Of a stretch of DNA of 64,000 nt, positions 1 through 64,000 are shown in pieces (position 1 is the stretch's first letter; the number at the start of each line of letters is the position of its first letter). This DNA comes from Candidatus Latescibacterota bacterium. GTDB taxonomy: Bacteria > Latescibacterota > UBA2968 > UBA8231. Location of the stretch: assembly GCA_965243025.1 (NCBI GenBank), contig CBDETY010000003.1:2240001-2304000 (forward strand), written 5' to 3'. The translations under genes and the position numbers were made by a program. The notes under the pieces were generated by a model. That model saw only the letters and a program-made list of their open reading frames with translations. It was not told the DNA's origin and made no database searches.

Positions 1-2416
1 TGCGCTCGCGGATCCGCGTCCGCGACAGCTCCTGCCCCGCCAGCTCTCCGGCCTCCTTCCGCGCCAGGCGGATGCGGGGCTGGTGGGAGACGACCTCCCC
101 CAGCACGTAGCGGGACAGCAGCTGGGCCGAAACCTGGCTCACCGACAGGGCGAAGTCCGCCCCGGCCTGCTGGATGCGGCCGGCGTTCTCGACCAGCAGG
201 GCGCTGGCGATGACCGGCACCTCCGGGGCGTGATCCCTGATCACCCTTGCCGCCAGCAGGGCGGCGCTGTCGCTGGCCGCGGTCAGCACCACCACCCGGG
301 CTTCGGTTACGCCGGCGCGCTCGAGGACCCGGGTGTCGAGGATGTCGCCGACGACGGTGACCCCGGGCCCCTCGGTCTCGGCGATGACGCGCACCTCCTC
401 GCCGGCATCTGCCAGCATCCCGACGAGGTTCCTCCCCACCTCCCCGGCCCCGGCGACGACGATGGGCCCTTCGGCGGCGATCGGCCGGCTGATCTCGCCG
501 AGGCGGCGGATGCTCGCCGGGCTCCCGGCGGCCACCAGGATCGTCCCCGGATCGAGGGGGCGGTCCGCAGGAGGCGGCGAATCGAGGAGATCGCCGTCCC
601 AGCGGCCGACGATCTGGGCCCCGGTCCGGGTGTGAATCCCGGTCTCCGAGAGAGTCCTGTCGGCGAGGGGGCCGCCTTCCTGCACCCGGATCTCGGCGAT
701 CTCCAGCAGTCCCTCCAGGGCCTGGGCCCCGGTCACGCGCGGACTGATCCTGCTGCTTGCCCGCACCGCCAGGGCTCCGGCCAGCAGGTGCGTCGGCGTG
801 AACGCCGCGGTCGCCCCGGCCAGCTGCATGGCGGCGCGCCGGTTGGGATTGTCGATCAGCGCAACGAGCGGACCGGAGAAACCGTGCTCGCGCGCCCCGG
901 CGGCCAGCAGGGCGTTGAGCTCGTCCTGACCGTTGGCGATCACCGCCCGCGCCAGGGCGAGGGGCTCGAAGTCGAGGGCCTCCTCGGCCAGCGAGGTGTA
1001 CACGACCTGTTGCCCCCGCGCCTGCAGCCGCCTCGCCTCCTCCTCGTCCTCCTCGATGACGACGGCGGGCAGGTCCCTGGTCGCCAGCTCCCCCATCAGG
1101 GTTTCGACCTCGGGGCCGTACCCGTAGATGACCACCGCGTCCGGTTCGGCGGGAAGCGCCGAGGGCAGCCTGCCGCCCGGGAGCTCCTCGACGAGGGGCG
1201 AACCGAACTTGTCGATCTGCACCAGGCCGCGGGTGGCGCCCCTGAAGCGGGCCGCCTTCCCCTCGAGCAGCACCGCGCACCCCTTGAGCGCCATCGGCGT
1301 GAACAGGTTCATCAGGAAGGCGGAGAAGATCAGGGCGGAGAAGACGGACTGGTCGATGGCCCCCTGGGCGAGCGCCAGGGAGGCGAGGATGAAGGCGACC
1401 TCGGCGCGGCCGCACATGCCCACCCCGACGGTGAACGCCTCGCGCGCCGGCAGCCCCATGCGCAGGGCCATGCCGCCGGCGCTGAGGATCTGTCCGGCGA
1501 CCACCGCGGCCGTGAGCAGGACCATGAAAGCGACCGAGGAGGCGCTGATGTCGAAGGTGACCGAGAACCCGAGGGAGATGAAGAAGATCGGCCCGAGGAA
1601 GGAGTAGGCGATTCCGTAGGCGCGGTCCTTGACCACCCTGACCAGGTTGGGGTGGGCGACCTTCTCCTCGAAGAAGAGGCCGGCGAGGTAGGCGCCGAGG
1701 ATCATGTGCAGGCCGATCGCCTCGGCGAAGAGGCCGCCGGCGATGGCGGTCAGCAGCACGAAGGTGAACCCCTTGCCCCCCTCGGAGCGGAACGGCAGCG
1801 ACAGGCGCGGGTAGAGGAAGCGGCCGACCAGGAAGGAGACGGCGAAGAACCCGGTCACCTTGCCGACGGTGAGGGCGATGGCGGCCGGCTCGAACCCCCC
1901 GCCCGACAGCAGGCCGAGGACGAGGCTGAAGAGCACCAGGGTCAGCAGGTCGTTGATGACGCAGCTGGCGAGGATGAGGCGGGCGACCCGGGTGTTGTCC
2001 AGCCGCAGGTCCTTGAGGCACTTGAGGGTGACGACGACGGCGGTCGCCGTGCCGATGGTCAGCCCGACGAAGGTGGCCCCGAGGAGGTCGAGGCCGAAAA
2101 GGACCGCCACCCCGAAGCTGATCGCGAACGGCACCGCGGCCCCTGCCAGGGCGATCCCGAGGGAGCGCTTCAGGGCGTCGAAGAACTGCACCGGCTGGGT
2201 CTCGACGCCGGCGTGGAACATCAGGAAGAAGATGCCGATCTCGGCGAGCAGCTCGATCGCATGGCCCGGGGCGATCAGCCCGAGGACCGCCGGCCCCACC
2301 AGCACCCCGACGATCAGCTCCCCCATCACCGTCGGCATCCCGAGCGGGCGCAGGGTGACGGCGACGAACCAGATGCCGGCGAGCAGGATCAGCAGGTCGA
2401 GGGCGATCTCATGCAT
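1..2416 (-). CDS. CPA2-family cation:proton antiporter fused to tandem TrkA/RCK domains (3' end runs off the window)
   Basis: Not in the ORF track. Manual translation from ATG 2416 gives MHEIALDLLILLAGIWFVAVTLRPLGMPTVMGELIVGVLVGPAVLG...AEIGIFFLMFHAGVE (Kef/CPA2 signature), then VVIYGYGPEV and IVVAGAGEVG Rossmann-like RCK motifs. Confidence 0.85.
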   Translation of the reverse strand, partial: MHEIALDLLILLAGIWFVAVTLRPLGMPTVMGELIVGVLVGPAVLGLIAPGHAIELLAEIGIFFLMFHAGVETQPVQFFDALKRSLGIALAGAAVPFAISFGVAVLFGLDLLGATFVGLTIGTATAVVVTLKCLKDLRLDNTRVARLILASCVINDLLTLVLFSLVLGLLSGGGFEPAAIALTVGKVTGFFAVSFLVGRFLYPRLSLPFRSEGGKGFTFVLLTAIAGGLFAEAIGLHMILGAYLAGLFFEEKVAHPNLVRVVKDRAYGIAYSFLGPIFFISLGFSVTFDISASSVAFMVLLTAAVVAGQILSAGGMALRMGLPAREAFTVGVGMCGRAEVAFILASLALAQGAIDQSVFSALIFSAFLMNLFTPMALKGCAVLLEGKAARFRGATRGLVQIDKFGSPLVEELPGGRLPSALPAEPDAVVIYGYGPEVETLMGELATRDLPAVVIEEDEEEARRLQARGQQVVYTSLAEEALDFEPLALARAVIANGQDELNALLAAGAREHGFSGPLVALIDNPNRRAAMQLAGATAAFTPTHLLAGALAVRASSRISPRVTGAQALEGLLEIAEIRVQEGGPLADRTLSETGIHTRTGAQIVGRWDGDLLDSPPPADRPLDPGTILVAAGSPASIRRLGEISRPIAAEGPIVVAGAGEVGRNLVGMLADAGEEVRVIAETEGPGVTVVGDILDTRVLERAGVTEARVVVLTAASDSAALLAARVIRDHAPEVPVIASALLVENAGRIQQAGADFALSVSQVSAQLLSRYVLGEVVSHQPRIRLARKEAGELAGQELSRTRIRER

Positions 2417-2446
2417 GGCGTTTCAGCCGCTTGCGGGTCCCAAGGG

Positions 2447-3907
2447 TCACGCCGGCAGCGGCTGGCGGCCGCTGATCTCCGTTATGCGCCCGCTGACGGC
2501 GGCTGTCAGCAGCTCGAGACAGCCGGGAGCCAGGCAGGAGGGCTGCTCCTGGTACAGCCCCAGGCCGTAGCGGTCCTCGGGGAGCAGGTAGGCCACCTGG
2601 GGATCCCCGGCGACCGGAGAAAGAAGCAGCGCGAGACCGGGAAAACGGCGGCGCAGCTCCTGAGTCACTTCGTTGTACGGCTCCCCGGAGCAGGTGATCC
2701 AGACGGCGTCGCCGAGGCGGAAGACCGAGTACCGGAACGGGAACGACGCCCCCTCGGGCATGTCGGCCAGGCGCCCGAGCCAGCGGCGGCAGCGCTCCGC
2801 CCTCGCCCCGGCATCGCGCGCCGCCGCGGCGTCGCCGGCGGCCTCCGCCTTCCCCTGCTCTTCGGAGTAACGCTCGAGATCGCGGCGCAGCTCTTCCCTG
2901 CCGGGCAGATCCCGGTACGGCAGATCCACGGTGAACGCTCCCCCCGCCCACCGGGAGGCGGCCTCGGTGCGGCTGCCGGTGAACGGGGTCCAGGCCCAGG
3001 CCCCGAGGGTGGCGCCGGATTCCACCGGCCCCCGGTAGGTGAAGTCGCAGCGCGCCGGACCGAGCGAGAAGTAGGCCGACAGGGCCGTGTGCCCCAGCTG
3101 CCTGCCGTTGCGGTCGGCGGTTCCGGTGTCCCCGGTGAAACCGTCCCGGGGCCCGAGCTCGCCGCAGGCGCCCTGGAAGAACACGCAGGGCGACCCGGTC
3201 CCGGCTTCGAAGACCTCCCGCATGGCCCCGGCGAAGTCGGGGCTCAGAAGGCTGTTTTCCCAGGCCAGGGTGGTGGGATGGCAGGCGTAGTGGACGATGC
3301 CGAGCCGCGGCTTTCCCGCCTCGTCCTCGACCCGGGCCACGACCACGGTGTCGTCGGCGGGAGCGTCGGGGTTGTACCCGGTTACGTAGATCTGCCGTTC
3401 CTCGTCGCGGTAGTCGCGGTTCGCGGCCATGTCGCAGCGGCCCGCCGCGTAGGTGATGACGGCGGGCCGCAGGTCGTCGAGGGCCTGCCGCGTCAGCTCC
3501 TCGACTCGAGTTTTCAGGGAGTCGAGGTACGGGCCGATCAGCTCCCCGCCGGGAAGGGGCATGCGGTCCGGCAGGAAGAAGCCGGCCGCATGGGAGTGCG
3601 AGTGCGTCACCAGCACGCGGTCGGGAGCGACACCGGAGACCGCGGAGATGCTCTCGATCAGGGCGTCGGACTGGGCGTTGGCGAGCAGTACCAGGTCGAG
3701 CTGCAGGCGCGCCATGCCGGGGCCGCCCCCTGCGGCCGGCTGCAGGAGAATCAGGTCGGCGGCCAGGGGGCGGTGCACCCCCGAGGCGCGGTCGTGGCTG
3801 GCCGCCCCCCACATCCGGTGGTATATCCCGACCGGCGGCGTGACGTCGGCGCGGGCGTATCCCAGCCGCAGTATTGACGTGGGGGTGCGCACGGACCGGG
3901 TCGACAT
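2447..3907 (-). CDS. Neutral/alkaline ceramidase-like hydrolase
   Basis: LGYARADVTPP, THSHSHA, HYACHPT, SPDFAG and FFQGACGE motifs. Confidence 0.7.
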   Translation of the reverse strand: MSTRSVRTPTSILRLGYARADVTPPVGIYHRMWGAASHDRASGVHRPLAADLILLQPAAGGGPGMARLQLDLVLLANAQSDALIESISAVSGVAPDRVLVTHSHSHAAGFFLPDRMPLPGGELIGPYLDSLKTRVEELTRQALDDLRPAVITYAAGRCDMAANRDYRDEERQIYVTGYNPDAPADDTVVVARVEDEAGKPRLGIVHYACHPTTLAWENSLLSPDFAGAMREVFEAGTGSPCVFFQGACGELGPRDGFTGDTGTADRNGRQLGHTALSAYFSLGPARCDFTYRGPVESGATLGAWAWTPFTGSRTEAASRWAGGAFTVDLPYRDLPGREELRRDLERYSEEQGKAEAAGDAAAARDAGARAERCRRWLGRLADMPEGASFPFRYSVFRLGDAVWITCSGEPYNEVTQELRRRFPGLALLLSPVAGDPQVAYLLPEDRYGLGLYQEQPSCLAPGCLELLTAAVSGRITEISGRQPLPA

Positions 3908-3940
3908 CTGCTCTCGATCTCCGTCGGGGTCGGTCAGCCG

Positions 3941-5524
3941 TCAGCTCCCCGCGCCGCTGTCTTCCGCGTACCGGATCGACAGGCGGACCCCGCACAGCCA
4001 GGCCGGGTCCCCCTTCTCGAGGGCGATCTCCACCCTGTTGGTACCCGGGGCCAGGATCGAAGGCGGGACCGCGAACTCGACCTGCTCCTCCCCTTCCAGC
4101 GGCGTCTCGGCCAGGCGCGAGGGGTACTCGTTCCAGTCGGCGTCGTACCGGGTCTCCGTCCACGCCGCCCCGGGGGCCTTTCCCTCCTCCCAGTCGAGCC
4201 GGTGCCCGTTTACCGCAAGGGAAACGGCCCGCTGGCCGGCCGGGCCCCCGTCTCCCGAGGTCTCGAAGCTGAGCCCGAGGACCGCGGAAGCGGCCGCGGC
4301 CGGATCCTCTCCGGACAGGTCGATGGCGAGGGAGGTACCGCTTCCCGGGACCGTCTCCTGCAGGCGGACCGGCAGCTGCGCCCGCGGGATCGCGTTGAAG
4401 AAGGAGAACCCGAGCTGCGAGTCCGGCAGCTCCCGGCCGGAGCGGTCGACCTGGTAGCGCTTGTTGCCGCCAGCGAGCTTTGCCGGGTCGGCGAGCTCGG
4501 CGACGAACTCCCGCTTCCACTCGTTCGGCATGCTGTAGTAGTTGAAGAAGTAGAGCCCGTCGACCCCGGCGGCCCAGCAGCGCGCCGCAACCGCCCTCAT
4601 CTCGTCCCGGTTCAGCATCGGCCGCAGGGCCTCGAAACAGCCCAGCACCCGGCAGCCGGTCCCCCGGGCGGCCTCGACGAAGGAGGCGACCGGCGTCTCG
4701 AACGGTATGAACCCGCCCCCGGCGATCAGGATGTCGGCCAGCCCTTCCCGCATCCAGAGCCCGGCGTCCAGCCCGATGCGCCGGCAGTCGGCCAGGGTGG
4801 GAGGGACGCGCACGGCGAGCTCGAGGCGGCGCCGGCGGGCGGCCCCGGCCTCGTCGAGCCGGGAGCGCACCCGGCGCACGAGGTCGGTGGCGAGGTAGCG
4901 GTGGGCGAAGGCCTGCTCGATGCGGAAGAAGGCCGGGTGGCGCATGAAGTCGAGCTCGATGCCGTCGATGTCGAAGCGGTCGATCAGCTCGAAGATGATC
5001 CTCAGCATGTGGGCCCGGACCCCTGCCTCGGCGTAGTTCAGGCCGGTGCGGATCCCCCACTCGAGGGTGCCGGGCGGCAGCTCTCCGTCGGCGTGGCCGA
5101 TCAGCAGTTCCGGATGCCCGCGGCGCAGGCGGCCGTAGTTGGGGGCGGCCTCGTCGATGTCGTAGTGCTCGTTCATGCGCACCGACGGGAAGAAGCGCAT
5201 CCCCGCCTCGCGGCACAGCCGCGAGGTCACGGTGACCGGACCTCCGTGGTTCTCGGTCAGATATCGCAGGTTGTCCCGCTGCCGGCGCTGTCTCTCGTCG
5301 AGGTCCCCGTCGCCGTACCCGTCGCCGAGGCGCTCCCCGATTTCGGTTTCGTAGTCGTACACCTCGTGGCCCCCGACGGACCACAGGAAGACGCCGGCCG
5401 GAGAGCCCTCGTAGGGGGCGATCATCTTCTCGCGCATGATCTCCGGGGTGATGGGAGGTCCGTACGTCCCCATGATCCAGCCGTCGTCGTTGAACAGGAT
5501 GAGGGGTGTTTGCGGTTCGGTCAT
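3941..5524 (-). CDS. Uncharacterised glycoside-hydrolase-like TIM-barrel protein (GHL10/DUF187-like)
   Basis: FNDDG N-terminus, SVRMNEH, DGIELDFMRH and GVDGLYFFNY motifs; paralog of 15429-17003. Confidence 0.6.
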   Translation of the reverse strand: MTEPQTPLILFNDDGWIMGTYGPPITPEIMREKMIAPYEGSPAGVFLWSVGGHEVYDYETEIGERLGDGYGDGDLDERQRRQRDNLRYLTENHGGPVTVTSRLCREAGMRFFPSVRMNEHYDIDEAAPNYGRLRRGHPELLIGHADGELPPGTLEWGIRTGLNYAEAGVRAHMLRIIFELIDRFDIDGIELDFMRHPAFFRIEQAFAHRYLATDLVRRVRSRLDEAGAARRRRLELAVRVPPTLADCRRIGLDAGLWMREGLADILIAGGGFIPFETPVASFVEAARGTGCRVLGCFEALRPMLNRDEMRAVAARCWAAGVDGLYFFNYYSMPNEWKREFVAELADPAKLAGGNKRYQVDRSGRELPDSQLGFSFFNAIPRAQLPVRLQETVPGSGTSLAIDLSGEDPAAAASAVLGLSFETSGDGGPAGQRAVSLAVNGHRLDWEEGKAPGAAWTETRYDADWNEYPSRLAETPLEGEEQVEFAVPPSILAPGTNRVEIALEKGDPAWLCGVRLSIRYAEDSGAGS

Positions 5525-5696
5525 TTATTCATTCCCCTGAATGCTTTGAGAAGCTCATTTTGCAGTACCGGCCTCCGAACGGCGCTCCCGTCGGGCACAG
5601 CATGGCGGGATCGAGGCCTCCGCTTCACGGTACGGGAAATCCGGGGAGAATACCAAGGTTTGAGACCACTCCGCTTCTCCCCTGCGGTCCTGTCGC

Positions 5697-6620
5697 CTAG
5701 TGTGCGAGAAAGGGCAAAGGCCAGTTGACGCACCCGATCGGTCGCCCCTTCTCAACCGCCGCCAGGTATTCGTCCAACACCCCTTTCCGAAGGGTGTAGA
5801 CCATCGCCGCTTCGCTCGCTTCCGCGCTGACCGTCGCCCAGGCCGGATCCAACGCATGCTGCGCCAGCCAGCCGGACGGATGGTGTTCGAGCGCGCTGGG
5901 CCGCAAGGTATAAATCACCTGTCGCGCCTGATCTGGATCCTCGGCGAGCAGCATGACCAGTTTCTCCCGCTGCCGGGCTGCCCGCATGGTATAGGCCACG
6001 CGCCTGCCCGCCTCATCCCTCCACATAAGCGAGTCGATGCCTCCCAACCGCCATTCACCCTCTGTCGGTCCCCACATCCAGCCAAAGTCCACATCGGCCA
6101 GCTCGGCCTCGAGGCGCTCCGTAAGCCAGAACAGGTCCGCCGGTTGAACCGGACGGGCGTCCAGGGCGACCGTGGAATCGGGCAACTGCTCGATGTCAAT
6201 AGCGACCTTGCAGAATCCGTGGGTCTGCGTCTGATAGCCATAGCGCGGATAGTAGGAAGAATGCCCCAGCAGAAAGGCGAAGCCATAACCTTCTCTTTTG
6301 CCCAGCCGATGTCCGTAGGCGAGTAGCTGTCCGCCTATTCCCTGGCGTTGGAATTCGGGAACCACCGCCACCGGTCCCACTGCCAGAGACCACATGGTCG
6401 TGCCCATCAGTCGCTGCCGAACCGGGGTGAAAAGTGCGTGCCCGACCATTTCCTCCTGGTGCCACGCCGTCACCGAGAACCGGCGGTCGTAGAGAGGATA
6501 GACCCGACGCATGTCGTCGACTATCTGCCCCTCGTCGCCATGGCGGAAGGCCCGGCAGTTTACCTCGTTGATCGCCTCTTCATCGCCAGGCCTCTCACCG
6601 CGTATTTCAATGTTCGTCAT
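5697..6620 (-). CDS. GNAT family N-acetyltransferase
   Basis: GPVAVVPEFQRQGIGGQL acetyl-CoA motif and LGHSSYYPRYGY. Confidence 0.85.
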   Translation of the reverse strand: MTNIEIRGERPGDEEAINEVNCRAFRHGDEGQIVDDMRRVYPLYDRRFSVTAWHQEEMVGHALFTPVRQRLMGTTMWSLAVGPVAVVPEFQRQGIGGQLLAYGHRLGKREGYGFAFLLGHSSYYPRYGYQTQTHGFCKVAIDIEQLPDSTVALDARPVQPADLFWLTERLEAELADVDFGWMWGPTEGEWRLGGIDSLMWRDEAGRRVAYTMRAARQREKLVMLLAEDPDQARQVIYTLRPSALEHHPSGWLAQHALDPAWATVSAEASEAAMVYTLRKGVLDEYLAAVEKGRPIGCVNWPLPFLAH

Positions 6621-7101
6621 GCGGTCGCGCAGATTCGGTGGTATCCTCGCCCGCTTCGACGGTGGATTTGTCCGGGGTGGTCAAGGCGTGTTCCCAGGGG
6701 TTGATGACATCGACGTCCAGGTCTGCGAAGTCCCCGACGTTCCGCGTCGCAACGGAGAGACCGTGAACTTTGGCTGTCCCGGCGATCAGCGCATCCCCCA
6801 GGTCCAGCACGCGACCAGAGCGATGCGCCTGCGCCCGGAATTGGGCAGCCCGCTCTGCCCCGGTCCTCTCCATGGGCAGGATGCGATCCTCATACGCCGC
6901 AATGAATTCTGACAGCACCGACCGCAACCCGTCGCGACGTTGTCCCGGCGGCAGCAGCTCCAGGCCGAACTCCAACTCGTGCAACACCAGCGCGGACGAC
7001 CACAAGTCGTCTTGTTCGGTCAGGAATGCGACAACCCGGGGATCGGGCGCGTCCTTTGTCAACTCCGAGACCACGTTGGTGTCTAAAAGAAACCCTCTCA
7101 C
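6607..7101 (-). CDS. vapC: PIN-domain VapC toxin
   Basis: FLLDTNVVSE...DALIAGTA...VATRNVGDF; GTG start overlaps the antitoxin stop (GTGA). Confidence 0.9.
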   Translation of the reverse strand: MRGFLLDTNVVSELTKDAPDPRVVAFLTEQDDLWSSALVLHELEFGLELLPPGQRRDGLRSVLSEFIAAYEDRILPMERTGAERAAQFRAQAHRSGRVLDLGDALIAGTAKVHGLSVATRNVGDFADLDVDVINPWEHALTTPDKSTVEAGEDTTESARPHDEH

Positions 7102-7382
7102 CCTGCGTCTCCGGACGCGAATGGGATTTCCCGCCGGGACTGTCTGTTTCTGGTGGTCTCGAGGTTCGCGCCGCGGGGCATGTTGGCTACCAGCCACTGG
7201 CCCATGGGTTGGCGCTGCGATTCTTTCTCAGCCCATACGTGGGCGGGAACTACAACGAAGGACTTCCGCGTTCCGATGTGTTGCGGCCCTTCCTCTTCGG
7301 CGCGACGCAGGACTTCGGACAAACGCGCCTTGGCCTCGGCGACGGTCCAGACTCGATGGGGTGCTGAGTATCGGGTGGTCAT
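7098..7382 (-). CDS. Phd/YefM-family antitoxin
   Basis: WTVAEAKARLSEVLRRAEEEGPQHI; GGAG RBS before ATG 7382; directly upstream of the PIN toxin. Confidence 0.85.
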   Translation of the reverse strand: MTTRYSAPHRVWTVAEAKARLSEVLRRAEEEGPQHIGTRKSFVVVPAHVWAEKESQRQPMGQWLVANMPRGANLETTRNRQSRREIPFASGDAG

Positions 7383-7403
7383 AGCTCCTCCAGCTGAGTT
7401 GTC

Positions 7404-7430
7404 ATTATAGTCCAACATAGACTATGTTGG
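7404..7430 (-). promoter_or_regulatory. TA promoter -10 box (TATAAT) with adjacent palindromic operator
   Basis: Perfect palindrome CCAACATAG-A-CTATGTTGG at 7412-7430, next to minus-strand TATAAT at 7404-7409. Confidence 0.65.
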
Positions 7431-7506
7431 CTGTCGCATCAATGCTTTGTTGGTTTCCCGGGAAAACCTGACCGGCCCCGTTGCCGGCGAACAAAGGCGC
7501 GCAGCC

Positions 7507-8241
7507 ATGACCATCCCCCTCGACCAGATCACCTCGATGCCGGCGTACTCTCCCTATTTCCCGCGGCCGCCGGCGCGCTACCGCAACGTCCGCTTCCAGT
7601 ACGTCTGCTTCCGCGCCGATACCGCCGCGGTCGACCGCCTGCTGCCCGCCTGCTTCGAGCCGGCCGGGGACGGCTTCTGCGCCGCCATCGGCCTGACCGT
7701 GCCCTGGTCGGCGAACTACGGGGCCTTCGACGAATCCGTCCTCGTGGTCAAGTGCCTGTTCGAGGGCCGGGAGGGGTACTTCGCCCCGGTCGTCTTCCTC
7801 AACTCCCGCAGCAGCATCCCGGCGGGGCGGGAGATCTACGGCACCCCGAAGGTGTACGCCGACCTCGAGGTCCGCATGGATGAGCGGGTGATGGTGACCG
7901 ACACCTTGGTCGGCGGCGGCAACGCCCTCTCCATACGCTCGACCATGCATTGCGAGGCGGCCCCGGAAGAGATGCCCGACCTCTCCCCTTCCTGGCGGCT
8001 CAAGGCGATCCCGAGGGCGGACGGGGCCGGGTGCGACGTGCTGCAGCTGATCGACGGGGCCGGGGCGAGCCGGGACGTGACCGTCCACGTCCGCCGCAAG
8101 GGAGACGGCGTCGTGCGCTTCGAGCCGGTGCCGGTGTACGACCTGTCGGGTTTGGAGCCGCTGGAGTACCTCGGGGCCTTCTACGTCGAGCAGGATTACA
8201 CCGAGGGGTACGCCGAGATCGTGCGCGATTTCCTCGCCTGA
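7507..8241 (+). CDS. Acetoacetate decarboxylase family protein
   Basis: AGREIYGTPKVYA signature; ATG 7507. Confidence 0.85.
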   Translation: MTIPLDQITSMPAYSPYFPRPPARYRNVRFQYVCFRADTAAVDRLLPACFEPAGDGFCAAIGLTVPWSANYGAFDESVLVVKCLFEGREGYFAPVVFLNSRSSIPAGREIYGTPKVYADLEVRMDERVMVTDTLVGGGNALSIRSTMHCEAAPEEMPDLSPSWRLKAIPRADGAGCDVLQLIDGAGASRDVTVHVRRKGDGVVRFEPVPVYDLSGLEPLEYLGAFYVEQDYTEGYAEIVRDFLA

Positions 8242-8374
8242 GGCTTCGAGGGATTCTGTTTGAACGCCGCTGACCGCCGGCACCCGGCGCCCGTGCCGGG
8301 CAGTCCTCCAGGATGCGGGGGGCCCCCTGCCGGGCGACTGCCTTCCGCGAGCCGGCGTCCGGCCCCGAGGCCGC

Positions 8375-9466
8375 TCAGAAATCCATGTCCGGCGGCCCCT
8401 TGTAGCCGATGCTCCGCCATCCGGCCACGTCCCCGCCGCGCAGGCGGTAGGGGTGGGGATACAGCTTCAGCGAGCGGTCGGCGAAGGGGAGCGGAACGCG
8501 CTCGTGCCCATTGCAGGCGGAGCGCACCAGGGCGATGGCGACCTCGAGGGAACGGAGGTGATCCTCCCCGGTGCTCAGCGGCTCGGCGCCGCTTTCATGG
8601 GCGCGGATCAGCCGCTGCACGGTGAAGTCGAAGGCATCGTCGGGCGGCTCGTCGAGAAACGAAGGATGCACAGGGGTCGCGGCCGCTCCCTTTCCCTGGA
8701 TCAGCACCGGCCGCGGGCGCGCGAAGAAGACCTGCCCCTCCTCCCCCTCCACCGACACGAAGGCGGCGACCCCGTCGTCCTGCCGGGGCCTGGCGATCTC
8801 GCAGAGGATGTCGCCGCTGAGTCCGAGACGACCCCAGGCCGGCACGTCCGCTTCCTCCGGGGCGGTCCCGGAAGCGACGTAACCTGGGACCTCGGGCAGG
8901 GTGTACCCCTCGGCCCACTCCACCTCCATTCCGGTGATGATGCGCAAGCTGGCGAGCTGAACGCAGCCGCCGCCGGAGACCTCGGTCGGCAGCCCTCCAG
9001 GTATCGCCGCGGCAGTCAGGCGGCCGATGTTTCCCGCCTTCACCCATTCGGTAACCTGCGGCATGTACGGTGTCGCCCATCCCGCCTGAGCGCAGCCGAA
9101 CAGGGTGCCGCGTTCCCGACAGATGCGGATCATCTCGTCGGCTTCGCGGAGCTCGTGGGAGATCGGCTTCTCACAGGAGACGACCCGCACCCCGGCCTCC
9201 GCGCAGGCGGTGACGCAGGGGTAGTTCTGACTCACCGGGACGATCGCCGAGACGATGTCCGGCACCTCTTCGGCCAGCAGCTCGTCGAGCTCGTCGAACA
9301 CCCTGGGCACGCCGTAGCGGCGGGCGATCTCGTCCCGCCGGTCCGCGGCCCGGTCGACGAGGGCGGCGATCTCGCACCGGGGGTGGCTGGCGTAGGCGCG
9401 GGTGTAGAAACGGCCCCAGGTGCCGGCCGCCCCCACTACGGCTACCCGGTATTTTCTCTCGGCCAT
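8375..9466 (-). CDS. Gfo/Idh/MocA oxidoreductase
   Basis: VAVVGAAGTWG and CEKP motifs; GGAG RBS. Confidence 0.85.
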   Translation of the reverse strand: MAERKYRVAVVGAAGTWGRFYTRAYASHPRCEIAALVDRAADRRDEIARRYGVPRVFDELDELLAEEVPDIVSAIVPVSQNYPCVTACAEAGVRVVSCEKPISHELREADEMIRICRERGTLFGCAQAGWATPYMPQVTEWVKAGNIGRLTAAAIPGGLPTEVSGGGCVQLASLRIITGMEVEWAEGYTLPEVPGYVASGTAPEEADVPAWGRLGLSGDILCEIARPRQDDGVAAFVSVEGEEGQVFFARPRPVLIQGKGAAATPVHPSFLDEPPDDAFDFTVQRLIRAHESGAEPLSTGEDHLRSLEVAIALVRSACNGHERVPLPFADRSLKLYPHPYRLRGGDVAGWRSIGYKGPPDMDF

Positions 9467-9697
9467 TTCTTGTTCTCCTTGAGGGTGATTGTCAGCTTGC
9501 CTGTCGCTCTCGAGACACGATCCCCGCCCATGGGGGCCGCCGAGTACATCCCGGAGACGCTGCGCCACGACGCCTTGCACAGGGCTATTTCCCGGGCCGG
9601 GGGCACCAGGGCCCAGGAAGGACCAATCCGGCCATTACCGCGGCCCTGTCGATCGGTGATTCGCCGGCTTTTGGCTCACTTCCCTCGCAGCGAACTC

Positions 9698-11260
9698 TCA
9701 GTCGAACTCGTCGAAGAAGGTGGCGTCCGCCCCGAAGCTGTCCATGGCCGCGACCTCGTCCCCGCGCCGGCGCACCCTGATGTCGCGGGTGCGGTGCTTC
9801 ATCTCGATCTCCTCCTCCTTCAGCGGGAAATCGATGGGGATCTCGCGGTTGACCGGGGGCTCGGCGATCAGCAGGTAGCCGTTCGACCACCCCGGCTCCC
9901 CGGCGATCCCCTCGACCCGCACCTCCTCCCGGTTCACCCAGGTGGGGATGCGGACGAACAGCGGGGCCGGCTTCTTCGCGCGCACCGAGAGGCGGCCGTG
10001 GGTGTAAGGGGACTTCACCCGGACATGGCCGTTCTCGTGGTCGAACAGCAGGTTGACCCGGTGGCCGGACTCATCGAAGCGCACCGCCTCCCGCAGGGCC
10101 TCGCACAGCGATCCTGTCGAGCCGCCGACCACGTCGGTGTTGAAGCGCAGGAACCGGTTGCCGATCGGCTCGTGGCCGTACGGGGCCGGGAAGCCCCAGG
10201 AGCCGCGGATGCGGTTGCGCACGTCGCGCAGGTGGTCGGACCCGTCCGGGTTCTCGGGGTCGCGGATCCAGGAGACGTCCCGCAGCTGCGACGGCAGCAG
10301 GTGGCAGCGGAGTATCCGCTCGGCGTCCTGGTAGTACTCGCTGAACCCCCAGCGCCCGAGGATCAGGGCGGTCTCGAGGATGTCCCCGGTGTTGTTCATC
10401 TCCCCCTCGTCGGCGCGTGACTCGTCGAAGCGCGCCGACTCGATCGACCAGCCGGTCTCGTCCCGCAGCTCCCACAGCCCGTTGTCGAAGAACGCCTTCA
10501 CCCGCCCGAGCAGGGAGCGGTCCCGGGTCAGGTCGGCGAGCTGGGCCAGCGACGACATCACGCAGGTCGTCGAGTGCACGTGGGGGCCGAAGCGCTCCTT
10601 GTCGTAGGAGCCGTCCTCGAGGTAGACCTCGGAGACCAGCTTTTCCTTCAGGGCGCCCGCCAGCTCCAGGGCCCGGCCTGACCCGGTGACGCGGAAGTAC
10701 TTGACCAGCGGACCGATGCAGCGGCCGACCCCCTCGACGACAGTGCGGTCGTCGTCGACCTGCACCCCGTGCTCCCGCTCCATGCGCCCGGCATCCCAGC
10801 GCCCCCGGGGAACGAAGTACTCGAGAACCGCGGCGATGCTCGCCTCGGCCAGTTCCCGGGCCCGCCCCGAGCTGCGGTACTTCACCAGCGGGTACAGGGC
10901 GTGAAACCCCTCGCGCACGTTGTGGTCGTTGAACTTCACCGGCTCCCCCCGGTAGTCGACCCGCTGCTTCGGCAGGGCGAGGCTGCCGCCGAAGGAGAAG
11001 AAGGCGGCGCGCGCGTGCTTGTCGATTGCCTCCTCGTCGACCTCGACGCCGGCCGCGTCCTCGGCGTTCAGCAGGCCGTTGAGGTGCCGCCCCGGGATGT
11101 GGTCCTCGATGCTCATGCCGAGGTAGCAGTCCGGCCGCACCGCCACCCGGAAGAAGGGGATGTCCCCGTCGTCGGCGTTGAAGACGTTCTGCATGGTGTG
11201 GCAGCCGAGGCGGATCGCCGCGGCGAGGTCGGTGGTGTTGACGTCGTTCAGTCTGGCCAT
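9698..11260 (-). CDS. Hypothetical (alpha/alpha)-barrel protein with GH127-like C-terminal region
   Basis: Start MARLNDVNTT; C-terminal SPYTHGRLSV..LFVRIPTW..NGYL..IDFP pattern resembles GH127 beta-sandwich. Confidence 0.55.
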   Translation of the reverse strand: MARLNDVNTTDLAAAIRLGCHTMQNVFNADDGDIPFFRVAVRPDCYLGMSIEDHIPGRHLNGLLNAEDAAGVEVDEEAIDKHARAAFFSFGGSLALPKQRVDYRGEPVKFNDHNVREGFHALYPLVKYRSSGRARELAEASIAAVLEYFVPRGRWDAGRMEREHGVQVDDDRTVVEGVGRCIGPLVKYFRVTGSGRALELAGALKEKLVSEVYLEDGSYDKERFGPHVHSTTCVMSSLAQLADLTRDRSLLGRVKAFFDNGLWELRDETGWSIESARFDESRADEGEMNNTGDILETALILGRWGFSEYYQDAERILRCHLLPSQLRDVSWIRDPENPDGSDHLRDVRNRIRGSWGFPAPYGHEPIGNRFLRFNTDVVGGSTGSLCEALREAVRFDESGHRVNLLFDHENGHVRVKSPYTHGRLSVRAKKPAPLFVRIPTWVNREEVRVEGIAGEPGWSNGYLLIAEPPVNREIPIDFPLKEEEIEMKHRTRDIRVRRRGDEVAAMDSFGADATFFDEFD

Positions 11261-11285
11261 CGGGTGGTTTTCCCTGCTTGAGGAG

Positions 11286-13346
11286 TTAAAGCGAAGTATC
11301 CCCGGGCGGGCGGTAGATCTCGAACGGCCCGGCCTGGCTGCCGAACCTCTCCGGCTTCCAGTACCAGACCTGCCCGAAGTCCGCCCCGGCCAGCAGCTCC
11401 CGGCGCCCGTCCCCTTCCCAGTCGACCGCAGCCGGGTGGGCGCCGTGGCGGAAGAACTCCTGCGGCTTCCCGTCCGCGTCGAACAGCAGCACTTGCGGCC
11501 GCGCGAAGAGGGGGTCCCGATTCGAGCCGACGTTGCGGCAGAGGAGGACGAAGCTGCCGCGGAACGGGCTGCCCGGCTGCGGACCGACCCCAAGAAGCAG
11601 GTCGAGGCGTCCGTTCCCGTCCCAGTCGACAACCTGGATCTTGGTGCGCCCCCGGCCGTCGCCCCCCTGCGGGGTGTACGGGCCGTGGGTCTTGATGGTG
11701 TCCCCGTCCTCGAAGCGGAGCTTCTCACCCGGCAGCAGGCAGCAGAGGTCGTCGCTGCCGGCGCGCCGGTAGAGCGCGAGGTCGAGGTCGAGATCCATGG
11801 TGACGACGTCCGGCAGGCGGTTGCCGCTGAAGACGCCAAGTCCGGGCTGCACGCGCCAGGGGGCGAACAGCGGCTCGTCGCCTACCCGCAGGCGATGCGG
11901 CGGGTCGAGCTTCGGCTCGCGCGCCGTGCCCCGGTTCGGGTACCAGTCGTAGAGCCCGAGCATGCTGCCGACGACGAGGTCGAGCAGGCCGTTGCCGTCG
12001 AAGTCGACGAGCACGGGGTTGCTGTACCCGCCGATGCTTCCGTCGAGCGGCCCCTGCGAGCCGCCCCAGTGATGGCCTGCCGCGGGGTTGGGCCTGGCGG
12101 TGTAGCGGATCTCGTCCCCGGCGGCCCGCACACGTTCCGGGGGCGCGAAGCGCAGCGGATCGGTCGAAAGCGTCCTGTACCAGAAGACGTACCCCTCGAC
12201 GCTGCCGACGAGGAGATCGGCGCGGCCGCTGGCGCGCCAGTCGCCGGTGGTCGGGACGCTGAAGCAGCCGCCGTTCACGTGGGGGTTCCGCTGCCGGAGC
12301 TTCAGGGGCTCGCCGTAAACCGGACGCCCCGCGGCGTCGCGGCCGTGGAAGCGGCACCAGTGGGCGTTGTTGGCGATGTCCCCGGCGAACAGGTCGGCGC
12401 GCTCTCCTTCGAGGGCGGCGGTGGTGATCGAAGTGAAGTTGGCGCGCCGCGAGAACGGAGCCCCGTGCAGAGTGAGCAGCTCGGCAGGCTCTCCCCACTC
12501 CGGGCCCCCCCCGGGCTGCAACGGCAGGTGCCAGACCGGCCCGTAGTAGTCGAGGATCAGCAGTCCGGCTCCCGGGTCGCCGCCGTCTACCGGGCACAGT
12601 GGCCCCCCCGGCACCTCGACGTCGAGCTTCCCGCAGTACTCGAACTCGAAGCGCTCCGCGGAGCAGGCGTTGCGCAGCAGGTGCAGGGACCAGGGGCCGA
12701 CGATCCCCTTCCAGGTGCCGTCGTGGCGGTAGCGGTCGCGCTGGTCCCCGGCCACCGTGTCGACCCCGGGAGGCAGCCAGTAGCCGCCGTTCTCGTGGAC
12801 CGCCGCGACGAGGTCGAGGCGGCCGTCTCCGTTCCAGTCGCAGGGAGCCAGGGCGGCCGCACCCCAGTCGATGCCGTCGCCCTCCCCGTCCGGGCTTCCG
12901 CTGAACACGACCGGTTTTCCCCGGGAGCGGTGCGAAGGAGGTCCGCCGGCCAGGGAGAGCATCACCGTGGGAAGGCCTGAGTAGGGGCGCGGCCCCAGCA
13001 GGATCTCGGGAAACCCGTCCCCGTCGAAGTCGCCGGCGGCCTGTATGCCCCCGCAGAGCCCCCGGTCGTTCTCGTCCCGCTGGTGGGAGCGCGACATCTC
13101 CCCCCAGCGCTCGCCCCGGTCGAGCACCGGGGTGCCGTCGGCGAACGGCTCCTCGAAACCGTACGAGAAGACCGCTCCCCCGGAGTCGACGAGCTCGAGC
13201 CGGCCGTCGCCGTTCCAGTCGACCAGGTGGGGGTTGCCGTTGACGAGGAAGGCGTCCCCGAAGACGCCGGGATCGCCGAGCCGCAGGGGCGAGCCGTCGC
13301 CGCTGTTCCCCCCTTCGACCGGCCGCGGAAAGCTCAATGCGTCCAC
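11286..13346 (-). CDS. FG-GAP/VCBS repeat beta-propeller protein
   Basis: Repeated DWNGDGRLDL and DFDGNGLLDL motifs. Confidence 0.85.
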   Translation of the reverse strand: MDALSFPRPVEGGNSGDGSPLRLGDPGVFGDAFLVNGNPHLVDWNGDGRLELVDSGGAVFSYGFEEPFADGTPVLDRGERWGEMSRSHQRDENDRGLCGGIQAAGDFDGDGFPEILLGPRPYSGLPTVMLSLAGGPPSHRSRGKPVVFSGSPDGEGDGIDWGAAALAPCDWNGDGRLDLVAAVHENGGYWLPPGVDTVAGDQRDRYRHDGTWKGIVGPWSLHLLRNACSAERFEFEYCGKLDVEVPGGPLCPVDGGDPGAGLLILDYYGPVWHLPLQPGGGPEWGEPAELLTLHGAPFSRRANFTSITTAALEGERADLFAGDIANNAHWCRFHGRDAAGRPVYGEPLKLRQRNPHVNGGCFSVPTTGDWRASGRADLLVGSVEGYVFWYRTLSTDPLRFAPPERVRAAGDEIRYTARPNPAAGHHWGGSQGPLDGSIGGYSNPVLVDFDGNGLLDLVVGSMLGLYDWYPNRGTAREPKLDPPHRLRVGDEPLFAPWRVQPGLGVFSGNRLPDVVTMDLDLDLALYRRAGSDDLCCLLPGEKLRFEDGDTIKTHGPYTPQGGDGRGRTKIQVVDWDGNGRLDLLLGVGPQPGSPFRGSFVLLCRNVGSNRDPLFARPQVLLFDADGKPQEFFRHGAHPAAVDWEGDGRRELLAGADFGQVWYWKPERFGSQAGPFEIYRPPGDTSL

Positions 13347-14326
13347 CCGGAGCGGATGCGCTCGATGAAGCGCCTGCCGTTGCCGGAGAAGTGGTCCTCG
13401 ATCTCGCCGGAAGTGAGCCCGAGCATGTCGGCGACCTGCTTCTCCTGGCGCAGCTGCTCGTAGATGACCAGGGTCGCCCGCGGGTCGCAGTGCGGCAGGT
13501 CGGGCATGCCGTAGAACTGCGACCAGGCCCGGCCCCAGGTGATGTACTTACCGCGCTCGCAGCCGGCGACGATGTTGTCGGACCCGAACATCACCCGCGA
13601 GCGGTCCTCGTGCTTCATCAGCAGGAAGTGGCTGTACAGGTCGTTCACCGCGGAGGTGTCGTACCAGATGTTGGGCAGCCCGGTGAGGAAGTGAACGGCC
13701 TCCTCCATCATGAAGGCGTTGAAGGCGCGGGCGCAGTGGGCGAGGATCCACTGGGCTCCCGGGTAGTCGCGGGTGTAGCGCTCGAGGTCCTCCCGGTTGG
13801 CGGGGTCCGCGGGCCCGGTCGGCATCGACAGGTGCATGGTGATCGCCAGCTTCATGTGGTGGGCGAGCTCGATCAGGTGCTCGGGCAGAAAGTCGCGGAT
13901 GCGGGCGCTGGCCGGGTCGGGGGCGAAGGTGCGGTAGGGCTTGAGGCCGAGGAAACGGTGCTTCTTCACTTGCGCCTCCACGTACTCGGCGCTCATCTCA
14001 GGGGTCACCAGCATGTTGACCGCGGAGGCCGGGTCGGCGCCGATCTCGGACGCCATCCAGTCGTTGTGCCCCTCGGCGTCGCAGCCGACCACGGGGGTGC
14101 CGAGCACCAGGTAGTGGATCTCCCGCCCCGGGTAGAGCTTCTCCGCCCAGTCGAGGTGGCCGCGGTAGTCGTGCTCGGCGCGCAGGCCGGCCGGCTCCTC
14201 CTGCAGGGAGCCGCGGTGTTCCTCGGACCAGATGTGGACGTGCATGTCGTGGATAACCGGGGGCACGAACCCCTCCAGCTCCCGGTCCCAGATGTCGCGG
14301 TCGAAATCGGTGTAGGAGAATCTCAA
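13334..14326 (-). CDS. Amidohydrolase family (amidohydro_2) protein
   Basis: DMHVH, LAHC, DTSA and FGSD motifs; probable TTG start overlapping the upstream stop. Confidence 0.8.
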   Translation of the reverse strand: MRFSYTDFDRDIWDRELEGFVPPVIHDMHVHIWSEEHRGSLQEEPAGLRAEHDYRGHLDWAEKLYPGREIHYLVLGTPVVGCDAEGHNDWMASEIGADPASAVNMLVTPEMSAEYVEAQVKKHRFLGLKPYRTFAPDPASARIRDFLPEHLIELAHHMKLAITMHLSMPTGPADPANREDLERYTRDYPGAQWILAHCARAFNAFMMEEAVHFLTGLPNIWYDTSAVNDLYSHFLLMKHEDRSRVMFGSDNIVAGCERGKYITWGRAWSQFYGMPDLPHCDPRATLVIYEQLRQEKQVADMLGLTSGEIEDHFSGNGRRFIERIRSGWTH

Positions 14327-15426
14327 GTCTCTTCCCTTTCCTGCAGGCGGCAGCAGCGCACGTACGTGACCTGCTCCTCGGTCACGTAGAACGCAACGAC
14401 GATGGTGCCGTCGGACAGCTGCGTCACCGACGGCGTTCCGAACGTGAAATGGTGGTAGGCATGCAGGACGTCGGCGACGGTGTCCCGCCTCATCGCCAGC
14501 ACCGGGGCGCTGCGGACGCGGGCCGGCTCGATCCCCCACAGCTCGAGGTGGTTCCCGTCGAAGCTGGCGCCCCCGTCCCCCGAAAGCAGGGCGCGCACCC
14601 CCAGGGGCTCGCGGCGGTGGTTGGTAACGGCGATGACGCGGCCGCTCTGCAGGCCGATGACGTCGGTCACCTGCCCCCAGAACCCGGCGTCGGCCGGTTC
14701 GCTCCAGGTCTCGCCGCCATCCTCCGAGCGGGAGGTGTGGACGTTGACCCCGACCTCCCGCTTGAGGTCATGGGTCCAGTAGGCGGCCAGCAGCCGGTCG
14801 CCGGAAAGCCGCGCCAGGCGCAGGTCGAAGAAGTAGAGGCCGTCCTTTCCCGGCCCCTGGATGCGGCGCCACGGTTCCCACGAACGGCCGCCGTCCCGGG
14901 AGCGGGTGACGGTCGCGGCCCAGTCGGGAAGCCGGTCCCCGCGGCGGTCCTCCCCCCACTCGCCGGCGGCGATCATGCTGCCGTCCGACAGGGTCGCCAG
15001 GTTGCCGCCGGGTCCCATGCGCTCGAAGGGACGACTGTCCACGGCCTGGAGCGGCGACCAGGTATCCCCCCCGTCCCGGGAGCGGGCCATCAGTTGTCCG
15101 TCCCCCTTTCCGGACGGGTAGCGGACGCAGGCGACCACGTCCCCGTCGGCGGCGATCCCGAACCCCCCGGGCAGCCGCACCCCCTCGCCGGCATCCTGGG
15201 GCTCGGGAAGCTGTCCGGCGCGGTCCCAGGTCTCCCCGCCGTCCCGCGAGCGGTGGATGACCACCTCGCCGTCGTCGCTCTCGCGCGCGCTCCCGTGCCG
15301 GCACATGCACAGCAGGGTGTCGTCGGCAAGCGTCTGGATCGACGGGAAGGCGACGTACCCGCTGGCGAGGTTGGGATGGGGGTTGCGGTAGATCGTGTGG
15401 TGCCCGAGGACTTCGAGGCGCGCCAT
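14323..15426 (-). CDS. BNR/Asp-box sialidase-like protein
   Basis: Multiple SRDGGETW Asp-boxes; VAFPS N-terminal motif. Confidence 0.8.
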   Translation of the reverse strand: MARLEVLGHHTIYRNPHPNLASGYVAFPSIQTLADDTLLCMCRHGSARESDDGEVVIHRSRDGGETWDRAGQLPEPQDAGEGVRLPGGFGIAADGDVVACVRYPSGKGDGQLMARSRDGGDTWSPLQAVDSRPFERMGPGGNLATLSDGSMIAAGEWGEDRRGDRLPDWAATVTRSRDGGRSWEPWRRIQGPGKDGLYFFDLRLARLSGDRLLAAYWTHDLKREVGVNVHTSRSEDGGETWSEPADAGFWGQVTDVIGLQSGRVIAVTNHRREPLGVRALLSGDGGASFDGNHLELWGIEPARVRSAPVLAMRRDTVADVLHAYHHFTFGTPSVTQLSDGTIVVAFYVTEEQVTYVRCCRLQEREET

Positions 15427-15428
15427 GC

Positions 15429-17003
15429 TCACATCCCGCTGCGTTCGTAGTGGCCGAGGTCGGGGTCGAGGTAGTCGCGGTGGAAGCTCTTGCCCATGAG
15501 GTACTTGATCTCGAGCTCGAGGTCGCGGAGCAGCACCTCCCCGAGCAGGTGCTCGTCCCTGCGGGTCAGGGTCGCTGAGAGCAGGTTCTCCCCCCGGGCC
15601 GGCCACTGCTCCGGCTCCAGGCGGAACACGAACCAGTAGGTCGGGCCGCCGCGGTGCCGCGGCGCGTTCATGCGGTAGGCCTGGTTGATCCTGCGGCAGA
15701 TCCTTCCCGGAAGCTCGACGCCGTTGAGGTCGAAGCGGATGCGGTCGATCTCGGTGACGTTGGAGATGCCGACGCGCAGCAGCACCTCGTGGACGCGGCC
15801 GCGCTCGTGCCAGCGCGGCAGGTCGTCGCTGATGACGAAGCGCGCCCCGGCCGGCTCGTTCAGCTGCATGACCGCCGGCAGGTCCGTGGTCACCAGCCGG
15901 TGCCAGGGCCGGTCGATCTCGGTCGGCACGTAGTAGTACTTGTCCTTTGCCGCCATGATGTCGGGGTGCGGCAGCTCGCGCAGCTTCTCGTAGAACTGCC
16001 CCTCGTAGGGCCACTGCTGGAACCACTGCGCCATGTAGATCCCGTCGACCCCCTGGTCCCAGTAGTTGCAGGCCGCCGCCCTCATCATCGCGATCGGGCC
16101 GTCCCCGATGCGGTCGTTGCCGACGCGGGCGTGCAGCACCGCGAGCACCCGCGTCTTCGTGCCGGCGGCCGCCTTCAGATACGGCGTGAAATCGAGGTTC
16201 GGGTCGAGGCGGTGGGCCCCGCCGAGCGGCTCCGGGGCGATGACGTCGACGATGCCGAGGCGGATCCACTCCTCCGGGTCGAAGCCGATGCCGGAGCAGT
16301 CCTCGAGGCCGAGCGGGATCCGGACCACCAGCTCGCGGCCGCCGCCGCTGCGCTTCACCTCCTCGTGGATGCGGCCGATCCAGTCGGTCATGGTCGTCCG
16401 CCCGGCCTCGACCTCGTCGGGGTGGAAGAAGAGGGCGTCCTGGTAGTTCAGGCAGAGCTCGAAGCCGTCGACGGGGTACTCGTTGACCGCCTCCTCGACG
16501 ATGGCGAAGCGCTCCTCCCGCACCTCCCGGTGATTGAAGTCGAGGCCGGTGATACCGGGCATTTCCGGGTCGAGGTCCCCCCTGCCGCCGATCTGGAGGT
16601 GGGGGTTGTCGAAGCGGAAGTTCGAGCAGCGGACCGGGCAGGACTCGGGGCCGGGGGTCTGCACCAGCAGGGTCGGGTAGACCAGGATTCCCTTCTCGCG
16701 GCCGCGGTCGCAGACCAGCCGCAGCGGGTCGAAGCCGGCGTCGATCAGGCTCCTGGCGTTCTGGTGGGCGCGCTTGAAGACGAGGTGGTCCCACTTGTCG
16801 ACGTTGTGCCCCCACAGCTCCCCGGCCCGGGTGTCGTGGAGCAGGGTGCGCCCCTCGGCCAGGCCGAACATCACCGCCTCGACCGAGGTCGTGGCCAGCT
16901 CGTCGATGCAGGCCTGGTACTCCTCGGGGTACATCGGCGGCTCGTACCGGTAGATGTGCGGGTGCCGGCCGTCGTGGTAGTAGACGATTTTCGGTTCGGC
17001 CAT
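15429..17003 (-). CDS. Uncharacterised glycoside-hydrolase-like TIM-barrel protein (GHL10-like)
   Basis: YYHDGRH, LDFNHREVRE, VDGFEL and QGVDGIY motifs. Confidence 0.6.
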   Translation of the reverse strand: MAEPKIVYYHDGRHPHIYRYEPPMYPEEYQACIDELATTSVEAVMFGLAEGRTLLHDTRAGELWGHNVDKWDHLVFKRAHQNARSLIDAGFDPLRLVCDRGREKGILVYPTLLVQTPGPESCPVRCSNFRFDNPHLQIGGRGDLDPEMPGITGLDFNHREVREERFAIVEEAVNEYPVDGFELCLNYQDALFFHPDEVEAGRTTMTDWIGRIHEEVKRSGGGRELVVRIPLGLEDCSGIGFDPEEWIRLGIVDVIAPEPLGGAHRLDPNLDFTPYLKAAAGTKTRVLAVLHARVGNDRIGDGPIAMMRAAACNYWDQGVDGIYMAQWFQQWPYEGQFYEKLRELPHPDIMAAKDKYYYVPTEIDRPWHRLVTTDLPAVMQLNEPAGARFVISDDLPRWHERGRVHEVLLRVGISNVTEIDRIRFDLNGVELPGRICRRINQAYRMNAPRHRGGPTYWFVFRLEPEQWPARGENLLSATLTRRDEHLLGEVLLRDLELEIKYLMGKSFHRDYLDPDLGHYERSGM

Positions 17004-17014
17004 GGAATCTCCCC

Positions 17015-18124
17015 TTACCTGTGCCAGTCGTATTCGAGCCCGAGGGTGCGGTCCGCAAGGGGCAGATCGACCCGCTCCCCGCCGCGGGCGGACGAGAGCT
17101 TGAGCCCCACCTCGACCTCGATGGCCCGGGCGACGCGGCGCCCCGAGTTCTTCGGCTCCTCCATCCTGCCCTCGATGCAGTCGATGACGTCGGCGAGGCC
17201 GAAGATCGTGCCCAGGCCCGCGACGTCCTGCTGCGGCTCCGGCCACGGCATCTCGACCGGGCGCGGGCTTCCGTCGACCTGCCGCTTCTGGAACAGCCGC
17301 CACCGCCCGTAGGGATCCTTGTGGAGGATCTCCCCCTCGCTTCCGGTGAGGCGGACGAAGGGGGCCCCCTTGCGGAACTGCACCACCAGGCCGCTGCCGG
17401 TCGCCATCACCCCCTGGCCGCGGAACTCGCCGCTGCCGGACTCGCGCGGCGGCTCGTCGCCGGTCCCCACCACCCACTCCGGGGTGGAGTCGACGAACAG
17501 GGACCAGTTCTGGTGCTGCGACAGGTTGCGGTCCGATGCCGTGTCGATGGACAGCAGGTCCCCGATGGCGCCGTCGAGCAGCAGCTGCCGGGCCCTGCCG
17601 AAGGCCGGGTGGTTGGTCGAGATCGCCCCGCAGCAGAGCGGCACCCCGGCCCCGGCGCAGGCGGAGACCATGGCGTCGCACTGCTCGAGCCGCTCGGCCA
17701 TCGGTTTCTCGGTGACGATCCCCCGGGCCCCGTGCTCGACCGCTGCCAGGGTCAGCTCCGGCCGCATCTTGGTGTTCGTCGAGATGGCGACGATTTCCGG
17801 CTTTTCGCGGCGCAGCATCTCGACCGCGTCGGTGTAGAGGGCCTCGACGCCGTAGCGCTCGCCGAACGCGGCCAGCCGCCGGGGATCCCGCTCGGCGGCC
17901 GCCACCAGGTCGATTTCCGGACGGTCGGCCAGGGCCTCGGAGTAGGTCGAGGCCCTCCCCTTGCGGCCGGTGTACATGGTGTGGAAGTGGAAGCGGCGGT
18001 GGACGTCGAGGTCCGGGGTCGGACGCTCGATGTCGTCGACGTGCCAGACCCCCATGCGGTCGGCGAGGTCGTAGAGCAGGCCCATCCAGCCGAGGCCGAT
18101 TACGGCGCCGCGGTACCTGGCCAT
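17015..18124 (-). CDS. Gfo/Idh/MocA oxidoreductase
   Basis: AVIGLGWMG and TEKPMA motifs. Confidence 0.85.
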   Translation of the reverse strand: MARYRGAVIGLGWMGLLYDLADRMGVWHVDDIERPTPDLDVHRRFHFHTMYTGRKGRASTYSEALADRPEIDLVAAAERDPRRLAAFGERYGVEALYTDAVEMLRREKPEIVAISTNTKMRPELTLAAVEHGARGIVTEKPMAERLEQCDAMVSACAGAGVPLCCGAISTNHPAFGRARQLLLDGAIGDLLSIDTASDRNLSQHQNWSLFVDSTPEWVVGTGDEPPRESGSGEFRGQGVMATGSGLVVQFRKGAPFVRLTGSEGEILHKDPYGRWRLFQKRQVDGSPRPVEMPWPEPQQDVAGLGTIFGLADVIDCIEGRMEEPKNSGRRVARAIEVEVGLKLSSARGGERVDLPLADRTLGLEYDWHR

Positions 18125-18711
18125 CAGGAAGGCCTGCGCACGAAGCTCTCGGCCAGGGCGAAGACGCAGGAGCTGCGGTCCCCCCCTATGGTCGAGCGCC
18201 AGATGTCGCGGATGTACGGAGCGCCGGCGACCGGCTCGCCGTCGACTTCGAGGGCGGCGCGGCCGCAGAAGTGCAGCAGCGAGAACACGAAGTCGCCCGA
18301 GGGGCTGTCGGGCCAGGGGCCGTTGCAGACGACGGGCGCCTCGACCTCCCCCCAGGCCGCCGCGATCACATGGTCGCCGGTGTCGATGCGCCAGGCCGGG
18401 TCGGTGCGCAGGGCCCCCGATTCGCTGAAGGCCGCCTCGACCACGGGAATCTCTTCGTCCGGCCAGGAGCGGGTCATGGTCGCGCGCGCGTACTCCAGCA
18501 CCTCGCGGTTGTCGGTGCAGAGCCCGGTGAACCGCCCCGGGACGTCGACGAGGGCGGCGACCCCGGCCCCGGCCGGGCACCAGCGGAAGCTGAACAGGCT
18601 GACGCGGCCGCTGTCCGTTTCCCGGCCGGGTTCTCTCAGGTAGTTGATCCAGTGCTCCCCGGTCCAGGTCAGCTCCCCCTCGACCCGGGGCCTGTCGCCG
18701 TCGGCGCTCAT
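18124..18711 (-). CDS. Hypothetical protein
   Basis: MSADGDRPRVEGELTWTGEHW; fills the operon gap and its stop overlaps the next start. Confidence 0.7.
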   Translation of the reverse strand: MSADGDRPRVEGELTWTGEHWINYLREPGRETDSGRVSLFSFRWCPAGAGVAALVDVPGRFTGLCTDNREVLEYARATMTRSWPDEEIPVVEAAFSESGALRTDPAWRIDTGDHVIAAAWGEVEAPVVCNGPWPDSPSGDFVFSLLHFCGRAALEVDGEPVAGAPYIRDIWRSTIGGDRSSCVFALAESFVRRPS

Positions 18712-18754
18712 ATTCGATGCCTCGCGCGGTTCGGGTGCGATACCGCCGCGGCCG

Positions 18755-20122
18755 CTAGCGGACCAGGCGGCGGAAGGAGTCTTCCTGGAGGCCGGCCTCC
18801 AGGAGGGTGTCGATATCGCCGCCGCGCAGGCCCCCGGCGATGACCTCGAAGGTCTCGCGCACCCCGGCCGCCGTCGCGGCCACCGCCTCCTCGTCGTGGG
18901 CCATGTTGAAGAAGAACCCCGTCGCCAGGATGAGCCCGCGGCGGGCGTTCTCCTGGACGAACAGGGTCGACACCTTCTTCGCCAGCTCCGCGTCATCGAT
19001 GTTGAAGCGGATGCCGGGATGGGCGGCGACCCCGGCGCACTCCGCGTCGATGCCGGCGTCCCTTGCCGCCTCGTTGATCCGCCCCATCAGGTCGGCGCCG
19101 ATCTTCTCGAAATACGCCGGGGCGTCGAGGCGCCGCAGCTCCTTCAGGGTGGCGATCGAGGCGCTGATGCCGACGTTGTCGTCCCAGTAGGCGCTGGAGA
19201 TGAACATGCCGGCGGCCGCCTGCATCACCTCGCGCCTGCCGACGACCGCCCCCATCGGGTAGCCGTTGGAGATCGCCTTGGCGAAGGCGGTCAGGTCCGG
19301 GGTCACCCCGGTGAACTCCTGGACGCCGCCGAGGGAGATACGCCAGCCGCAGGAGACCTCGTCGAAGACGAGGACGACGCCGTAGCGGTTGGCGAGGTCG
19401 CGCACCCCTTCGAGGTACCCTTCCGGCGGCAGCTCCGAGCGCATCGGCTCCATGATGATGCAGGCCACCTCGTCCTCGTTCTGCTTCAGCAGGTCCTCGA
19501 GCATGTCGAGGTCGCCGTACTCGAAGGGGATCGCGGTCCCCTCGAGGGCGGCGGGGACGCCGACCGGATCGATCCCGGAGAACAGGTGGCCCTGCAGCTT
19601 CTCCCTCCCGAGGTTGGCCGCCAGGTACCAGTCGTGCCAGCCGTGATAGCCGCTGAACAGCACCTTGTCGCGGCCGGTGGCGCCGCGCGCTATGCGCACC
19701 GCAACGGCGCAGGCCTCCCCGCCCCCCTTGCAGTAGCGGACCATCTCCGCGGACGGGACGATGTCGACGAGCAGCTCGGCGAGCTCCACCGAGTTCTCGT
19801 GGATGATGCTGTAGATCGATCCCTTGTCGATCGCCTCGACGACCGCGGCGTCGACGGTCGGGTTGGCGTACCCGAGGATGATCGGGCCGACGGCGCTGCC
19901 CCAGTCGATGTACTCGTTGCCGTCGACGTCCCGGATGCGGCAGCCCTTCGCCTTCTCGGCGTAGATCGGGCTGACCCCGAAGGCGGCGCGCGAGGGCCGG
20001 CGGCTGATCAGCTGCGAGATCCCGGGAATCAGCTCGGCGGCGCGCGCGTGGATCTCGAGCGAGCGGGAAATGCGCGAGGTGGTTTCCGTCGCCGGTGCGG
20101 GTGCAGGTGCGGTTGCGGTCAT
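18755..20122 (-). CDS. Class III PLP aminotransferase (glutamate-1-semialdehyde aminomutase-like)
   Basis: DVDGNEYID, GYHGWHD, FDEV and AFAKAISNGYP motifs. Confidence 0.9.
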   Translation of the reverse strand: MTATAPAPAPATETTSRISRSLEIHARAAELIPGISQLISRRPSRAAFGVSPIYAEKAKGCRIRDVDGNEYIDWGSAVGPIILGYANPTVDAAVVEAIDKGSIYSIIHENSVELAELLVDIVPSAEMVRYCKGGGEACAVAVRIARGATGRDKVLFSGYHGWHDWYLAANLGREKLQGHLFSGIDPVGVPAALEGTAIPFEYGDLDMLEDLLKQNEDEVACIIMEPMRSELPPEGYLEGVRDLANRYGVVLVFDEVSCGWRISLGGVQEFTGVTPDLTAFAKAISNGYPMGAVVGRREVMQAAAGMFISSAYWDDNVGISASIATLKELRRLDAPAYFEKIGADLMGRINEAARDAGIDAECAGVAAHPGIRFNIDDAELAKKVSTLFVQENARRGLILATGFFFNMAHDEEAVAATAAGVRETFEVIAGGLRGGDIDTLLEAGLQEDSFRRLVR

Positions 20123-20148
20123 GAAAGTCTCCGTTGGTTGCGCCGCGG

Positions 20149-21225
20149 TCAGCGGCGGTACTTGTCGAGTTTCTCCTCGTCGACGGTCACCCCGAGGCCG
20201 GGCTCCATGGGCACGCGGATGCGGCCTCCCTCGAAGCGCAGCGGCTCGACGAGGATGTCGTCGGTCAGTCCGTGATAGCAGGTGTCGCTCGGGCCGGAAA
20301 AGCCCGGAGTGCAGGCGGCGATGTGGGCGACCGCGGCGGTCTTGAGCCCGAAGTCGTGGGCGCAGTGCATCAGGCAGGGGACGTCCCAGGCCGAGGCGGC
20401 CTCGGCCACCTTCTTGACCGCCAGGATGCCCCCGGAGCCGACGGTGTCCGGCATCAGGAAGTCGGCGGCGCCGGCGGTCACCAGGGGGGCGATGCTGGCC
20501 GGATCGGAGATCCCCATGTTGACGAGGATCCCCATGCCGATCTCGCCGCGGAACTTCGCCAGCAGCCCGGTGTGGGCGGCGTCGCAGGGGTCCTCGAAGA
20601 AACGCACCCCGAGGTCGCGCATCTCCCGCATCTGGCGCTCCGCCACCCCGGGGCTGTACCCGGCGTTGGCGTCGGGGCGCAGCACCGCCTCCTCCCCGAC
20701 CTCCTCCTGGATCGCCGCGGCGATGCGCAGGTCCTGTTCAGGGTCGTCGCCCGCCTTCGTCTTGATGAAGCGGAACCCCCACTCCTCGATGTAGGCGCGC
20801 GCGGTCTCGGCCGATGCGGACGGTTCCTTGATCCCCATGCAGGCGCAGAAGTCGGCCTCCTCCCGGACCACCCCGCCGAGCAGGCGGCAGACCGGCAGGC
20901 CGGCGCCCTTGCCGAGGGCGTCCCACTGCGCCATCTCGACCGCGGAGATCTCCCCGTGGCCGGCCCCGGCCTCCGTCAGCCTCGCCACCGCCCCCTGGAC
21001 GTCGGCAACGTGGTGGCCGGCCAGGACGGCGTTGACGTCGAAGGGGAAGGAGTTGATCCCCTCCCCCCAGCCGACCAGGCCGTCATCGGTTTCCAGCTTC
21101 GCGATCAGCCCGGCCGCCCCCTCGGTGGCGCGGTACTCGCCGCCGCGGTGGCGCCCCACGTAGGGGCCGACCGGGGGCTGGTAGGGTATGAACACCTCGG
21201 TCAGGGTGATTCTCGCTATCTGCAT
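20149..21225 (-). CDS. Enolase-superfamily mandelate racemase/muconate lactonising enzyme
   Basis: GWGE, WDALGK, KTK, DAN, EDP and PGLGV motifs. Confidence 0.85.
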   Translation of the reverse strand: MQIARITLTEVFIPYQPPVGPYVGRHRGGEYRATEGAAGLIAKLETDDGLVGWGEGINSFPFDVNAVLAGHHVADVQGAVARLTEAGAGHGEISAVEMAQWDALGKGAGLPVCRLLGGVVREEADFCACMGIKEPSASAETARAYIEEWGFRFIKTKAGDDPEQDLRIAAAIQEEVGEEAVLRPDANAGYSPGVAERQMREMRDLGVRFFEDPCDAAHTGLLAKFRGEIGMGILVNMGISDPASIAPLVTAGAADFLMPDTVGSGGILAVKKVAEAASAWDVPCLMHCAHDFGLKTAAVAHIAACTPGFSGPSDTCYHGLTDDILVEPLRFEGGRIRVPMEPGLGVTVDEEKLDKYRR

Positions 21226-21325
21226 TCGATTTCCTCGTGTCCCGGCTCAGGAGGTTCCCGGGTGAAAGCTGCCGCCGATCCTGGGACTCCCGGCCCCCCC
21301 ATCGGGGCGTTTCATCGAGCCCGGT

Positions 21326-22507
21326 TCAGGCCGGCCCGCAGTAGAGGGCGGCCGCTGCCGCGTACACCCTGGCGGCGTCGGCGAGCCTGCGCATCGACAC
21401 CCACTCGACGTCGGCGTGCGCGGTGTCGTTCGAGGGCCCGTAGTAGAAGGTCGGTATTCCGGTGCCGGCGACATAGAGGTTGGCGTCGCCGACGACGCGT
21501 CGGCCCACCAGCTCCGCGGCGCTTCCCGTCACCCGGCGGTGGGCCGCGGCCACCGCGACGACCGCCGGGTCGTCCCGGGGAGTCTCGAACGGCTCCCGCT
21601 CGTGCTCCATGGCCACGCTCAGCCCGAGGCCGCCCGCCTCGGCGTACGGCCGCGCCATCGCCTCGAGCTCGGCCAGCACCTCGGCGGCGCCCCGGCCGCT
21701 CATCCAGCGGCGGGTCCCGGTCAGGCGGCAGCGCAGCGGCGTGCGGTTGAAGTAGTCGCCGGCCTCGGCGATGCCGAGGTCGATGCGCTCGCTTCCTGCC
21801 AGGGGATGGGTCCGGCCGCCGTCGAGCTCCCGCTGCAGCCGCTCGACGGCGACGATCAGCTCCCCCATGTGGCGGATCGGGTTGTCGGCGAAGTCGACGT
21901 ACTGGGTGTGCCTTCCGCCGAGGGCGGAGGACAGCTCGATGGTAAACACCATGGAGCCCATGCTCATCACCCAGAGCTCGTCCGATCCCTCGACGATGAG
22001 GATGCGGTCCCCGGAAACGCGGCCGCAGTCGATGTCTTCGATCAGGGCCCGCGGACCGTCCTTGCCCGCCTCCGGCTCCTCGTGGCCGACCACCGCGGTC
22101 AGGACCACGTCCCCGGCCAGCGCCGTCCCGGAGTCGCGCAGGGCCTTCGCCGCCCCGAGAATCGAGGCCATCCCCCCCTTCATGTCGGTGGAACCGCGGC
22201 CGTACAGGCGGTCTCCTTCGAGCCGGCACGGGGGACAGCCGCCGACCGCGATGGTGTCGAGGTGCCCGTTGAAGAGCAAAGCCGGCCCGCCGCCGCTGCC
22301 GGGAATGCGCGCGTACAGGTTGTTCCGCCCCGGGGTGACCTCGCGCACGTCGACGTCGAGCCCGAGGCCGCGCATCTGCCGCTCGAACAGGGCGCAGACC
22401 TCCGGTTCGTCCAGGGTCTCGCTCTCGACCTCGACCAGCTCGCGGGTGCGCTCGACGATCCAGTCTTCGTCGACGGCCGAGACCAGGGTGTCGATGTCCG
22501 TCGCCAT
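21326..22507 (-). CDS. M20 family peptidase/deacylase (ArgE/DapE-like)
   Basis: NGHLDT, GRGSTDMKGG, EE and AHADVE motifs. Confidence 0.9.
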   Translation of the reverse strand: MATDIDTLVSAVDEDWIVERTRELVEVESETLDEPEVCALFERQMRGLGLDVDVREVTPGRNNLYARIPGSGGGPALLFNGHLDTIAVGGCPPCRLEGDRLYGRGSTDMKGGMASILGAAKALRDSGTALAGDVVLTAVVGHEEPEAGKDGPRALIEDIDCGRVSGDRILIVEGSDELWVMSMGSMVFTIELSSALGGRHTQYVDFADNPIRHMGELIVAVERLQRELDGGRTHPLAGSERIDLGIAEAGDYFNRTPLRCRLTGTRRWMSGRGAAEVLAELEAMARPYAEAGGLGLSVAMEHEREPFETPRDDPAVVAVAAAHRRVTGSAAELVGRRVVGDANLYVAGTGIPTFYYGPSNDTAHADVEWVSMRRLADAARVYAAAAALYCGPA

Positions 22508-22599
22508 TTTCAGTTTCCTCCGTTGCGTCCGCTACCTGGGCGCCGCGCTGAAATCCCAGGGTGAATTCGGTCGCCGCGACGCCCGTTCCTGTGTATCGA

Positions 22600-23463
22600 T
22601 CACGCTCGCATGCCCAGCAGGGCCTCGACCTCCGGGCCAGGTGGGATCTGGGCGGCCGGGTGCTGGACGACGTTGGCCCCGGCTATGCAGGCCGCCTCGA
22701 GACAGCGCTCCGGCGCCGCCCCGAGCAGGATGCCGGCCGCCAGCACGCCGCTGAAGGCGTCCCCGGCGCCGACCACGTCGGCGACCTCGACCTTCAGGCC
22801 CGGGTGGGAGTGCACCTGGCCCGCGGCGTGGAGGTCGGCGCCCCGCTCCCCCCTGGTAAGGGCGACCGTCTCCAGGCCGTAGCGGTCCATGAGCTCGGGA
22901 ACCGTCGAGACTCCCGAGAGGCCGGCGACGGTCTCGAACTCCTCGTCGGTCAGCTTGAGGATCGTCGTCTCCCGCAGCAGCGGATCGATGAGGTCTTCGG
23001 TGTAATAGCCCTCGCGCAGGTTGACGTCGTAGAAGCGGTGGCGGGGCCCGAGGGCGAGGAGCCGGCCCAGGGTGCGGCGGTTCGCCTCGCGGCGCTGGGC
23101 CACGGTGCCGAAATAGACCAGCTCCGGCACCGGGTCGGGGATGCGCGCCAGGTCGATGTGGTCCCACGCCGAGTCGTTGATCGTGAACTCCGGCTCCCCA
23201 TCGACGATGCGGACGTCGACCGTGCCGGTCGGCTCGGGGCGCTCGATGATCCAGGATGTGTCGACCCCGGCGGCGGCGAGGAACTCCCGGATCTCCGCGC
23301 CCAGCCCGTCGCGGCCGACGGCGCTGACGATGGCGGTGGGGACGCCGAGGGTACCGAGGTACCAGGCGACGTTGAGCGAGCCGCCGCCGATGGCGCGGTG
23401 GTCCTCGAAGAAGTCGACGAGGGTCTCGCCGAAGGAAAAGGCGATGGGCGCGGGAGCCGGCAC
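22600..23463 (-). CDS. PfkB-family carbohydrate kinase
   Basis: FGETLVD, GG..LNVA, DVNLR and DVVGAGDAF motifs. Confidence 0.9.
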   Translation of the reverse strand: MPAPAPIAFSFGETLVDFFEDHRAIGGGSLNVAWYLGTLGVPTAIVSAVGRDGLGAEIREFLAAAGVDTSWIIERPEPTGTVDVRIVDGEPEFTINDSAWDHIDLARIPDPVPELVYFGTVAQRREANRRTLGRLLALGPRHRFYDVNLREGYYTEDLIDPLLRETTILKLTDEEFETVAGLSGVSTVPELMDRYGLETVALTRGERGADLHAAGQVHSHPGLKVEVADVVGAGDAFSGVLAAGILLGAAPERCLEAACIAGANVVQHPAAQIPPGPEVEALLGMRA

Positions 23464-23491
23464 GGGGTTTCAAGTCCTCCGGGGGGAGGTC

Positions 23492-23767
23492 CTACGTCCT
23501 CTCCGTCAGCCTGCCGGACAGGTATTTATGGATTACGCTCGACAACAGCGTCTGATACGGGATGCCCTCCTCACGCGCTCGTGCATGGGCGAGATTGAAG
23601 TCGCGTTCGGTTACCCGCAGGTTGACCCGTCGCGTCTTGTTGAAGGTGTTGCGGGCAGCTTGACGCGCTGTCTCCATCTCACCTTCAACGGCATCGACGC
23701 GGCGCAGCTCGCCTCGCTCGAACTGCTCGAGAATTTCCTGCTCTTCAGTGTTCAGTTGGCCGCTCAC
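23492..23767 (-). CDS. CopG/BrnA-like antitoxin
   Basis: RVNLRV...AREEGIPYQTLLSSVIHKY ribbon-helix-helix motif. Confidence 0.85.
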   Translation of the reverse strand: MSGQLNTEEQEILEQFERGELRRVDAVEGEMETARQAARNTFNKTRRVNLRVTERDFNLAHARAREEGIPYQTLLSSVIHKYLSGRLTERT

Positions 23768-24050
23768 GATGATGCCTCCTCTGATAGTCGCGCGTCGCCT
23801 TCCGGCTGGGGATGATCGTCTTCAGGAACCTCGTGCCGTCAGTACCAATCACGAAAGGGACGAGGTGGAGGTACTGTTCGATGTCCACGACGTAGATCAT
23901 CTGGCCCGGATACCGGTCCTGATCGGGGTGTTCCAACACGTCCACAAGACCGCCTCGCTCGATCGCAGAGACGATGCGCTCGAATGACACTCCCCGCTGC
24001 ACAGCGAGTTGTCGGTTCTTATCCAGGTTCCAATCGAAGGCAGCAGTCAC
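23745..24050 (-). CDS. BrnT-like toxin
   Basis: FDWNLDKNRQL..RGVSFE...FLKTIIPSRKAT; overlaps the antitoxin gene. Confidence 0.85.
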   Translation of the reverse strand: MTAAFDWNLDKNRQLAVQRGVSFERIVSAIERGGLVDVLEHPDQDRYPGQMIYVVDIEQYLHLVPFVIGTDGTRFLKTIIPSRKATRDYQRRHHRERPTEH

Positions 24051-24197
24051 GTTTCCGATCTTCATCCATTGTGTGCATTTTGTCAACAGGCTTGGGTTCC
24101 CGTGGTCCGCATCCCAACCGGGTTATCCGAGGTGGAGCACATTATTCATTATCATTCAGCCGAGGAACGATACCCGAACAGGCGTGGAGGTACAGCA

Positions 24198-25622
24198 ATG
24201 GCGGACGAACGGCTGGCATACGAACCGGCGACCGAGTTGCTCGAGCTGATCGCGGCGAAACAGGTCTCTCCCGTGGCGCTGGCGGAGATGTTTTTCGAGC
24301 GCATCGCCCGCCTCGATCCGCGGATCGACTCCTTCCTCCTGGTGACCCGGGACCTGGCGATGAAGCAAGCCAAGGCCGCGGAGGACGCGGTGATGCGGGG
24401 CGACAGCCTCGGCGCCCTGCACGGCCTGCCCCTTCCAATCAAGGACACGCAGATGACCGCGGGCGTGCGCACGACCATGGGGTCCGTCGTGCACGCGGAC
24501 CGGGTGCCCGAGCGCAACGCCGCCGTGGTCGAGCGCGTCCTGAACGCAGGGGCCGTGATGCTCGGCAAGACCAACGTGCCGGAGTTCGGCATGGTGGGCA
24601 CGTGCGAGAACTCCCTGGGGGTGCTGGGACGCAACCCGTGGGATACCGGGCGGACACCCGGAGGGTCGAGCGGCGGAGCGGCCGCGGCCGTGGCGGCCTG
24701 CCTGTGCCCGGCGGCGACCGGAAGCGACGGAGGTGGGTCGCTGCGCATACCGGCCAACTTCTGCGGGGTCTACGCCATCAAGCCGACGCAGGGCCGGGTG
24801 TCGGGTTACACCGGACTCGGGGGGCCTCCGATGCCGAACATCTTCTCCCAGCCCGGGCCGCTGGCGAGGACGGTGCGGGACGCGGCGCTGCTGCTGCAGG
24901 TCATGGCCGGATTCGACCGGAGGGACCAGGCGTCCATCCGGCAGGCTCCGCCCGACTTCATGGCGGCCACGGAGCGGGATATCGACGGACTCCGGATCGG
25001 CTGGAGCGCCGATTTCGGGTTCGCGCCTGTCTTTCCCGAGGTCGTCGACGTCACCTCCAGGGCGGCGATGGTCTTCGAGAAGCTGGGCTGCGCGGTCGAG
25101 GAGGCCGACATGGTGCTCCCCGAGCCGTACGACTCGTTCGGTCCCATCCAGTCGGCGGGTTCTTACCACAACCTGGCGCAGTACCTCGAAGAGTACGGCG
25201 GCCGCATGACGGAGTTCGCGCGCTTCTATATCGAGATGGGGTCCCGGGTAACGACCGGGGATTACATCCGGGCCGAGGGGCGCATCGCCGAGCTGAAGGC
25301 CACGTTCGACGACGCGTTCGAGAGGTACGACCTCATCATGTCGCCCGTGTCCTGCTTCCCCGCCTTCCCGAACGAGACCTTCCCGGGCAGCATCACGGGG
25401 GAATCGTCGTATCCCGTGCAGTACTGGAACGGGACGTTCACCATGCACGGCAACGCCATCGGCCACCCGGCCGCGTCCGTGCCCGCGGGGTTCTCACCGG
25501 AGGGCCTGCCCGTGGGACTTCAGATTATCGGACGGAAATTCGACGAAGAGACGGTGCTCGCCGCATCCGCGGCGTTCGAGCGCGCGCGGCCGTGGACCGG
25601 GCGGAGGCCGCCCGTGTCCTGA
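24198..25622 (+). CDS. Amidase signature family enzyme
   Basis: IKD, GGSSGG and GSDGGGSLRIPA motifs; GGAGG RBS. Confidence 0.92.
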   Translation: MADERLAYEPATELLELIAAKQVSPVALAEMFFERIARLDPRIDSFLLVTRDLAMKQAKAAEDAVMRGDSLGALHGLPLPIKDTQMTAGVRTTMGSVVHADRVPERNAAVVERVLNAGAVMLGKTNVPEFGMVGTCENSLGVLGRNPWDTGRTPGGSSGGAAAAVAACLCPAATGSDGGGSLRIPANFCGVYAIKPTQGRVSGYTGLGGPPMPNIFSQPGPLARTVRDAALLLQVMAGFDRRDQASIRQAPPDFMAATERDIDGLRIGWSADFGFAPVFPEVVDVTSRAAMVFEKLGCAVEEADMVLPEPYDSFGPIQSAGSYHNLAQYLEEYGGRMTEFARFYIEMGSRVTTGDYIRAEGRIAELKATFDDAFERYDLIMSPVSCFPAFPNETFPGSITGESSYPVQYWNGTFTMHGNAIGHPAASVPAGFSPEGLPVGLQIIGRKFDEETVLAASAAFERARPWTGRRPPVS

Positions 25623-25821
25623 GGCTCAGAACGCCAGTCCAGACATTGACTGAGGATTTTCCAGACGCCATAAATCCGGCTCCGCTTGTGCACGTCCCCC
25701 CTGGGCTCGTAGCGAATTCCGTTCCCCTTGAACCGCACCTGCCCGTCCTCCTCGAGGATCCTGCGACGGCTTTCCGCTTCCGTCTCCACGTCCGGACTTT
25801 CTTCCGCCAATCCCCCGCCGA

Positions 25822-26862
25822 TCAGTTCGGATCCTCTGGTTCGGAACCGCATGAGGACGACTGGCTGGCGGATACGATGACCTTGGGGGCCGTGCCGGGC
25901 ACCGGGTAAGGCTCAATTGTCCCCACACCGCAGGACCACCGGCTACCCGATGCGGCGACCTTGGGGGCTGTGCCGGGAACCCGGTAGTACTCAGCACCGG
26001 AGGGGTCCACCTTGTAGCCGAGATCGGCGAAGGCCTGTACGGTAACGGCGCTGAGGACCCGGCGGACACCGGGCTCTCTTCCGAGGGTCATGATCTCGTT
26101 GCCGAAAACGGACTTTCGCCAGTGGGAGTCCCGGCCGATCCCCATGTGCTCGACGGGTACGCCTTCCCTGTCGTACGTGCCTCCGGCCTCCTCAAACGCC
26201 TGAAGTGCCTGACGGCCGGTGAAATGGGTTTCTTCCCCGGGAGTACACCAGGATGGAAGGGCCAGCATGTTTTCCCAGGGCGGGCGGGACGCCCCAAAGC
26301 CCAACACATGGCCCAGCTCGTGAATCATGGCGTCTCTGCCCAGGTCGTAGCTTTCCTCGAACACCCGGTCATTCAGGACCACACCGCCAATGAGGGGGAC
26401 ACGAGTGTCGCCGCCCCGGGTCATTATAGCGCCACCGTAACCGTAAATTCCCTCGGGCAACGAAGCCAAGGTCACGTACACGAGCACGTCATCGAGGATT
26501 CCACCGAAGTAAATCCGCTCGAACCATTCATCCCACCCGCATTGCGGCCACCACTCCTCCTCATTCGTATCGAATGGGTATTCTTCGAAGTGAAAATCAA
26601 TCACGTCAGTCGTTATGATGCTCTCCCACGTGGCCGCCGCCTCCTCGATCACACGACGCTGTTTTGGTGAGAATTGATGCCCGGAGGTATGACGCTGCTT
26701 GGCGAAGGGTCCAGGATCGGACACGAAAACCAGGTCGATGTTGAATCCGGGCCTGGGAGAAGGATCGAACAGCTCAGGCTCAATGGAGTTTGTCGGTGTG
26801 CGGTTGCAACCGGCTGAAACCAGAATCACTGCGACGAACGACAGAATCAGAGCGGTTTTCAT
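25822..26862 (-). CDS. Leishmanolysin-like (M8) zinc metallopeptidase lipoprotein
   Basis: Lipobox SAGC; HELGHVLGF...SHW...EIMT motifs. Confidence 0.75.
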   Translation of the reverse strand: MKTALILSFVAVILVSAGCNRTPTNSIEPELFDPSPRPGFNIDLVFVSDPGPFAKQRHTSGHQFSPKQRRVIEEAAATWESIITTDVIDFHFEEYPFDTNEEEWWPQCGWDEWFERIYFGGILDDVLVYVTLASLPEGIYGYGGAIMTRGGDTRVPLIGGVVLNDRVFEESYDLGRDAMIHELGHVLGFGASRPPWENMLALPSWCTPGEETHFTGRQALQAFEEAGGTYDREGVPVEHMGIGRDSHWRKSVFGNEIMTLGREPGVRRVLSAVTVQAFADLGYKVDPSGAEYYRVPGTAPKVAASGSRWSCGVGTIEPYPVPGTAPKVIVSASQSSSCGSEPEDPN

Positions 26863-27271
26863 GGCAGCACCTCGTAAAGGCCGATCGAGCCCCGAGAAAG
26901 GATACGGAACTCCGGCTCATAAGCTTATGGTTCCGGTGATGGGACCGTGGCCTTGATCCGGCCCCAGGTTTCGGCCTCCACGGCCGTCTGACCCGGGCCC
27001 AGCAGGCACGGTATTCTCCAAGGAGACAAAGCTCCTTCTGAGCACCCCTCCATGGTCTTGTTGACTATTACGGTCTTTGGCCTTGCCCCGTGAACGATGC
27101 AAACATCACCTGCGAGTTCCCGAGTATTCGATCGATTCAACAATAGATCCCCCATCCTTGATCTCAACCCCCCTTGGAACCTCCATGGAAGGGGGACCGG
27201 TTTTACCGCAGTACAATCAATATAACCGGCTGATCCTGAGAACACCTGCGGTTATCGTCGGGGGACAAATG

Positions 27272-28378
27272 TTACCGGCAGCGCTCCTCGAACACCCTGA
27301 CCCCGGTGCGCACCGTCGTCAGGGCCAGCTCCACCCGCTGCGCGAACGCGCCGTACATCCCCATCTCGGTGCCGAACGCCATGCCGTGCCGGCGCGAGGC
27401 GTAGTCCATCAGGTTGAGGCCCTCCCCGCGCCTGGTGGCGTCGAGCCAGAAGACCGCCTGCTGCGAGCTCGTGAACCACTTCGACGGGGCGTCCCCCGCC
27501 TCGGCGAGGGTGACCCCGGTGGCGGCGATCTCGCCGATGATCTCGCGCGCCGCCCGCTCCTCCCAGCGCTGGCTCTCCGCGTCCGGCAGCGCCCGCGCCG
27601 ACAGCCAGAAGCGGTCCTCCATCAGCGAGGATTCGTGCAGGTCGAAGCTGATCCCGGGCTCGATCTCCTCCATGAGGCGGCGCGTCACCCGCGGCTCCAC
27701 CGGCGCCCAGGCGGTGTCGTGGAAGCGGTTGATGTGCAGGATCTCGCCGTCGAAGCCGATGATCAGGGTGTAGGCGCGCCCGAAGTCCCCGGTCCCTTCG
27801 ACCCCGGGCTCGCCGGGGTTCATGTACACGCGGCGGCCGTACACCGGCTCGAGGATCCCCGGCTCCTCCCTGAACAGCCGCTGCAGCCGATGGAAGAAGT
27901 AGATCTGCGTGCAGGCCCGTTCCGGCTGCGGGCGGCTCAGGGTGTATCCGTACTCGCCGATCAGCACGAGGAGGAGGTCGTCCTCCTCGAACAGGACGTC
28001 CCCCTGTTCCCGCAGCAGGGACTCGAGCTCGTCGTAGGAGCCGAACTCCGGTGGTTCCCCGAGCCCGAGGGAGAGGGCGTGGGCGAAGCCGTTGAGGCCG
28101 ACCGGGTCGCGGGTCGGGATCACGTACACGGCGTGCTCGGTGTCGAGCCGGTCGATCAGCTCGACCGCGGCGCTGACCCCGGCGTGCTCGGTCGAGTGGC
28201 TGCCCGCGGTGATGAAGACGGCCGGCGCCTTGTTTCCTCCGCCGCGGGCCGCTACCAGGGGGGAGCCGTCGAGGGTGTGGCCGAGGGTGCGCACCTGCCG
28301 GCTGCGGCGCGTCACCTCGTCGAGGAGTTCTTCGTATTTCCAGTAAACCTTGTTATATTCGGTCTTAAGTGGTTTCAT
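27272..28378 (-). CDS. M14-family carboxypeptidase/desuccinylase-like protein; integration target with an element-supplied N-terminus
   Basis: GSHSTE (HxxE), INRF and DLHE motifs; the att core lies in codons YWKY. Confidence 0.8.
   Translation of the reverse strand: MKPLKTEYNKVYWKYEELLDEVTRRSRQVRTLGHTLDGSPLVAARGGGNKAPAVFITAGSHSTEHAGVSAAVELIDRLDTEHAVYVIPTRDPVGLNGFAHALSLGLGEPPEFGSYDELESLLREQGDVLFEEDDLLLVLIGEYGYTLSRPQPERACTQIYFFHRLQRLFREEPGILEPVYGRRVYMNPGEPGVEGTGDFGRAYTLIIGFDGEILHINRFHDTAWAPVEPRVTRRLMEEIEPGISFDLHESSLMEDRFWLSARALPDAESQRWEERAAREIIGEIAATGVTLAEAGDAPSKWFTSSQQAVFWLDATRRGEGLNLMDYASRRHGMAFGTEMGMYGAFAQRVELALTTVRTGVRVFEERCR
28335..28345. repeat. attL core TATTTCCAGTA
   Basis: Identical to 38467-38477; sits at the GC boundary. 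Confidence 0.85.
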
Positions 28379-28458
28379 AGGGAAAAAGCTCCATTTAGGG
28401 TAGTCTCTAAGATAGAATATCTTTTGGGATTATCTATAAGAACAACCAAAGTTAAAAC

Positions 28459-29358
28459 ATGGAAAAATCCGAAATCCGCCGAATCGTCGAGGGTCGAATC
28501 TCCCCCCATACTCGCAAGCAGTACGGATACTGCCTTGCTCGAATTGGCCGGGAAATCGACACAGACGAGGGATTATGTGAATACATCGAAGAGAAATTCC
28601 GGGAAGGGAAAGCACCCGGCTCGATACAGAATATCCTCAATGCGGTTCGTTGGGATTGCGAGAGAAACGGGAAACCGTCTCCCGTAGGTCCCCTAACAAG
28701 AGCCCGAATAAAGGCGATGAGACGGGAAGGACGCAACCGAGGCAGAGGGCAGGCAAAGGGGGTTCAGTGGCAACAAGCTGCGGAGGTTGCGGCAATGGCG
28801 GAACGGGACACCTCTCTTGTCGGTTTGCGGGATGCTGCCATGATTGCCGTTCAATCCGATGGACTCTTACGGGTTAGTGAGGTGGCGAAAATCCGAGTCG
28901 AGGACGTGCAGTTTGGAGAGGACGGAACCGCCACCCTCCGTATTCCCTACTCGAAGACAGACCAAGACGGCAGAGATTGCCCGGAATTATTCCTTGGCTA
29001 TCCTACTGCCAGCCGAATACGTGCTTGGTTGGGTGCTTCAGGGATTCAGGAAGGACCATTGTTCCGAAGAGTCCATATCGGGGCAAAGCGAACCGGAACG
29101 AGAATCGCCGATGGAGAGATGAGTACAGAAGGAGTGCGGGGAATTCTCAAGCGACGTTGCAAGGCTGCCGGAATTGAGGGAATTTCTGGCCATTCCTTCA
29201 GGGTAGGAAGCGCGCAATCCTTGGCGGTTATGGGAGCGAGCTTGATTGAGATGCAACAGGCTGGCCGATGGACAAGCCCCGAGATGCCGTATCACTACAG
29301 CAAAAAACAGCTTGCCGCAAAAGGTGCCGTTGCCCGCCTCAGATACGGGCAGCAATAA
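28459..29358 (+). CDS. int: Tyrosine recombinase/integrase, Cre-like
   Basis: LRDAAMI..GLLRVSE, SKTDQ, GHSFRVG and GRW..MPYHY catalytic motifs. Confidence 0.92.
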   Translation: MEKSEIRRIVEGRISPHTRKQYGYCLARIGREIDTDEGLCEYIEEKFREGKAPGSIQNILNAVRWDCERNGKPSPVGPLTRARIKAMRREGRNRGRGQAKGVQWQQAAEVAAMAERDTSLVGLRDAAMIAVQSDGLLRVSEVAKIRVEDVQFGEDGTATLRIPYSKTDQDGRDCPELFLGYPTASRIRAWLGASGIQEGPLFRRVHIGAKRTGTRIADGEMSTEGVRGILKRRCKAAGIEGISGHSFRVGSAQSLAVMGASLIEMQQAGRWTSPEMPYHYSKKQLAAKGAVARLRYGQQ

Positions 29359-29393
29359 AGCCCCCGGGAGGCGATTTCCTGGGGGGCTTTATT
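29354..29393. terminator. Bidirectional intrinsic terminator
   Basis: AATAAAGCCCCC...GGGGGCTTTATT hairpin between convergent genes. Confidence 0.8.
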
Positions 29394-29421
29394 GTCTATT
29401 TTCTGGTTTTGTCTGGCCCTC

Positions 29422-29832
29422 TCAATTTCCTGCCATATCCAGAACACCAACAAAGGCCACTACTCCCAAGAAGCCATACCACAACCGACTCGACCTTTTC
29501 CTCTTTCTCGTCCCTTCCTTGTAGCTCATGGCGAAAGCTTTCTTGTATATTTCGCTTTCGCCTTCCTGGGATAGTTGGAGCTTTTGGGGAACATTATCTC
29601 CCCGTGTCATCCACCACTGGGGGATGACCCAGATTGTTCCTCCCACGATTCCGGATGCAAATCCCGCACCCACAGCCACCAGCCTGGTTTTCGCCATGCT
29701 GGCCTCATGTGCGGCCACCTCTCCTTCAATTTTTCCGTCAATGGCCCCTTTCTTGGTCACGACCACGACGGTATCCTGAGTAGCCCCCACGGAGCCCGCC
29801 AACAGGCATACGAACAGCAGCAATTTTCCCAT
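29422..29832 (-). CDS. Accessory membrane/exported protein
   Basis: AGGAGAGG RBS; signal-like MGKLLLFVCLLAGSVGA; two further hydrophobic segments. Confidence 0.65.
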   Translation of the reverse strand: MGKLLLFVCLLAGSVGATQDTVVVVTKKGAIDGKIEGEVAAHEASMAKTRLVAVGAGFASGIVGGTIWVIPQWWMTRGDNVPQKLQLSQEGESEIYKKAFAMSYKEGTRKRKRSSRLWYGFLGVVAFVGVLDMAGN

Positions 29833-29945
29833 GTCCCTCTCCTTTTCGATGGGTGAGGTGGGAAAGTAATGAGAATCTAACCGATGATGCCAGGGCGGGC
29901 GCAATAGCTCGGGGATGAAGGCGGCGGCTATTGGGAGCTATTTCC

Positions 29946-31025
29946 TTACTCCAGCCCCGCCAATCTCAAAGCTTCGTCAAGCTCGACACCACTACCGGCC
30001 AGGGAAGCGGCTGCCCTCGCCTTCGACATAACGTCAGAGGCAAACAGCCTGTCGAAAGACAGGGTTACCGGAGTTTCCAGCTTCTCGGATAGTTCCGCCT
30101 CGACGGATCGCGCAACCGGGCTGACGCTACTGTGCAAAAACTGCCTCCAAGCCTCTCGCCTTGCTGCCCCGTCTCCACGTTCTGAGACAAGCGACAGAGG
30201 CACCCCGCAAGCCTGCAACAGACTGTGGGCAACGTCTTCCCGTAGTTCTCTGAGGCTGTCGGGAGGGTCTGCGCCAATTCTGACGGGTACGAAGTCTTTC
30301 CGGGGAGCGGTGTTCATCCCCTCCCCAAATCCCCCGGCTGTAGTCTCGACAAGGGCGGTTTTTCCCTTCAGGGTCTTCAGGGTCTGCCGCAATTCCCCGT
30401 ATGCGTCGAATTCTTCCCCGTCTACCTCTGCCGGTTCCGGATCGCTTGGAACCGGGAGTAAATGGCCAACAATTCCGCCAGTTTCTTCGCTCAGACGCTT
30501 TTCGAGGTTCCCGAGTAGGGTAGAGGTAAGGGAGGCTCGCTTCCAGGGAGAAGCGCCAAATTCGGGCAATTCTGCCTGATAACTCCATCGGCAATGAATC
30601 ACTTGGTCTGCCGGTGCTCGTTGGTAGGTTAAGGTCGATGAAGGTCCGTACACCGTACACCGGTACCGCCAACTGTTGCGGCTGGCTTTCCCGGTTACGG
30701 AAAAGTCACCAACCGGCAGCAATTCCAGCTTCCCCCCCTCGACTTGGATCACTGCCAACCCTTCGCCTCGAAGTACCAACTCTTGCCCGATCCATCCGAG
30801 AAACTCAGGAGTCAAAGCCTGTGTAAGGGGTGTAGCAGGATCTACAGCCGCTGAGGAGAAGGCCCGTCTCCACAATCCCGCAGCCGTTTCTATCGCAGCC
30901 ACACCCCTTACAAGCTGGCTGTCGTCTGAATCTGCCTGAGATTCGACGGCATTTAGCAGAATGTTGGTGAACCCGTCTACCTCGGTAGATCGCTTCTCAG
31001 TCTTTGTAAATGGCCAAAATTTCAC
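29946..31025 (-). CDS. Phage portal protein (HK97-like)
   Basis: MKFWPFTKTEKRS N-terminus, LVLRGEG, VIHCR, GASP, ACGVP..L, and E.ELSEKL. Confidence 0.85.
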   Translation of the reverse strand: MKFWPFTKTEKRSTEVDGFTNILLNAVESQADSDDSQLVRGVAAIETAAGLWRRAFSSAAVDPATPLTQALTPEFLGWIGQELVLRGEGLAVIQVEGGKLELLPVGDFSVTGKASRNSWRYRCTVYGPSSTLTYQRAPADQVIHCRWSYQAELPEFGASPWKRASLTSTLLGNLEKRLSEETGGIVGHLLPVPSDPEPAEVDGEEFDAYGELRQTLKTLKGKTALVETTAGGFGEGMNTAPRKDFVPVRIGADPPDSLRELREDVAHSLLQACGVPLSLVSERGDGAARREAWRQFLHSSVSPVARSVEAELSEKLETPVTLSFDRLFASDVMSKARAAASLAGSGVELDEALRLAGLE

Positions 31026-31034
31026 CGGTAAAAA

Positions 31035-31394
31035 TTACTCCGGAAGAGTGGTAATACTGTCTGACTTGCAGTGCAACCGTTGCCACCTTTTTCGATCCAA
31101 AGCCTCGATTCGGGCAATTACGAGGGTCTCCCCGTCATGTCGTATCCAATCGTCTGTTTTGTACCGCTTGGAATACCGTACGGTAAAGACTGCCTCGTTT
31201 TCTTCGCCTCTGTGGGTCAAGAATCCCGTAGCGGTGACAAGGTTCGATTCTGCTCCCGGATCGCGTCTGCACCACACCTTAGAGAAGGTTTCCGGGGTCC
31301 GTCTGCCCTCGGGGATTGGTCCGTGTTCGAGGATTGAATCGAGGGCAAAGCGCAGCCTCTGGCGTGTAGTTTTCGCAAGATCAGGCATGTTCAA
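31035..31394 (-). CDS. Head closure / head-tail adaptor protein
   Basis: FTVRY...DWIRHDGETLVIARIE...LHC pattern; position in the head module. Confidence 0.65.
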   Translation of the reverse strand: MNMPDLAKTTRQRLRFALDSILEHGPIPEGRRTPETFSKVWCRRDPGAESNLVTATGFLTHRGEENEAVFTVRYSKRYKTDDWIRHDGETLVIARIEALDRKRWQRLHCKSDSITTLPE

Positions 31395-31689
31395 TTACGG
31401 CTGCCGTATGCTTTCGCCAGGTAGACAACAGCCCCTTTGCCCCGCTGTTTGTGAAGGCGGTTGAATAGTTGGGGTGTTGGCTGCCGTCGATGTCGTAGAG
31501 ATACGAGACAAAGCGTACCGTTGCCTCTTTCTTTGTCGCCATTGGTGCTTGTGGTGCGTACCGTTCGATTTCCGCATTGGCAACCCCGCAAAGGTCCGTC
31601 AACCGCTGTTCAATGGCTGCCTCAAGCGTCTCTGTTGTGTCTGCGATGATGCGAAGGGCAACCCCTATTTTCTGCACGTCTACAGCCAT
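31381..31689 (-). CDS. Head-tail connector protein (gp6-like)
   Basis: LRI...A.AEIERY..AP..KEATVRFVSYLYD...LLSTWR pattern. Confidence 0.7.
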   Translation of the reverse strand: MAVDVQKIGVALRIIADTTETLEAAIEQRLTDLCGVANAEIERYAPQAPMATKKEATVRFVSYLYDIDGSQHPNYSTAFTNSGAKGLLSTWRKHTAAVIEHA

Positions 31690-32591
31690 AGCAACCGCTC
31701 CGCTTTGTGTCGCCGTCTCGGGAGGTTGTGGTATTCCGGTTCTCCCCAACCTTCGGAAGCGTCTGTACTCCCGATTACCAGTGCTCGTAAGATGGCAGCC
31801 GAGTACGCCATTGTTACCCCTTGGATAATCCCCTCTGACAATCCCCTGTCCAAGTGCGGCCGTACGTAAACCGGGGCAGCTTCGATCTTGTCGAGAAGGT
31901 CGTCTACCATTCCTTCCGGTACGTCGATCTCAACCGAAAGACCGTTTTCGAGTCGCTTCCCTCGTACTGTTCCCCGTGAAGTACTGGCCAATGGGCTGCC
32001 GTAGCTGGACAATACCGCCAGTACTTCCCGCTCGCTGAGGGATTGAAACATTGTGTCAATTGCTTCAGGGGTGAAGGTGGCATACCTACATTCGGGACCA
32101 CTGCACCGGCAGCCAAGGGAGGTATCTTGGGGCACGAAAGCCCGTATCATTGGACCTTGTTTCGCTCGTGCCTCCACTGTGGAAGCTGGATAAGCCGATC
32201 TATCCACAACACCCAACCCGGAAAGGTTGGCAAGGTCGATTACTCTCGTGCCGTCTTCGTAGTGTTCGGAAATCACTTCAAATTCCGCTGATAATCCGCG
32301 AAGGACGCCAGAACTAACGAGGGTAAGGGTATCTCTTGCCTCTGAGGTTTCAGGCAGTACAGCCTCCATTTTCAAGCTTTCCGGTCCGTCTCTGAGAATC
32401 AGCCCGGCACCGGTACGGGCAAGGGGTCTGTCCCGCTGATGTTGACGGTTCAAAACAACATCGCTACAGAGAAGGGAGCCGGGAGCGAACCTTTCAGGCT
32501 GACCACCAACAACAGCAATGTCGCCGTAGTTGATGACTGTACCGAGAAGTCTTTTCCCGTCTGCCCTTATCTCTGTAAAACGTGTTTCCAT
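31680..32591 (-). CDS. HK97-family prohead protease with a second degenerate protease-like domain
   Basis: ERFAPGS, QHQRDRPLART, GLSAEF and VVDRSAYP motifs. Confidence 0.85.
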   Translation of the reverse strand: METRFTEIRADGKRLLGTVINYGDIAVVGGQPERFAPGSLLCSDVVLNRQHQRDRPLARTGAGLILRDGPESLKMEAVLPETSEARDTLTLVSSGVLRGLSAEFEVISEHYEDGTRVIDLANLSGLGVVDRSAYPASTVEARAKQGPMIRAFVPQDTSLGCRCSGPECRYATFTPEAIDTMFQSLSEREVLAVLSSYGSPLASTSRGTVRGKRLENGLSVEIDVPEGMVDDLLDKIEAAPVYVRPHLDRGLSEGIIQGVTMAYSAAILRALVIGSTDASEGWGEPEYHNLPRRRHKAERLLWL

Positions 32592-33812
32592 CTATGCGGC
32601 AACCTGAAATTTCAACAGCTCCCAACCGTCTGCCCTTGGCACGTCGAAGGCAAACAGAACGTGCAAGGTGAGCCCGACAATTCCCTTGCTGGCATCGGTG
32701 TACGGATCGCGGATCAATCGCGGAGCCTGCCAGATTGGAGCGACGGCGGAGCCCATCTTTCGACAGGCAAGGGCAAGCTGGATCTTGCTGGCTACGTCTG
32801 GAACATGGGCAGAAACCCGGCAACCTCCCGAGATCCGCTTGACGTGTTCCGCTGCGGTTGTGTCGCTGTTGGTTCCCCCGAACTTGCTTGACATATGAGC
32901 GTTTGTCTTGGCGCCAATCAGCAACTTGATATCGCCGTTTTCGAGTGCGTACTTGCCGTCTACACTGTCGGCAATGGCTGCGATATAGTCCGACCTTCCT
33001 GCCTCTGCGGTTGGATCAGATGGAGCCGTAAGGGGTCCAGAGGACGAATCGAAGAATCCCGACACGTGTTGATCTGTCCCTTCTCCCGCGAGGATTTCCT
33101 TATCCATCTCTTGCGCGATTGCCCCGGAAAGGTCGTCTCGAAGGGCAGCCTCCATACCCTGAAATACTGCCGCGTCTTCGATGGCGAAGGTATACCGGGC
33201 AGTCATTCTCTTCGGAGAAAGCGTCTTCACGCTCCACGTCGCAGCCGTCGAATCGTGAGCGGCTGCCTTCTCTTTCAATGCGGGAGTGTTCCCGCCAGTG
33301 AGTACGGGATACTGACGCTCGCCAACACCAACAGACGGAAACCGAACGCCAGCCCACAGTGCCGCGCCTTTGGCGAACACCCTTGAAAGAATCGGGTCTT
33401 GAGCGGCTGGCACATCGGCGGGAGCGGTTGTGTTGGCATCGGCTCGCCGCTCTACCGGTGCGATAGCCTCCCACGGAACCGAGAAATCAGGCAGGTTGTG
33501 CTCTTTCTGCCATTCGTGTTCTGCTCCGTCTGCAATCCGTTCTTCCGTTGCGGCTGCCCCGAGGTACCGACGTAATTCCAGTTTCCCGGCAAGTTCCCGT
33601 TTCTCGGTTTCTTCCCGGCTGCCTTCCTCTGCCGTCTCGGTTCCGTCAAGTACGATTGCTGCCCGTACTTCGGTCTCAAGTTCCTGAAGTCGCTTTGTCA
33701 GCCCGTCGAGGGTCTGCCGTTCTTCTGTACTGAGGGATTCCTTAGCAAGTAACGAGCCTGCCTTTTCGCGGTGCTCGCTTTGTTCGAGTTGGAGTTTCTG
33801 AAGCTTTGTCAT
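32592..33812 (-). CDS. HK97-fold major capsid protein with N-terminal coiled-coil (delta) domain
   Basis: Helical first ~110 aa; LSPKRM, L..AIA.EMDKEIL.G and IRDPYT..G.V motifs. Confidence 0.88.
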   Translation of the reverse strand: MTKLQKLQLEQSEHREKAGSLLAKESLSTEERQTLDGLTKRLQELETEVRAAIVLDGTETAEEGSREETEKRELAGKLELRRYLGAAATEERIADGAEHEWQKEHNLPDFSVPWEAIAPVERRADANTTAPADVPAAQDPILSRVFAKGAALWAGVRFPSVGVGERQYPVLTGGNTPALKEKAAAHDSTAATWSVKTLSPKRMTARYTFAIEDAAVFQGMEAALRDDLSGAIAQEMDKEILAGEGTDQHVSGFFDSSSGPLTAPSDPTAEAGRSDYIAAIADSVDGKYALENGDIKLLIGAKTNAHMSSKFGGTNSDTTAAEHVKRISGGCRVSAHVPDVASKIQLALACRKMGSAVAPIWQAPRLIRDPYTDASKGIVGLTLHVLFAFDVPRADGWELLKFQVAA

Positions 33813-34113
33813 TGGTTTTCTCCTTCAAGAGATTTCGTATGTATGCCTTGAAAAATTTCACCTCAAGCAACCCGTGCCGCTCGTGAATTTGGGTATGGCA
33901 CTGGCAGCAAAGGCTGACAAGGTTGGTCAGTTTGTAACCGATTTCCTCAGCAACAACCGGAGAGAGTCTCTTTCCCCTGTTGGGAAGGGGGATACGGTGA
34001 TGTACGTGCAATTTTCCACGTCGATAGCAACTCTTGCACTCGTACCCGTCTCGCTCAAGTGCCTGTTTTCGGACTCGCTGCCATCTGGCGGTTTTGTAGA
34101 GGTTAGAAATCAC
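33742..34113 (-). CDS. HNH endonuclease (HK97 gp74-like terminase partner)
   Basis: RWQRVRKQALERDGYECKSC..VHH...NLVSLCCQCH. Confidence 0.9.
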   Translation of the reverse strand: MISNLYKTARWQRVRKQALERDGYECKSCYRRGKLHVHHRIPLPNRGKRLSPVVAEEIGYKLTNLVSLCCQCHTQIHERHGLLEVKFFKAYIRNLLKEKTNDKASETPTRTKRAPRKGRLVTC

Positions 34114-34144
34114 GGGTTTCCCTATCTCCTATTTTTGGAGAATC

Positions 34145-35743
34145 CTACACCGCAGCCGCTCGCAAGGGTCTCCGCAGACGGGTTTTCGTCATCAGAGGTT
34201 CAGCGATACCCGCAGCAATCACGGCGGCTGACAGGAGGTCGATACGGCCCCTTGACGTTGATTTATCGAGACCGGGGTTTCCGTTGCCATCTCTTCGAAT
34301 CGCGGAATTGGAAACCGCCGTTGCGAAACTCAACGATTCCCTCAGCTTCAATTTTTTGCCGATGAAAAGGCGTTGTAAGGCTCGAACATCTCTCCCGCCA
34401 TCCTTCCCGGCACCAACACGGCGAAACTCGTATGGCCATCGAAGTTCCGCATTTTCCAGGAAATCCTTTACCTCAGCATCCTTGTAGCCATCCGCAGCCA
34501 GCCGATACACGGTACAACCCTTCAGATCGGCAGCCACGTCTCCAAGAAACTGGGATACTGGCGTAACCCTTCCCGGATAGGTGCAAAGTTCTCCCCCTTG
34601 AATCATCATATCATATCTGGCGCCATCTCGTTTCCCTCGCTCGATGGGAGAAGGATTGTCCCCGAAAGCCATCCACGTTTCGCACCTTCCCGTTGCTGGC
34701 CATATGGCGAACACGGCACTTGCCGCCGTCGCTTCCCCCATATCCAACCCAAGGCACACCACACCTTGACGGGGAGGAAGTTCGTCAACCAGACACCCCC
34801 GATAGTCTGAAAGCGTGAAGATCATTTCGCGGGTTGGCGATTGGGGGAGGTTTAAATCGAAGGCGAGGAAGGTTGATCTATCCGAAGGGGTAGCCTCGAC
34901 TCTGGCTGCTTCGTCTCGCATCCATTCAGCGGATTTGATCCCGCAAGGGATTCCAGGGTTACCGGCTGCCCATACCTCGGGACTGTGTATGTCAACGTCC
35001 TCCCCGTCTGGCGCGTACAAGTGTACGGCGGTTGTAGGGAGGTTCTGACGCTCAAGCAGCTCCTCAAGGAGTGGAGACTCCCCCCGGATAGATAGCGCAA
35101 GGAAACGCCCGTTGCGGGCGCTTGTGGCGGTTCTGAGTCCCGCGATCAATTCACGGTCTCGCTCCGTCATCAAACCCAATTCGTCAGCAATCGAAAAATC
35201 GAATCCGCTGGAATGTCCCGCTGATTTGTCGGCACTCAGAAACTCCGCCGTCGATCCGTTCTCCGTGTTTACCCATCCCGGAGCGGGAGACTTGCGGAAA
35301 TCCAGATCATCGAGGTTCGAAGCCTTCGCGATCTCTTCCATTTGCCGCAGAAGCTCAGCCGCTTTCTCTCGTGTTACCGAGACCGTACCGATCCGCAGCC
35401 CCGCCCGTTTCAAGGGTCCCGCGAGGAGTGCCAGACATAGCACCGCGACAATTGCAGACTTGGCGTTTTTTCGTCCGAGACAGAGAAGGGATTCCCGGTG
35501 TGTCAGTGCATCGCGTATGAAGCTGATACCGTACTCGGGCAACTCCATAGGCTGCCCCGCGAGAGGATGGCCAGGGGGTACCTTCAGGCAATCTCGCGAC
35601 CATTCCGCTACGGCTTGGGCAGGGTCTGCCGGTGTTGGCGGTAAAGGTTGTGCCTTCTGTTTCTTCAGCTTCTTACGAGCACGGCACTTGCGTTGTCGTT
35701 CTCTCGCGGCTAACCGTTCTGCTGTCTTGTCTTTGTATGGCAT
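34145..35743 (-). CDS. terL: Terminase large subunit
   Basis: Walker A GRKNAKS, Walker B SIADE, WAAGNP, nuclease LGLDMG and RIDLLSA motifs. Confidence 0.9.
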   Translation of the reverse strand: MPYKDKTAERLAARERQRKCRARKKLKKQKAQPLPPTPADPAQAVAEWSRDCLKVPPGHPLAGQPMELPEYGISFIRDALTHRESLLCLGRKNAKSAIVAVLCLALLAGPLKRAGLRIGTVSVTREKAAELLRQMEEIAKASNLDDLDFRKSPAPGWVNTENGSTAEFLSADKSAGHSSGFDFSIADELGLMTERDRELIAGLRTATSARNGRFLALSIRGESPLLEELLERQNLPTTAVHLYAPDGEDVDIHSPEVWAAGNPGIPCGIKSAEWMRDEAARVEATPSDRSTFLAFDLNLPQSPTREMIFTLSDYRGCLVDELPPRQGVVCLGLDMGEATAASAVFAIWPATGRCETWMAFGDNPSPIERGKRDGARYDMMIQGGELCTYPGRVTPVSQFLGDVAADLKGCTVYRLAADGYKDAEVKDFLENAELRWPYEFRRVGAGKDGGRDVRALQRLFIGKKLKLRESLSFATAVSNSAIRRDGNGNPGLDKSTSRGRIDLLSAAVIAAGIAEPLMTKTRLRRPLRAAAV

Positions 35744-35859
35744 AAGTCAATTTGGCACGTCACACCCGGTCACGGCGTGACACCATTCGAGCACAGATCA
35801 GGAACCCCCACGGTCCCTGGTCCCTCTTTTCCAATTTGCTACAGGGTCCCGAAGGGGTC

Positions 35860-36715
35860 GTACTGTCATGTTGACATCTATCTGCGAGATTCTCGAAGAT
35901 GGAATTGGGCAGGATCGCTTAGGGATTGGGTATCCAGCCTGCGCTTGAATGCCACTGCAAAGAATCTCAATCATCAGGGGAAGTGCCGAGACGAAGTTTC
36001 TCGCAAATCCCCTCTCGAAAACAACTATCCACGACTATTGGAGAGGAGGGACATTGCCTCTCTGGATTGCTGTTTCTGACGCTTTTGTACCGTCGCCTAT
36101 TACCATATACGCGCACGATTAAAGTACTACCATATATTTTCTGTATCTTGTTCATTGTCAATGAGTTTTTCATTGTCAACGTAACCTAAGTACTTAAATA
36201 ACTACCTATATGTACAACGCATCTTTCCGTACTACCCCCCAAGTACGGACGAGCGGTACCCGACAACCGCGCGCGTACGCGTGTGCGCGGTAATGGTAAT
36301 AGGCGAGGGCAAAATACGGGGCAACGCTCCACTTTTCGGGGGAGCCTTGTTCGACAGTACCTGAAACTTGCCCGATTCGGGGCAAAAACAGCTCTACAAT
36401 CGCTTATCGCCTTCATACCCTACTTCCGACATCCTACCACATTTGAGCACCGTTACAAGCCCTCAAATTTGCCCCGATTCGGGCAAATGATTTTTGGCAG
36501 GTTTTGAGATTTTATCTGCGAGATTCTCGCAGATAGCCAGCCCGGTACCGTCTGTTTACCGATTCTCCAAAAGTAGTAGACAGGAAAAAACATTTTTCAA
36601 GCCCGGTTCCTCTACCCGGCTGTGGCAACCGGGCAAGGGAAGCTGGCGGATTACCCTTCGGGGCTGCCAGCTTCCCAACTACCTCCAAGATTGCCCCGGA
36701 AAGCCCTCAAATCTC
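35860..36715. promoter_or_regulatory. Divergent control region or putative origin with repeated palindromes
   Basis: TATCTGCGAGATTCTCG(A/C)AGAT twice, TTGCCC(C)GATTCGGG(G)CAA twice, TTCATTGTCAA twice, AT-rich tract, GC-rich hairpins. Confidence 0.6.
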
Positions 36716-36719
36716 GCAT

Positions 36720-37418
36720 ATGGCAGCCAAACGAACCGCACCCCATACGCACACCCTCGAATACACTGGCGATTACGTAGAGTGCCGAGATTGCCCCTTT
36801 TTGCTGCACCTTGGGGAGATCGGAATACCGGAGCGGTTCGAGGTTATGTCTTGGCCAAACGAAGAAATGGCGAGACTTCGAGAAGCGGAGTCGAGATACT
36901 GGGGAAGACCCTTCAGTTATCGGATTTCCGGGATGGACGAATACGGAAAGCCCGTCAACTCTGAACAGGGAACCGAAGCGAAAGAGGAAGAGCGGGAAGG
37001 ATTTCCAGACCGTCCACCCGGCAGAATTGGAAAATGGCGGTTGTTGAAGTGCCGAACCTTTCACACTTGCAGCATTTGCGAAGGGGAGATTTTCGAGGGG
37101 ACCTTGTGCTATCGGACGGCGGGAACAACCGGGGGAAGAGGTGGGAAATACCGCAAGCGGTATGCCTGTCTCGATTGCACTGACGAAATCACACCGCAAG
37201 CGGCAGAGCGGGAAACGGATCCTGACGTAATAGAGCGGCTACGGAAGGCACTGGCGGAAGGCAAGGGAGAGGCTCGAAGGCTCAAACTGCCTCGGCCCTG
37301 CCAGCTATGCGGAATGATCCTGCACCGGGGACAGAATGGGTTACGATGGCGTACCGCGGCGTACGAGAATGGGAAGCGTCGAGGGTTGGACCTATTCGTG
37401 CATCCCGAGTGCTCGTAA
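36720..37418 (+). CDS. Cys-rich putative zinc-finger protein
   Basis: CRDC, CSIC..CLDC and CQLC..HPEC clusters; the only long ORF here. Confidence 0.6.
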   Translation: MAAKRTAPHTHTLEYTGDYVECRDCPFLLHLGEIGIPERFEVMSWPNEEMARLREAESRYWGRPFSYRISGMDEYGKPVNSEQGTEAKEEEREGFPDRPPGRIGKWRLLKCRTFHTCSICEGEIFEGTLCYRTAGTTGGRGGKYRKRYACLDCTDEITPQAAERETDPDVIERLRKALAEGKGEARRLKLPRPCQLCGMILHRGQNGLRWRTAAYENGKRRGLDLFVHPECS

Positions 37419-37560
37419 ACTTTACCGAATTTTGTGGTTTTTTTTAACAAAAACTACCTTTTCGTAGTTTCATAACCTTCACAAAAACAATCAGTTGCGA
37501 AGCTGTTTTTTCAATGCTCTAAACCCAATAAAAACACGAGTTTATACATAGCTTGTACTT

Positions 37561-37589
37561 TTGACAGAACCAACCTAATGCCCTACCTT
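37561..37589 (+). promoter_or_regulatory. Sigma70-like promoter
   Basis: TTGACA-17 bp-TACCTT preceded by an AT-rich tract. Confidence 0.55.
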
Positions 37590-37674
37590 TATCTCTATGT
37601 CTGGTGCATTCGGCACTGGGCACGGAAACTCTCGACTACTTTGCGTAGTCGAGCAACGAAAGGATAAAGCAAAA

Positions 37675-38049
37675 ATGAGGAATTGTGTGATCTACGCAGA
37701 CGAGGCGGAGAAAGATAGGTACTTCTTCGACCGGGAACTCCACAAACAAGAGGACTTCGACATGGGATGCGTTGTCGCTGGCGTCTTCCAGCCACCGACT
37801 AACGCATCGTTTGGCGCCAAAGATGGGGTTACTCACTTGGTCATATCAGAACGTTATTACAGTGCTCATGATGTGATGAAGGGTGAGGAAATCAAACCCT
37901 TCAAGGGAAAGGGAGTTGATACCGTCGAGCTTCTTTGGATCGCAGAGGATTTCAAGCATATTTCGACACGAGAGCCCCGCCTCACTTCCGCTGAACTCCT
38001 CAAACGCACTGCCGATAATCAACCCCCAAGTTCGATACCAAAGTGGTGA
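37675..38049 (+). CDS. Hypothetical protein
   Basis: AAGGA RBS before ATG 37675; downstream of the promoter. Confidence 0.55.
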   Translation: MRNCVIYADEAEKDRYFFDRELHKQEDFDMGCVVAGVFQPPTNASFGAKDGVTHLVISERYYSAHDVMKGEEIKPFKGKGVDTVELLWIAEDFKHISTREPRLTSAELLKRTADNQPPSSIPKW

Positions 38050-38073
38050 GGAACCTTTTTTTGGAGACAGTCA

Positions 38074-38259
38074 ATGAATGAATTCAAGGTAGGGGATGTT
38101 GTTCGTCTTCGTAGCGGGGGACCCAAAATGACCGTAGACACTTCTCAGCCTGGGGACATCAACCCCAATGAAATACCCACAACATGGATTGAGAGAGGAA
38201 CCGCCAAAAGAGGAAATTTTGCCCCCGAACTTCTGAAACTCGTAGACGAAGAAGACTGA
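38074..38259 (+). CDS. YodC/DUF2158 family small protein
   Basis: FKVGDVVRLRSGGPKMTV signature; GGAG RBS. Confidence 0.85.
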   Translation: MNEFKVGDVVRLRSGGPKMTVDTSQPGDINPNEIPTTWIERGTAKRGNFAPELLKLVDEED

Positions 38260-38275
38260 GAAACCCCGCCAAGCG

Positions 38276-38309
38276 AAAGCCCCGGAATCACTCGATTCTG
38301 GGGCTTTTT
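38276..38309 (+). terminator. Intrinsic terminator
   Basis: AAAGCCCCGGAATC-loop-GATTCTGGGGCTTTTT. Confidence 0.8.
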
Positions 38310-38466
38310 CATGTATTTTCCCCAATCCTTAGCGCCACCTTTACGAGGTTGAGCACTCATGTAGGTAACTGCTCGTTTGGATTGAAGTGCTCAAATGAGC
38401 ACAAACTGGCTATTTCCATGAAAATATCGTAACCTATTGTTTTTATTGAAATTAACGAATACTTGC

Positions 38467-38477
38467 TATTTCCAGTA
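38467..38477. repeat. attR core TATTTCCAGTA
   Basis: Identical to attL; adjacent to the displaced host start (minus strand GAGGATACC ATG CGA ATC TAC TGG AAA). Confidence 0.85.
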
Positions 38478-38601
38478 GATTCGCATGGTATCCTCAAGTA
38501 GTGTGGGAAACAGGAAAAACAGAAACCCGGAGTAGTACTCCCTTCTTGACAAACGTCTGCATTGCAGTCATATCAACAAGGAAGATCAAGGAGAGTGCCA
38601 A

Positions 38602-38967
38602 GTGGAATGGAGCAGCTTCATCGCGCCCGGCGTTGTCGGAGGGTTGCTCGGGCTTTACCTGAAGAGCATCGGCCAGCGAATCGATGACCTGAAAACTTCC
38701 ACGGCACAGCAATTCGAAGTGATAGACAAGCGGTTTGACGAGACAAGCAAGCGGTTTGACGAAACAAGCAAGCGATTTGACGAAACAAGCAGGCGACTCG
38801 ATGCCTTGCAGATCGAGGTAACCTCGCTGGGCAAGGGAGTGGCTCGAATAGAGGGACGGCTCGATCCCTACGACCGCACAACGAGCAGCCCACACTCGGT
38901 AAAAGAGGAACGGATGAAGACAGCTTCCCCCCCATCCTCCCAGGAACCGCCGGGTCAGGGCCAGTAA
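38602..38967 (+). CDS. Small membrane-anchored coiled-coil protein
   Basis: N-terminal transmembrane segment, KRFDETS x3, ARIEGRL; AAGGAG RBS. Confidence 0.7.
   Translation: MEWSSFIAPGVVGGLLGLYLKSIGQRIDDLKTSTAQQFEVIDKRFDETSKRFDETSKRFDETSRRLDALQIEVTSLGKGVARIEGRLDPYDRTTSSPHSVKEERMKTASPPSSQEPPGQGQ
38728..38790 (+). repeat. 21-bp tandem repeat x3 (heptad KRFDETS)
   Basis: AAGCG(G/A)TTTGACGA(G/A)ACAAGC repeated three times. Confidence 0.9.
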
Positions 38968-39188
38968 TGGATTGGAGCAGCTTCATCGCGCCTGGGGTTG
39001 TCGGGGCTTTGCTCGGGCTTTATTTGAAGAGCATCAGTCAGCGTATCGATGACGGAACCAAGCGACTTGACGAGATAGGCAGGCGAATCGATGCCGTGCA
39101 GACCGAAGTAACGTCCCAGGGCAAGGCTCTGGCGCGAATCGAAGGCCGGCTCGATCCATACGACCTGGAGAAGAACCGCAGCGAGTAG
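38967..39188 (+). CDS. Paralog of the preceding coiled-coil protein
   Basis: MDWSSFIAPGVVGALLGLYLKSI...ARIEGRLDPYD; TAATG stop/start coupling. Confidence 0.7.
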   Translation: MDWSSFIAPGVVGALLGLYLKSISQRIDDGTKRLDEIGRRIDAVQTEVTSQGKALARIEGRLDPYDLEKNRSE

Positions 39189-39214
39189 CCAATCCCCTGC
39201 GGGACACCCAAACC

Positions 39215-39250
39215 AGCCCCCGGAATCGGTCCTGTTCCGGGGGCTTTTGT
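39215..39250 (+). terminator. Intrinsic terminator
   Basis: AGCCCCCGGAA...TTCCGGGGGCTTTT. Confidence 0.75.
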
Positions 39251-39330
39251 ATTCCGGAAACACAACCGGAAGACAGGTACAGGGGATTCACCAAACCGCC
39301 GCCACCCGGATCCGGCCAGGGCCGAGCCTG

Positions 39331-40101
39331 CTATATCGCGGTCCAGCCGCCGTCGACGTACAGGGTCTGCCCGGTGATCAGGCCGGCCGCGTCGCTGGCG
39401 AGAAACACCGCGGCCCCGGTGACGTCCCCGGGCATGCCGACTCTTCCCATGGGAATGCGGGCGAGCAGGTCCTGCCTGATGTCGGGGTCGTCGAAAGAAG
39501 ACTGGGTCAGCGCGGTGAGGATGAAGGTGGGGCCGATGGCGTTGACGTTGATGCCGTAGGGGGCCCACTCGATGGCCAGCACCCGGGTCAGGTTGACGAT
39601 CCCGGCCTTGCTCGAGCAGTAGGCGGCGCGGTTGTAGTAACCGACGGCCCCCATGATGCTGGCGATGTTGATGATCCTGCCGCCGCCGGCATCCTTCATT
39701 CTGCGGCCCATCCGCTGCGACAGGAAGAACGGCCCCTTGAGGTTGACCCCGAGGATGCGGTCCCAGTCCTCCTCGGTGACGTCGAGGGCCGCGGCCGGCG
39801 CGTTGACCCCGGCATTGTTGACGAGGATGTCGACGCGGCCCATCTCCCCGAAGGCGGCTTCGGTGAAGGCGTCGATGCTGTCGAGGTCGGGCAGCTCGAG
39901 GGGAAGGGGCAGGGCCTTCCTGCCGGCGTCCCGCACCGACTCGCAGACCGGGTCGAGGTCCCCCATGCGCCCGGGAAGCTCGCCGAGCACGCAGTCCGCC
40001 CCCGCCGCGGCCAGGGCTCCGCCGAGGGCGCTGCCGATGCCGCCGCCGGCCCCGGTCACGACGGCGACCTTGCCGTCGAGCCGCATCGAGAGGTCGGTCA
40101 C
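39331..40101 (-). CDS. SDR oxidoreductase
   Basis: TGAGGGIG, NNAG and YCSSK motifs; GTG start coupled to the upstream stop. Confidence 0.9.
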   Translation of the reverse strand: MTDLSMRLDGKVAVVTGAGGGIGSALGGALAAAGADCVLGELPGRMGDLDPVCESVRDAGRKALPLPLELPDLDSIDAFTEAAFGEMGRVDILVNNAGVNAPAAALDVTEEDWDRILGVNLKGPFFLSQRMGRRMKDAGGGRIINIASIMGAVGYYNRAAYCSSKAGIVNLTRVLAIEWAPYGINVNAIGPTFILTALTQSSFDDPDIRQDLLARIPMGRVGMPGDVTGAAVFLASDAAGLITGQTLYVDGGWTAI

Positions 40102-41012
40102 TGTCCCTCCTCCTGCTCCGGATAGCGCACCTCCACTCCCATGACCTGCTCCCACACCTTGATCATCGCCCCCTTGCTCTCCTCTCCGAAGCCGCGGGCA
40201 AGGGCCGTCTTGTAGGTCTGCATCGCCGCCGAAGCGACCGGCAGGGGCACCCGCAGGGCGTCGGCGTTCTCCATCACCGTCTTCATGTCCTTGAAGGCGG
40301 CCGCCATCGGGTAGCCCTCGTCGAACACCCCCCTGAGGGCGCGCTCGGAGAAGTAGTCGAAGCCGAAGCTCTGCCCCGAGCCCGAGCCCACCGCCAGGCG
40401 CATCTTCTCCGGGTCGAGGCCGAGGCGCGCGGCGAACGGGAGCATCTCGGCCATGGCGGCGCAGGAGATGTTGTAGAGCACGTTGTTGGTCATCTTGGCG
40501 AGCTGGCCGTTGCCCGGCTCCCCCATGTGCAGGACGAGGCTGCCGATCCGCTCCAGGACCGGGAGCACCGCGGCGAAGGCATCCTCGTCACCCCCGACCA
40601 TCACCGTCAGGGTTCCCGCCTCGGCGCGGGTCTCCATCCCGGTGACCGGGGCGTCGAGGAAGAAGGCGCGGCGGCCGGCCAGGCGGCGGGCGGTGGCGCG
40701 GGTGTACTCCGGGTGGGTTGTGCCGCAGTCGACGACGATGTCCCCCTCCTCCAGGGAGGCGAAAAGCCCCCCTTCCCCGAACACCACCTCGTCGACCGCA
40801 TCGGCGTCCGGCAGCGAGAGCAGGATCCGGTTGCAGGTCGCGGCTATATCGGTGACATTGTCAGCCGCCCCGGCGCCCCTGGCGGCGACCTCGGCCACCG
40901 CATCCCCGCGCAGGTCGAACACCGACGTGGGAAAGCCGCCGCAGATGTTGGCGGCCATGCGCCGCCCCATCGAACCGAGACCGATGAACCCGACTTTTTC
41001 CTTCAACCTCAT
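40098..41012 (-). CDS. 3-hydroxyisobutyrate/tartronate semialdehyde dehydrogenase family protein
   Basis: GFIGLGSMG, DAPVTG and AKMTNN motifs. Confidence 0.9.
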   Translation of the reverse strand: MRLKEKVGFIGLGSMGRRMAANICGGFPTSVFDLRGDAVAEVAARGAGAADNVTDIAATCNRILLSLPDADAVDEVVFGEGGLFASLEEGDIVVDCGTTHPEYTRATARRLAGRRAFFLDAPVTGMETRAEAGTLTVMVGGDEDAFAAVLPVLERIGSLVLHMGEPGNGQLAKMTNNVLYNISCAAMAEMLPFAARLGLDPEKMRLAVGSGSGQSFGFDYFSERALRGVFDEGYPMAAAFKDMKTVMENADALRVPLPVASAAMQTYKTALARGFGEESKGAMIKVWEQVMGVEVRYPEQEEGQ

Positions 41013-41063
41013 CACCCCTTTCTCTTTCCTGACGCCGACCCCGGCCGTCCCGAGCCGCCGCAC

Positions 41064-41630
41064 ATGAGCAGATTCAGGCAGTTGGACCGCACCGACCTCG
41101 ACACCGAGCAGACTCGCATCTACGACGACATCGTCGATACCCGGGGCAGCATCGACGGCCCGTTCCGCACCTGGCTGCACAGCCCCGAGCTCGCCGACCG
41201 CGCCCAGAAACTGGGGGAATTCGTCCGCTACCGCACCAGCCTGGGGCCGCGCCTGAGCGAGCTGGGGATCCTCGTCACGGCGCGCTTCTGGGACTGCCAG
41301 GTCGAGTGGACCCTGCACGAGCCGCCGGCCATCGAGGCCGGCCTCAACCGCAACACCATCGACGCGATCCGCCACAGCCAGTACCCGGAGTTCAACCGCA
41401 AGGACGAGCGCGCCGTGTACGACTACACCAGCGAGCTGCTCTACAACCGCTTCGTCCAGGACCGCTCCTTCGCCGCGGCCAACGAGGAGCTGGGCAAGAC
41501 CGGCGTCGTCGAGCTGACCGGCCTGATCGGCTACTACAGCATGGTGGCCCTGACCCTGAACGGGTTCCAGGTGCCGGTCCCCGACAACTACGCGCCCTCC
41601 CTCGTCGACTGCCCCACCTTCCGGCGCTGA
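41064..41630 (+). CDS. Carboxymuconolactone decarboxylase/AhpD-like protein
   Basis: GPF..WLHSPEL, ELGILVTAR, EWTLH and GYYSMV motifs. Confidence 0.85.
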   Translation: MSRFRQLDRTDLDTEQTRIYDDIVDTRGSIDGPFRTWLHSPELADRAQKLGEFVRYRTSLGPRLSELGILVTARFWDCQVEWTLHEPPAIEAGLNRNTIDAIRHSQYPEFNRKDERAVYDYTSELLYNRFVQDRSFAAANEELGKTGVVELTGLIGYYSMVALTLNGFQVPVPDNYAPSLVDCPTFRR

Positions 41631-41846
41631 AGCCCGGGCTCTCAGGGAGGGTCCGGTTTCCTTGCGCAGCATTCATCGCCAGCAGGTTCCGCTCCGGCTG
41701 ACGGACTGCGCGAAGGGGGGCTCGACCCTACGAGGTCTTCCTGACCTGCCGTATTCCAAAAGGGGTGGCTCGGCCATACACCCCTGCCCTTCATGCACCC
41801 ATCCCCCAGCTGGCGTTGCCCCGGTCGCCCGGTACCGGCCGAACCC

Positions 41847-42755
41847 CTACGCCAGTACCTCGCAAGCCTGCCGGATCTGCTCCGGGCGCTTGATCCCGAG
41901 CAGGATGCTGGTGATCCCGGGAACCGCGACGGTCTCCTTCAGCACGTGCTCGTAGAGGCTCCGCCCCTGCTCCAGGGCAGCTTCCCGCAGCTTGCTCACC
42001 TGCCCCATGATCTCCTCGTCGTCGAGTTGCGAAATCCACGCCGGGTTGTCCTTCGCCCGGCTGCCGGACGGAATCCCCCCTTCGTACTTGCCACTCAGCA
42101 GGCCGCTCTCCAGCACCCGGTACGGGACCAGGCCGATTCCCGCGCCGCGGCAGAGCGGCATCAGGTCCGCCTCGATGCCGCGGAAAACGAGGCTGTACTG
42201 CGGCTGATGCAGCACCGGCCGCGGCCAGCCGTCGGCGTCGCAGGCGGCAAGAAGGTCCCTGGTCTGTCCGCTGTCGAAGTTGGAGATCCCCCAGAAGCGG
42301 ACCTTCCCCTCCTCGATCAGTTTCGCCATCGCCTCGATGGACTCCTCGAGCGGGGTGGCCTCGTCCGGGGTGTGCATGTAGTAGACGTCGATCCGGTCGG
42401 TCCGCAGGCGGCGCAGGCTGCGCTCGCACTCCCGCCGCATGTGGGGGGCGCTCAGGCCGCGGTCCCCTGCCTCCGGCCCGATGGCCATCCCGACCTTGGT
42501 CGCGACCACCGCTTCCCCCCTGCGGCCGGCAAGGGCTTTCCCGAGGAGCTCCTCCGAGAGGCCGCCGGCAGACCCGATGTAGCGGGTGTAGCCCTCGTAC
42601 ATGTTGGCGGTGTCGAAGAAGTTGGCGCCGCCGTCGAGGGCGGCGTCGACGATGGCCGCGGCCTCGGCTTCCCCGACCGGGGTGCCGAAGAGCATGGTTC
42701 CGACGCATACCGCGGAGACCTCGATGTCGGTGTTGGGGATCAGCCTCGATTGCAC
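41847..42755 (-). CDS. Aldo/keto reductase
   Basis: GTMLFG, FDTANMY, ATK, SLRRLRTDRID and GISN motifs. Confidence 0.92.
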   Translation of the reverse strand: MQSRLIPNTDIEVSAVCVGTMLFGTPVGEAEAAAIVDAALDGGANFFDTANMYEGYTRYIGSAGGLSEELLGKALAGRRGEAVVATKVGMAIGPEAGDRGLSAPHMRRECERSLRRLRTDRIDVYYMHTPDEATPLEESIEAMAKLIEEGKVRFWGISNFDSGQTRDLLAACDADGWPRPVLHQPQYSLVFRGIEADLMPLCRGAGIGLVPYRVLESGLLSGKYEGGIPSGSRAKDNPAWISQLDDEEIMGQVSKLREAALEQGRSLYEHVLKETVAVPGITSILLGIKRPEQIRQACEVLA

Positions 42756-43133
42756 GTCGTTTGCCTGCCTGTCCGGTAATGAGGGGGGTGCGTTTCCGCC
42801 AGGGGCTTCCCGGCGCGCGCGGCTCTAATCAGGGCGCCGGGGCCCCGGGTCGCAACCGCGGTGGGTCTGGACCCGGGCGAAGCAGAGCAGAGCCCGGGGC
42901 TCTGCCGTGTTGCCGGACAGGGCGCGGAACTGGCTCCAAACCGGCCGAAGCCGATCCGCCCCCACGGGACACCGGACCCGCGGGGCGCTGCAGAACGGAG
43001 CAGCGCATGACCGCTCCCGGCCGTCCGCGGGCTTGCCGAACCCGCCATTCCCCCGGTCAGCGGGAGGCCCAAACCGCGCCAGGTCAGCGGCGGCTTTACC
43101 CATCCATAAGCCCGGCTCCATATTGTCCGCTCC

Positions 43134-44306
43134 ATGCCCTGGAAACGCCACAACGTTATCTACAAGAAGGCCGGTTCCTACTCCTGTTTTCCGGACCTGA
43201 GCAAGCAGGCGGACGGGACCCTTGTGGCCGCGGTGACCGAGCGGGAGTGGCCCTCCCACTCCTCCACCGGACAGGTGCGGGTTTTCCTGTCCCGGGACGG
43301 CGAGCAGTGGGAGGAGAGCGGCGACACCTCCCTGCCGCCGCTCTGGCCGGGGGCGACGGGCAAGTTCCGCTCCGAACTGCCTGACGGCGCCTGGCTCGAC
43401 GTCGGAGCCGGCGGGCTCGACGGCCACGCCGACGCTCCCGGAGTGCGTCCCGTGTCGGAGCGGCCGCGGTGGGAGGCCGAGGGCTGCCTCACCGCGGACC
43501 ACGAAAAGGACGACACCCTCTTCTACCTCAGCGGCCGCGACCTGAACGTCTCCAGGTCCGGCGACGGCGGCAGGACCTGGGAGAGACAGTCGATCCCGGC
43601 GCCTGAAGGGATGAGGAATCTCTGCGGCTTTCGCGGCCTGCGCCTGACCGACGGGACCCTGCTGTTCCCCGCGGGCGGCAGGTTCGATCTGCCCGGTGTC
43701 GATCCGGGCGGGAACGGGGACGGTCCCTGGCGGCAGTGGGTCGCCCGCTCGGCCGACGACGGCCGCACCTGGGAGTGGGTGCCGATGGTCGAGGACGCCA
43801 CCGGCTCCTTCACCGAGGAGACCAGCCTGCTCGAGCTGCCAGGCAGCCGCGTCCTGGCGATGACGCGCTGCCACCGGCCCGGCCCCACCGGGTACCTGTG
43901 GCAGCAGTGGTCGGCCGACGGGGGCCGCTCCTGGAGCGAGCCGGTCGAGACCCGGGTCTGGGGCTACCCCTGCCACCTGCTGCGCCTGCGGGACGGCGGC
44001 ATCCTGTGCAGCTACGGGTACCGCTTCAAGCCGGCCGGCATCCGCGCCGTGGTCAGCCCCAACGGCTGGTTCTGGGACCTCGAGGGGATGCGGGTCCTGC
44101 GCGACGACGGCGGCGCCCCGGCCCTGGGCTGGGGCGAGGAGCAACTGCGCAAGTTCGAGGAGCGCGGCGTCGCCGGCGCCGATCTCGGCTACCCCCTTAC
44201 CGAGCAACTCGAGGACGGGTCCCTCGTCACCGTGTATTACATCACCGGCCCCGACCGGATCACCCACGCGGCGGCGACCCGGTGGCGGCTCGAAGGGGAG
44301 CTGTAG
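43134..44306 (+). CDS. BNR/Asp-box sialidase-like protein
   Basis: SGDGGRTW repeats; DLGYP and VTVYY motifs. Confidence 0.8.
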   Translation: MPWKRHNVIYKKAGSYSCFPDLSKQADGTLVAAVTEREWPSHSSTGQVRVFLSRDGEQWEESGDTSLPPLWPGATGKFRSELPDGAWLDVGAGGLDGHADAPGVRPVSERPRWEAEGCLTADHEKDDTLFYLSGRDLNVSRSGDGGRTWERQSIPAPEGMRNLCGFRGLRLTDGTLLFPAGGRFDLPGVDPGGNGDGPWRQWVARSADDGRTWEWVPMVEDATGSFTEETSLLELPGSRVLAMTRCHRPGPTGYLWQQWSADGGRSWSEPVETRVWGYPCHLLRLRDGGILCSYGYRFKPAGIRAVVSPNGWFWDLEGMRVLRDDGGAPALGWGEEQLRKFEERGVAGADLGYPLTEQLEDGSLVTVYYITGPDRITHAAATRWRLEGEL

Positions 44307-44464
44307 GGCGGATCTGCCTGCAGTCATTGCCCCCACCTGCCCACCGGTTCATCGCCGGGCGGGATCCGGGGGGAACTCCTGCCTGGTCCGGAAAACTCCG
44401 CCGGCGAGCGCCGGCTGGCGCGATGACCGCAGGGGACTGGTGCAGTCGGGCGGTAAGGTGGAGA

Positions 44465-46759
44465 ATGGATCGATTGAGAAGAGCGGTTACCTGGACCATG
44501 GCGGCTGTCGCAACCGCGGCTCTGAACGGCGCCTCCTCCGCGGTTCCCGATGACCCGGTGGCCGAAAGCCCGGCCACCCTCAGCGGCTTCATCCGCGACC
44601 GCAGCGACGGCGAGCGCCTCCCCAACGCCACGGTGGCGGTCGGGGACCGGCAAATGGGCACCCTCAGCAACGCCGAAGGCTACTACGCCCTGCCCGGAAT
44701 CCCGCCGGGAACCTGGGTGATCGCCGTTTCCTACATCGGCTACGCCGTCCACCGGGACACCGTCCACCTCGACGCCGGCCAGGAGCTGCGCCTGGATGTC
44801 GAGCTGGATCCGGAGGAGCTGAGGATGGAAGCCGTCGTCGTCGAAGCCGAGGGGGAGCGGGTGAAGAGCGAGTTGAGCCAGCAGACGAGCGTCGTCGTCC
44901 TGCCGATGACATCCCTGAAGAAGATGCCGGCCATGGGCGAGCCCGACCTGCTGCGCAGCCTGCAGCTGCTGCCCGGCGTCCAGACGTCGTCGGATTACAG
45001 CAGCGGGCTCTACGTCCGCGGCGGCGGACCCGACCAGACCGGCATCCTGCTCGACCAGGTGCGGCTCTACAACCCGTCCCACGCCTTCGGTTTCTTCTCC
45101 ACCTTCAACCCGGATGCCATCAAGGACGTCACCTTCTACAAGGGGGCTTACCCGGCCCGGTACGGCGGCAACCTCGGGGCCGTTCTCGACGTGCAGAACC
45201 GCGACGGCAACCGCCGCCGGTTCAGCAACCGCGGGGGAGTCAGCCTGATCTCCAGCCGCTTCATGAGCGAGGGGCCCCTCGGCCGGGGCTCGTGGATGGC
45301 GGCCGGGAGGCGCACCTACATCGATCCGGCCCTGCGGGCGTTGCGCAGAGCCGTCGACGACCTCGACGGCCTGGGCTACTGGTTCTACGACCTCAACGCC
45401 AGGATCAACACCCAGCTGACCCCTGACGACAACCTCATGGTCAGCGCCTACGGGGGTGAAGACCATCTCGACATCTCGGTGGGCGACAGCACCAACACCC
45501 TCGGCTTCGCCAACGAGTGGGGCAACCGCGCCCTCACGGGACGCTGGACGCACCTGTTCTCGCCGTCGCTCTTCGGGCGCGCCATCCTTCTGTATTCCAG
45601 GTACCACAGCGACATCATCATCGACCTGTTCGGCACTCCGATCGAGATACGCAACAAGGTGCGGGACGTCACTCTCAAGGGGGATCTCGACTGGTTCGCC
45701 TCCCCGAACCACACGTTGCGCGGGGGAATCGACATCACCCGTTTCCGCTTCGACTACGGGGTGCGCTTCGACGAGTACGAAGAGAACCAGGTCGTACAGC
45801 CGTACCTGCTCTCCGCCTATATCGAGGACGACTGGCAGGCGACGCCACTGACCGAGGCCCTGCTGGGTCTGCGCGCAACCTGGTACGAGGAGGGAGGGCA
45901 TTTGTCCCTGAACCCGCGCCTTTCGCTCAGCCGGGTGTTGCGGGAGGGCTTGCGCGTCAAGCTCGCCGGCGGAAGCTACCGGCAATACCTGCAGCTGGTG
46001 TCGACGGAGGGGTTCGGCGGCGGCGACGTCTGGGGCTCCCTCGACGAGACCGTGGATCCCGGGCGCTCCTGGCAGGGGGTCTCGGGACTGGAGTGGGAGC
46101 CCTCCGGAATCTGGCGGTTCAGCCTCGAGTCCTACTACACCGACCTGGCCAACCTGGTGGTCCTCGACGAGGACCGGGAGGAGAACGCGGAACAGCAGAC
46201 CTCGGAGGACGTGTTCAAGACCGGGGGGGAGGGGTACGCCACCGGACTCGAGCTGTTCGCGGAAAAACGGCGGGGGGCACTGACCGGCTGGCTGGGCTAT
46301 ACCCTCGGATGGACGCGGAGGAAGTTCCCGGAGATCGACGAGGGGCGCTCCTTTCCGCCCAAGTACGACCGCCGGCACGACGTCTCGCTGACCGCCAGGT
46401 ACTCCTCGGGCCGCTGGACCTGGACGGCCAATTTCGTCCACGGCACCGGCCAGGCCTACACCCCGGCGGGGGCCCGCTACACCCTGCGCGACCCGGCGTC
46501 GGACCGCCCGGTCGACCGCCTCCTGGCGGCGCGTCGCAACAGCGCCCGGCTGCTCCCCTACCACCGCCTCGATGCCGGGGCGCGGCGCCAGGTCCGGCTC
46601 TTCGGAGCCGAGGCCGAGTTCTACCTGCAGGTCTTCAATCTCTACAACCGCCGCAACGAGTGGTTCATCCAGTACCACCCCGAGGATTCCGAAAAGGAAC
46701 CCACCGTGGTCAGGATGCTGCCGGTTCTGCCGACCTTCGGCTTCGACTTCAGGTTCTGA
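44465..46759 (+). CDS. TonB-dependent receptor
   Basis: Carboxypeptidase-regulatory-like N-domain; plug LQLLPGV..VRGG; C-terminal Phe. Confidence 0.9.
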   Translation: MDRLRRAVTWTMAAVATAALNGASSAVPDDPVAESPATLSGFIRDRSDGERLPNATVAVGDRQMGTLSNAEGYYALPGIPPGTWVIAVSYIGYAVHRDTVHLDAGQELRLDVELDPEELRMEAVVVEAEGERVKSELSQQTSVVVLPMTSLKKMPAMGEPDLLRSLQLLPGVQTSSDYSSGLYVRGGGPDQTGILLDQVRLYNPSHAFGFFSTFNPDAIKDVTFYKGAYPARYGGNLGAVLDVQNRDGNRRRFSNRGGVSLISSRFMSEGPLGRGSWMAAGRRTYIDPALRALRRAVDDLDGLGYWFYDLNARINTQLTPDDNLMVSAYGGEDHLDISVGDSTNTLGFANEWGNRALTGRWTHLFSPSLFGRAILLYSRYHSDIIIDLFGTPIEIRNKVRDVTLKGDLDWFASPNHTLRGGIDITRFRFDYGVRFDEYEENQVVQPYLLSAYIEDDWQATPLTEALLGLRATWYEEGGHLSLNPRLSLSRVLREGLRVKLAGGSYRQYLQLVSTEGFGGGDVWGSLDETVDPGRSWQGVSGLEWEPSGIWRFSLESYYTDLANLVVLDEDREENAEQQTSEDVFKTGGEGYATGLELFAEKRRGALTGWLGYTLGWTRRKFPEIDEGRSFPPKYDRRHDVSLTARYSSGRWTWTANFVHGTGQAYTPAGARYTLRDPASDRPVDRLLAARRNSARLLPYHRLDAGARRQVRLFGAEAEFYLQVFNLYNRRNEWFIQYHPEDSEKEPTVVRMLPVLPTFGFDFRF

Positions 46760-46763
46760 TACG

Positions 46764-47780
46764 ATGACTGCATGGCTTTTGCTGCTGGCTCTTCTGCCGC
46801 TCCTGTCCTGCGACGCCCCGGGCCCCCTGGCGGCCGACCGGGATCCCGGGGAGCTGTTCGGCCCCGGCGAGGAGAAGCTGATCGTGGTCGACGCCGTCCT
46901 CGTCGTCGACGCGCCGCTGCCGCCGGTCATGTTGCGGCGCACCGAGGCCCCCGGAGTTCCCTACGAGGCGGCGGCAACCGGCCTGACCGGGGCGGAGGTT
47001 CTCGTTCGGAGCGGCGATGCCCTGTTCGAGTACGGCCCAGACCCGGAAACGGCCGGGCGCTACCTGCCGCCCGGAGGCGCCCCGCGGGTCGAGCCCGGCC
47101 GCGTTTACGAGTTGCAGGCGACAAGCGGCGACGCCCCGGTGGTGCGCGCCCGGACCCGGACGCCCGGGCGGGTGCGCATCGAGGAGCTGGTCTGGATCGA
47201 CGACGACCTGGAGACCGAGCTGCAGCAGCTCCGGCTTTTCTCCGAGATCGGGGACGAGGTCTACGGCGCCGGGGAGAACCAGCTGGAGTACACCCGGGGA
47301 CTGCTGATAGCCCGGCTCGGGGACGGCGGGGAAACCGGGTTCTACCAGTTCGCCACGTCCAACCTCGAGAGCTCCAGTCCGTACCTGTTCGACACCGACT
47401 GGATCGAGGAGGGAGACCTGGAGGACGAGGAGGGTTTCGAGCTGGAGCGCGACAACACCTCCCCCCTGTTCCGCGCCGAGGAAAGCGAGCTCTACCTCCC
47501 CTGGGACGGCATCTATTACATGGGGCGTTACAAGGTCAGGCTCTACGCCGTCGACCGGAACTGGTACGACCTCGTGCGCACCGACAACATCGATTCGGAG
47601 CGCGGCACGGGGGAGGCCGGCCAGTCGTTTCAACGGCCCCTGTTCCACGTCGAGAACGGGATCGGCCTGTTCGCCTCGGCCTCGGTGGATTCCTTCGGCT
47701 TCTTCGTCCGGCCCCAGGGAACCCCGGCCTGCTCCGGGTGCGAGTGCTGGGAGTGCGGGGAAGCCTCGCCGGACGAGTGA
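46764..47780 (+). CDS. DUF4249-like lipoprotein partner of the TonB receptor
   Basis: Lipobox LLSC; HVENGIGLF motif; directly downstream of the receptor. Confidence 0.75.
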   Translation: MTAWLLLLALLPLLSCDAPGPLAADRDPGELFGPGEEKLIVVDAVLVVDAPLPPVMLRRTEAPGVPYEAAATGLTGAEVLVRSGDALFEYGPDPETAGRYLPPGGAPRVEPGRVYELQATSGDAPVVRARTRTPGRVRIEELVWIDDDLETELQQLRLFSEIGDEVYGAGENQLEYTRGLLIARLGDGGETGFYQFATSNLESSSPYLFDTDWIEEGDLEDEEGFELERDNTSPLFRAEESELYLPWDGIYYMGRYKVRLYAVDRNWYDLVRTDNIDSERGTGEAGQSFQRPLFHVENGIGLFASASVDSFGFFVRPQGTPACSGCECWECGEASPDE

Positions 47781-47837
47781 TCGGCGCCGTCGACCGGACA
47801 CTGCGGCCGGGGTACCGGCCGCTCCCGGCTCCTGACC

Positions 47838-49730
47838 TCAGAAGACCAGCCGCGCCAGGCTGTGCCGGGGAAGCCTGAAGGCAACCCCGCCGTCAATCGG
47901 CTCGACCTCGAGGCTGCCGGTTTCGAACCTCGACGCCGGCAGGAAATCAGGGCTGCTCATCAGCACTCCCTCCGACAGCCCGGCCGGCTCTCCAGCGAAC
48001 GACAGCCGCACCCCTGCCGCTGCGGCCGGGCTCCGGTTGACGAGGGTGACGACCAGCCGCCCGGAAGCGGGGTCCTTCGACGCGAGGCCGTCGACCTGCC
48101 CCCCGCCGTCGCCGCGCATCGCCACCAGGCTGTTTCCCGAATGCGCCCTGAACAGGGAGAACGCCTGGCCGACAGGCGTAAGCCGGGAGGCGAACCGCTC
48201 GACGACGATCGCCCCCTCGTTCACCGGCTCGAAGTAGCAGCCGATGGTCACCCCGGCTTCCGCGGCGGTGCGGCAGAGCGAGTGCAGCATGCCCCCGGCG
48301 TAGATACCCTCGGCCACCCCGGGGGTGCGGTACCAGGAGTACCACACGTTCCACTCGTCGAAGGAGATCCCGACCTCCTTCCCGGGCGGGGTGACCGCGT
48401 CGAGCCGGGCGCGCACGTCGCGGAACCGCTGCTCGGTGCGGGACGGGGCCCCCGCGAGGCGGGCGAACTGCTCCTCCGCCTCCGCCCCGAGGTAGGTGGA
48501 CAGCTCCCGGTCGTACTGGTGCAGGGCGATGTGGTCGACGATCCCGGCCAGCGGCGGCAGCCCTTCGCTGAACCACTCCTCCCGGCGCCACTCCCCCGAC
48601 ATCACCAGCTCGAGGTCGGCGCCGGCGGCGCGCAGGGCCTCGGCGCAGGCCCGCGCCTTTTCCGCGTACTCCCGGGTGGAGTTGGGGCCCTCCATGTGGC
48701 CGTACCCCAGCTCGTTCCCCAGCGACCAGTAGCGCACCCCGTACGGTTCGGGGTGCCCCCTTTCGATGCGCAGGCGCCCCCACTCGCTCTCCTCGCCGGC
48801 GTTGCAGTACTCGACCCAGGCGGCGCATTCCTGAGGCCGGTCCCAGGCGAGGTTGAGGGAGATGAACGGCTCGGCCCCCACCTCCCGGCACAGGGCAACG
48901 AACTCGTCGATGCCGACCTCGTGAAAGTCGAAGCCGAAGCTGTGCGGCAGGGTCTCGACCTCCTGCCAGGTGTTGATCGGGGGGCGCATGTCGGTTTCGA
49001 GGAGGCCGTCCTGCCAGCGGTAGTCCCCGGCGAAGTTGCCGCCCGGCCAGCGCAGGATCGGGCAGCCGATCTCCTTGAGCAGGGCGACGACGTCGGGCCG
49101 CATGCCGTGGAAACTGCCGGCGTCGAGCAGCGACACGCTGCCGATGCGGACCTCGGCCGCCCCCTCGAAGGTGATCTCGAGGCGGGCGCCGGGATCGGCC
49201 GCCGCGGCGGTGAAGCTGAACTCGTGCGCCCCCCAGCGGTCGGACAGCTCCGCCTCCCCGGTGAACAGCGGATTGCCTCCGGAGCCCCCGGTCAGGGCGA
49301 CGGTCACGGACGGGGCCGTTCCCCTGGCCGCCACCCGCAGCCGGTACTCGCGGCCCCCTTCGAGGGGGATTCCCTCCTGGCCGATGCCGCACCGTTGTCC
49401 CGGGGCGCATCCCTGCACGAGCTGGCTGTGGATGTTGTTGTGGCGCCGGGCGCGCTGCAGGCGGCCCGTCATCCAGGGGCGGGTGTACGCGTCCTCGGCG
49501 TCGAGGGTCAGGAAGGTCTGCGGGGGGCCGATCCGGTACCACTCCATGGCGGCGCCGCTGAGCTGCTGCGGCTTGCCGGCGAACTTGCGGTTGCGGACCA
49601 GCTGGGAGCAGAGGCCGCGCCAGGTGCAGCTGCGGGTGTGCTCCAGGTTGTGGCCGAACAGGAGCGGCTCTATGCGCGCCCCCGCGGCCCCGGGATCTAT
49701 CGAAAACTCCGTCATGCCTGCCTTCTTCAT
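47838..49730 (-). CDS. GH51 alpha-L-arabinofuranosidase
   Basis: RWPGGNF, WSLGNE and SFDEWNVW motifs. Confidence 0.88.
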   Translation of the reverse strand: MKKAGMTEFSIDPGAAGARIEPLLFGHNLEHTRSCTWRGLCSQLVRNRKFAGKPQQLSGAAMEWYRIGPPQTFLTLDAEDAYTRPWMTGRLQRARRHNNIHSQLVQGCAPGQRCGIGQEGIPLEGGREYRLRVAARGTAPSVTVALTGGSGGNPLFTGEAELSDRWGAHEFSFTAAAADPGARLEITFEGAAEVRIGSVSLLDAGSFHGMRPDVVALLKEIGCPILRWPGGNFAGDYRWQDGLLETDMRPPINTWQEVETLPHSFGFDFHEVGIDEFVALCREVGAEPFISLNLAWDRPQECAAWVEYCNAGEESEWGRLRIERGHPEPYGVRYWSLGNELGYGHMEGPNSTREYAEKARACAEALRAAGADLELVMSGEWRREEWFSEGLPPLAGIVDHIALHQYDRELSTYLGAEAEEQFARLAGAPSRTEQRFRDVRARLDAVTPPGKEVGISFDEWNVWYSWYRTPGVAEGIYAGGMLHSLCRTAAEAGVTIGCYFEPVNEGAIVVERFASRLTPVGQAFSLFRAHSGNSLVAMRGDGGGQVDGLASKDPASGRLVVTLVNRSPAAAAGVRLSFAGEPAGLSEGVLMSSPDFLPASRFETGSLEVEPIDGGVAFRLPRHSLARLVF

Positions 49731-49870
49731 CTCTTCTCTCTTTATCGAGTACACCGGGCTCGCATCCCCGGCGTTTCTTGAGATACAGGGCGGCTATCGT
49801 TTCCTTCCACCCCCTGCCGCGAAGGCAGGCAACCTCCAACTGAAACCAGCTTCAAAAAAGGGAGACTGTC

Positions 49871-50641
49871 ATGAACTCGGAACATCCCGGCCGCGTCGCC
49901 GGCAAAACAGCCATCGTCACCGGGGCCGCCTCGGGGATCGGGGAGGCGACCGCCAGGCGGCTGGCCGAGGAGGGAGCCTCGGTCACGGTCGCCGACATCG
50001 ACGATATCAACGGCAAGCGCGTCGCCGGGGAGATCAGGGCGGCCGGGGGAAACGCCCTTTTCATCAGGACCGACCTGAGCAGGACCCCCCAGATCGAGCG
50101 CATGATCGACCGCACCGAGCAGCACTTCGGACGCCTCGACATCCTCCACAACAACGCCATCGCCTTCCAGCACGGCTCGGCAACCGAGCTCGACGAATCC
50201 GGCTGGGACCTGACCCTGAACGTCGGCCTGAAGGCGGTTTTCCTGGCGTCGAAATACGGCATCCCGGCAATGCGCCGGACCGGAGGGGGGGTCATCATCA
50301 ATACCGGCTCGGTCCACTCGCTCGTCAGCTTCGCCACCTGCACCGCCTACGACTCGGCCAAGGCCGGAATCCTCGGGCTGACGCGGGTCCTCGCCCTCGA
50401 CTACGGCCCCGACATCCGCGTCAACGCGGTGCTGCCCGGGGCCATCCTCACCCCTTTGTGGGACAACCTCGAGGTGCCGGAGAAGGAGCGGCAGCGCTAC
50501 GCAGACATGGTGCCGGCCAAGCGGCTCGGCAACGGCGACGACATCGCCAACGCCGTGCTCTTCCTGGCGTCGGAGGAAGCCTCGTTCGTCACCGGCACCC
50601 ACCTCGTCGTCGACGGCGGGATGCTCTGCCGCGCCGAGTAG
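49871..50641 (+). CDS. SDR oxidoreductase
   Basis: TGAASGIG, NNA and YDSAK motifs. Confidence 0.9.
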   Translation: MNSEHPGRVAGKTAIVTGAASGIGEATARRLAEEGASVTVADIDDINGKRVAGEIRAAGGNALFIRTDLSRTPQIERMIDRTEQHFGRLDILHNNAIAFQHGSATELDESGWDLTLNVGLKAVFLASKYGIPAMRRTGGGVIINTGSVHSLVSFATCTAYDSAKAGILGLTRVLALDYGPDIRVNAVLPGAILTPLWDNLEVPEKERQRYADMVPAKRLGNGDDIANAVLFLASEEASFVTGTHLVVDGGMLCRAE

Positions 50642-50767
50642 GAGCCTCCCGGTCCCGGGTGTATGGGCGGCATTCCCGTCCGAACGGGGAGGCCCCCGTT
50701 CTCCGCTTGAAACCCGCTCGCCCGGCCTCCGGCCCGCAAGCCAGCCCTGCCCGCCCGGAGGCACAGG

Positions 50768-52639
50768 CTAACGGCCGTCCCGGAGGAGGGTCAGAACCTG
50801 GTTGGCCGCCACCCCGGACAGCTCCTGCACCGCCCCGTCCGGCCAGCGCACCCTCAGCAGGTCGACCTCGGGAGCCGGCCCCAGGCCGAAGTGCAGGCGG
50901 GTGTCGTCCTGGGACAGGTAGCTGCCGCCGGCGCGCACCTCCCGGACCATCCGCAGCCTTCCCGCCCAGGCCGTCACCCGCGCCCCGACCGCATGGGTGT
51001 TGGGGCCCCGGTCCCTGAGCCGCAGAATCAGCCAGTTGCCGCGGCCGCCCCCGTCGTTGCGCAGCAGGGTCGGGGCGGCGTCGAGGTTGGAGACGGCGAT
51101 GTCGAGGTCGCCGTCGCCGTCGAGGTCCCCGAGGGCGGACCCGCGGCTCGACAGCTCGACCTCGAACCCGGGGCCCGAAAGCGGCGAGACGTCGATGAAG
51201 CGCCCCGCACCGGTGTTCTCGTAGAGCTGGTTGGGCTGGCGGTACCTCGTCCCGAGGCCGCCGCGGTCGACCGCCGGGAAGACGTGCCCGTTGGCGACGA
51301 ACAGGTCCTCGTCGCCGTCGTGGTCGCAGTCGAAGAAACCGGCCCCCCAGCCCAGGTACGACAGGCTCGACAGCCCGAGTCCGGCCTTCCAGCTGACGTC
51401 GAGGAAGCCGGCGGGGCCGCGGTTCTCGTAGTAGGTGTTGTGGTCGTGGGAGAAGTTGGTGACGAAGAGATCGAGGTCCCCGTCCCCGTCCGGGTCCCCG
51501 GCGGCAACCCCCATTCCCGACTGCTCCCGCCCGTCCTTCTCGAAGGCCGCCCCGGCGGCGACGGCGATGTCGACGAACCGACCCCCGTCGTTGCGGTAGA
51601 GCACGTTCGGGGTCGAGTCGTTGGCGACGTAGACGTCGAGGTCGCCGTCGTCGTCGTAATCCCCGGCCACCGCGCCGAGGCCGTAGTACTCGTACTCCCG
51701 CAGGCCGGCCTCGTCCCCGGCCTCGGCGAAGACCCACCCGCTTTCCGGCCCCTCGTTGCGGAAGTAGCTGTCCCTTGCCCCGGGCAGCCCGTTGGGCCCG
51801 CAGAACACGTCGGTGAGCCCCCGCCAGTTGCAGTAGGCGTCGCGGTCCTCGGGGACGAAGCCGGGATCGAAGTCGACGTAGTTGGCCAGGTAGAAGTCGA
51901 GGTCGCCGTCGCCGTCGTAATCCCCGAACGCTGCGGCAGACCCCCATCCGGGGTGGGCGACTCCGGCGGCCCCGGCGACCTCCCGGAAGCGCTCCCCTTC
52001 GTTCCGGTAGAGGGCGTTGGCCCCGTAGTTGGCGAGGTACAGGTCGACGCGTCCGTCGCCGTCCCAGTCCGCCGCGGCGACCCCCATGCCCCAGCCGGCG
52101 TGGGCGGCCCCGAGCTCGCCGGCGGCCTCTGCGAAGCGCCACTCCCCGCGGTTGCGGTACAGGGAGGCGCGCGGCTCCTCCCCCTCGGGGAAGCCGCCGA
52201 GGCGGGAGCCGTTGGCGAAGAAGATCTCGAGGTCGCCGTCGCCGTCCTGGTCGAACAGTGCGACCCCCCCGGTGGTGCTCTCGACGATATGCTTCTTTTC
52301 GGCGCCGCCGCCGATTACGGGAATTGTGAGCCCCGACTCGGCGGCGACGTCGACGAAGCGGGCGGGCCCCTCCCCGGGGGCCGCCGAACCGGGGAAACGG
52401 GCCTGGTCCCGGGCAATTGCAGGCCGGGCGAAAAGGTCCGCGGCTGCAACGACAGCTTCCGCCCCGGCGGCAACGGCTGTGCCATGGGGAGAACCGGACC
52501 GACCCGGGGGCACCCGCGTTCCGGAAGAGGGGTCGGACGCTCCCGCCTCAGATCCCGCTCCGGGGGCACCGGCTGCGGCAAGGACGATTCCGAGAAGGGT
52601 CAGCTTCGCGCAAGGAGCCGCGGCCCTGCTCCTGTCCAT
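50768..52639 (-). CDS. CRTAC1-family FG-GAP / ASPIC-UnbV protein
   Basis: DxDGDGDLD repeats; C-terminal GGSYLSQ..LHFGLG..VRWP. Confidence 0.88.
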   Translation of the reverse strand: MDRSRAAAPCAKLTLLGIVLAAAGAPGAGSEAGASDPSSGTRVPPGRSGSPHGTAVAAGAEAVVAAADLFARPAIARDQARFPGSAAPGEGPARFVDVAAESGLTIPVIGGGAEKKHIVESTTGGVALFDQDGDGDLEIFFANGSRLGGFPEGEEPRASLYRNRGEWRFAEAAGELGAAHAGWGMGVAAADWDGDGRVDLYLANYGANALYRNEGERFREVAGAAGVAHPGWGSAAAFGDYDGDGDLDFYLANYVDFDPGFVPEDRDAYCNWRGLTDVFCGPNGLPGARDSYFRNEGPESGWVFAEAGDEAGLREYEYYGLGAVAGDYDDDGDLDVYVANDSTPNVLYRNDGGRFVDIAVAAGAAFEKDGREQSGMGVAAGDPDGDGDLDLFVTNFSHDHNTYYENRGPAGFLDVSWKAGLGLSSLSYLGWGAGFFDCDHDGDEDLFVANGHVFPAVDRGGLGTRYRQPNQLYENTGAGRFIDVSPLSGPGFEVELSSRGSALGDLDGDGDLDIAVSNLDAAPTLLRNDGGGRGNWLILRLRDRGPNTHAVGARVTAWAGRLRMVREVRAGGSYLSQDDTRLHFGLGPAPEVDLLRVRWPDGAVQELSGVAANQVLTLLRDGR

Positions 52640-52757
52640 GAGGCGGCGCCGCCGTCCTGCCCGATGGCCGCTTCCCTGACGGCTGGCAAACTGCGACCGC
52701 ACTGCGAGGCCGGGCCGACCGACGGAGCCAGCCGGCGGGACCGGCCGGCCCTTGCCT

Positions 52758-54494
52758 TCAGGCGGTGAAGAAGGCGACGACGGTCCAGCAGATCGCCGCA
52801 AGGCAGGCCGCGAAGGAGGCCTGTGGGATCTGCGTCTTGACGTGGTCCATCAGGTCGCAGCCGGTGCACATCGAGCTGAGCACGGTGGTGTCTGAGATCG
52901 GCGAGCACTGGTCGCCGTACACGCTGCCGTCCATTACCGCGGCGAAGCAGAGGGTCATGAACAGCTCGGGATGGGCAAGGCCGTGAGCCCCGGCCACCGC
53001 CCAGGCCAGCGGCATGGCCAGCGGGAAGGCGACCGCGTAGGTGCCCCAGCTCGTCCCGGTGGAGAAGGCGATGACCATGGTCATGATCTGCAGCAGCACC
53101 GGCAGCAGGAAGTAGGGAATCGCCTCCCCGAGCTGCTCGACCAGGAAGATGCCGCCCCCCGTCTCCTTGTTTATCCCCCCGATGGTGATGGCGAGCAGGA
53201 GAATGACGGAGCCGAGAACCACCCCCTTGAGGCCGTCGTGGAATCCCGCGACCAGGTCCTTGAGCGACATCCCCTTGGCCAGGGCCATTCCCGCGGCGAG
53301 CAATAGGGCTATGCCGAAGGCCCACTGCACGTTGGGGGAGCCCCTGACGATGAAGGTGCCGACGGCGATGCCGATGAGGGCGATCAGGGGCAGGAAGAAC
53401 TCCAGCACGTGCGGGGTGTAGCCCTCCGGCACGTTGCTTCCCTGCAGCTCCTTGGCGCTCAGGGGGTTGGCCCCTTCGGCGTCGAGCTGCCCGGTGGCGC
53501 GGGAGCGCTCCATCGCCGCCTTGAGCCGCTTGCCGAGGAACAGGGGCCTCTCGACGCTGAGGAGGAAGGTGCCGAGCACGGCGAAGATCGCGTAGAAGCA
53601 GAACGGCACGCTCTGGAAGAAGAAGGTGATGCGGTCCGCCTCGGTGGCGAGGAAGCCGACCCCGGAGACGAAGATGAAAGCCTGGACGTACCCCGGCCAG
53701 GCGTTGAAGGCGAGCTGGGAGGCGATCGGCGAGGCGGTCGAGTCGACGATGTAGGCGAGCTCTTCGTGGCTGACCTTTTCGTTGTCGGCGATCGGCTTGA
53801 CCGTGGTGCCGACCAGCACGGTGCTGACCGTGCCCCCCTGGAAGAAGATGACCCCGAGCGCCCAGGACACGAGCTTGGCGCTGCGCGGGCCGCGCACGAA
53901 GCGCACGGTCATGAATTCGGCGAACGCCTGCGCCGCCCCGGTCCGCGACCAGATCCCCATGAGGCCGCCCAGCAGCCACAGGTAGAGCAGCAGGACCCCG
54001 GCGGAGCTGGTCGTGGCCAGCGAGGGGATCAGCACGTCGCCGGTGAAGTCGTAGCGGCTCAGCACCAGGGCTCCCGACAGGATGCCGCCGAGGAGGGAGG
54101 TGACCGGCTCCCGGGTGAGCCAGCACAGGACCACGGCGACCACCGCGGGCAGCAGGGACCAGAAGCCCCAGTGGTGCTTGGCCAGCAGCTGGTAGTAGAA
54201 GGTCCGGGGCTCCCCCTCCTCCATCCTGACCACGGAGGCGAACTCCTCCTTCACCACCGGGGCCTCGCGCGAGCCTTCCATTCTCTCGGGGTTGAGCCGC
54301 GCGTCTTCGATGGGGACGGCTTCGAAGTAGGCCGGCTTGTCCCGGTATATGTAGTAGAGCCTGCCCTCGCTGTCGCTGCGGGCGTCGAGGGCGATCTGCT
54401 CGACCGTCCAGGTCGGGGCGACGTTGATGCCGATGATCCAGGATACGACCAGGGCGATGGCGAAGACGATGAACTTGCGGATACCGGGGCTCAT
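52758..54494 (-). CDS. Na+/H+ antiporter NhaC-family transporter
   Basis: SLLP, LAYIVDSTASP, FSTGTSWGT and GDQCSPISDTT motifs. Confidence 0.88.
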   Translation of the reverse strand: MSPGIRKFIVFAIALVVSWIIGINVAPTWTVEQIALDARSDSEGRLYYIYRDKPAYFEAVPIEDARLNPERMEGSREAPVVKEEFASVVRMEEGEPRTFYYQLLAKHHWGFWSLLPAVVAVVLCWLTREPVTSLLGGILSGALVLSRYDFTGDVLIPSLATTSSAGVLLLYLWLLGGLMGIWSRTGAAQAFAEFMTVRFVRGPRSAKLVSWALGVIFFQGGTVSTVLVGTTVKPIADNEKVSHEELAYIVDSTASPIASQLAFNAWPGYVQAFIFVSGVGFLATEADRITFFFQSVPFCFYAIFAVLGTFLLSVERPLFLGKRLKAAMERSRATGQLDAEGANPLSAKELQGSNVPEGYTPHVLEFFLPLIALIGIAVGTFIVRGSPNVQWAFGIALLLAAGMALAKGMSLKDLVAGFHDGLKGVVLGSVILLLAITIGGINKETGGGIFLVEQLGEAIPYFLLPVLLQIMTMVIAFSTGTSWGTYAVAFPLAMPLAWAVAGAHGLAHPELFMTLCFAAVMDGSVYGDQCSPISDTTVLSSMCTGCDLMDHVKTQIPQASFAACLAAICWTVVAFFTA

Positions 54495-54686
54495 CTCGTT
54501 CTCCGGATGAAGAAAGCGGGTGCCTTGTCATTGACATGCCCGCGATTCGGTGGTGGGCCACCGGGCGGTTGCGGCCAGGTGGCCCCTGGGGAAAGCCGCC
54601 CCCGATAAAGCGGGTTGGGTATGCCGTGGTCAAGGGACCGGCCCGGTCTCTGCCGCCGGCTCCGGCGGCCGTTCCCTGCCCCCGGT

Positions 54687-56003
54687 TCAGCCCAGCAGTT
54701 CGAGGACGTTGCGGTGAGGCCGGTTGTCCAGCCCTTTTTCCGGGCCGCTTCCCGGGCCGGGCTGGTAGTCGTTCGGGTAGCGGGCGGCATATTCGCGCGC
54801 GGTCACGTCCCGCAGCGGGGTGGAACCACCCTCGGGACCGGGTACGCGGATATTCGCCCTGACCGCGGGATCCGCCCCGTTTGCGAGAAGCAGCCGCAGC
54901 ACCGGAAAGCTGCGGTTGTGGTTCGAGGCGACGGCGTGAAAGACCGGGGTCTGGTTCCCGAACCCCTCCCCGTCGGGCTGCGCCCTGCCGTTGACGTCCG
55001 CCCCGGCGGCGATCAGGACCCGGGCCGCCTCGAGCGCCCCGTACTCGGCGCAGATATGCAGGAGGGTCGGCCGGTGGAGGGGCGCCCCTCCGAAAAAGCC
55101 GCCGAATCCCGCTCCCCCGTCCTGCCGGAAACCGGAGTGGGCGTCCACGAGCCGGGGATCCCCGGCCAGCCTCGCCCGCAGCAGGTCGATCCGACCCCTG
55201 AGGATGTCCATCTCCGCGCCGTCCGTGTAGCTGGCCCCTGCCTGGACCAGGAGCTCCAGGCACTCCTCGCGGTGCTCGTGCTGGTAGGTGTTCAGGACCA
55301 TGTCGAGGGCGCTTCCGTCCCTGTCCCGGTAGTTCGGGTCGGCCCCGTGCTCGAGCAGAAATCGCAGGCCGTCCGGGTTCAGGCTTTCGCAGGGCCCCAT
55401 GATGGTGCCGCCGCCGTTGTGGGTGGCCGGGTCGACCCCGTGGGCGAGCAGCTCCTCCATCACCGGAACATTCCCCTGCGTGGCGGCGCGTGAGAGGACG
55501 TCGTCCTGCGGGTCCGCCCCGCTTTCGATCAGCAAGCGGACGATGGCGACCTGGTTGGGCCCCTCGGCGTTGTCCCCCGCGGCGAAGCGCAGAGGGGTCC
55601 AGCGCCGGGCGCGGTCGGCGGTCATGTTGACCTCGACGATGTGGGGATGCGCCTCGAGCACCCTGCGCACGCCGACGACGTCGCCGGTGTTGATGGCTTT
55701 GCGCAGCTGTGCGATCTGAGCTGACAGCTCCGGGCCGGGAGCGATCGCCGCGACGAGCCGGGGCCACTCCGGGTAACCGTGCTCCCTGGCGATGACGCGC
55801 CGCGCCTCCTGCAGGGTCAGGTCCGTTTCCGTGTTCCCCCGGGCCGGCTCCCCGGACAGGGGCCGGTAAGTGTCTGCCCGCAACCGTGCCCGCGCTCTGC
55901 CCTCCCGGTAATCCTGCAGCAGGTCTTCGGCCTGCTTCTCGAAATCCGCCAGGCGGGCTTTCCTGGGAAGTCTTTGGGACATGCGGGGTTCGCTCATGGA
56001 CAA
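54687..56003 (-). CDS. Ankyrin-repeat protein
   Basis: Several TPL..A / LL..GADPN repeats; N-terminal EARRVIAREHGYPEW domain. Confidence 0.85.
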   Translation of the reverse strand: MSMSEPRMSQRLPRKARLADFEKQAEDLLQDYREGRARARLRADTYRPLSGEPARGNTETDLTLQEARRVIAREHGYPEWPRLVAAIAPGPELSAQIAQLRKAINTGDVVGVRRVLEAHPHIVEVNMTADRARRWTPLRFAAGDNAEGPNQVAIVRLLIESGADPQDDVLSRAATQGNVPVMEELLAHGVDPATHNGGGTIMGPCESLNPDGLRFLLEHGADPNYRDRDGSALDMVLNTYQHEHREECLELLVQAGASYTDGAEMDILRGRIDLLRARLAGDPRLVDAHSGFRQDGGAGFGGFFGGAPLHRPTLLHICAEYGALEAARVLIAAGADVNGRAQPDGEGFGNQTPVFHAVASNHNRSFPVLRLLLANGADPAVRANIRVPGPEGGSTPLRDVTAREYAARYPNDYQPGPGSGPEKGLDNRPHRNVLELLG

Positions 56004-56357
56004 GGCCGGCTCTTCAGAGGAGGCGCCCCCACATCTTCACCGTTGAGATAAGACGGAAAGTGTTTCCGTGATGATCGCGGGATAGAATGCCCCGGCCATC
56101 CGGCGACCAGATCGGTCGAGGTGGACGGGTCAGGGGCAATGAAGTTCCGGTTGGTCTTGAAATCCCGCAGCGTCATGTTGGGTTCGCCGATCTCATCCCT
56201 TCGTCGGTAAACCCTTCGCGCAGATCGATCTTCTCCCAGCATCCCATGCGTAAGCTCGTAGAAGCTGTCGGGGACGACGCGCTGCCCGGACTCCTCCAGC
56301 GACTTGGGGCGAAGCGCAACCGAAGGTCCCGCAAGGTCGAATTCAGGAGGGACACCC

Positions 56358-57239
56358 TCAATCCTCGGTGACCGTGGCGCTCTGCATGGCCTCGAGCAGG
56401 GTATCGGGGGATAGCCGGAGCCCGAGGATGCAGCAGGGCATGCCCCGGGGTATCTCCAGTCCTTCATCGGTGGCGGCGATCCCCTCGAAGCCGCGCACCG
56501 GCTCGACGGGGATCCTGCGGTTGGGCCGGTCGACGACGAGATCGGCGTGCAGGGTGATCCCCGCGGCGTTCTCCACCGTCACCTTGTTGCAGTCGACGGG
56601 GATCCGGATCCTGCCTGCGGCCCCGCTGTCGTGCCTCCTGAACCCCTCGATGAACAGGCCGACCGAAAAGCCGAGGGGGCTTTCGAACAGGTAGCCCCGC
56701 ACCGGGCTGCCGGGAAGCAGGAAGTGGGTGACGAGCTCCGCTTTACAGAGGAGGCGTTCGTCCGGCACCGTCATGTCGAAGTCGACGAACGGCGGAGTTT
56801 CGAGGCCGAGATGCCGGGCGAGGGCGGTTCCGTATCCGTAGACGCAGCCGGTGAACGACTCCCCCCAGAGCTCCAGCCGGGTGGTCTCGAGGTCGAGGTC
56901 GTGCCCCTTGGCGGCGAGCTGCGCCAGGAAGGAGTCGCTCAGCTCCCGCCGGTAGTCCTCGATCTCCTTGCCGTCGCGCCACTCCGCCCGCGGCTCGATG
57001 ACGCGGTCCTCGCCCAGCTGCTGTCTGGCCCAGGCGAGAAACTCACTTCCCCCGGCGAGCTGGGCGTAGAGGGCATCCGGTTCCAGCTGGCGGACCGCCT
57101 CCCTCCAGCGCCGCTCGCACAGCCGCTCGCGTTCGAGGTAGATGCCGGCGTTGGTGTCGCGCAGGACCCGCGGATCCCGGGCCGCCAGCGAGCTGTAGAT
57201 CATCGAGTGAATCAGGTAGACGACTCTTTTCGCTTTCAT
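56358..57239 (-). CDS. Hypothetical protein
   Basis: Start MKAKRVVYLIHS; co-directional with its neighbours. Confidence 0.65.
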   Translation of the reverse strand: MKAKRVVYLIHSMIYSSLAARDPRVLRDTNAGIYLERERLCERRWREAVRQLEPDALYAQLAGGSEFLAWARQQLGEDRVIEPRAEWRDGKEIEDYRRELSDSFLAQLAAKGHDLDLETTRLELWGESFTGCVYGYGTALARHLGLETPPFVDFDMTVPDERLLCKAELVTHFLLPGSPVRGYLFESPLGFSVGLFIEGFRRHDSGAAGRIRIPVDCNKVTVENAAGITLHADLVVDRPNRRIPVEPVRGFEGIAATDEGLEIPRGMPCCILGLRLSPDTLLEAMQSATVTED

Positions 57240-57267
57240 GTCGGCGCATCGGGCGGCCGCGGCCGCC

Positions 57268-58011
57268 TCACTCCCCCGGGAATTGCCCCCGGTACTCCAG
57301 CCCGAGGAGGTCGCGGGAGCGGGCTGCGTTGCAGTGCCGGTCCGCCTCAGGGTGGCTGGCGGTGTGCATGATGTCGAAATCGATGGTTGCGTTCTCCAGG
57401 GCGAGGTGGCAGGCCTCGGCCAGGTCGTGCCGGCACACCCAGCCGATGCCGCCGCGGGCGGGGCTGCCGTCGCGGTTGATGCCGAGCCTGCTGTCGCCGA
57501 TGCCGCAGGGCCGCAGGACGATGACGCGGCTGCCCCAGGCCTCGTGGTACTGGCGGCAGATCTCCTCCTGGAGGCGCTTGGTGATCCCGTAGAGGTCCCC
57601 CTCCATGCTGCGGACCTCCGAGGACAGGAAGACCCCGTCCGGGCGCTGCACCACGCAGGAGCCCATCTGCACCACCCGCCCGAGCCCATGGCGACGTGCG
57701 GATTCCAGGATGTTCCACATCCCCTTCACGTTGACGAGGAACGGCTCGACGCTGTCCTCGGGCGGGACCCCTTCGCCGAAGAAGGCCGACAGGTTGACGA
57801 CCCCCTCCATCCCCTCCAGGGCGCGGTCGATGTCGTGAAAGTCGGCGACGTCGCCGTACACTTTCTCCCCTTCCCAGTCCCCGTCGAAGCGGCGGTACAC
57901 CTCCCAGGCCTCCCGGCTGCGGTCGAAGGCGCGCACCTCGTGGCGGCCGGCGAAGCTTTCCAGCACCGCCCGGCCCACCCATCCGGCGGCGCCGATGACG
58001 GCGACTTTCAC
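57268..58011 (-). CDS. NAD-dependent epimerase/dehydratase (uronate dehydrogenase-like)
   Basis: IGAAGWVG and YGITK motifs; GGAGG RBS before GTG. Confidence 0.85.
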   Translation of the reverse strand: MKVAVIGAAGWVGRAVLESFAGRHEVRAFDRSREAWEVYRRFDGDWEGEKVYGDVADFHDIDRALEGMEGVVNLSAFFGEGVPPEDSVEPFLVNVKGMWNILESARRHGLGRVVQMGSCVVQRPDGVFLSSEVRSMEGDLYGITKRLQEEICRQYHEAWGSRVIVLRPCGIGDSRLGINRDGSPARGGIGWVCRHDLAEACHLALENATIDFDIMHTASHPEADRHCNAARSRDLLGLEYRGQFPGE

Positions 58012-58151
58012 GGTCTCCCCTCCTCCGTGGATTTTGCGGAAATCATTGGAAATCCCGGGTTGAATCCGGTAATTCTGCGGCACGGGCCAAGCTTCACCGC
58101 CCAGACGGCGGCAACCTCCCCGCCGGCTCGGCCCGAAGAAAGGAGCCTGTC

Positions 58152-58820
58152 ATGGCAGATCGCAGGATAACCGGACTCGCCCCCGGCTTGCTGCTGGCGG
58201 CGCTGGCGCTTTGGGGCTGTCCGGGGTCTCCCTCCCACATGTCGACCCTTCCTTCGGAGGCCCCTCCGCCTCAACCGGGCACCCTGACCGCACAGGTCCC
58301 GGACGGTTCGGGGCTGATCATCGAAGCAGGCAGCACCTACGACCTCACCAGGGAGCTGGAGTTGATTGAGGCAGATTGGGAGCTCGCCGACATGAACCGC
58401 CTGGCCGGTCCCATGATGGCATTCCTCGGGTCGCATGATGATCGCTACATCTCCTCCCAGGTTTCCGATATCCACCGCTCCATCCTGCCGCGGTTGGTCC
58501 GGAAGATCGAGCAATCTCCTCTCCGATACGAACGCTGGAACGGCGCCTTCCGCCTCTCGTTCCACGTCTGGTCGCTCTATTTCATGTTCGAGAACCAGAA
58601 CAGGGTGGTCTGGCCCCATCCCATCTGCTCGACGGAGATCGGCGTTTCCCTGTACGAGACCGCCGGGGACAGTCTGCTCTTCAGACAGGATCCCAACCTT
58701 GTCGTAGAGGTAAGGAAAGAGACTCCCCCAGGCAGGTCGACGCTGGAGCAGGTGTATGAGGAAGCCGCACAGGGGATATTCGAAGCCTTCGACGGGTACT
58801 GGTCCTCCAAGCCGAGGTGA
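58152..58820 (+). CDS. Hypothetical lipoprotein (copy 1)
   Basis: Lipobox LWGC; AAGGAG RBS. Confidence 0.75.
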   Translation: MADRRITGLAPGLLLAALALWGCPGSPSHMSTLPSEAPPPQPGTLTAQVPDGSGLIIEAGSTYDLTRELELIEADWELADMNRLAGPMMAFLGSHDDRYISSQVSDIHRSILPRLVRKIEQSPLRYERWNGAFRLSFHVWSLYFMFENQNRVVWPHPICSTEIGVSLYETAGDSLLFRQDPNLVVEVRKETPPGRSTLEQVYEEAAQGIFEAFDGYWSSKPR

Positions 58821-59012
58821 TCTTTTGCAACCTCCCGGTCCTCAAGGACCGGGACCGCCGAACGGTCGGCGCGGCGCTTGCCGCCTCTCCCAAACGTGCG
58901 GAATTCATTGGAAATCCCGGATTTTATCCGGTTATTCAGCCGTACCGGCCAGGCTGCACCCCCCGACGGCGGGAACCTCCCCGCCGGCTCGACCCGAAGA
59001 AAGGAGCCTGCC

Positions 59013-59699
59013 ATGGCAGATCGCAGGATAACCGGACTCTCCCCCGGCTTGCTGCTGGCGGCGCTGGCGCTTCTGGGCTGTCCGGGTTCGCCCTCCCGTA
59101 CGTCGACCCCCCCTTACCAGGCTCCCCTGCCGCCGCCAGGCACCCTGACCGAACGGGTTACCCACGGTTCGGGGTTGATCATCGAAGCAGGCAGCAATTA
59201 CGACCTCACAAGGGAGCTGGAGTTGATCGGGGCAGATTGGGAACTCGCCCAAGCTGGCGGGGCCGATGCCATGATGGTATACCTCGGGACCCGTGACAGC
59301 CGCTACATCTCCTCCCAGGTCACGGACATCCATCGCTTCATTCTGCCTCGGTTGAGCCGGAAGATCACACAATCCCCCCTGGGGTTGGAACCGTGGAACG
59401 GGGCTTTCCGCCTCTCGTTCAACGTCTGGTCGCTTTATTTCATGATCGAGACCGATCCCAGGGTGGAGCGGCCCCACCCCAGCTGCTGGATGGAGATCGG
59501 CGTTTCCCTTCACGAGACCGCCGGGGACAGTCTGCTCTTCCGGCAGCAACAACTGATCGTCAGGGAAAGGCATCCCGATCCGATCGGACCGGTAAGTAAA
59601 GAGACTCCCGCAGGCAGGTCGACGCTGGAGCCGGTGCACGAGAAGGCCGCACAGGCGATATTCGACGCCTTCAACGCGTACTGGTCTTCCAGGCCGTGA
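59013..59699 (+). CDS. Hypothetical lipoprotein (copy 2)
   Basis: Lipobox LLGC; paralog of copy 1. Confidence 0.75.
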   Translation: MADRRITGLSPGLLLAALALLGCPGSPSRTSTPPYQAPLPPPGTLTERVTHGSGLIIEAGSNYDLTRELELIGADWELAQAGGADAMMVYLGTRDSRYISSQVTDIHRFILPRLSRKITQSPLGLEPWNGAFRLSFNVWSLYFMIETDPRVERPHPSCWMEIGVSLHETAGDSLLFRQQQLIVRERHPDPIGPVSKETPAGRSTLEPVHEKAAQAIFDAFNAYWSSRP

Positions 59700-59725
59700 C
59701 GATCCTGTAGAACCCCCAGGTCACC

Positions 59726-60964
59726 ATGAACCGCGACCTCCGGACGGTCGGCGCGGCGCTGGCCGCCTCCCTCGCCCTGCACCTGATCCTCATCTCCGTC
59801 CGCCTCGCCGACAAGGAGGCGGAAGTCCGGCGTTTTCACATCCGCAAGTGGCCGGACCTGTTCTGGACGCCGCGATTCCAGGCCACCGACCCGGACCTTC
59901 CCGACCCCCTGATGGACAAGCTCGCGTCCCCGTCCCCTTCCCATCCCCGCACCCGTCTCGACCACTCCCCTTCCATCCTCCCGATACCGCGGATCTACCT
60001 GCCCGAAAGACTCGGCGAACCGGCGGGAACCGGGGCGCGGCCCGAGGAGTTCGTCGCCGGCGACCTCGGCCTGCCCACCCTGGAGGAGCTGGAGATGGCC
60101 GCGGCGCTCCGCAAGAGGAGGTGGGAGCGCTACGAGCGCTTCGCCTACCTGCCGCTGGCGCTGATCGACTCGACGACAGCGGGCCAGCGCATGGCGCGGC
60201 GGATCGTCATGAGGGCGGTCGGGGCGATGGGAGGAGTAGCCGCACTGGCGAGAATCACCCGGTTGCAGAAGCGGGTGTGGGTCGAGGCGCACGAGCACGT
60301 GGCCGGGCGCCGGACCATCCCCAAGAAGATGTTCCTCTACCCGGTGGAGACCTGGCACGCCTCCGGGCTCGACTCTCTCGACAAGCGTCCGGTCCCCATC
60401 GAGGTTTCGTACGACCTGGATCGCCCCAACGCCGAGTACCAGGTGTACAATCCCGCCAGGACTCTGGAGAAGTACGGCCGGCTGATTGCCTCCGTCTGGC
60501 ATTCCTGGCCGCTTATGCCGGATGAGGCGATGGAGCTCAGGCGCCGCGGACGGAAGACCCGATGGCACTTCCTTGATCGATTCCTGGGTGAGGGTATCGG
60601 GCTCGAGTACCTCGGCCGGGAACATCTGCAGCGGGACCGCAGCAGGAACGTTACCGGCCGCGCGAGGGTGGACGTCGTCGAGGTGAGGGACTACGAGTTC
60701 GGCACCTACCTGCAGGCGAGTTTCGACGTCGAGACCGGGTTGCTCGTCGCCACCCGGGAAGGACTGAACCCCGCCGAGGAAGACTGGTACCGCCCGCGGT
60801 TCCCGGGGGAACCTCCGGCCTGGACCACTGAGTACGGCGATTACCGGCCTGTGCAGGACGTGCTTATGCCCCACCGGATGGAGGCCTACGACGACTGGCC
60901 GCTCAGGGTCGTACTGAGGCTCGAAATCGCCGCGAACGACGATACTCTCCGCTCCCTGCCCTGA
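59726..60964 (+). CDS. Hypothetical membrane-anchored protein
   Basis: ALAASLALH TonB-like anchor, Pro-rich linker, C-terminal YGDYRPVQDVLMPHR. Confidence 0.65.
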   Translation: MNRDLRTVGAALAASLALHLILISVRLADKEAEVRRFHIRKWPDLFWTPRFQATDPDLPDPLMDKLASPSPSHPRTRLDHSPSILPIPRIYLPERLGEPAGTGARPEEFVAGDLGLPTLEELEMAAALRKRRWERYERFAYLPLALIDSTTAGQRMARRIVMRAVGAMGGVAALARITRLQKRVWVEAHEHVAGRRTIPKKMFLYPVETWHASGLDSLDKRPVPIEVSYDLDRPNAEYQVYNPARTLEKYGRLIASVWHSWPLMPDEAMELRRRGRKTRWHFLDRFLGEGIGLEYLGREHLQRDRSRNVTGRARVDVVEVRDYEFGTYLQASFDVETGLLVATREGLNPAEEDWYRPRFPGEPPAWTTEYGDYRPVQDVLMPHRMEAYDDWPLRVVLRLEIAANDDTLRSLP

Positions 60965-60996
60965 ATCCCCTCCCCTGGGACAGGCCTCCCGCAGGT

Positions 60997-61785
60997 TCAG
61001 CCATCCGGCCCGGCGGGCTCGAAACCCAGCTCGACCAGCTTCGATATCATCCGCCGGATGCGCGGGCGCCCGCTGTTCAGCATCGCCTCGGTCGGCCGCA
61101 CGCTCCACCGGGTCCTGTCGTGGACTTCCCTGACTTCTGCGACCTGGGCATCGGTCCGGGGGTTGGTGAAGAAGTTGACGGCGTGCTGGTGGCGGCCCGG
61201 CCTGCCGCCGAACGCCCCGTGCAGCACGGACTCGGTGAAGACGACGATGTCGCCCGGCTCCACCTCGAGGGGGACGTGGGGAATCTCCTCCTGGGCGAGC
61301 CCGAAGGGCCTGTAACCGGGGTCCATGCCGGTCCGACGCAGGGGCGCCATCGGGTCGGGGTTGCGCGGGATGTGCGTTCCGGGGACGACGCGCAGGCAGC
61401 CGCTGTCGCGGGTCAGGGTCTCGGGGTAGAACCCGATCTTGATCCAGCGCAGGCCGCTGGGAAAGGGATCCCCCGCATGCCACGCCGTGGGCTCGACGCG
61501 CAGCCTCCCCTCCGTCTGGTCGAGAACGAAGTCGGGGCCGCACAGATCGACCCCGATGTCGTAGATGCGGTCGTCGTCGAGCAGGCTGAACAAGAAAGGC
61601 CGCCGCTCGAAGAAAGGCTGGACGTACTCGGTCGTCTCTCCCGAAAACGGCTGCCCGCCCCGGTCCTCTTCGAAAACCTCCTCGGCCTCGCGCTTCAGGG
61701 TCGCCGCCTCCCCGGGGTCGAGGAGCCGGGGCAACAGGAGGAACCCGAAGGCTTCGAAGTGGGCTATCTGTTCGGGTGACAGCAT
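60997..61785 (-). CDS. Phytanoyl-CoA dioxygenase (PhyH) family protein
   Basis: Q..HFEAFGFL, WH, GCLRVVPGTH and PGDIVVF..LHG motifs. Confidence 0.85.
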   Translation of the reverse strand: MLSPEQIAHFEAFGFLLLPRLLDPGEAATLKREAEEVFEEDRGGQPFSGETTEYVQPFFERRPFLFSLLDDDRIYDIGVDLCGPDFVLDQTEGRLRVEPTAWHAGDPFPSGLRWIKIGFYPETLTRDSGCLRVVPGTHIPRNPDPMAPLRRTGMDPGYRPFGLAQEEIPHVPLEVEPGDIVVFTESVLHGAFGGRPGRHQHAVNFFTNPRTDAQVAEVREVHDRTRWSVRPTEAMLNSGRPRIRRMISKLVELGFEPAGPDG

Positions 61786-61887
61786 GTCGGCCTCTCCGGT
61801 TTCAGTGCAGTGCGGGTTTCCGCGTCAGTTCTCATGCAGCTGCATCCGGAGCCAGCCGGCGAGGAGCTCGCCTGCCGGCGCCCGAAC

Positions 61888-63465
61888 TCAGGGTACCGCA
61901 TGGCCCGCCATCACCCCCGTGCAGCGCTCCTCGTCGACGGCGATCTGCCCGTTGACCAGCACGAAGGGAATGCCCGCGGGATACTGCTTCGGGTCGTCGT
62001 AGGTCGCGGTGTCGATGACGCGGTCCGGATCGAACAGGACGACGTCGGCGAAGCAGCCTTTCTCCAGGCGCCCCCGCGAGCGGATACCGAACCGGCGCGC
62101 CGGGTTGTCGGTCATGCGCTGAATCATCTGTTCGAGGCTCAGGACCCCGAAGCGCCGCCGCAGGCGGCCGAGAAAGCGGGGGTAGGCTCCGTAACAACGC
62201 GGGTGGGGCATGCCCCCTGCAGGGGTTATGTCGCTGCAGGCCATGTAGTCGGGACGGGCGAGCAGCTCGAGCGAATCGCGGCTGACCTGCCTCCAGAGAC
62301 CGGTGTTCACCGGCGGCGCGGACAGGTAGCCGATCTTCAACTCCTCCTCCAGCAGCAGTTGGCACAGCGTCTCCCCCAGCGGCAGGCCGCGGCCCCCGGC
62401 GACATCGATCAGGCTCATTCCCTCGAGCCCGGGGTTCTTCGGCAGGCAGGTGAACACGACCTCGTCCAGGGGTTCGTACTCCTCCTCAAGGAAGCGGGCC
62501 ATGCGCGCACGCTGCGCCGGGTCCGCGAGCCGCTCGAGAATGGCGTCCGGCCCCCCTTCCTGGGCGAATCCCGGGAGGGAGGCCACGCTGATACTGCTGC
62601 CGGTGGGGTAGGGATAGATGTCGAAGCTGCTGTCGACCCCTTCGGCCTTCGCCCTGTCGATGGGCTCCAGAAGGGCTTCCACCTGTCCGGCGTTGCGGGC
62701 CGCTGTCCTGAAGTGGGCGAAGTGGACCTTGACGCCGGTTTCCCGGCCGACGTGAAGCGCCTCCTCGACGCCGTTCCCTCCCCGGGCGCGGTCGAGCTCG
62801 ACCAGTCTCGGCTCGACCACGTAGATCCTGCCGGCGTCGGCGACGGTGCGGCACAGGTCGACGAACTCGGCGGTGTCTCCCCAGGGACTGGGATAGTAGC
62901 TGGCCCCCGTCGAAAAGCCGACCGCCCCCTCCTCCAGGCCCTGGGCGATCATGCGCCTTGCCGCCCGGGCGTCGTCGCCCGTCAGCGGAACGTCGCGAAA
63001 CCCGAGGACCTCGAGACGGATGGCGCCGTGGGGAACGAGATAAGCCGTGTTGATGGCGACCCGGCGATGGTAGTGGCTGCGGAAAGCGGCGACCGAATCC
63101 ATCGCCAGGCCGGGGATCGGGTCGCCGAGCAGGCCGGCAAGCCAGCGCCGGTAGGTGAGGTGATTGGCCGCGGACAGGGGGGCGAAGGACATTCCGTCGA
63201 GACCCATGACCTCGGTGGTGATCCCCTGGCGCAGCCCGTTGGCGTGCTGCGGGTCGGCGAGCAGGTCCCCCTCGGAGTGGGTGTGGGTGTCGATGAAGCC
63301 GGGGGCCACCGCCAGGCCGCGGGCATCGATGGCGCGGGCCGCCTCGGCCCCGGCGAGGTCGCCGACCTCCTCGATGCGCTCGCCGAGGATGCCGACGTCG
63401 GCTTGCCGGCCGGGAGCCCCGGTCCCGTCGTACACGGTGCCGCCGCGGATTACGATGTCGAAAAT
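61888..63465 (-). CDS. N-acyl-D-amino-acid deacylase (D-aminoacylase), probable ATT start
   Basis: FDIVIRGGTVYDGTG, PGFIDTHTH and HPRCYGAYPRFLG motifs. Confidence 0.88.
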   Translation of the reverse strand: MFDIVIRGGTVYDGTGAPGRQADVGILGERIEEVGDLAGAEAARAIDARGLAVAPGFIDTHTHSEGDLLADPQHANGLRQGITTEVMGLDGMSFAPLSAANHLTYRRWLAGLLGDPIPGLAMDSVAAFRSHYHRRVAINTAYLVPHGAIRLEVLGFRDVPLTGDDARAARRMIAQGLEEGAVGFSTGASYYPSPWGDTAEFVDLCRTVADAGRIYVVEPRLVELDRARGGNGVEEALHVGRETGVKVHFAHFRTAARNAGQVEALLEPIDRAKAEGVDSSFDIYPYPTGSSISVASLPGFAQEGGPDAILERLADPAQRARMARFLEEEYEPLDEVVFTCLPKNPGLEGMSLIDVAGGRGLPLGETLCQLLLEEELKIGYLSAPPVNTGLWRQVSRDSLELLARPDYMACSDITPAGGMPHPRCYGAYPRFLGRLRRRFGVLSLEQMIQRMTDNPARRFGIRSRGRLEKGCFADVVLFDPDRVIDTATYDDPKQYPAGIPFVLVNGQIAVDEERCTGVMAGHAVP

Positions 63466-64000
63466 GATGCCCTCCCTCGAGGATCTCTACCGCCGGTTTT
63501 GAGCACTGGCAAGTCGGCAGGCTTCAGGATACGATCCTCTCGACCTCCCACTTGCCGTTCCCGGCCACCGCCCTCATCCCCCGCTGCTCGGGCTCCATGG
63601 CGGCGCAACTGCTCTTCAGTCAACACGGGATCTTCTTCCCCCATAGGTTTCCCGGGAACCGGGCGAACACGGGACCTTTCCGGAACAGGCGCAGCATGGC
63701 GCTTTGTCAGCCGACGATATTGCAATGCCCGCCTCCCGGCAATCTCCTTCGCAGGCGTGACTCGAGGAGGAAGTGAGGACACCGGCGATCGGAGCTGGAG
63801 GAACCCTCGGGGGAAATCGGAATCCGTTTCGTTCCCCCGCCGTCGCATTCCTGGAACACCCCTCCCGTACGCATGGCAGTCCGGGCCCCTCGGCGATCGG
63901 GTTCCGGCGGTCTATTTTTCCGGACCGGCTGTTGTGTCCCGAGCCGATAAACATTTTAAACCGGCCGACCGCGGATGAGCCTGGAAGGCTCCATGGCCGC

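What the first reader, a model, noticed from the sequence alone, without database searches (positions are those of the whole stretch)
28335..38477. Minimal capsid-forming satellite: head and packaging genes, but no tail, replication, TerS, repressor or lysis genes
Seen: a 10,132-bp unit between identical 11-bp repeats. It carries an integrase and one leftward operon (terL-HNH-capsid-protease-connector-closure-portal) plus four small accessory ORFs, with no visible frameshifts and both att ends present. Known: cf-PICIs of Proteobacteria and Firmicutes make their own heads and hijack helper tails, but normally also carry AlpA/repressor, primase-helicase and TerS. Inference: this is an even more reduced satellite family, with a different gene order (portal last, TerL first) and an unrelated high-GC host. 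It may rely on a helper for replication as well as tails.
Basis: partly seen in the sequence, partly recalled or inferred. Interest (0 to 1): 0.92.

Follow-up and report, generated by a model that had tools for sequence, protein, structure and literature searches.

The report
Ten-kilobase capsid-making phage satellite island
This is a freshly inserted 10-kb mobile island that carries genes for its own virus head and DNA-packaging motor but none for a tail, and it belongs to a widespread, apparently undescribed lineage of satellites that most likely borrow tails from another phage.

Summary
Window 28346-38477 is a 10,132-bp, 54% GC insertion in a 70% GC genome. It is bounded by the 11-bp repeat TATTTCCAGTA, and the same site is empty in two same-genus genomes and in one metagenome contig. 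It carries a tyrosine integrase and one leftward operon: TerL, HNH, capsid, S78 protease, head-tail adaptor, head closure, portal. No tail, TerS, regulator, replication or lysis gene was recognisable.

This gene order is conserved in about 35 fetched loci, from Alphaproteobacteria, Dehalococcoidia, Pseudomonadales and the host's own phylum. They include five 9.1-11.7 kb contigs with terminal repeats and two 22-kb contigs holding about 2.1 tandem units. In a TerL tree the lineage forms one clade. It is distant from 50,697 phage records (at most 26% identity) and from the E. coli cf-PICI EcCIEDL933 (20%).

Most integrated relatives do carry primase, helicase or Rep genes, so the lineage as a whole is not reduced. 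Only this copy and its same-genus sister (capsid 74%, portal 81% identical, dN/dS about 0.1) lack a recognisable replication gene. No member examined showed a TerS.

Verdict: a new variant of capsid-forming satellites. It is interesting but not categorically new.

The parts
28335..28345 (.). attL core, the 11-bp direct repeat TATTTCCAGTA
   Evidence: It is the overlap of the two flank alignments at the empty sites.
28346..28378 (-). Island-supplied replacement 5' end (MKPLKTEYNKV...) of the interrupted 368-aa M14-like peptidase gene 27272-28378
   Evidence: Orthologues in G001 and G002 start M(N/K)IYWKYEELL, and the island replaces the first 3 codons with 12. Weak Peptidase_M14 hit.
28459..29358 (+). 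Short tyrosine integrase, 299 aa
   Evidence: PF00589 E 3.9e-13 and phrog_1 E 1.4e-14. RVSE at 138, HSFR at 245 and tyrosines at 278/280 are present. 47% identical to the integrase of the sister element.
29422..29904 (-). Membrane protein of unknown function. Likely start is the ATG at 29832, which gives 136 aa
   Evidence: Three hydrophobic 19-residue stretches. No Pfam, PHROG or PADLOC hit.
29946..31025 (-). Portal protein, 359 aa
   Evidence: PF04860 E 3e-12 and phrog_12. 81% identical to the sister element, dN/dS 0.11.
31035..31394 (-). Head closure / head completion protein (Hc1), 119 aa
   Evidence: PF05521 E 6.9e-6 and phrog_25 E 1.4e-4.
31381..31689 (-). Head-tail adaptor (Ad1-like). 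Likely start is the ATG at 31689, which gives 102 aa; the ORF as listed runs to 31749
   Evidence: No direct hit for the window copy. Of 10 aligned homologues, 5 match phrog_442 'head-tail adaptor' and 1 matches phrog_40 'Ad1'. 77% identical to the sister element, dN/dS 0.24.
31680..32591 (-). Prohead serine protease (S78) with a C-terminal extension of about 150 aa
   Evidence: PF04586 E 5.8e-12, phrog_2263 and phrog_80.
32592..33812 (-). HK97-type major capsid protein, 406 aa
   Evidence: PF05065 E 8.7e-7 and phrog_10. 74% identical to the sister element, dN/dS 0.10.
33742..34113 (-). HNH endonuclease
   Evidence: PF01844 E 5.7e-6 and phrog_119 E 4.4e-17.
34145..35743 (-). Large terminase, 532 aa, with a conserved basic N-terminal extension of about 40 aa
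   Evidence: phrog_9 E 4.3e-48 and PF20441. Residues 1-45 hold 14 K/R. E15, R18 and R21 are invariant and M1, P2, R14 and R16 nearly invariant in 17 homologues. Phage TerLs and the profiles align only from residue 40-43 on.
35744..36719 (.). 976-bp spacer between the divergent operons. It holds a perfect 23-bp palindrome at 36513-36535, a near copy at 35879-35900, and hairpins at 36368-36386 and 36468-36486. It is a candidate control region and cos/ori region
   Evidence: No Rfam family. No remnant of relatives' genes by tblastn. The function is inferred.
36720..37418 (+). 232-aa Cys-rich protein whose C-terminal half looks like tandem PARP-type zinc fingers, so probably DNA-binding
   Evidence: Only 4 homologues among 1.84 billion representatives and none in the word-indexed search. 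In the AF2 model, residues 97-232 have pLDDT of about 80-90. The top Foldseek PDB hits are PARP1 F1F2 (E 8e-5, but TM only 0.2).
37597..38049 (+). 150-aa orphan ORF of unknown function. It may not be a real gene
   Evidence: No hit in Pfam, PHROGs, PADLOC or the Atlas. The AF2 model has pLDDT 35 and is unusable.
38074..38259 (+). 61-aa DUF2158 small protein, followed by a terminator-like hairpin at 38275-38308
   Evidence: PF09926 E 2.4e-8. Hairpin.
38467..38477 (.). attR core. The native ribosome-binding site and the first codons of the host gene (MRIYWK, then a stop) lie just to its right, on the minus strand

Best explanation
Window 28346-38477 is an integrated, recently mobile, capsid-forming phage satellite. 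It works like a cf-PICI but belongs to a separate, widespread lineage defined by the conserved module TerL-HNH-capsid-protease-adaptor-(head closure)-portal.

Shown: it was inserted by site-specific recombination at an 11-bp core inside codons 4-7 of a peptidase-like gene, and it supplies a new 5' end for that gene. It encodes every recognisable part needed to build and fill a small HK97-type head and to close it with two connector proteins. It has no recognisable tail, TerS, regulator, replication or lysis gene.

Inferred: after excision the roughly 10-kb circle is multiplied and cut at a cos site by TerL and HNH. The cos site probably lies in the 976-bp palindrome-rich spacer upstream of terL. 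The DNA is packed into self-made small heads, which are then joined to tails and released by the lysis functions of a helper phage. No helper is resident in this genome, so the helper would be an infecting phage. Replication would depend on the helper, on the host, or on one of the orphan proteins. The conserved basic N-terminal arm of TerL, or the zinc-finger protein, may do the DNA recognition that TerS does elsewhere.
For: Boundaries and mobility: the site is empty in 2 of 2 same-genus genomes and in one metagenome contig. The 9,568-bp sister element in G002 sits at a different site, which is empty in this genome.

Head and packaging genes were identified by Pfam and PHROGs. dN/dS against the sister element is 0.10 for the capsid, 0.11 for the portal and 0.24 for the adaptor.

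Lineage: the same gene order is seen in 10 of 12 GTDB genome loci (L015 is cut off after the capsid gene, and L023 has a split TerL only). It is also seen in 13 IMG/VR contigs, L024-L036, in 4 of 5 JGI contigs, and in G002, G150 and G167 of the host's family.

Free forms: 4 of 14 IMG/VR contigs tested and 1 of 5 JGI contigs have terminal repeats, at 9,762, 11,306, 9,736, 11,731 and 9,134 bp. Two 22-kb contigs of G150 are 2.1 tandem copies of 10.4-10.5 kb units. Of the 119 listed non-self TerL clusters, 33 have a longest contig of 8-12 kb.

No tails: none of the 18 PHROG families hit by 42 accessory ORFs of five circular or episomal relatives is a tail family.

TerL tree: the 23 rows from loci with this module form one side of a branch (SH-aLRT 100, length 1.73), apart from 16 other IMG/VR TerLs and EcCIEDL933.

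Candidate helper context: the G150 assembly also holds two contigs of 23-28 kb with a tape-measure gene and a different portal.
Against: No particle, circle junction, induction or helper was observed for this copy. The laid runs were contigs only and showed no circular joint.

The own genome has no other portal, capsid, TerL_nuclease, Terminase_6N, tape-measure or sheath match, so no helper is at hand.

No replication or regulatory gene is recognisable, so the copy could be unable to multiply.

The cos site, the TerS substitute and the capsid size are inferences.

Gene calls in relatives come from my own crude ORF caller.

The 'family' rows of the tree were retrieved by TerL similarity in the first place, so their clustering is partly built in.

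Some relatives carry an endolysin and an 870-aa adaptor fusion. The lineage may therefore include more autonomous elements.
Confidence: 0.7

Rival explanations
1. A stranded or decaying copy. It is a member of the same satellite lineage that lost its replication and regulation module. It can perhaps still excise, but it can no longer multiply or be induced, and it is on its way to erosion.
For: The integrated relatives whose ORFs upstream of TerL I scanned carry primase, helicase, Rep or DnaD-like genes in the position where this copy has a 976-bp gene-poor spacer plus orphan ORFs. The 232-aa protein has 4 homologues in 1.84 billion representatives, and the 150-aa ORF has none. No helper is present in the genome.
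Against: All eight core genes and both att cores are intact. No remnant of relatives' rep genes lies in the spacer. The independent sister element in G002 has the same layout without a large rep gene, and its head genes are under purifying selection. Circular relatives L025, L028 and L032 and the G150 episome also lack any recognisable rep gene. The island is polymorphic in a natural population.
Confidence: 0.13
2. A miniature, largely autonomous temperate virus. The lineage would consist of 10-kb viruses that deliver DNA without a borrowed tail, using the connector proteins plus an unrecognised attachment device. This copy would be a prophage of that kind.
For: G150 carries 10.4-10.5 kb tandem or episomal forms that have no integrase but do have an endolysin (GH108 with PG_binding_3). 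They also have an 870-aa protein whose N-terminus is the adaptor and whose remainder gave LamG-like phage proteins as a weak lead (score 0.89, below the tool's 0.9 line). Proteins of 694-931 aa sit in the same position in L025, L031, L032 and L035.
Against: The window element has neither the large protein nor an endolysin. It has a head closure protein instead, which elsewhere prepares heads for tail joining (established knowledge of HK97-type necks). The sister element adds a Neck1/tail-completion homologue (phrog_26 E 8.9e-11). No polymerase or replication gene is present. The G150 assembly also holds tailed-phage contigs that could be the helper.
Confidence: 0.08
3. A domesticated capsid system, of the gene-transfer-agent or encapsulin kind, kept by the host for its own use.
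For: It encodes a head but no tail or lysis functions, and the head genes are under purifying selection.
Against: It is absent from both sister species at this site. Its GC3 is about 0.55 against 0.94 in the flanking host gene. It has an integrase, att repeats and its own TerL and HNH. Its relatives are scattered across phyla as 10-kb units.
Confidence: 0.02

Closest known systems
Capsid-forming PICIs (cf-PICI), prototype EcCIEDL933 of E. coli O157:H7 (bioRxiv 10.1101/2022.09.08.507074, passages read; SatelliteFinder definition in PMC10085698, passages read)
   Same: An integrase-bearing island of about 10-15 kb that encodes capsid, S78-type protease, portal, two connector proteins, HNH and TerL, with no tail genes. 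The expected lifestyle is the same: it makes its own small heads and steals only tails.
   Different: The gene order differs. EcCIEDL933 reads capsid-protease-portal-closure-connector-HNH-TerS-TerL. Here the order is TerL-HNH-capsid-protease-adaptor-closure-portal. There is no TerS (EcCIEDL933 has a P27-family TerS), no AlpA-type regulator and no DUF927 primase. Sequence relatedness is at superfamily level only: TerL 20% identity (E 2e-4 in a 12-protein database), protease 29%, capsid and portal not significant. In the TerL tree EcCIEDL933 falls outside the lineage. The two Firmicutes cf-PICI clades were not compared.
Streptomyces satellite phages MulchRoom and MiniFlayer (PMC10690885, passages read)
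   Same: Satellites that encode their own encapsidation genes (terminase, portal, capsid, head-to-tail adaptor, HNH) but lack key replication genes. MulchRoom has a tyrosine integrase. They have a membrane protein of unknown role, and the paper reports that their codon usage matches the tRNA genes of their helpers.
   Different: Those satellites carry a small terminase and a scaffolding protein, and they have virulent helpers with which they were isolated. No sequences were at hand, so homology was not tested. The element here is smaller and has the conserved portal-last order.
HK97/HK022-type cos phages that need an HNH protein for packaging
   Same: The nearest TerL matches among 50,697 phage records are of the HK022/HK97 type. 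The HK97-fold capsid, S78 protease, HNH and TerL toolkit is the same.
   Different: TerL identity is only 26%, and the portal has no match at E 1e-5. There is no TerS and no tail, lysis, replication or immunity gene. The portal gene is moved to the end of the module. The genome is a quarter of the size.
Small 'twilight-zone' HK97-fold genomes from metagenomes (PMC13669383, abstract and section 9 read)
   Same: Genomes of about 9-10 kb with terminal repeats, an HK97-fold capsid gene, often an integrase, and rarely any tail gene.
   Different: The dominant group in that paper lacks a portal and a terminase and has encapsulin-like capsid proteins. The lineage here has a portal, TerL and HNH. I could not tell whether contigs of this lineage are in that data set, because supplements are closed.

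Membership tests
cf-PICI (11 core components of SatelliteFinder, PMC10085698) | Integrase | tested here: met
   PF00589 E 3.9e-13.
cf-PICI (11 core components of SatelliteFinder, PMC10085698) | Capsid, prohead protease, portal, TerL and HNH | tested here: met
   All five pass the Pfam cut-offs or give strong PHROG hits. SatelliteFinder's own profiles were not available.
cf-PICI (11 core components of SatelliteFinder, PMC10085698) | [quoted passage not shown] | tested here: met
   Head closure by PF05521 and phrog_25 directly. Adaptor through its homologues: 6 of 10 hit adaptor PHROGs.
cf-PICI (11 core components of SatelliteFinder, PMC10085698) | Small terminase (TerS) | tested here: not met
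   No TerS hit for any island ORF. No TerS family appears among the first 25 of 36 PHROG families hit by 25 ORFs upstream of TerL, 3 of them from the window's spacer and 22 from relatives.
cf-PICI (11 core components of SatelliteFinder, PMC10085698) | Regulator (AlpA, MerR or Stl type) | tested here: not met
   No HTH family in any island ORF. One relative has an HTH_17.
cf-PICI (11 core components of SatelliteFinder, PMC10085698) | Primase-replicase | tested here: not met
   None in the island. Present in relatives. That gives 8 of 11 components, whereas the published types have 9-11.
cf-PICI (11 core components of SatelliteFinder, PMC10085698) | No tail or holin genes | tested here: met
   No such hit in any island ORF. 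The membrane protein at 29422-29904 remains unassigned.
cf-PICI, proteobacterial clade | Sequence and gene-order kinship with EcCIEDL933 | tested here: not met
   TerL 20% identity, capsid and portal not significant, different gene order, outside the clade in the tree.
cf-PICI (functional definition) | Induced by a helper phage, makes its own small capsids, and is transferred with helper tails | not testable with these tools
   Needs a culture, a helper and electron microscopy. The reads laid were contigs only.
Intact or deleted tailed prophage | Tail, lysis, replication and immunity modules next to the head module, here or in homologous loci | tested here: not met
   The island ends at the att cores 10 kb apart. 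Complete relatives are 9.1-11.7 kb. Their accessory ORFs hit no tail PHROG.
Gene transfer agent or domesticated capsid | Vertically kept, host-like composition, no integrase or att sites | tested here: not met
   Absent from sister species. GC 0.54 against 0.70. Integrase and att repeats are present.

The most novel reading that the evidence does not exclude
The island represents a fourth, cross-phylum lineage of capsid-forming satellites that has dispensed with TerS altogether, so that a conserved basic N-terminal arm on TerL (or a zinc-finger partner) reads the cos site. The packaging cassette (TerL with HNH) is swapped between sublineages independently of the head cassette. The window's TerL is 60-67% identical to copies on a Dehalococcoidia contig and a metagenome contig, but only 38-40% identical to that of the same-genus sister, whose capsid and portal are 74-81% identical. 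A rep-less sub-branch, including this copy, would depend on the helper for replication as well as for tails and lysis. That would make it the most reduced head-encoding satellite known outside Actinobacteria. It would also suggest that tail-swapping particles move these elements between phyla.
Probability: 0.25. Interest if true: 0.8.

Novelty: new variant of a known kind. Interest (0 to 1): 0.6.

Why it matters
Capsid-forming satellites were described only in 2022-23, from Proteobacteria and Firmicutes, as three independent clades. This island gives a cleanly bounded, intact example of what looks like a further independent lineage. It comes with a ready comparative set of about 35 loci, several circular or tandem forms, and reciprocal empty sites in sister species. 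The lineage reaches Alphaproteobacteria, Dehalococcoidia, Pseudomonadales and the host's small phylum.

It raises three questions that can be tested directly. How does an HNH/TerL cos machine find its DNA without a TerS? How does a head-encoding element with no recognisable replication gene multiply? And are the packaging and head cassettes exchanged as separate units between distant hosts? For genome annotation, it shows that such 10-kb head-only units are probably not broken prophages.

Tried and rejected
Internal deletion of a prophage: rejected. The empty sites show a 10,132-bp unit, and complete relatives are 9-12 kb.

Hidden genes in the 976-bp spacer: no Rfam family (one sub-threshold snoRNA hit lies outside the island). 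No similarity to any protein of relatives or of EcCIEDL933 beyond chance. A 40-residue match of the 76-aa ORF to the EcCIEDL933 connector was judged chance, because the database held only 12 proteins.

Defence function of the accessory ORFs: no PADLOC hit inside the island.

The 150-aa ORF: the Atlas gave only unnamed eukaryotic clusters with low recognition. The AF2 model was unusable at pLDDT 35, so no fold search was made.

The 232-aa protein: the BFVD fold search gave only uncharacterised phage proteins.

Adaptor alignment against PDB sequences: no hit.

Resident helper: none found with six Pfam families in a genome that is 96% complete. G001 and G002 also lack a tape-measure match.

Expression: no RNA holder was listed. 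Circle junction: none was seen, but all four runs laid were contigs, which drop rare forms.

The two small contigs of the own genome are not helpers. C1 is about three tandem copies of a roughly 5-kb plasmid-like unit. C2 carries pentapeptide and TPR genes.

The neighbouring low-GC ORFs at 23984-25909 and 25822-26862 gave no PDB sequence match.

Literature searches found no paper describing satellites with this gene order. This is not proof of absence, and the supplementary tables of PMC10085698 and PMC13669383, which may list members, are closed. SatelliteFinder itself could not be run.

The careful tree search did not finish in 288 s. The quick tree was used instead. Rows L030 and L095 were dropped because ORF extraction gave fewer than 300 aa. 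Partial loci L012, L015, L019, L023, L026, L029, L034 and L036 were never included.

Full report
THE OBSERVATION. The region is a sharp compositional island. GC is 0.536 for 28346-38477, against 0.70 on either side. Third-position GC is about 0.55 in island genes, against 0.94 in the flanking host gene. The 11-mer TATTTCCAGTA occurs only at 28335-28345 and 38467-38477, 10,132 bp apart. Short repeats are common in this stretch, since one search lists at least 60 families, so I looked for empty sites. In two genomes of the same genus (G001, G002) the flanks are contiguous. Window 27273-28345 and 38467-38585 align to adjacent stretches that overlap by exactly the 11-bp core. One contig of a sponge metagenome run joins 28334 to 38467 with 11 shared letters. 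That joint has only 29 letters on its shorter side and was laid at 90% likeness, so it counts as supporting evidence only. The insertion lies in codons 4-7 of a 368-aa gene with a weak M14-peptidase signature. Orthologues begin M(N/K)IYWKYEELL behind a GAGGA ribosome-binding site. In the window those native first codons are stranded at attR (MRIYWK, then a stop), and the island supplies a new 12-residue start at attL.

GENE CONTENT. Pfam and PHROGs identify a 299-aa tyrosine integrase and, on the minus strand, TerL, HNH, an HK97-type capsid protein, an S78 prohead protease, a head closure protein and a portal. The 102-122 aa ORF between protease and head closure has no direct hit. Of ten aligned homologues from relatives, five match phrog_442 and one matches phrog_40, both head-tail adaptors. 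I therefore call it an Ad1-type adaptor. The TerL Walker-type residues and the DE pair are invariant across 17 homologues. The integrase has the RVSE, HSFR and C-terminal tyrosine motifs.

The remaining ORFs are as follows. One is a membrane protein with three hydrophobic stretches. One is a 232-aa Cys-rich protein. One is a 150-aa orphan. One is a DUF2158 protein. None matches a replication, TerS, regulator, lysis, tail or defence family. The 232-aa protein has only four homologues among 1.84 billion representatives. Its confidently modelled C-terminal half resembles the tandem PARP-type zinc fingers that bind DNA breaks, but the TM-scores are low, so this is a lead and not an assignment. A 976-bp spacer between the two divergent operons holds a perfect 23-bp palindrome with a near copy 634 bp away, and two copies of a 19-bp hairpin. 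It holds no Rfam family and no relic of relatives' genes.

RELATIVES. TerL has 1027 homologues at E <= 0.001 among the 8000 candidates scored. Of the 119 listed non-self clusters (56-81% identical), 33 have a longest contig of 8-12 kb.

I fetched loci from three collections and from the host's phylum. Twelve GTDB genome loci come from Alphaproteobacteria, Rhodospirillaceae, Dehalococcoidia, Pseudomonadales and Bauldia MAGs, several of them on contigs of 0.36-2.5 Mb. Thirteen IMG/VR contigs have TerL 37-49% identical. There are five JGI metagenome contigs. Elements were also found in G002, G150 and G167, all in the host's own family; the phylum scan matched 5 of 168 genomes, G000 included.

Wherever enough sequence is present, the order TerL-HNH-capsid-protease-adaptor-portal recurs. 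Four of the 14 IMG/VR contigs tested and one of the five JGI contigs have terminal repeats of 43-103 bp, at lengths of 9,134-11,731 bp. Two 22-kb contigs of G150 are 2.1 tandem copies of 10.4-10.5 kb units, and a third contig is a partial variant. The element therefore exists as a free unit of about 10 kb, not as a fragment of something larger.

Among 50,697 phage records the best TerL match is 26% identical (HK022/HK97 type), and the portal has no match at E 1e-5. In a quick maximum-likelihood TerL tree of 40 rows, the 23 rows from loci with this module sit on one side of a branch (SH-aLRT 100, length 1.73). The other side holds 16 other IMG/VR TerLs and the EcCIEDL933 TerL. All rows were first retrieved by TerL similarity, so the clustering is partly expected. 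The branch length and the position of EcCIEDL933 are the informative parts.

WHAT THE RELATIVES CARRY BESIDE THE HEAD MODULE. In integrated relatives the stretch between the integrase and TerL encodes one of several replication modules. These are a Zn-ribbon primase plus an AAA_25 helicase with an HTH_17 (L016), a Toprim-AAA_25 primase-helicase (L017), a PF03090 Replicase (L020), or a DnaD/HTH_36 initiator (L014). Scanning 25 ORFs upstream of TerL gave primases, a helicase and replication initiators; 3 of the 25 were the window's own spacer ORFs and 22 came from relatives. No TerS family appeared among the first 25 of the 36 families shown. So lack of TerS looks like a trait of the lineage, while lack of a replication gene does not.

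That second lack is still not unique to the window. The sister element in G002 is 9,568 bp long, lies between repeats of about 20 bp, and occupies a site that is empty in this genome. Upstream of its TerL it has only four ORFs of 122-199 aa, one of them a Neck1/tail-completion homologue. Among 42 accessory ORFs of five circular or episomal relatives, the replication-initiator hits are one member per family, and two of them repeat E-values seen. They therefore probably all belong to the 326-aa ORF of L077. No tail family was hit.

SELECTION AND MOSAICISM. Against the G002 sister element, the capsid, portal and adaptor are 74%, 82% and 77% identical, with dN/dS of 0.10, 0.11 and 0.24. Synonymous sites are near saturation. 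TerL is only 38-40% identical and HNH 47%. Yet the window's TerL is 67% identical to a metagenome copy and 60% identical to one on a 788-kb Dehalococcoidia contig. The metagenome variant in run X6 likewise covers the integrase and the portal-to-capsid part at about 95% identity, but not the TerL part. The packaging cassette and the head cassette therefore have different histories.

HOW IT MOST LIKELY WORKS. Shown: site-specific insertion, a complete head, connector and packaging gene set under selection, free 10-kb forms in relatives, and no tail genes. Inferred: excision, multiplication, cos cutting by TerL with HNH, filling of small self-made heads, and joining to helper tails through the adaptor and head closure proteins, as shown experimentally for cf-PICIs (10.1101/2022.09.08.507074, passages). 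The own genome has no second portal, capsid, TerL, Terminase_6N, tape-measure or sheath gene (completeness 96%). The helper would therefore be an incoming phage. The G150 assembly, which holds the episomal relatives, also holds two 23-28 kb contigs with a tape-measure gene and an unrelated portal. That is a plausible but unproven helper pairing. The conserved basic 40-residue N-terminal arm of TerL is absent from the region aligned to phage TerLs and to the profiles. It is my candidate for the missing DNA-recognition function, and the zinc-finger protein is the alternative.

COMPARISON WITH WHAT IS KNOWN. Functionally this is a capsid-forming satellite. By the SatelliteFinder definition it has 8 of 11 core components, lacking regulator, primase-replicase and TerS, whereas the published types have 9-11. 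By sequence and order it is not a member of the proteobacterial cf-PICI clade. EcCIEDL933 reads capsid-protease-portal-closure-connector-HNH-TerS-TerL. It shares 20% TerL identity and no significant capsid or portal similarity. The Streptomyces satellites are the published precedent for satellites that encode a head but lack replication genes (PMC10690885). VEIMEs mostly lack capsid genes (10.1101/2022.07.26.501625). The small HK97 genomes of PMC13669383 that were characterised lack a portal and a terminase. My four literature searches found no description of this gene order. Supplementary tables that might list members were closed.

VERDICT. It is a minimal capsid-forming satellite, but in a lineage that is widespread and, as a whole, not replication-less. 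It is a new variant of a known kind. The lack of TerS, the cassette swapping and the cross-phylum spread are the parts worth an experiment. What remains unknown for this copy is whether it is still active, what replicates it, and which phage helps it.

Noticed in passing
window 38602-39188: Two tandem paralogous small genes (121 and 73 aa, each with an N-terminal hydrophobic stretch and a coiled coil) lie just outside attR. The 121-aa copy carries three repeats of a short KRFDETS-type unit. The sister genomes have one copy here. Only weak coiled-coil Pfam hits were found.
   Followed up: partly
window 23000-27270: A second lower-GC stretch (0.59-0.67) lies left of the interrupted gene. It has no counterpart in the 19-kb regions fetched from G001 and G002. 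Its ORFs of 641 and 346 aa have no PDB sequence match. It may be another variable island.
   Followed up: partly
own genome, contig C1 (L096, 14,617 bp): About three tandem copies of a roughly 5-kb unit, so probably a small plasmid assembled as a multimer. It encodes a PF03090 Replicase, a NikA-like protein, a recombinase-like ORF and an MmeI C-terminal fragment. Its Replicase is of the same Pfam family as the one in satellite relative L020.
   Followed up: partly
G150 contigs C9, C12 and C6 (L091, L092, L102): Three variants (82-99% identical) of a 10.4-10.5 kb element of the same lineage, with no integrase. They carry a GH108 + PG_binding_3 endolysin, a DksA-like zinc-finger ORF, and an 870-aa protein whose N-terminus is the head-tail adaptor. 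LamG-like phage proteins were the nearest look-alikes, at a score below 0.9.
   Followed up: partly
G150 contigs C4 and C11 (L100-L104): Two related contigs of 23-28 kb (GC 0.58-0.59) with a tape-measure gene, a 476-aa portal and a TerL only 22% identical to the window's. They are candidate tailed phages co-assembled with the satellites.
   Followed up: partly
G002 locus L094 (C1:4739000-4758999): A second TerL (38% identical) and HNH of the lineage, but without the capsid, protease and portal genes beside them, among ORFs of up to 837 aa. The nature of this locus was not determined.
   Followed up: no
L023 (Bauldia MAG contig): TerL of the lineage is split into two pieces, and no other core gene was detected nearby. 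It is probably a decayed copy.
   Followed up: no
window 29354-29390 and L093 7344-7379: A 37-bp terminator-like hairpin just after the integrase stop codon is 89% identical to a sequence at the opposite end of the G002 sister element. It is the only non-coding similarity between the two elements.
   Followed up: no

What the first reader, a model, noticed from the sequence alone, without database searches (positions are those of the whole stretch)
28300..38500. Integration inside a peptidase gene swaps its N-terminus and promoter
Seen: beyond attR the minus strand reads GAGGA-TACC-ATG CGA ATC TAC TGG AAA TAG, i.e. MRIYWK-stop (38486-38466). Joining the cores gives in-frame MRIYWKYEELLDEV. In the integrated state the element supplies ATG 28378 (MKPLKTEYNKVYWKYEELL) with GGAG 10 nt upstream, back-to-back with the integrase start. 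Inference: the element either complements the gene it disrupts, placing it under its own AT-rich promoter, or acts as an excision-controlled switch like active lysogeny.
Basis: partly seen in the sequence, partly recalled or inferred. Interest (0 to 1): 0.82.

Follow-up and report, generated by a model that had tools for sequence, protein, structure and literature searches.

The report
Mobile element swaps a gene's start
A 10-kb integrase-plus-capsid element sits inside the first codons of a zinc-carboxypeptidase-like gene and supplies a new start codon; the insertion is confirmed, but this trick is already known from other mobile elements.

Summary
A 10,121-bp lower-GC element (28346-38466) is flanked by an exact 11-nt repeat, TATTTCCAGTA, which occurs only twice in the window. 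It lies inside codons 3-6 of an M14-like peptidase gene. Two same-genus genomes have the uninterrupted site and start MNIYWKYEELLDEV and MKIYWKYEELLDEV. A metagenome contig joins 28334 to 38467 with no differences over 697 nt. Of the 120 best homologues, 105 start one to four residues before the conserved I-Y, and none starts MKPLKTEYNKV.

The element carries an integrase, portal, protease, capsid, HNH and large terminase genes. No tail or lysis gene was recognised, so it resembles a cf-PICI. It supplies an in-frame ATG, 11 codons and a GGAG at a spacing this genome uses. Two related elements that insert upstream of another gene's start codon lack this ATG and GGAG.

Expression of the hybrid gene and an element promoter are not shown. 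I found no evidence for an excision switch. Replacement of a gene's 5' end by an integrating element is documented for dusA islands, so this is a new member of a known kind.

The parts
27272..28378 (-). Hybrid gene (368 aa) for an M14-like zinc-carboxypeptidase-fold protein. Codons 1-11 come from the element, and the rest is host.
   Evidence: ORF. Weak Pfam M14 hit below cutoff (E 0.0037). AlphaFold2 pLDDT 94.1. Foldseek best matches are M14 metallocarboxypeptidases, E 3.8e-10. H61 and E64 (HxxE) are invariant in 70 sequences.
28335..28345 (.). attL copy of the 11-nt core TATTTCCAGTA. On the minus strand it covers codons Y-W-K and the first two bases of the next Y codon.
   Evidence: (D18). 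The joint has 11 letters that fit both sides.
28346..28378 (-). Element-supplied 5' coding end: ATG plus 10 codons (MKPLKTEYNKV). It replaces the native M-R-I.
   Evidence: It is absent from all 120 homologues. Residues 1-5 have pLDDT below 50.
28389..28392 (-). GGAG, a Shine-Dalgarno-like motif starting at -14 from the hybrid ATG.
   Evidence: Genome-wide GGAG counts are 60 at -14, peak at 154 and 162 at -12 and -11, and are about 20 in the background.
28363..28376 (.). Block TCTTAAGTGGTTTC, conserved (TCTTWAGTGRTTYC) next to the core in three related elements. It is probably a recombinase or regulatory site, and here it also encodes K-P-L-K-T of the hybrid.
   Evidence: Alignments.
28459..29358 (+). 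Tyrosine integrase (299 aa), divergent from the hybrid gene.
   Evidence: PF00589 E 3.9e-13; phrog_1 integrase.
29422..29904 (-). Predicted membrane protein of unknown function, last gene of the minus-strand operon.
   Evidence: ORF. No family in Pfam-independent scans: PHROGs, NCBIfam and PADLOC gave nothing. 'Membrane' is my reading of the sequence.
29946..31025 (-). Portal protein.
   Evidence: PF04860 E 3e-12.
31035..31394 (-). Head closure / connector protein.
   Evidence: phrog_25 head closure Hc1, E 1.4e-4.
31381..31749 (-). 122-aa ORF of unknown function between the protease and connector genes (a possible second connector; inference from position only).
   Evidence: No family.
31680..32591 (-). 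Prohead serine protease (S78).
   Evidence: PF04586 E 5.8e-12.
32592..33812 (-). HK97-type major capsid protein.
   Evidence: PF05065 E 8.7e-7. It is the only copy found in the genome with this query.
33742..34113 (-). HNH endonuclease.
   Evidence: PF01844 E 5.7e-6.
34145..35743 (-). Large terminase subunit.
   Evidence: PF20441 E 1.2e-7 and PF03354 E 0.0029. It is the only copy found in the genome with this query.
35880..36534 (.). About 1 kb of mostly non-coding control region. It is bounded by two copies of the 21-nt palindrome ATCTGCGAGATTCTCGCAGAT (35880-35900 and 36514-36534), which are probably operators.
   Evidence: (D12, I4) and 70: the only sites in the window, 0.01 expected by chance. 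No Rfam match.
36720..38259 (+). Three plus-strand genes of unknown function: 232 aa rich in Cys pairs, 150 aa, and 61 aa (phrog_3261).
   Evidence: No regulator, primase or defence family was recognised.
38467..38477 (.). attR copy of the 11-nt core.
38466..38495 (-). Stranded native 5' end: GAGGA (38495-38491), ATG (38486-38484), then MRIYWK and a TAG that comes from the element's last bases.
   Evidence: It is homologous to the uninterrupted starts in G001 and G002.

Best explanation
A 10.1-kb integrative element (tyrosine integrase plus a complete HK97-type head and packaging module, with no recognisable tail or lysis genes) has recombined through an 11-nt core (TATTTCCAGTA) that lies in codons 3-6 of a host gene for an M14-like zinc carboxypeptidase.

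Integration moves the native promoter, ribosome-binding site and first three codons 10.1 kb away, where they now head a 6-codon stub.

The integrase-proximal arm of the element supplies a GGAG, an ATG and ten further in-frame codons. The gene therefore stays as an intact ORF whose product differs only by an 8-residue longer, probably floppy N-terminal tail and a conservative I-to-V change.

I infer that this arm is an evolved 'target-restoring' cassette of the kind described for dusA-specific islands. It would keep the host gene translatable, probably from a promoter in or near the 80-nt spacer shared with the divergent integrase gene.

Shown: the insertion, its exact junctions, the native N-terminus, and the intact hybrid ORF with a Shine-Dalgarno-like motif (I put this part at about 0.97).
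Inferred: that the hybrid is transcribed, translated and active. The confidence given is for the whole statement, including this inference.
For: Insertion and junctions:
- GC step between the cores.
- The core occurs only twice in the window.
- attL and attR align to the uninterrupted sites of two congeners, one on each side of the core.
- An element-free contig in run X6 joins 28334 to 38467 with 0 differences over 697 nt. Run X5, from a second study, has contigs that bridge attL (28230-29661) and attR (37497-39067) with 0 differences.

Native N-terminus:
- 105 of 120 homologues start 1-4 residues before the conserved I-[YF].
- 15 of 19 relatives' loci agree (14 by the script, one more, G002, read by eye).

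Restoration:
- ATG 28378 is the first start after an upstream stop, and the only start that keeps the first conserved helix, residues 15-25.
- In 200,000 shuffles of the 113-nt spacer, an in-frame ATG before a stop arose in 18%, and an ATG with a Shine-Dalgarno-like motif in 0.5%.
- The genome does use such motifs. GGAG, GAGG and AGGA pile up at -15 to -8 on the sense strand only.
- Two related elements in G001 and G002 insert 50 nt upstream of a glycosyltransferase ATG. They share the block TCTTWAGTGRTTYC next to the core but have CAG or CCC where this element has CAT, and they have no GGAG.
- Residues 1-5 of the hybrid have pLDDT below 50, and residues from about 11 onwards are about 98.

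Against: - No promoter was recognised. There were 0 sigma-70-type sites in 28200-28700. The best relaxed match is TTTTAA-17-GATAAT, 8 of 12. A Bacteroidota-type TAnnTTTG motif in the spacer means little, because that motif is not enriched upstream of genes in this genome (39 sense against 29 antisense).
- No RNA contig covers the hybrid junction. The one RNA library laid (X20) holds the element-free form.
- The GGAG at -14 is off the genomic peak at -12 and -11.
- An in-frame ATG alone is not rare: 18% by chance.
- The empty allele is identical over 697 nt, so the insertion is recent. Intactness of the ORF therefore says nothing about selection on the hybrid.
- The comparative argument rests on three elements only, and two of them are close kin.
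Confidence: 0.6

Rival explanations
1. Insertional silencing with a fortuitous ORF. The element landed in a dispensable gene, the in-frame ATG and GGAG are chance, the gene has lost its promoter, and it is effectively off in lysogens.
For: An in-frame ATG before a stop arises in 18% of shuffles, and any start codon in 36%. No promoter was recognised. The gene is not universal: no match in 8 of 41 related genomes, and the G002 orthologue carries an in-frame TAG. There is no expression evidence for the hybrid.
Against: An ATG with a suitably placed Shine-Dalgarno-like motif arises in 0.5% of shuffles, and this genome uses such motifs. Relatives at an intergenic att site lack both at the homologous position. 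The swap spares the whole predicted fold.
Confidence: 0.27
2. Excision-controlled switch (active lysogeny). The element keeps the native gene off or altered, and regulated excision without lysis restores the native promoter and N-terminus when the enzyme is needed.
For: Both states exist in nature with precise junctions. The integrase is intact. The native promoter and start are preserved next to attR.
Against: The empty-site contigs come from runs with next to no cover of the element: X6 depth is 0 in 19 of the 20 bins between 28755 and 38225 (0.17 in 35971-36421), and X20 has only low cover in three bins. They are therefore element-free strains, not excision in lysogens. The run that probably gave the assembly (X1) shows only the integrated form, although contigs drop rare variants. 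No excisionase was recognised. An in-frame replacement start is unnecessary for a disruption switch.
Confidence: 0.07
3. The element is a decayed prophage remnant that can no longer move. The N-terminal swap is then a frozen accident, not part of a working life cycle. (This concerns the element's state and can hold together with the first rival.)
For: No tail, lysis, small terminase, regulator or replication gene was recognised. No homologous capsid or terminase was found elsewhere in the genome with these queries.
Against: All recognised genes are intact ORFs. The junctions are exact, and the empty allele is identical over 697 nt, so the insertion is recent. The same element is in the same site in a run of a second study (X5). 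A sister element of the same size and gene order (portal 82%, capsid and protease about 75% identical by tblastx) is bounded by its own repeat in G002. Its site is occupied by another relative in G001 and empty in G000. This points to a family that is still mobile.
Confidence: 0.15

Closest known systems
dusA-specific genomic islands and prophages with DusA-associated integrases (Farrugia et al. 2015, PMC4482086; passages read)
   Same: A tyrosine-integrase element inserts inside the 5' end of a protein-coding gene and replaces that end with its own sequence, so the ORF stays open. New upstream sequence takes the place of the native promoter. Excision restores the wild-type gene.
   Different: The target gene differs (an M14-like peptidase, not dusA), as does the host phylum (source names on homologues point to Latescibacterota and sponge metagenomes). 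The element here is small and encodes only a head module. Only 3 native residues are replaced, and they precede the fold; in DusA a beta-strand is replaced. Whether the integrases are related was not tested. The supplementary figure with the dusA promoters could not be seen.
SXT/R391 integrative conjugative elements in the 5' end of prfC (PMC4344509 and PMC5122569, passages read; Hochhut & Waldor 1999 not read)
   Same: [quoted passage not shown] I recall that the element provides a new promoter and N-terminal codons for prfC.
   Different: SXT/R391 are conjugative elements of about 100 kb in Gammaproteobacteria. The detail about the new promoter and N-terminus rests on my memory, not on a passage read here.
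[quoted passage not shown] 2023, PMC10085698; passages read)
   Same: A size of about 10 kb. An integrase sits at one end. The element has its own HNH, large terminase, portal, prohead protease, capsid and head-tail connector genes. No tail or holin genes were recognised.
   Different: No AlpA/MerR-type regulator, primase-replicase or small terminase was recognised, so at most about 7 of the 11 core components are present. The gene order is unusual (terminase, HNH, capsid, protease, connectors, portal). cfPICIs are reported in Proteobacteria and Firmicutes. No helper phage is known.
Active lysogeny, for example the Listeria comK prophage (recalled, no paper read here)
   Same: A prophage sits inside a host ORF, and precise excision would restore the native gene.
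   Different: In that case the gene is split and non-functional while the prophage is integrated. Here an in-frame replacement start keeps the ORF whole, and no regulated excision was seen.

Membership tests
Integrative elements that target a gene's 5' end and replace it (dusA-island / SXT-prfC type) | Tyrosine integrase gene next to one attachment site | tested here: met
   PF00589 E 3.9e-13. The integrase ATG is 113 nt from the attL core.
Integrative elements that target a gene's 5' end and replace it (dusA-island / SXT-prfC type) | Short direct repeat at both ends, and an uninterrupted attB in relatives that joins at that repeat | tested here: met
   The 11-nt core occurs only twice in the window. 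There are empty sites in G001 and G002. Contigs of runs X6 and X20 have the joint 28334 to 38467 with 11 letters shared.
Integrative elements that target a gene's 5' end and replace it (dusA-island / SXT-prfC type) | attB lies inside the 5' coding region of the target gene | tested here: met
   The core covers codons 4-6 and part of 7 of the native M-[NKR]-I-Y-W-K-Y. The native start is supported by 105 of 120 homologues.
Integrative elements that target a gene's 5' end and replace it (dusA-island / SXT-prfC type) | Element sequence restores an open frame with a new start | tested here: met
   ATG 28378 plus 10 codons are in frame, with a GGAG at -14.
Integrative elements that target a gene's 5' end and replace it (dusA-island / SXT-prfC type) | The hybrid gene is expressed from an element promoter and is functional | not testable with these tools
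   No consensus promoter was found. No RNA contig covers the junction. Only a structure prediction suggests tolerance.
Integrative elements that target a gene's 5' end and replace it (dusA-island / SXT-prfC type) | Integrase belongs to the DusA-associated or SXT integrase clade | not tested
   No comparison with those integrases was made. The resemblance claimed here is in mechanism, not in descent.
cfPICI (SatelliteFinder definition, PMC10085698) | Integrase, HNH, large terminase, portal, protease, capsid | tested here: met
   Pfam hits for all six.
cfPICI (SatelliteFinder definition, PMC10085698) | [quoted passage not shown] | tested here: inconclusive
   One hit, phrog_25 head closure, E 1.4e-4. 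The neighbouring 122-aa ORF has no family.
cfPICI (SatelliteFinder definition, PMC10085698) | AlpA/MerR-type regulator, primase-replicase, small terminase | tested here: not met
   No such family appeared in Pfam, PHROGs or NCBIfam for the ORFs scanned. The Atlas gave only zinc-ribbon-like leads below 0.9. The SatelliteFinder profiles themselves were not run.
cfPICI (SatelliteFinder definition, PMC10085698) | No tail and no holin genes | tested here: met
   No ORF of 40 aa or more that I scanned hit a tail or lysis family. The 160-aa membrane protein remains unassigned.
cfPICI (SatelliteFinder definition, PMC10085698) | Induction and tail supply by a helper phage | not testable with these tools
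   The host is uncultured, and no helper was identified.
Active-lysogeny regulatory prophages | The target gene is non-functional while the element is integrated | tested here: inconclusive
   The ORF is intact with a new start, but the native promoter is removed and expression is unknown.
Active-lysogeny regulatory prophages | Regulated, non-lytic excision in the lysogen | not testable with these tools
   Only contigs were available. The empty sites seen belong to element-free populations.
Peptidase family M14 | Carboxypeptidase fold with an HxxE...H zinc site | tested here: met
   Foldseek gave 113 PDB matches at E <= 0.001, led by putative metallopeptidases and carboxypeptidases. H61, E64 and several later His residues are invariant.
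Peptidase family M14 | Passes Pfam PF00246 gathering score | tested here: not met
   17.4 bits against a cutoff of 21.6. No PDB sequence match with the family profile. I therefore call it 'M14-like'.

The most novel reading that the evidence does not exclude
This family of about 10-kb head-only elements in uncultured sponge-associated bacteria may use its integrase-proximal arm as a portable 5' gene end (promoter, ribosome-binding site and, where needed, start codon) that is tuned to each attachment site. The member that lands inside an ORF has evolved an ATG and a GGAG within an otherwise conserved arm motif. Its relatives, which land 50 nt upstream of a start codon, have not. The element would then not merely repair its target but take over the regulation of a host gene, coupling it to the divergent integrase control region. 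It would also be a first satellite-like, capsid-forming element outside Proteobacteria and Firmicutes.
Probability: 0.2. Interest if true: 0.6.

Novelty: new member of a known kind. Interest (0 to 1): 0.4.

Why it matters
This is a clean natural example, with both alleles documented, of a mobile element that inserts inside a gene yet keeps the gene open by bringing its own start codon. It shows that the dusA/prfC-type strategy also occurs in a little-studied, uncultured lineage, on a very small head-only element. The three-element comparison (an intragenic att with ATG and GGAG against an intergenic att without them) gives a testable hint that such replacement ends are adapted to the target. 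For genome annotation, it warns that the N-terminus and promoter of a gene next to an integrase may be foreign.

Tried and rejected
Searches that found little:
- Close relatives of the element: the search for related loci with the terminase in genome contigs gave 0 relatives, and with the capsid protein in viral contigs gave 0.
- The integrase in metagenome contigs gave 17 loci, the best 57% identical over part of the protein and none near-identical. No second, diverged element at this att site was found, so conservation of the replacement N-terminus could not be measured.
- The integrase in 132 genomes of the class matched 20 genomes at E <= 1e-20, best non-self identity 53%.
- I looked upstream of 19 paralogous integrases for a divergent host ORF starting in low-GC DNA. 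No clear repeat of the architecture appeared with that crude script, so I make no general claim from it.

Promoters:
- The sigma-70 scan found nothing in 28200-28700 or in 35700-38700.
- I considered a Bacteroidota-type TAnnTTTG motif (TAACTTTG in the spacer). I rejected it because the motif is not enriched or oriented upstream of 2,453 approximate gene starts (39 sense, 29 antisense).

Other negatives:
- No tRNA or tmRNA at the att sites.
- No Rfam family in 27000-39500 at E <= 0.1.
- No defence family in six element ORFs.
- The Atlas search for the 232-aa protein gave only sub-0.9 leads.
- The family profile found no solved structure by sequence.

Read laying:
- There is no RNA cover of the hybrid start, and no excision joint in the integrated-form runs X1 and X5. 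These runs are contigs, so neither absence is evidence.
- The X20 contig across the empty site comes from an RNA library, which may contain DNA. It is only a weak hint that the native gene is transcribed.

Literature:
- The search 'Latescibacter' + 'prophage' + 'sponge' found 0 papers. That is the only search behind any statement that such elements are unreported in this lineage.

Tools and files that were closed:
- The look-up of encoding contigs was stated closed and was not called.
Supplementary Figure S4 of PMC4482086 (promoters and the replacement strand of dusA) could bear on the comparison.

Full report
**What is in the sequence.**
The minus-strand ORF 27272..28378 encodes a 368-aa protein. 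Between 28346 and 38466 the GC content falls from about 0.70 to about 0.55. This stretch is bracketed by the exact 11-mer TATTTCCAGTA, at 28335-28345 and 38467-38477. These are the only two matches in the 64-kb window even with one mismatch allowed; 0.11 are expected. The similarity extends to 17 of 21 nt (family D18).

Left of the first copy, the gene continues ...TAC GAA GAA CTC CTC GAC GAG GTG. In the integrated state the frame is opened by ATG 28378 (MKPLKTEYNKV-YWKYEELL). A GGAG lies 10 nt upstream, and the integrase ATG (28459) lies 80 nt away on the other strand.

**The insertion is real and its junction is exact.**
The peptidase has matches in 33 of 41 related genomes. The two same-genus genomes carry it uninterrupted:
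- G001 reads ...GTATTTCCAGTAGATGTTCATGGTATCCTCAAGC, which gives MNIYWKYEELLDEV.
- G002 reads ...GTAGATTTTCATGGTATCCTCGAGC, which gives MKIYWKYEELLDEV.

Both are followed by the same intergenic DNA and small coiled-coil genes that lie right of attR in the window. A four-way alignment shows attL matching these sites up to the core and attR matching from the core onwards.

Public runs give the same answer:
- Run X6 has a 697-nt contig that joins 28334 to 38467 with no difference from the window, and 11 letters fit on both sides.
- The RNA-library run X20 has a 379-nt contig with the same joint from a slightly different strain (14 differences).
- Run X5, from another study, has contigs that bridge attL and attR of the integrated form with no differences.
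- X6 has next to no cover of the element: depth is 0 in 19 of the 20 bins between 28755 and 38225 and 0.17 in the other (35971-36421). X20 has only low cover in three bins. The empty sites are therefore element-free strains, not excision events.

No tRNA lies at either end.

**The native N-terminus.**
- Of 19 relatives' loci, 14 show M-x(1-2)-[IMP]-[YF]-x-x-Y-x-x-L-L behind an ATG (I in 12 of the 14; L011 has M and L016 has P). One more I read by eye. Two have the motif behind a probable TTG or GTG. Two were not resolved by my script.
- Of the 120 best database homologues, 105 have the motif 1-4 residues from the start, and none starts with the element's peptide.
- The best hit (91% identical, 360 aa) starts MNIYWKYEELLDEV and is 8 residues shorter than the hybrid, as expected.

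**What the target gene is.**
- Pfam gives only a sub-threshold M14 hit. NCBIfam gives nothing. A profile of 70 family members finds no solved structure by sequence.
- An AlphaFold2 model built on that alignment is confident (pLDDT 94.1, pTM 0.93). Its best Foldseek matches are M14 metallocarboxypeptidases and 'putative metallopeptidases' (E 3.8e-10 and weaker; 113 matches at E <= 0.001).
- H61 and E64 (HxxE) are invariant.

I call it an M14-like zinc carboxypeptidase-fold protein. In the model, residues 1-5 have pLDDT below 50, and the first ten average 60. The first helix is residues 15-25. The swapped part therefore precedes the fold.

**What the element is.**
On the minus strand, in order of transcription, the genes are:
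1. large terminase
2. HNH endonuclease
3. HK97-type capsid protein
4. S78 prohead protease
5. a 122-aa unknown
6. a head-closure protein
7. portal
8. a small membrane protein

The integrase is on the plus strand at the left end, and three unknown genes are on the plus strand at the right end. About 1 kb of mostly non-coding DNA lies between the two arms. It is bounded by two copies of a 21-nt palindrome found nowhere else in the window.

No tail, lysis, small-terminase, regulator, replication or defence family was recognised. Capsid and terminase have no second copy in the genome with these queries.

The architecture is that of a capsid-forming PICI as defined in PMC10085698 (passages read). 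Only about 7 of the 11 core components are recognisable, so I do not file it as a member.

**Relatives of the element.**
The terminase matches 6 of 168 genomes of the phylum at E <= 1e-10.

G002 holds a 9.6-kb element with the same gene order:
- By tblastx, the portal is 82% identical and the protease and capsid about 75% identical. The terminase is only 41% and the integrase 48% identical.
- It is bounded by its own 33-nt imperfect repeat.
- It lies 50 nt upstream of the ATG of a glycosyltransferase-like gene and about 100 nt from a divergent gene.
- The window's own genome has that site empty, and G001 has a further relative in it.

This is therefore a small family of modular, apparently still mobile elements whose integrase-proximal arm abuts the 5' end of a host gene.

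**Is the replacement start more than chance?**
- In 200,000 mononucleotide shuffles of the 113-nt arm, an in-frame ATG before the first stop arose in 18%. An ATG with GGAG, GAGG or AGGA 5-16 nt upstream arose in 0.5%.
- The genome does use Shine-Dalgarno pairing. At 3,527 approximate gene starts, GGAG counts peak at -12 and -11 (154 and 162). The count is 60 at -14, the position here, against about 20 in the background. The antisense strand shows no peak.
- The three related elements share the block TCTTWAGTGRTTYC about 18 nt from the core. The window's element continues CAT (ATG on the coding strand) and has CTCC (GGAG) 10 nt further on. The two elements that insert upstream of an intact start codon have CAG or CCC and no GGAG.
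- The element's codon next to the core is GTT (Val) where the host has ATC (Ile).

These points favour an adapted target-restoring arm, but they rest on three elements only.

**What is not shown.**
- No promoter was recognised for the hybrid gene. A TAnnTTTG match in the spacer is not meaningful in this genome.
- No RNA data cover the hybrid start.
- The empty allele is identical over 697 nt, so the insertion is recent and ORF intactness says nothing about selection.
- No excisionase was recognised, and no excision junction was seen in lysogen runs. Those runs are contigs, so this is not evidence of absence.

**Comparison with what is known.**
- Replacement of the 5' end of a target gene by the integrating element, with new putative promoter elements and a structurally suitable new N-terminus, is described for dusA-specific islands and prophages (PMC4482086, passages read).
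[quoted passage not shown] That they bring a new promoter and N-terminus is my recollection of Hochhut & Waldor 1999, which I did not read.

The mechanism is therefore known. What is new here is the target gene, the lineage (source names on homologues and runs point to Latescibacterota-like bacteria of sponges), and the carrier, a 10-kb head-only element.

One literature search for such elements in this lineage found nothing.

**Verdict.**
- Observation: confirmed.
- Interpretation: partly supported. The N-terminus swap is shown, complementation is likely, the promoter is unproven, and the switch model is unsupported.
- Novelty: new member of a known kind.
- Interest: about 0.4.

Noticed in passing
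L055 4175-13794 (G002); L076 and L077: A sister 9.6-kb element with the same gene order is bounded by a 33-nt imperfect repeat. It lies 50 nt upstream of a glycosyltransferase-like gene's ATG in G002. The same site holds another relative in G001 and is empty in the window's genome. The head module is 75-82% identical to the window's element, but the terminase and integrase are only 41-48% identical, so modules have been exchanged.
   Followed up: partly
L056 (G117 contig C9, 22 kb) and contig C12: A 10.4-kb unit is repeated head to tail (99.2-99.7% identical copies). It carries portal, terminase (43% identical to the window's), capsid, protease, a GH108 lysozyme with a peptidoglycan-binding domain, and an 854-aa unknown protein. 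It has no integrase and no host flanks in the stretch read. It may be a circular or concatemeric mini-phage.
   Followed up: partly
window 35880-35900 and 36514-36534: Two copies of the 21-nt palindrome ATCTGCGAGATTCTCGCAGAT lie 634 nt apart. They flank the non-coding region between the terminase operon and the plus-strand genes and look like operators for an unidentified repressor.
   Followed up: partly
window 38393-38418 and 38449-38474: A 26-nt direct repeat (77% identical) lies just inside attR. The inner copy repeats GCTATTTCCA of the core region. It could be a second recombinase-binding site or a relic core.
   Followed up: no
window 38602-39188: Two paralogous small genes for membrane-anchored coiled-coil proteins lie next to attR in host DNA. 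The first contains three 21-nt tandem repeats (KRFDETS). G001 and G002 have a differently composed pair at the same place.
   Followed up: no
L003 (G002 orthologue of the peptidase): The G002 copy of the peptidase gene is reported with one in-frame TAG, so it may be a pseudogene or a sequencing error there.
   Followed up: no
window 39330-40000: Read laying shows very high summed contig depth and many short joints from all four runs over the short-chain dehydrogenase-like gene. This is the signature of a conserved domain shared by many organisms in the metagenomes, not a feature of this locus.
   Followed up: no
whole genome (G000): Shine-Dalgarno motifs are strongly and strand-specifically enriched 8-15 nt upstream of approximate gene starts, whereas the Bacteroidota-type TAnnTTTG promoter motif is not enriched. 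The integrase family has many paralogues per genome in this genus (12 matches in G001).
   Followed up: partly
window 25822-26862: The gene downstream of the peptidase encodes a lipoprotein-like zinc metalloprotease (HELGH motif; weak NF038122 hit) in a stretch of lower GC (0.55-0.60) than the surrounding host DNA.
   Followed up: no
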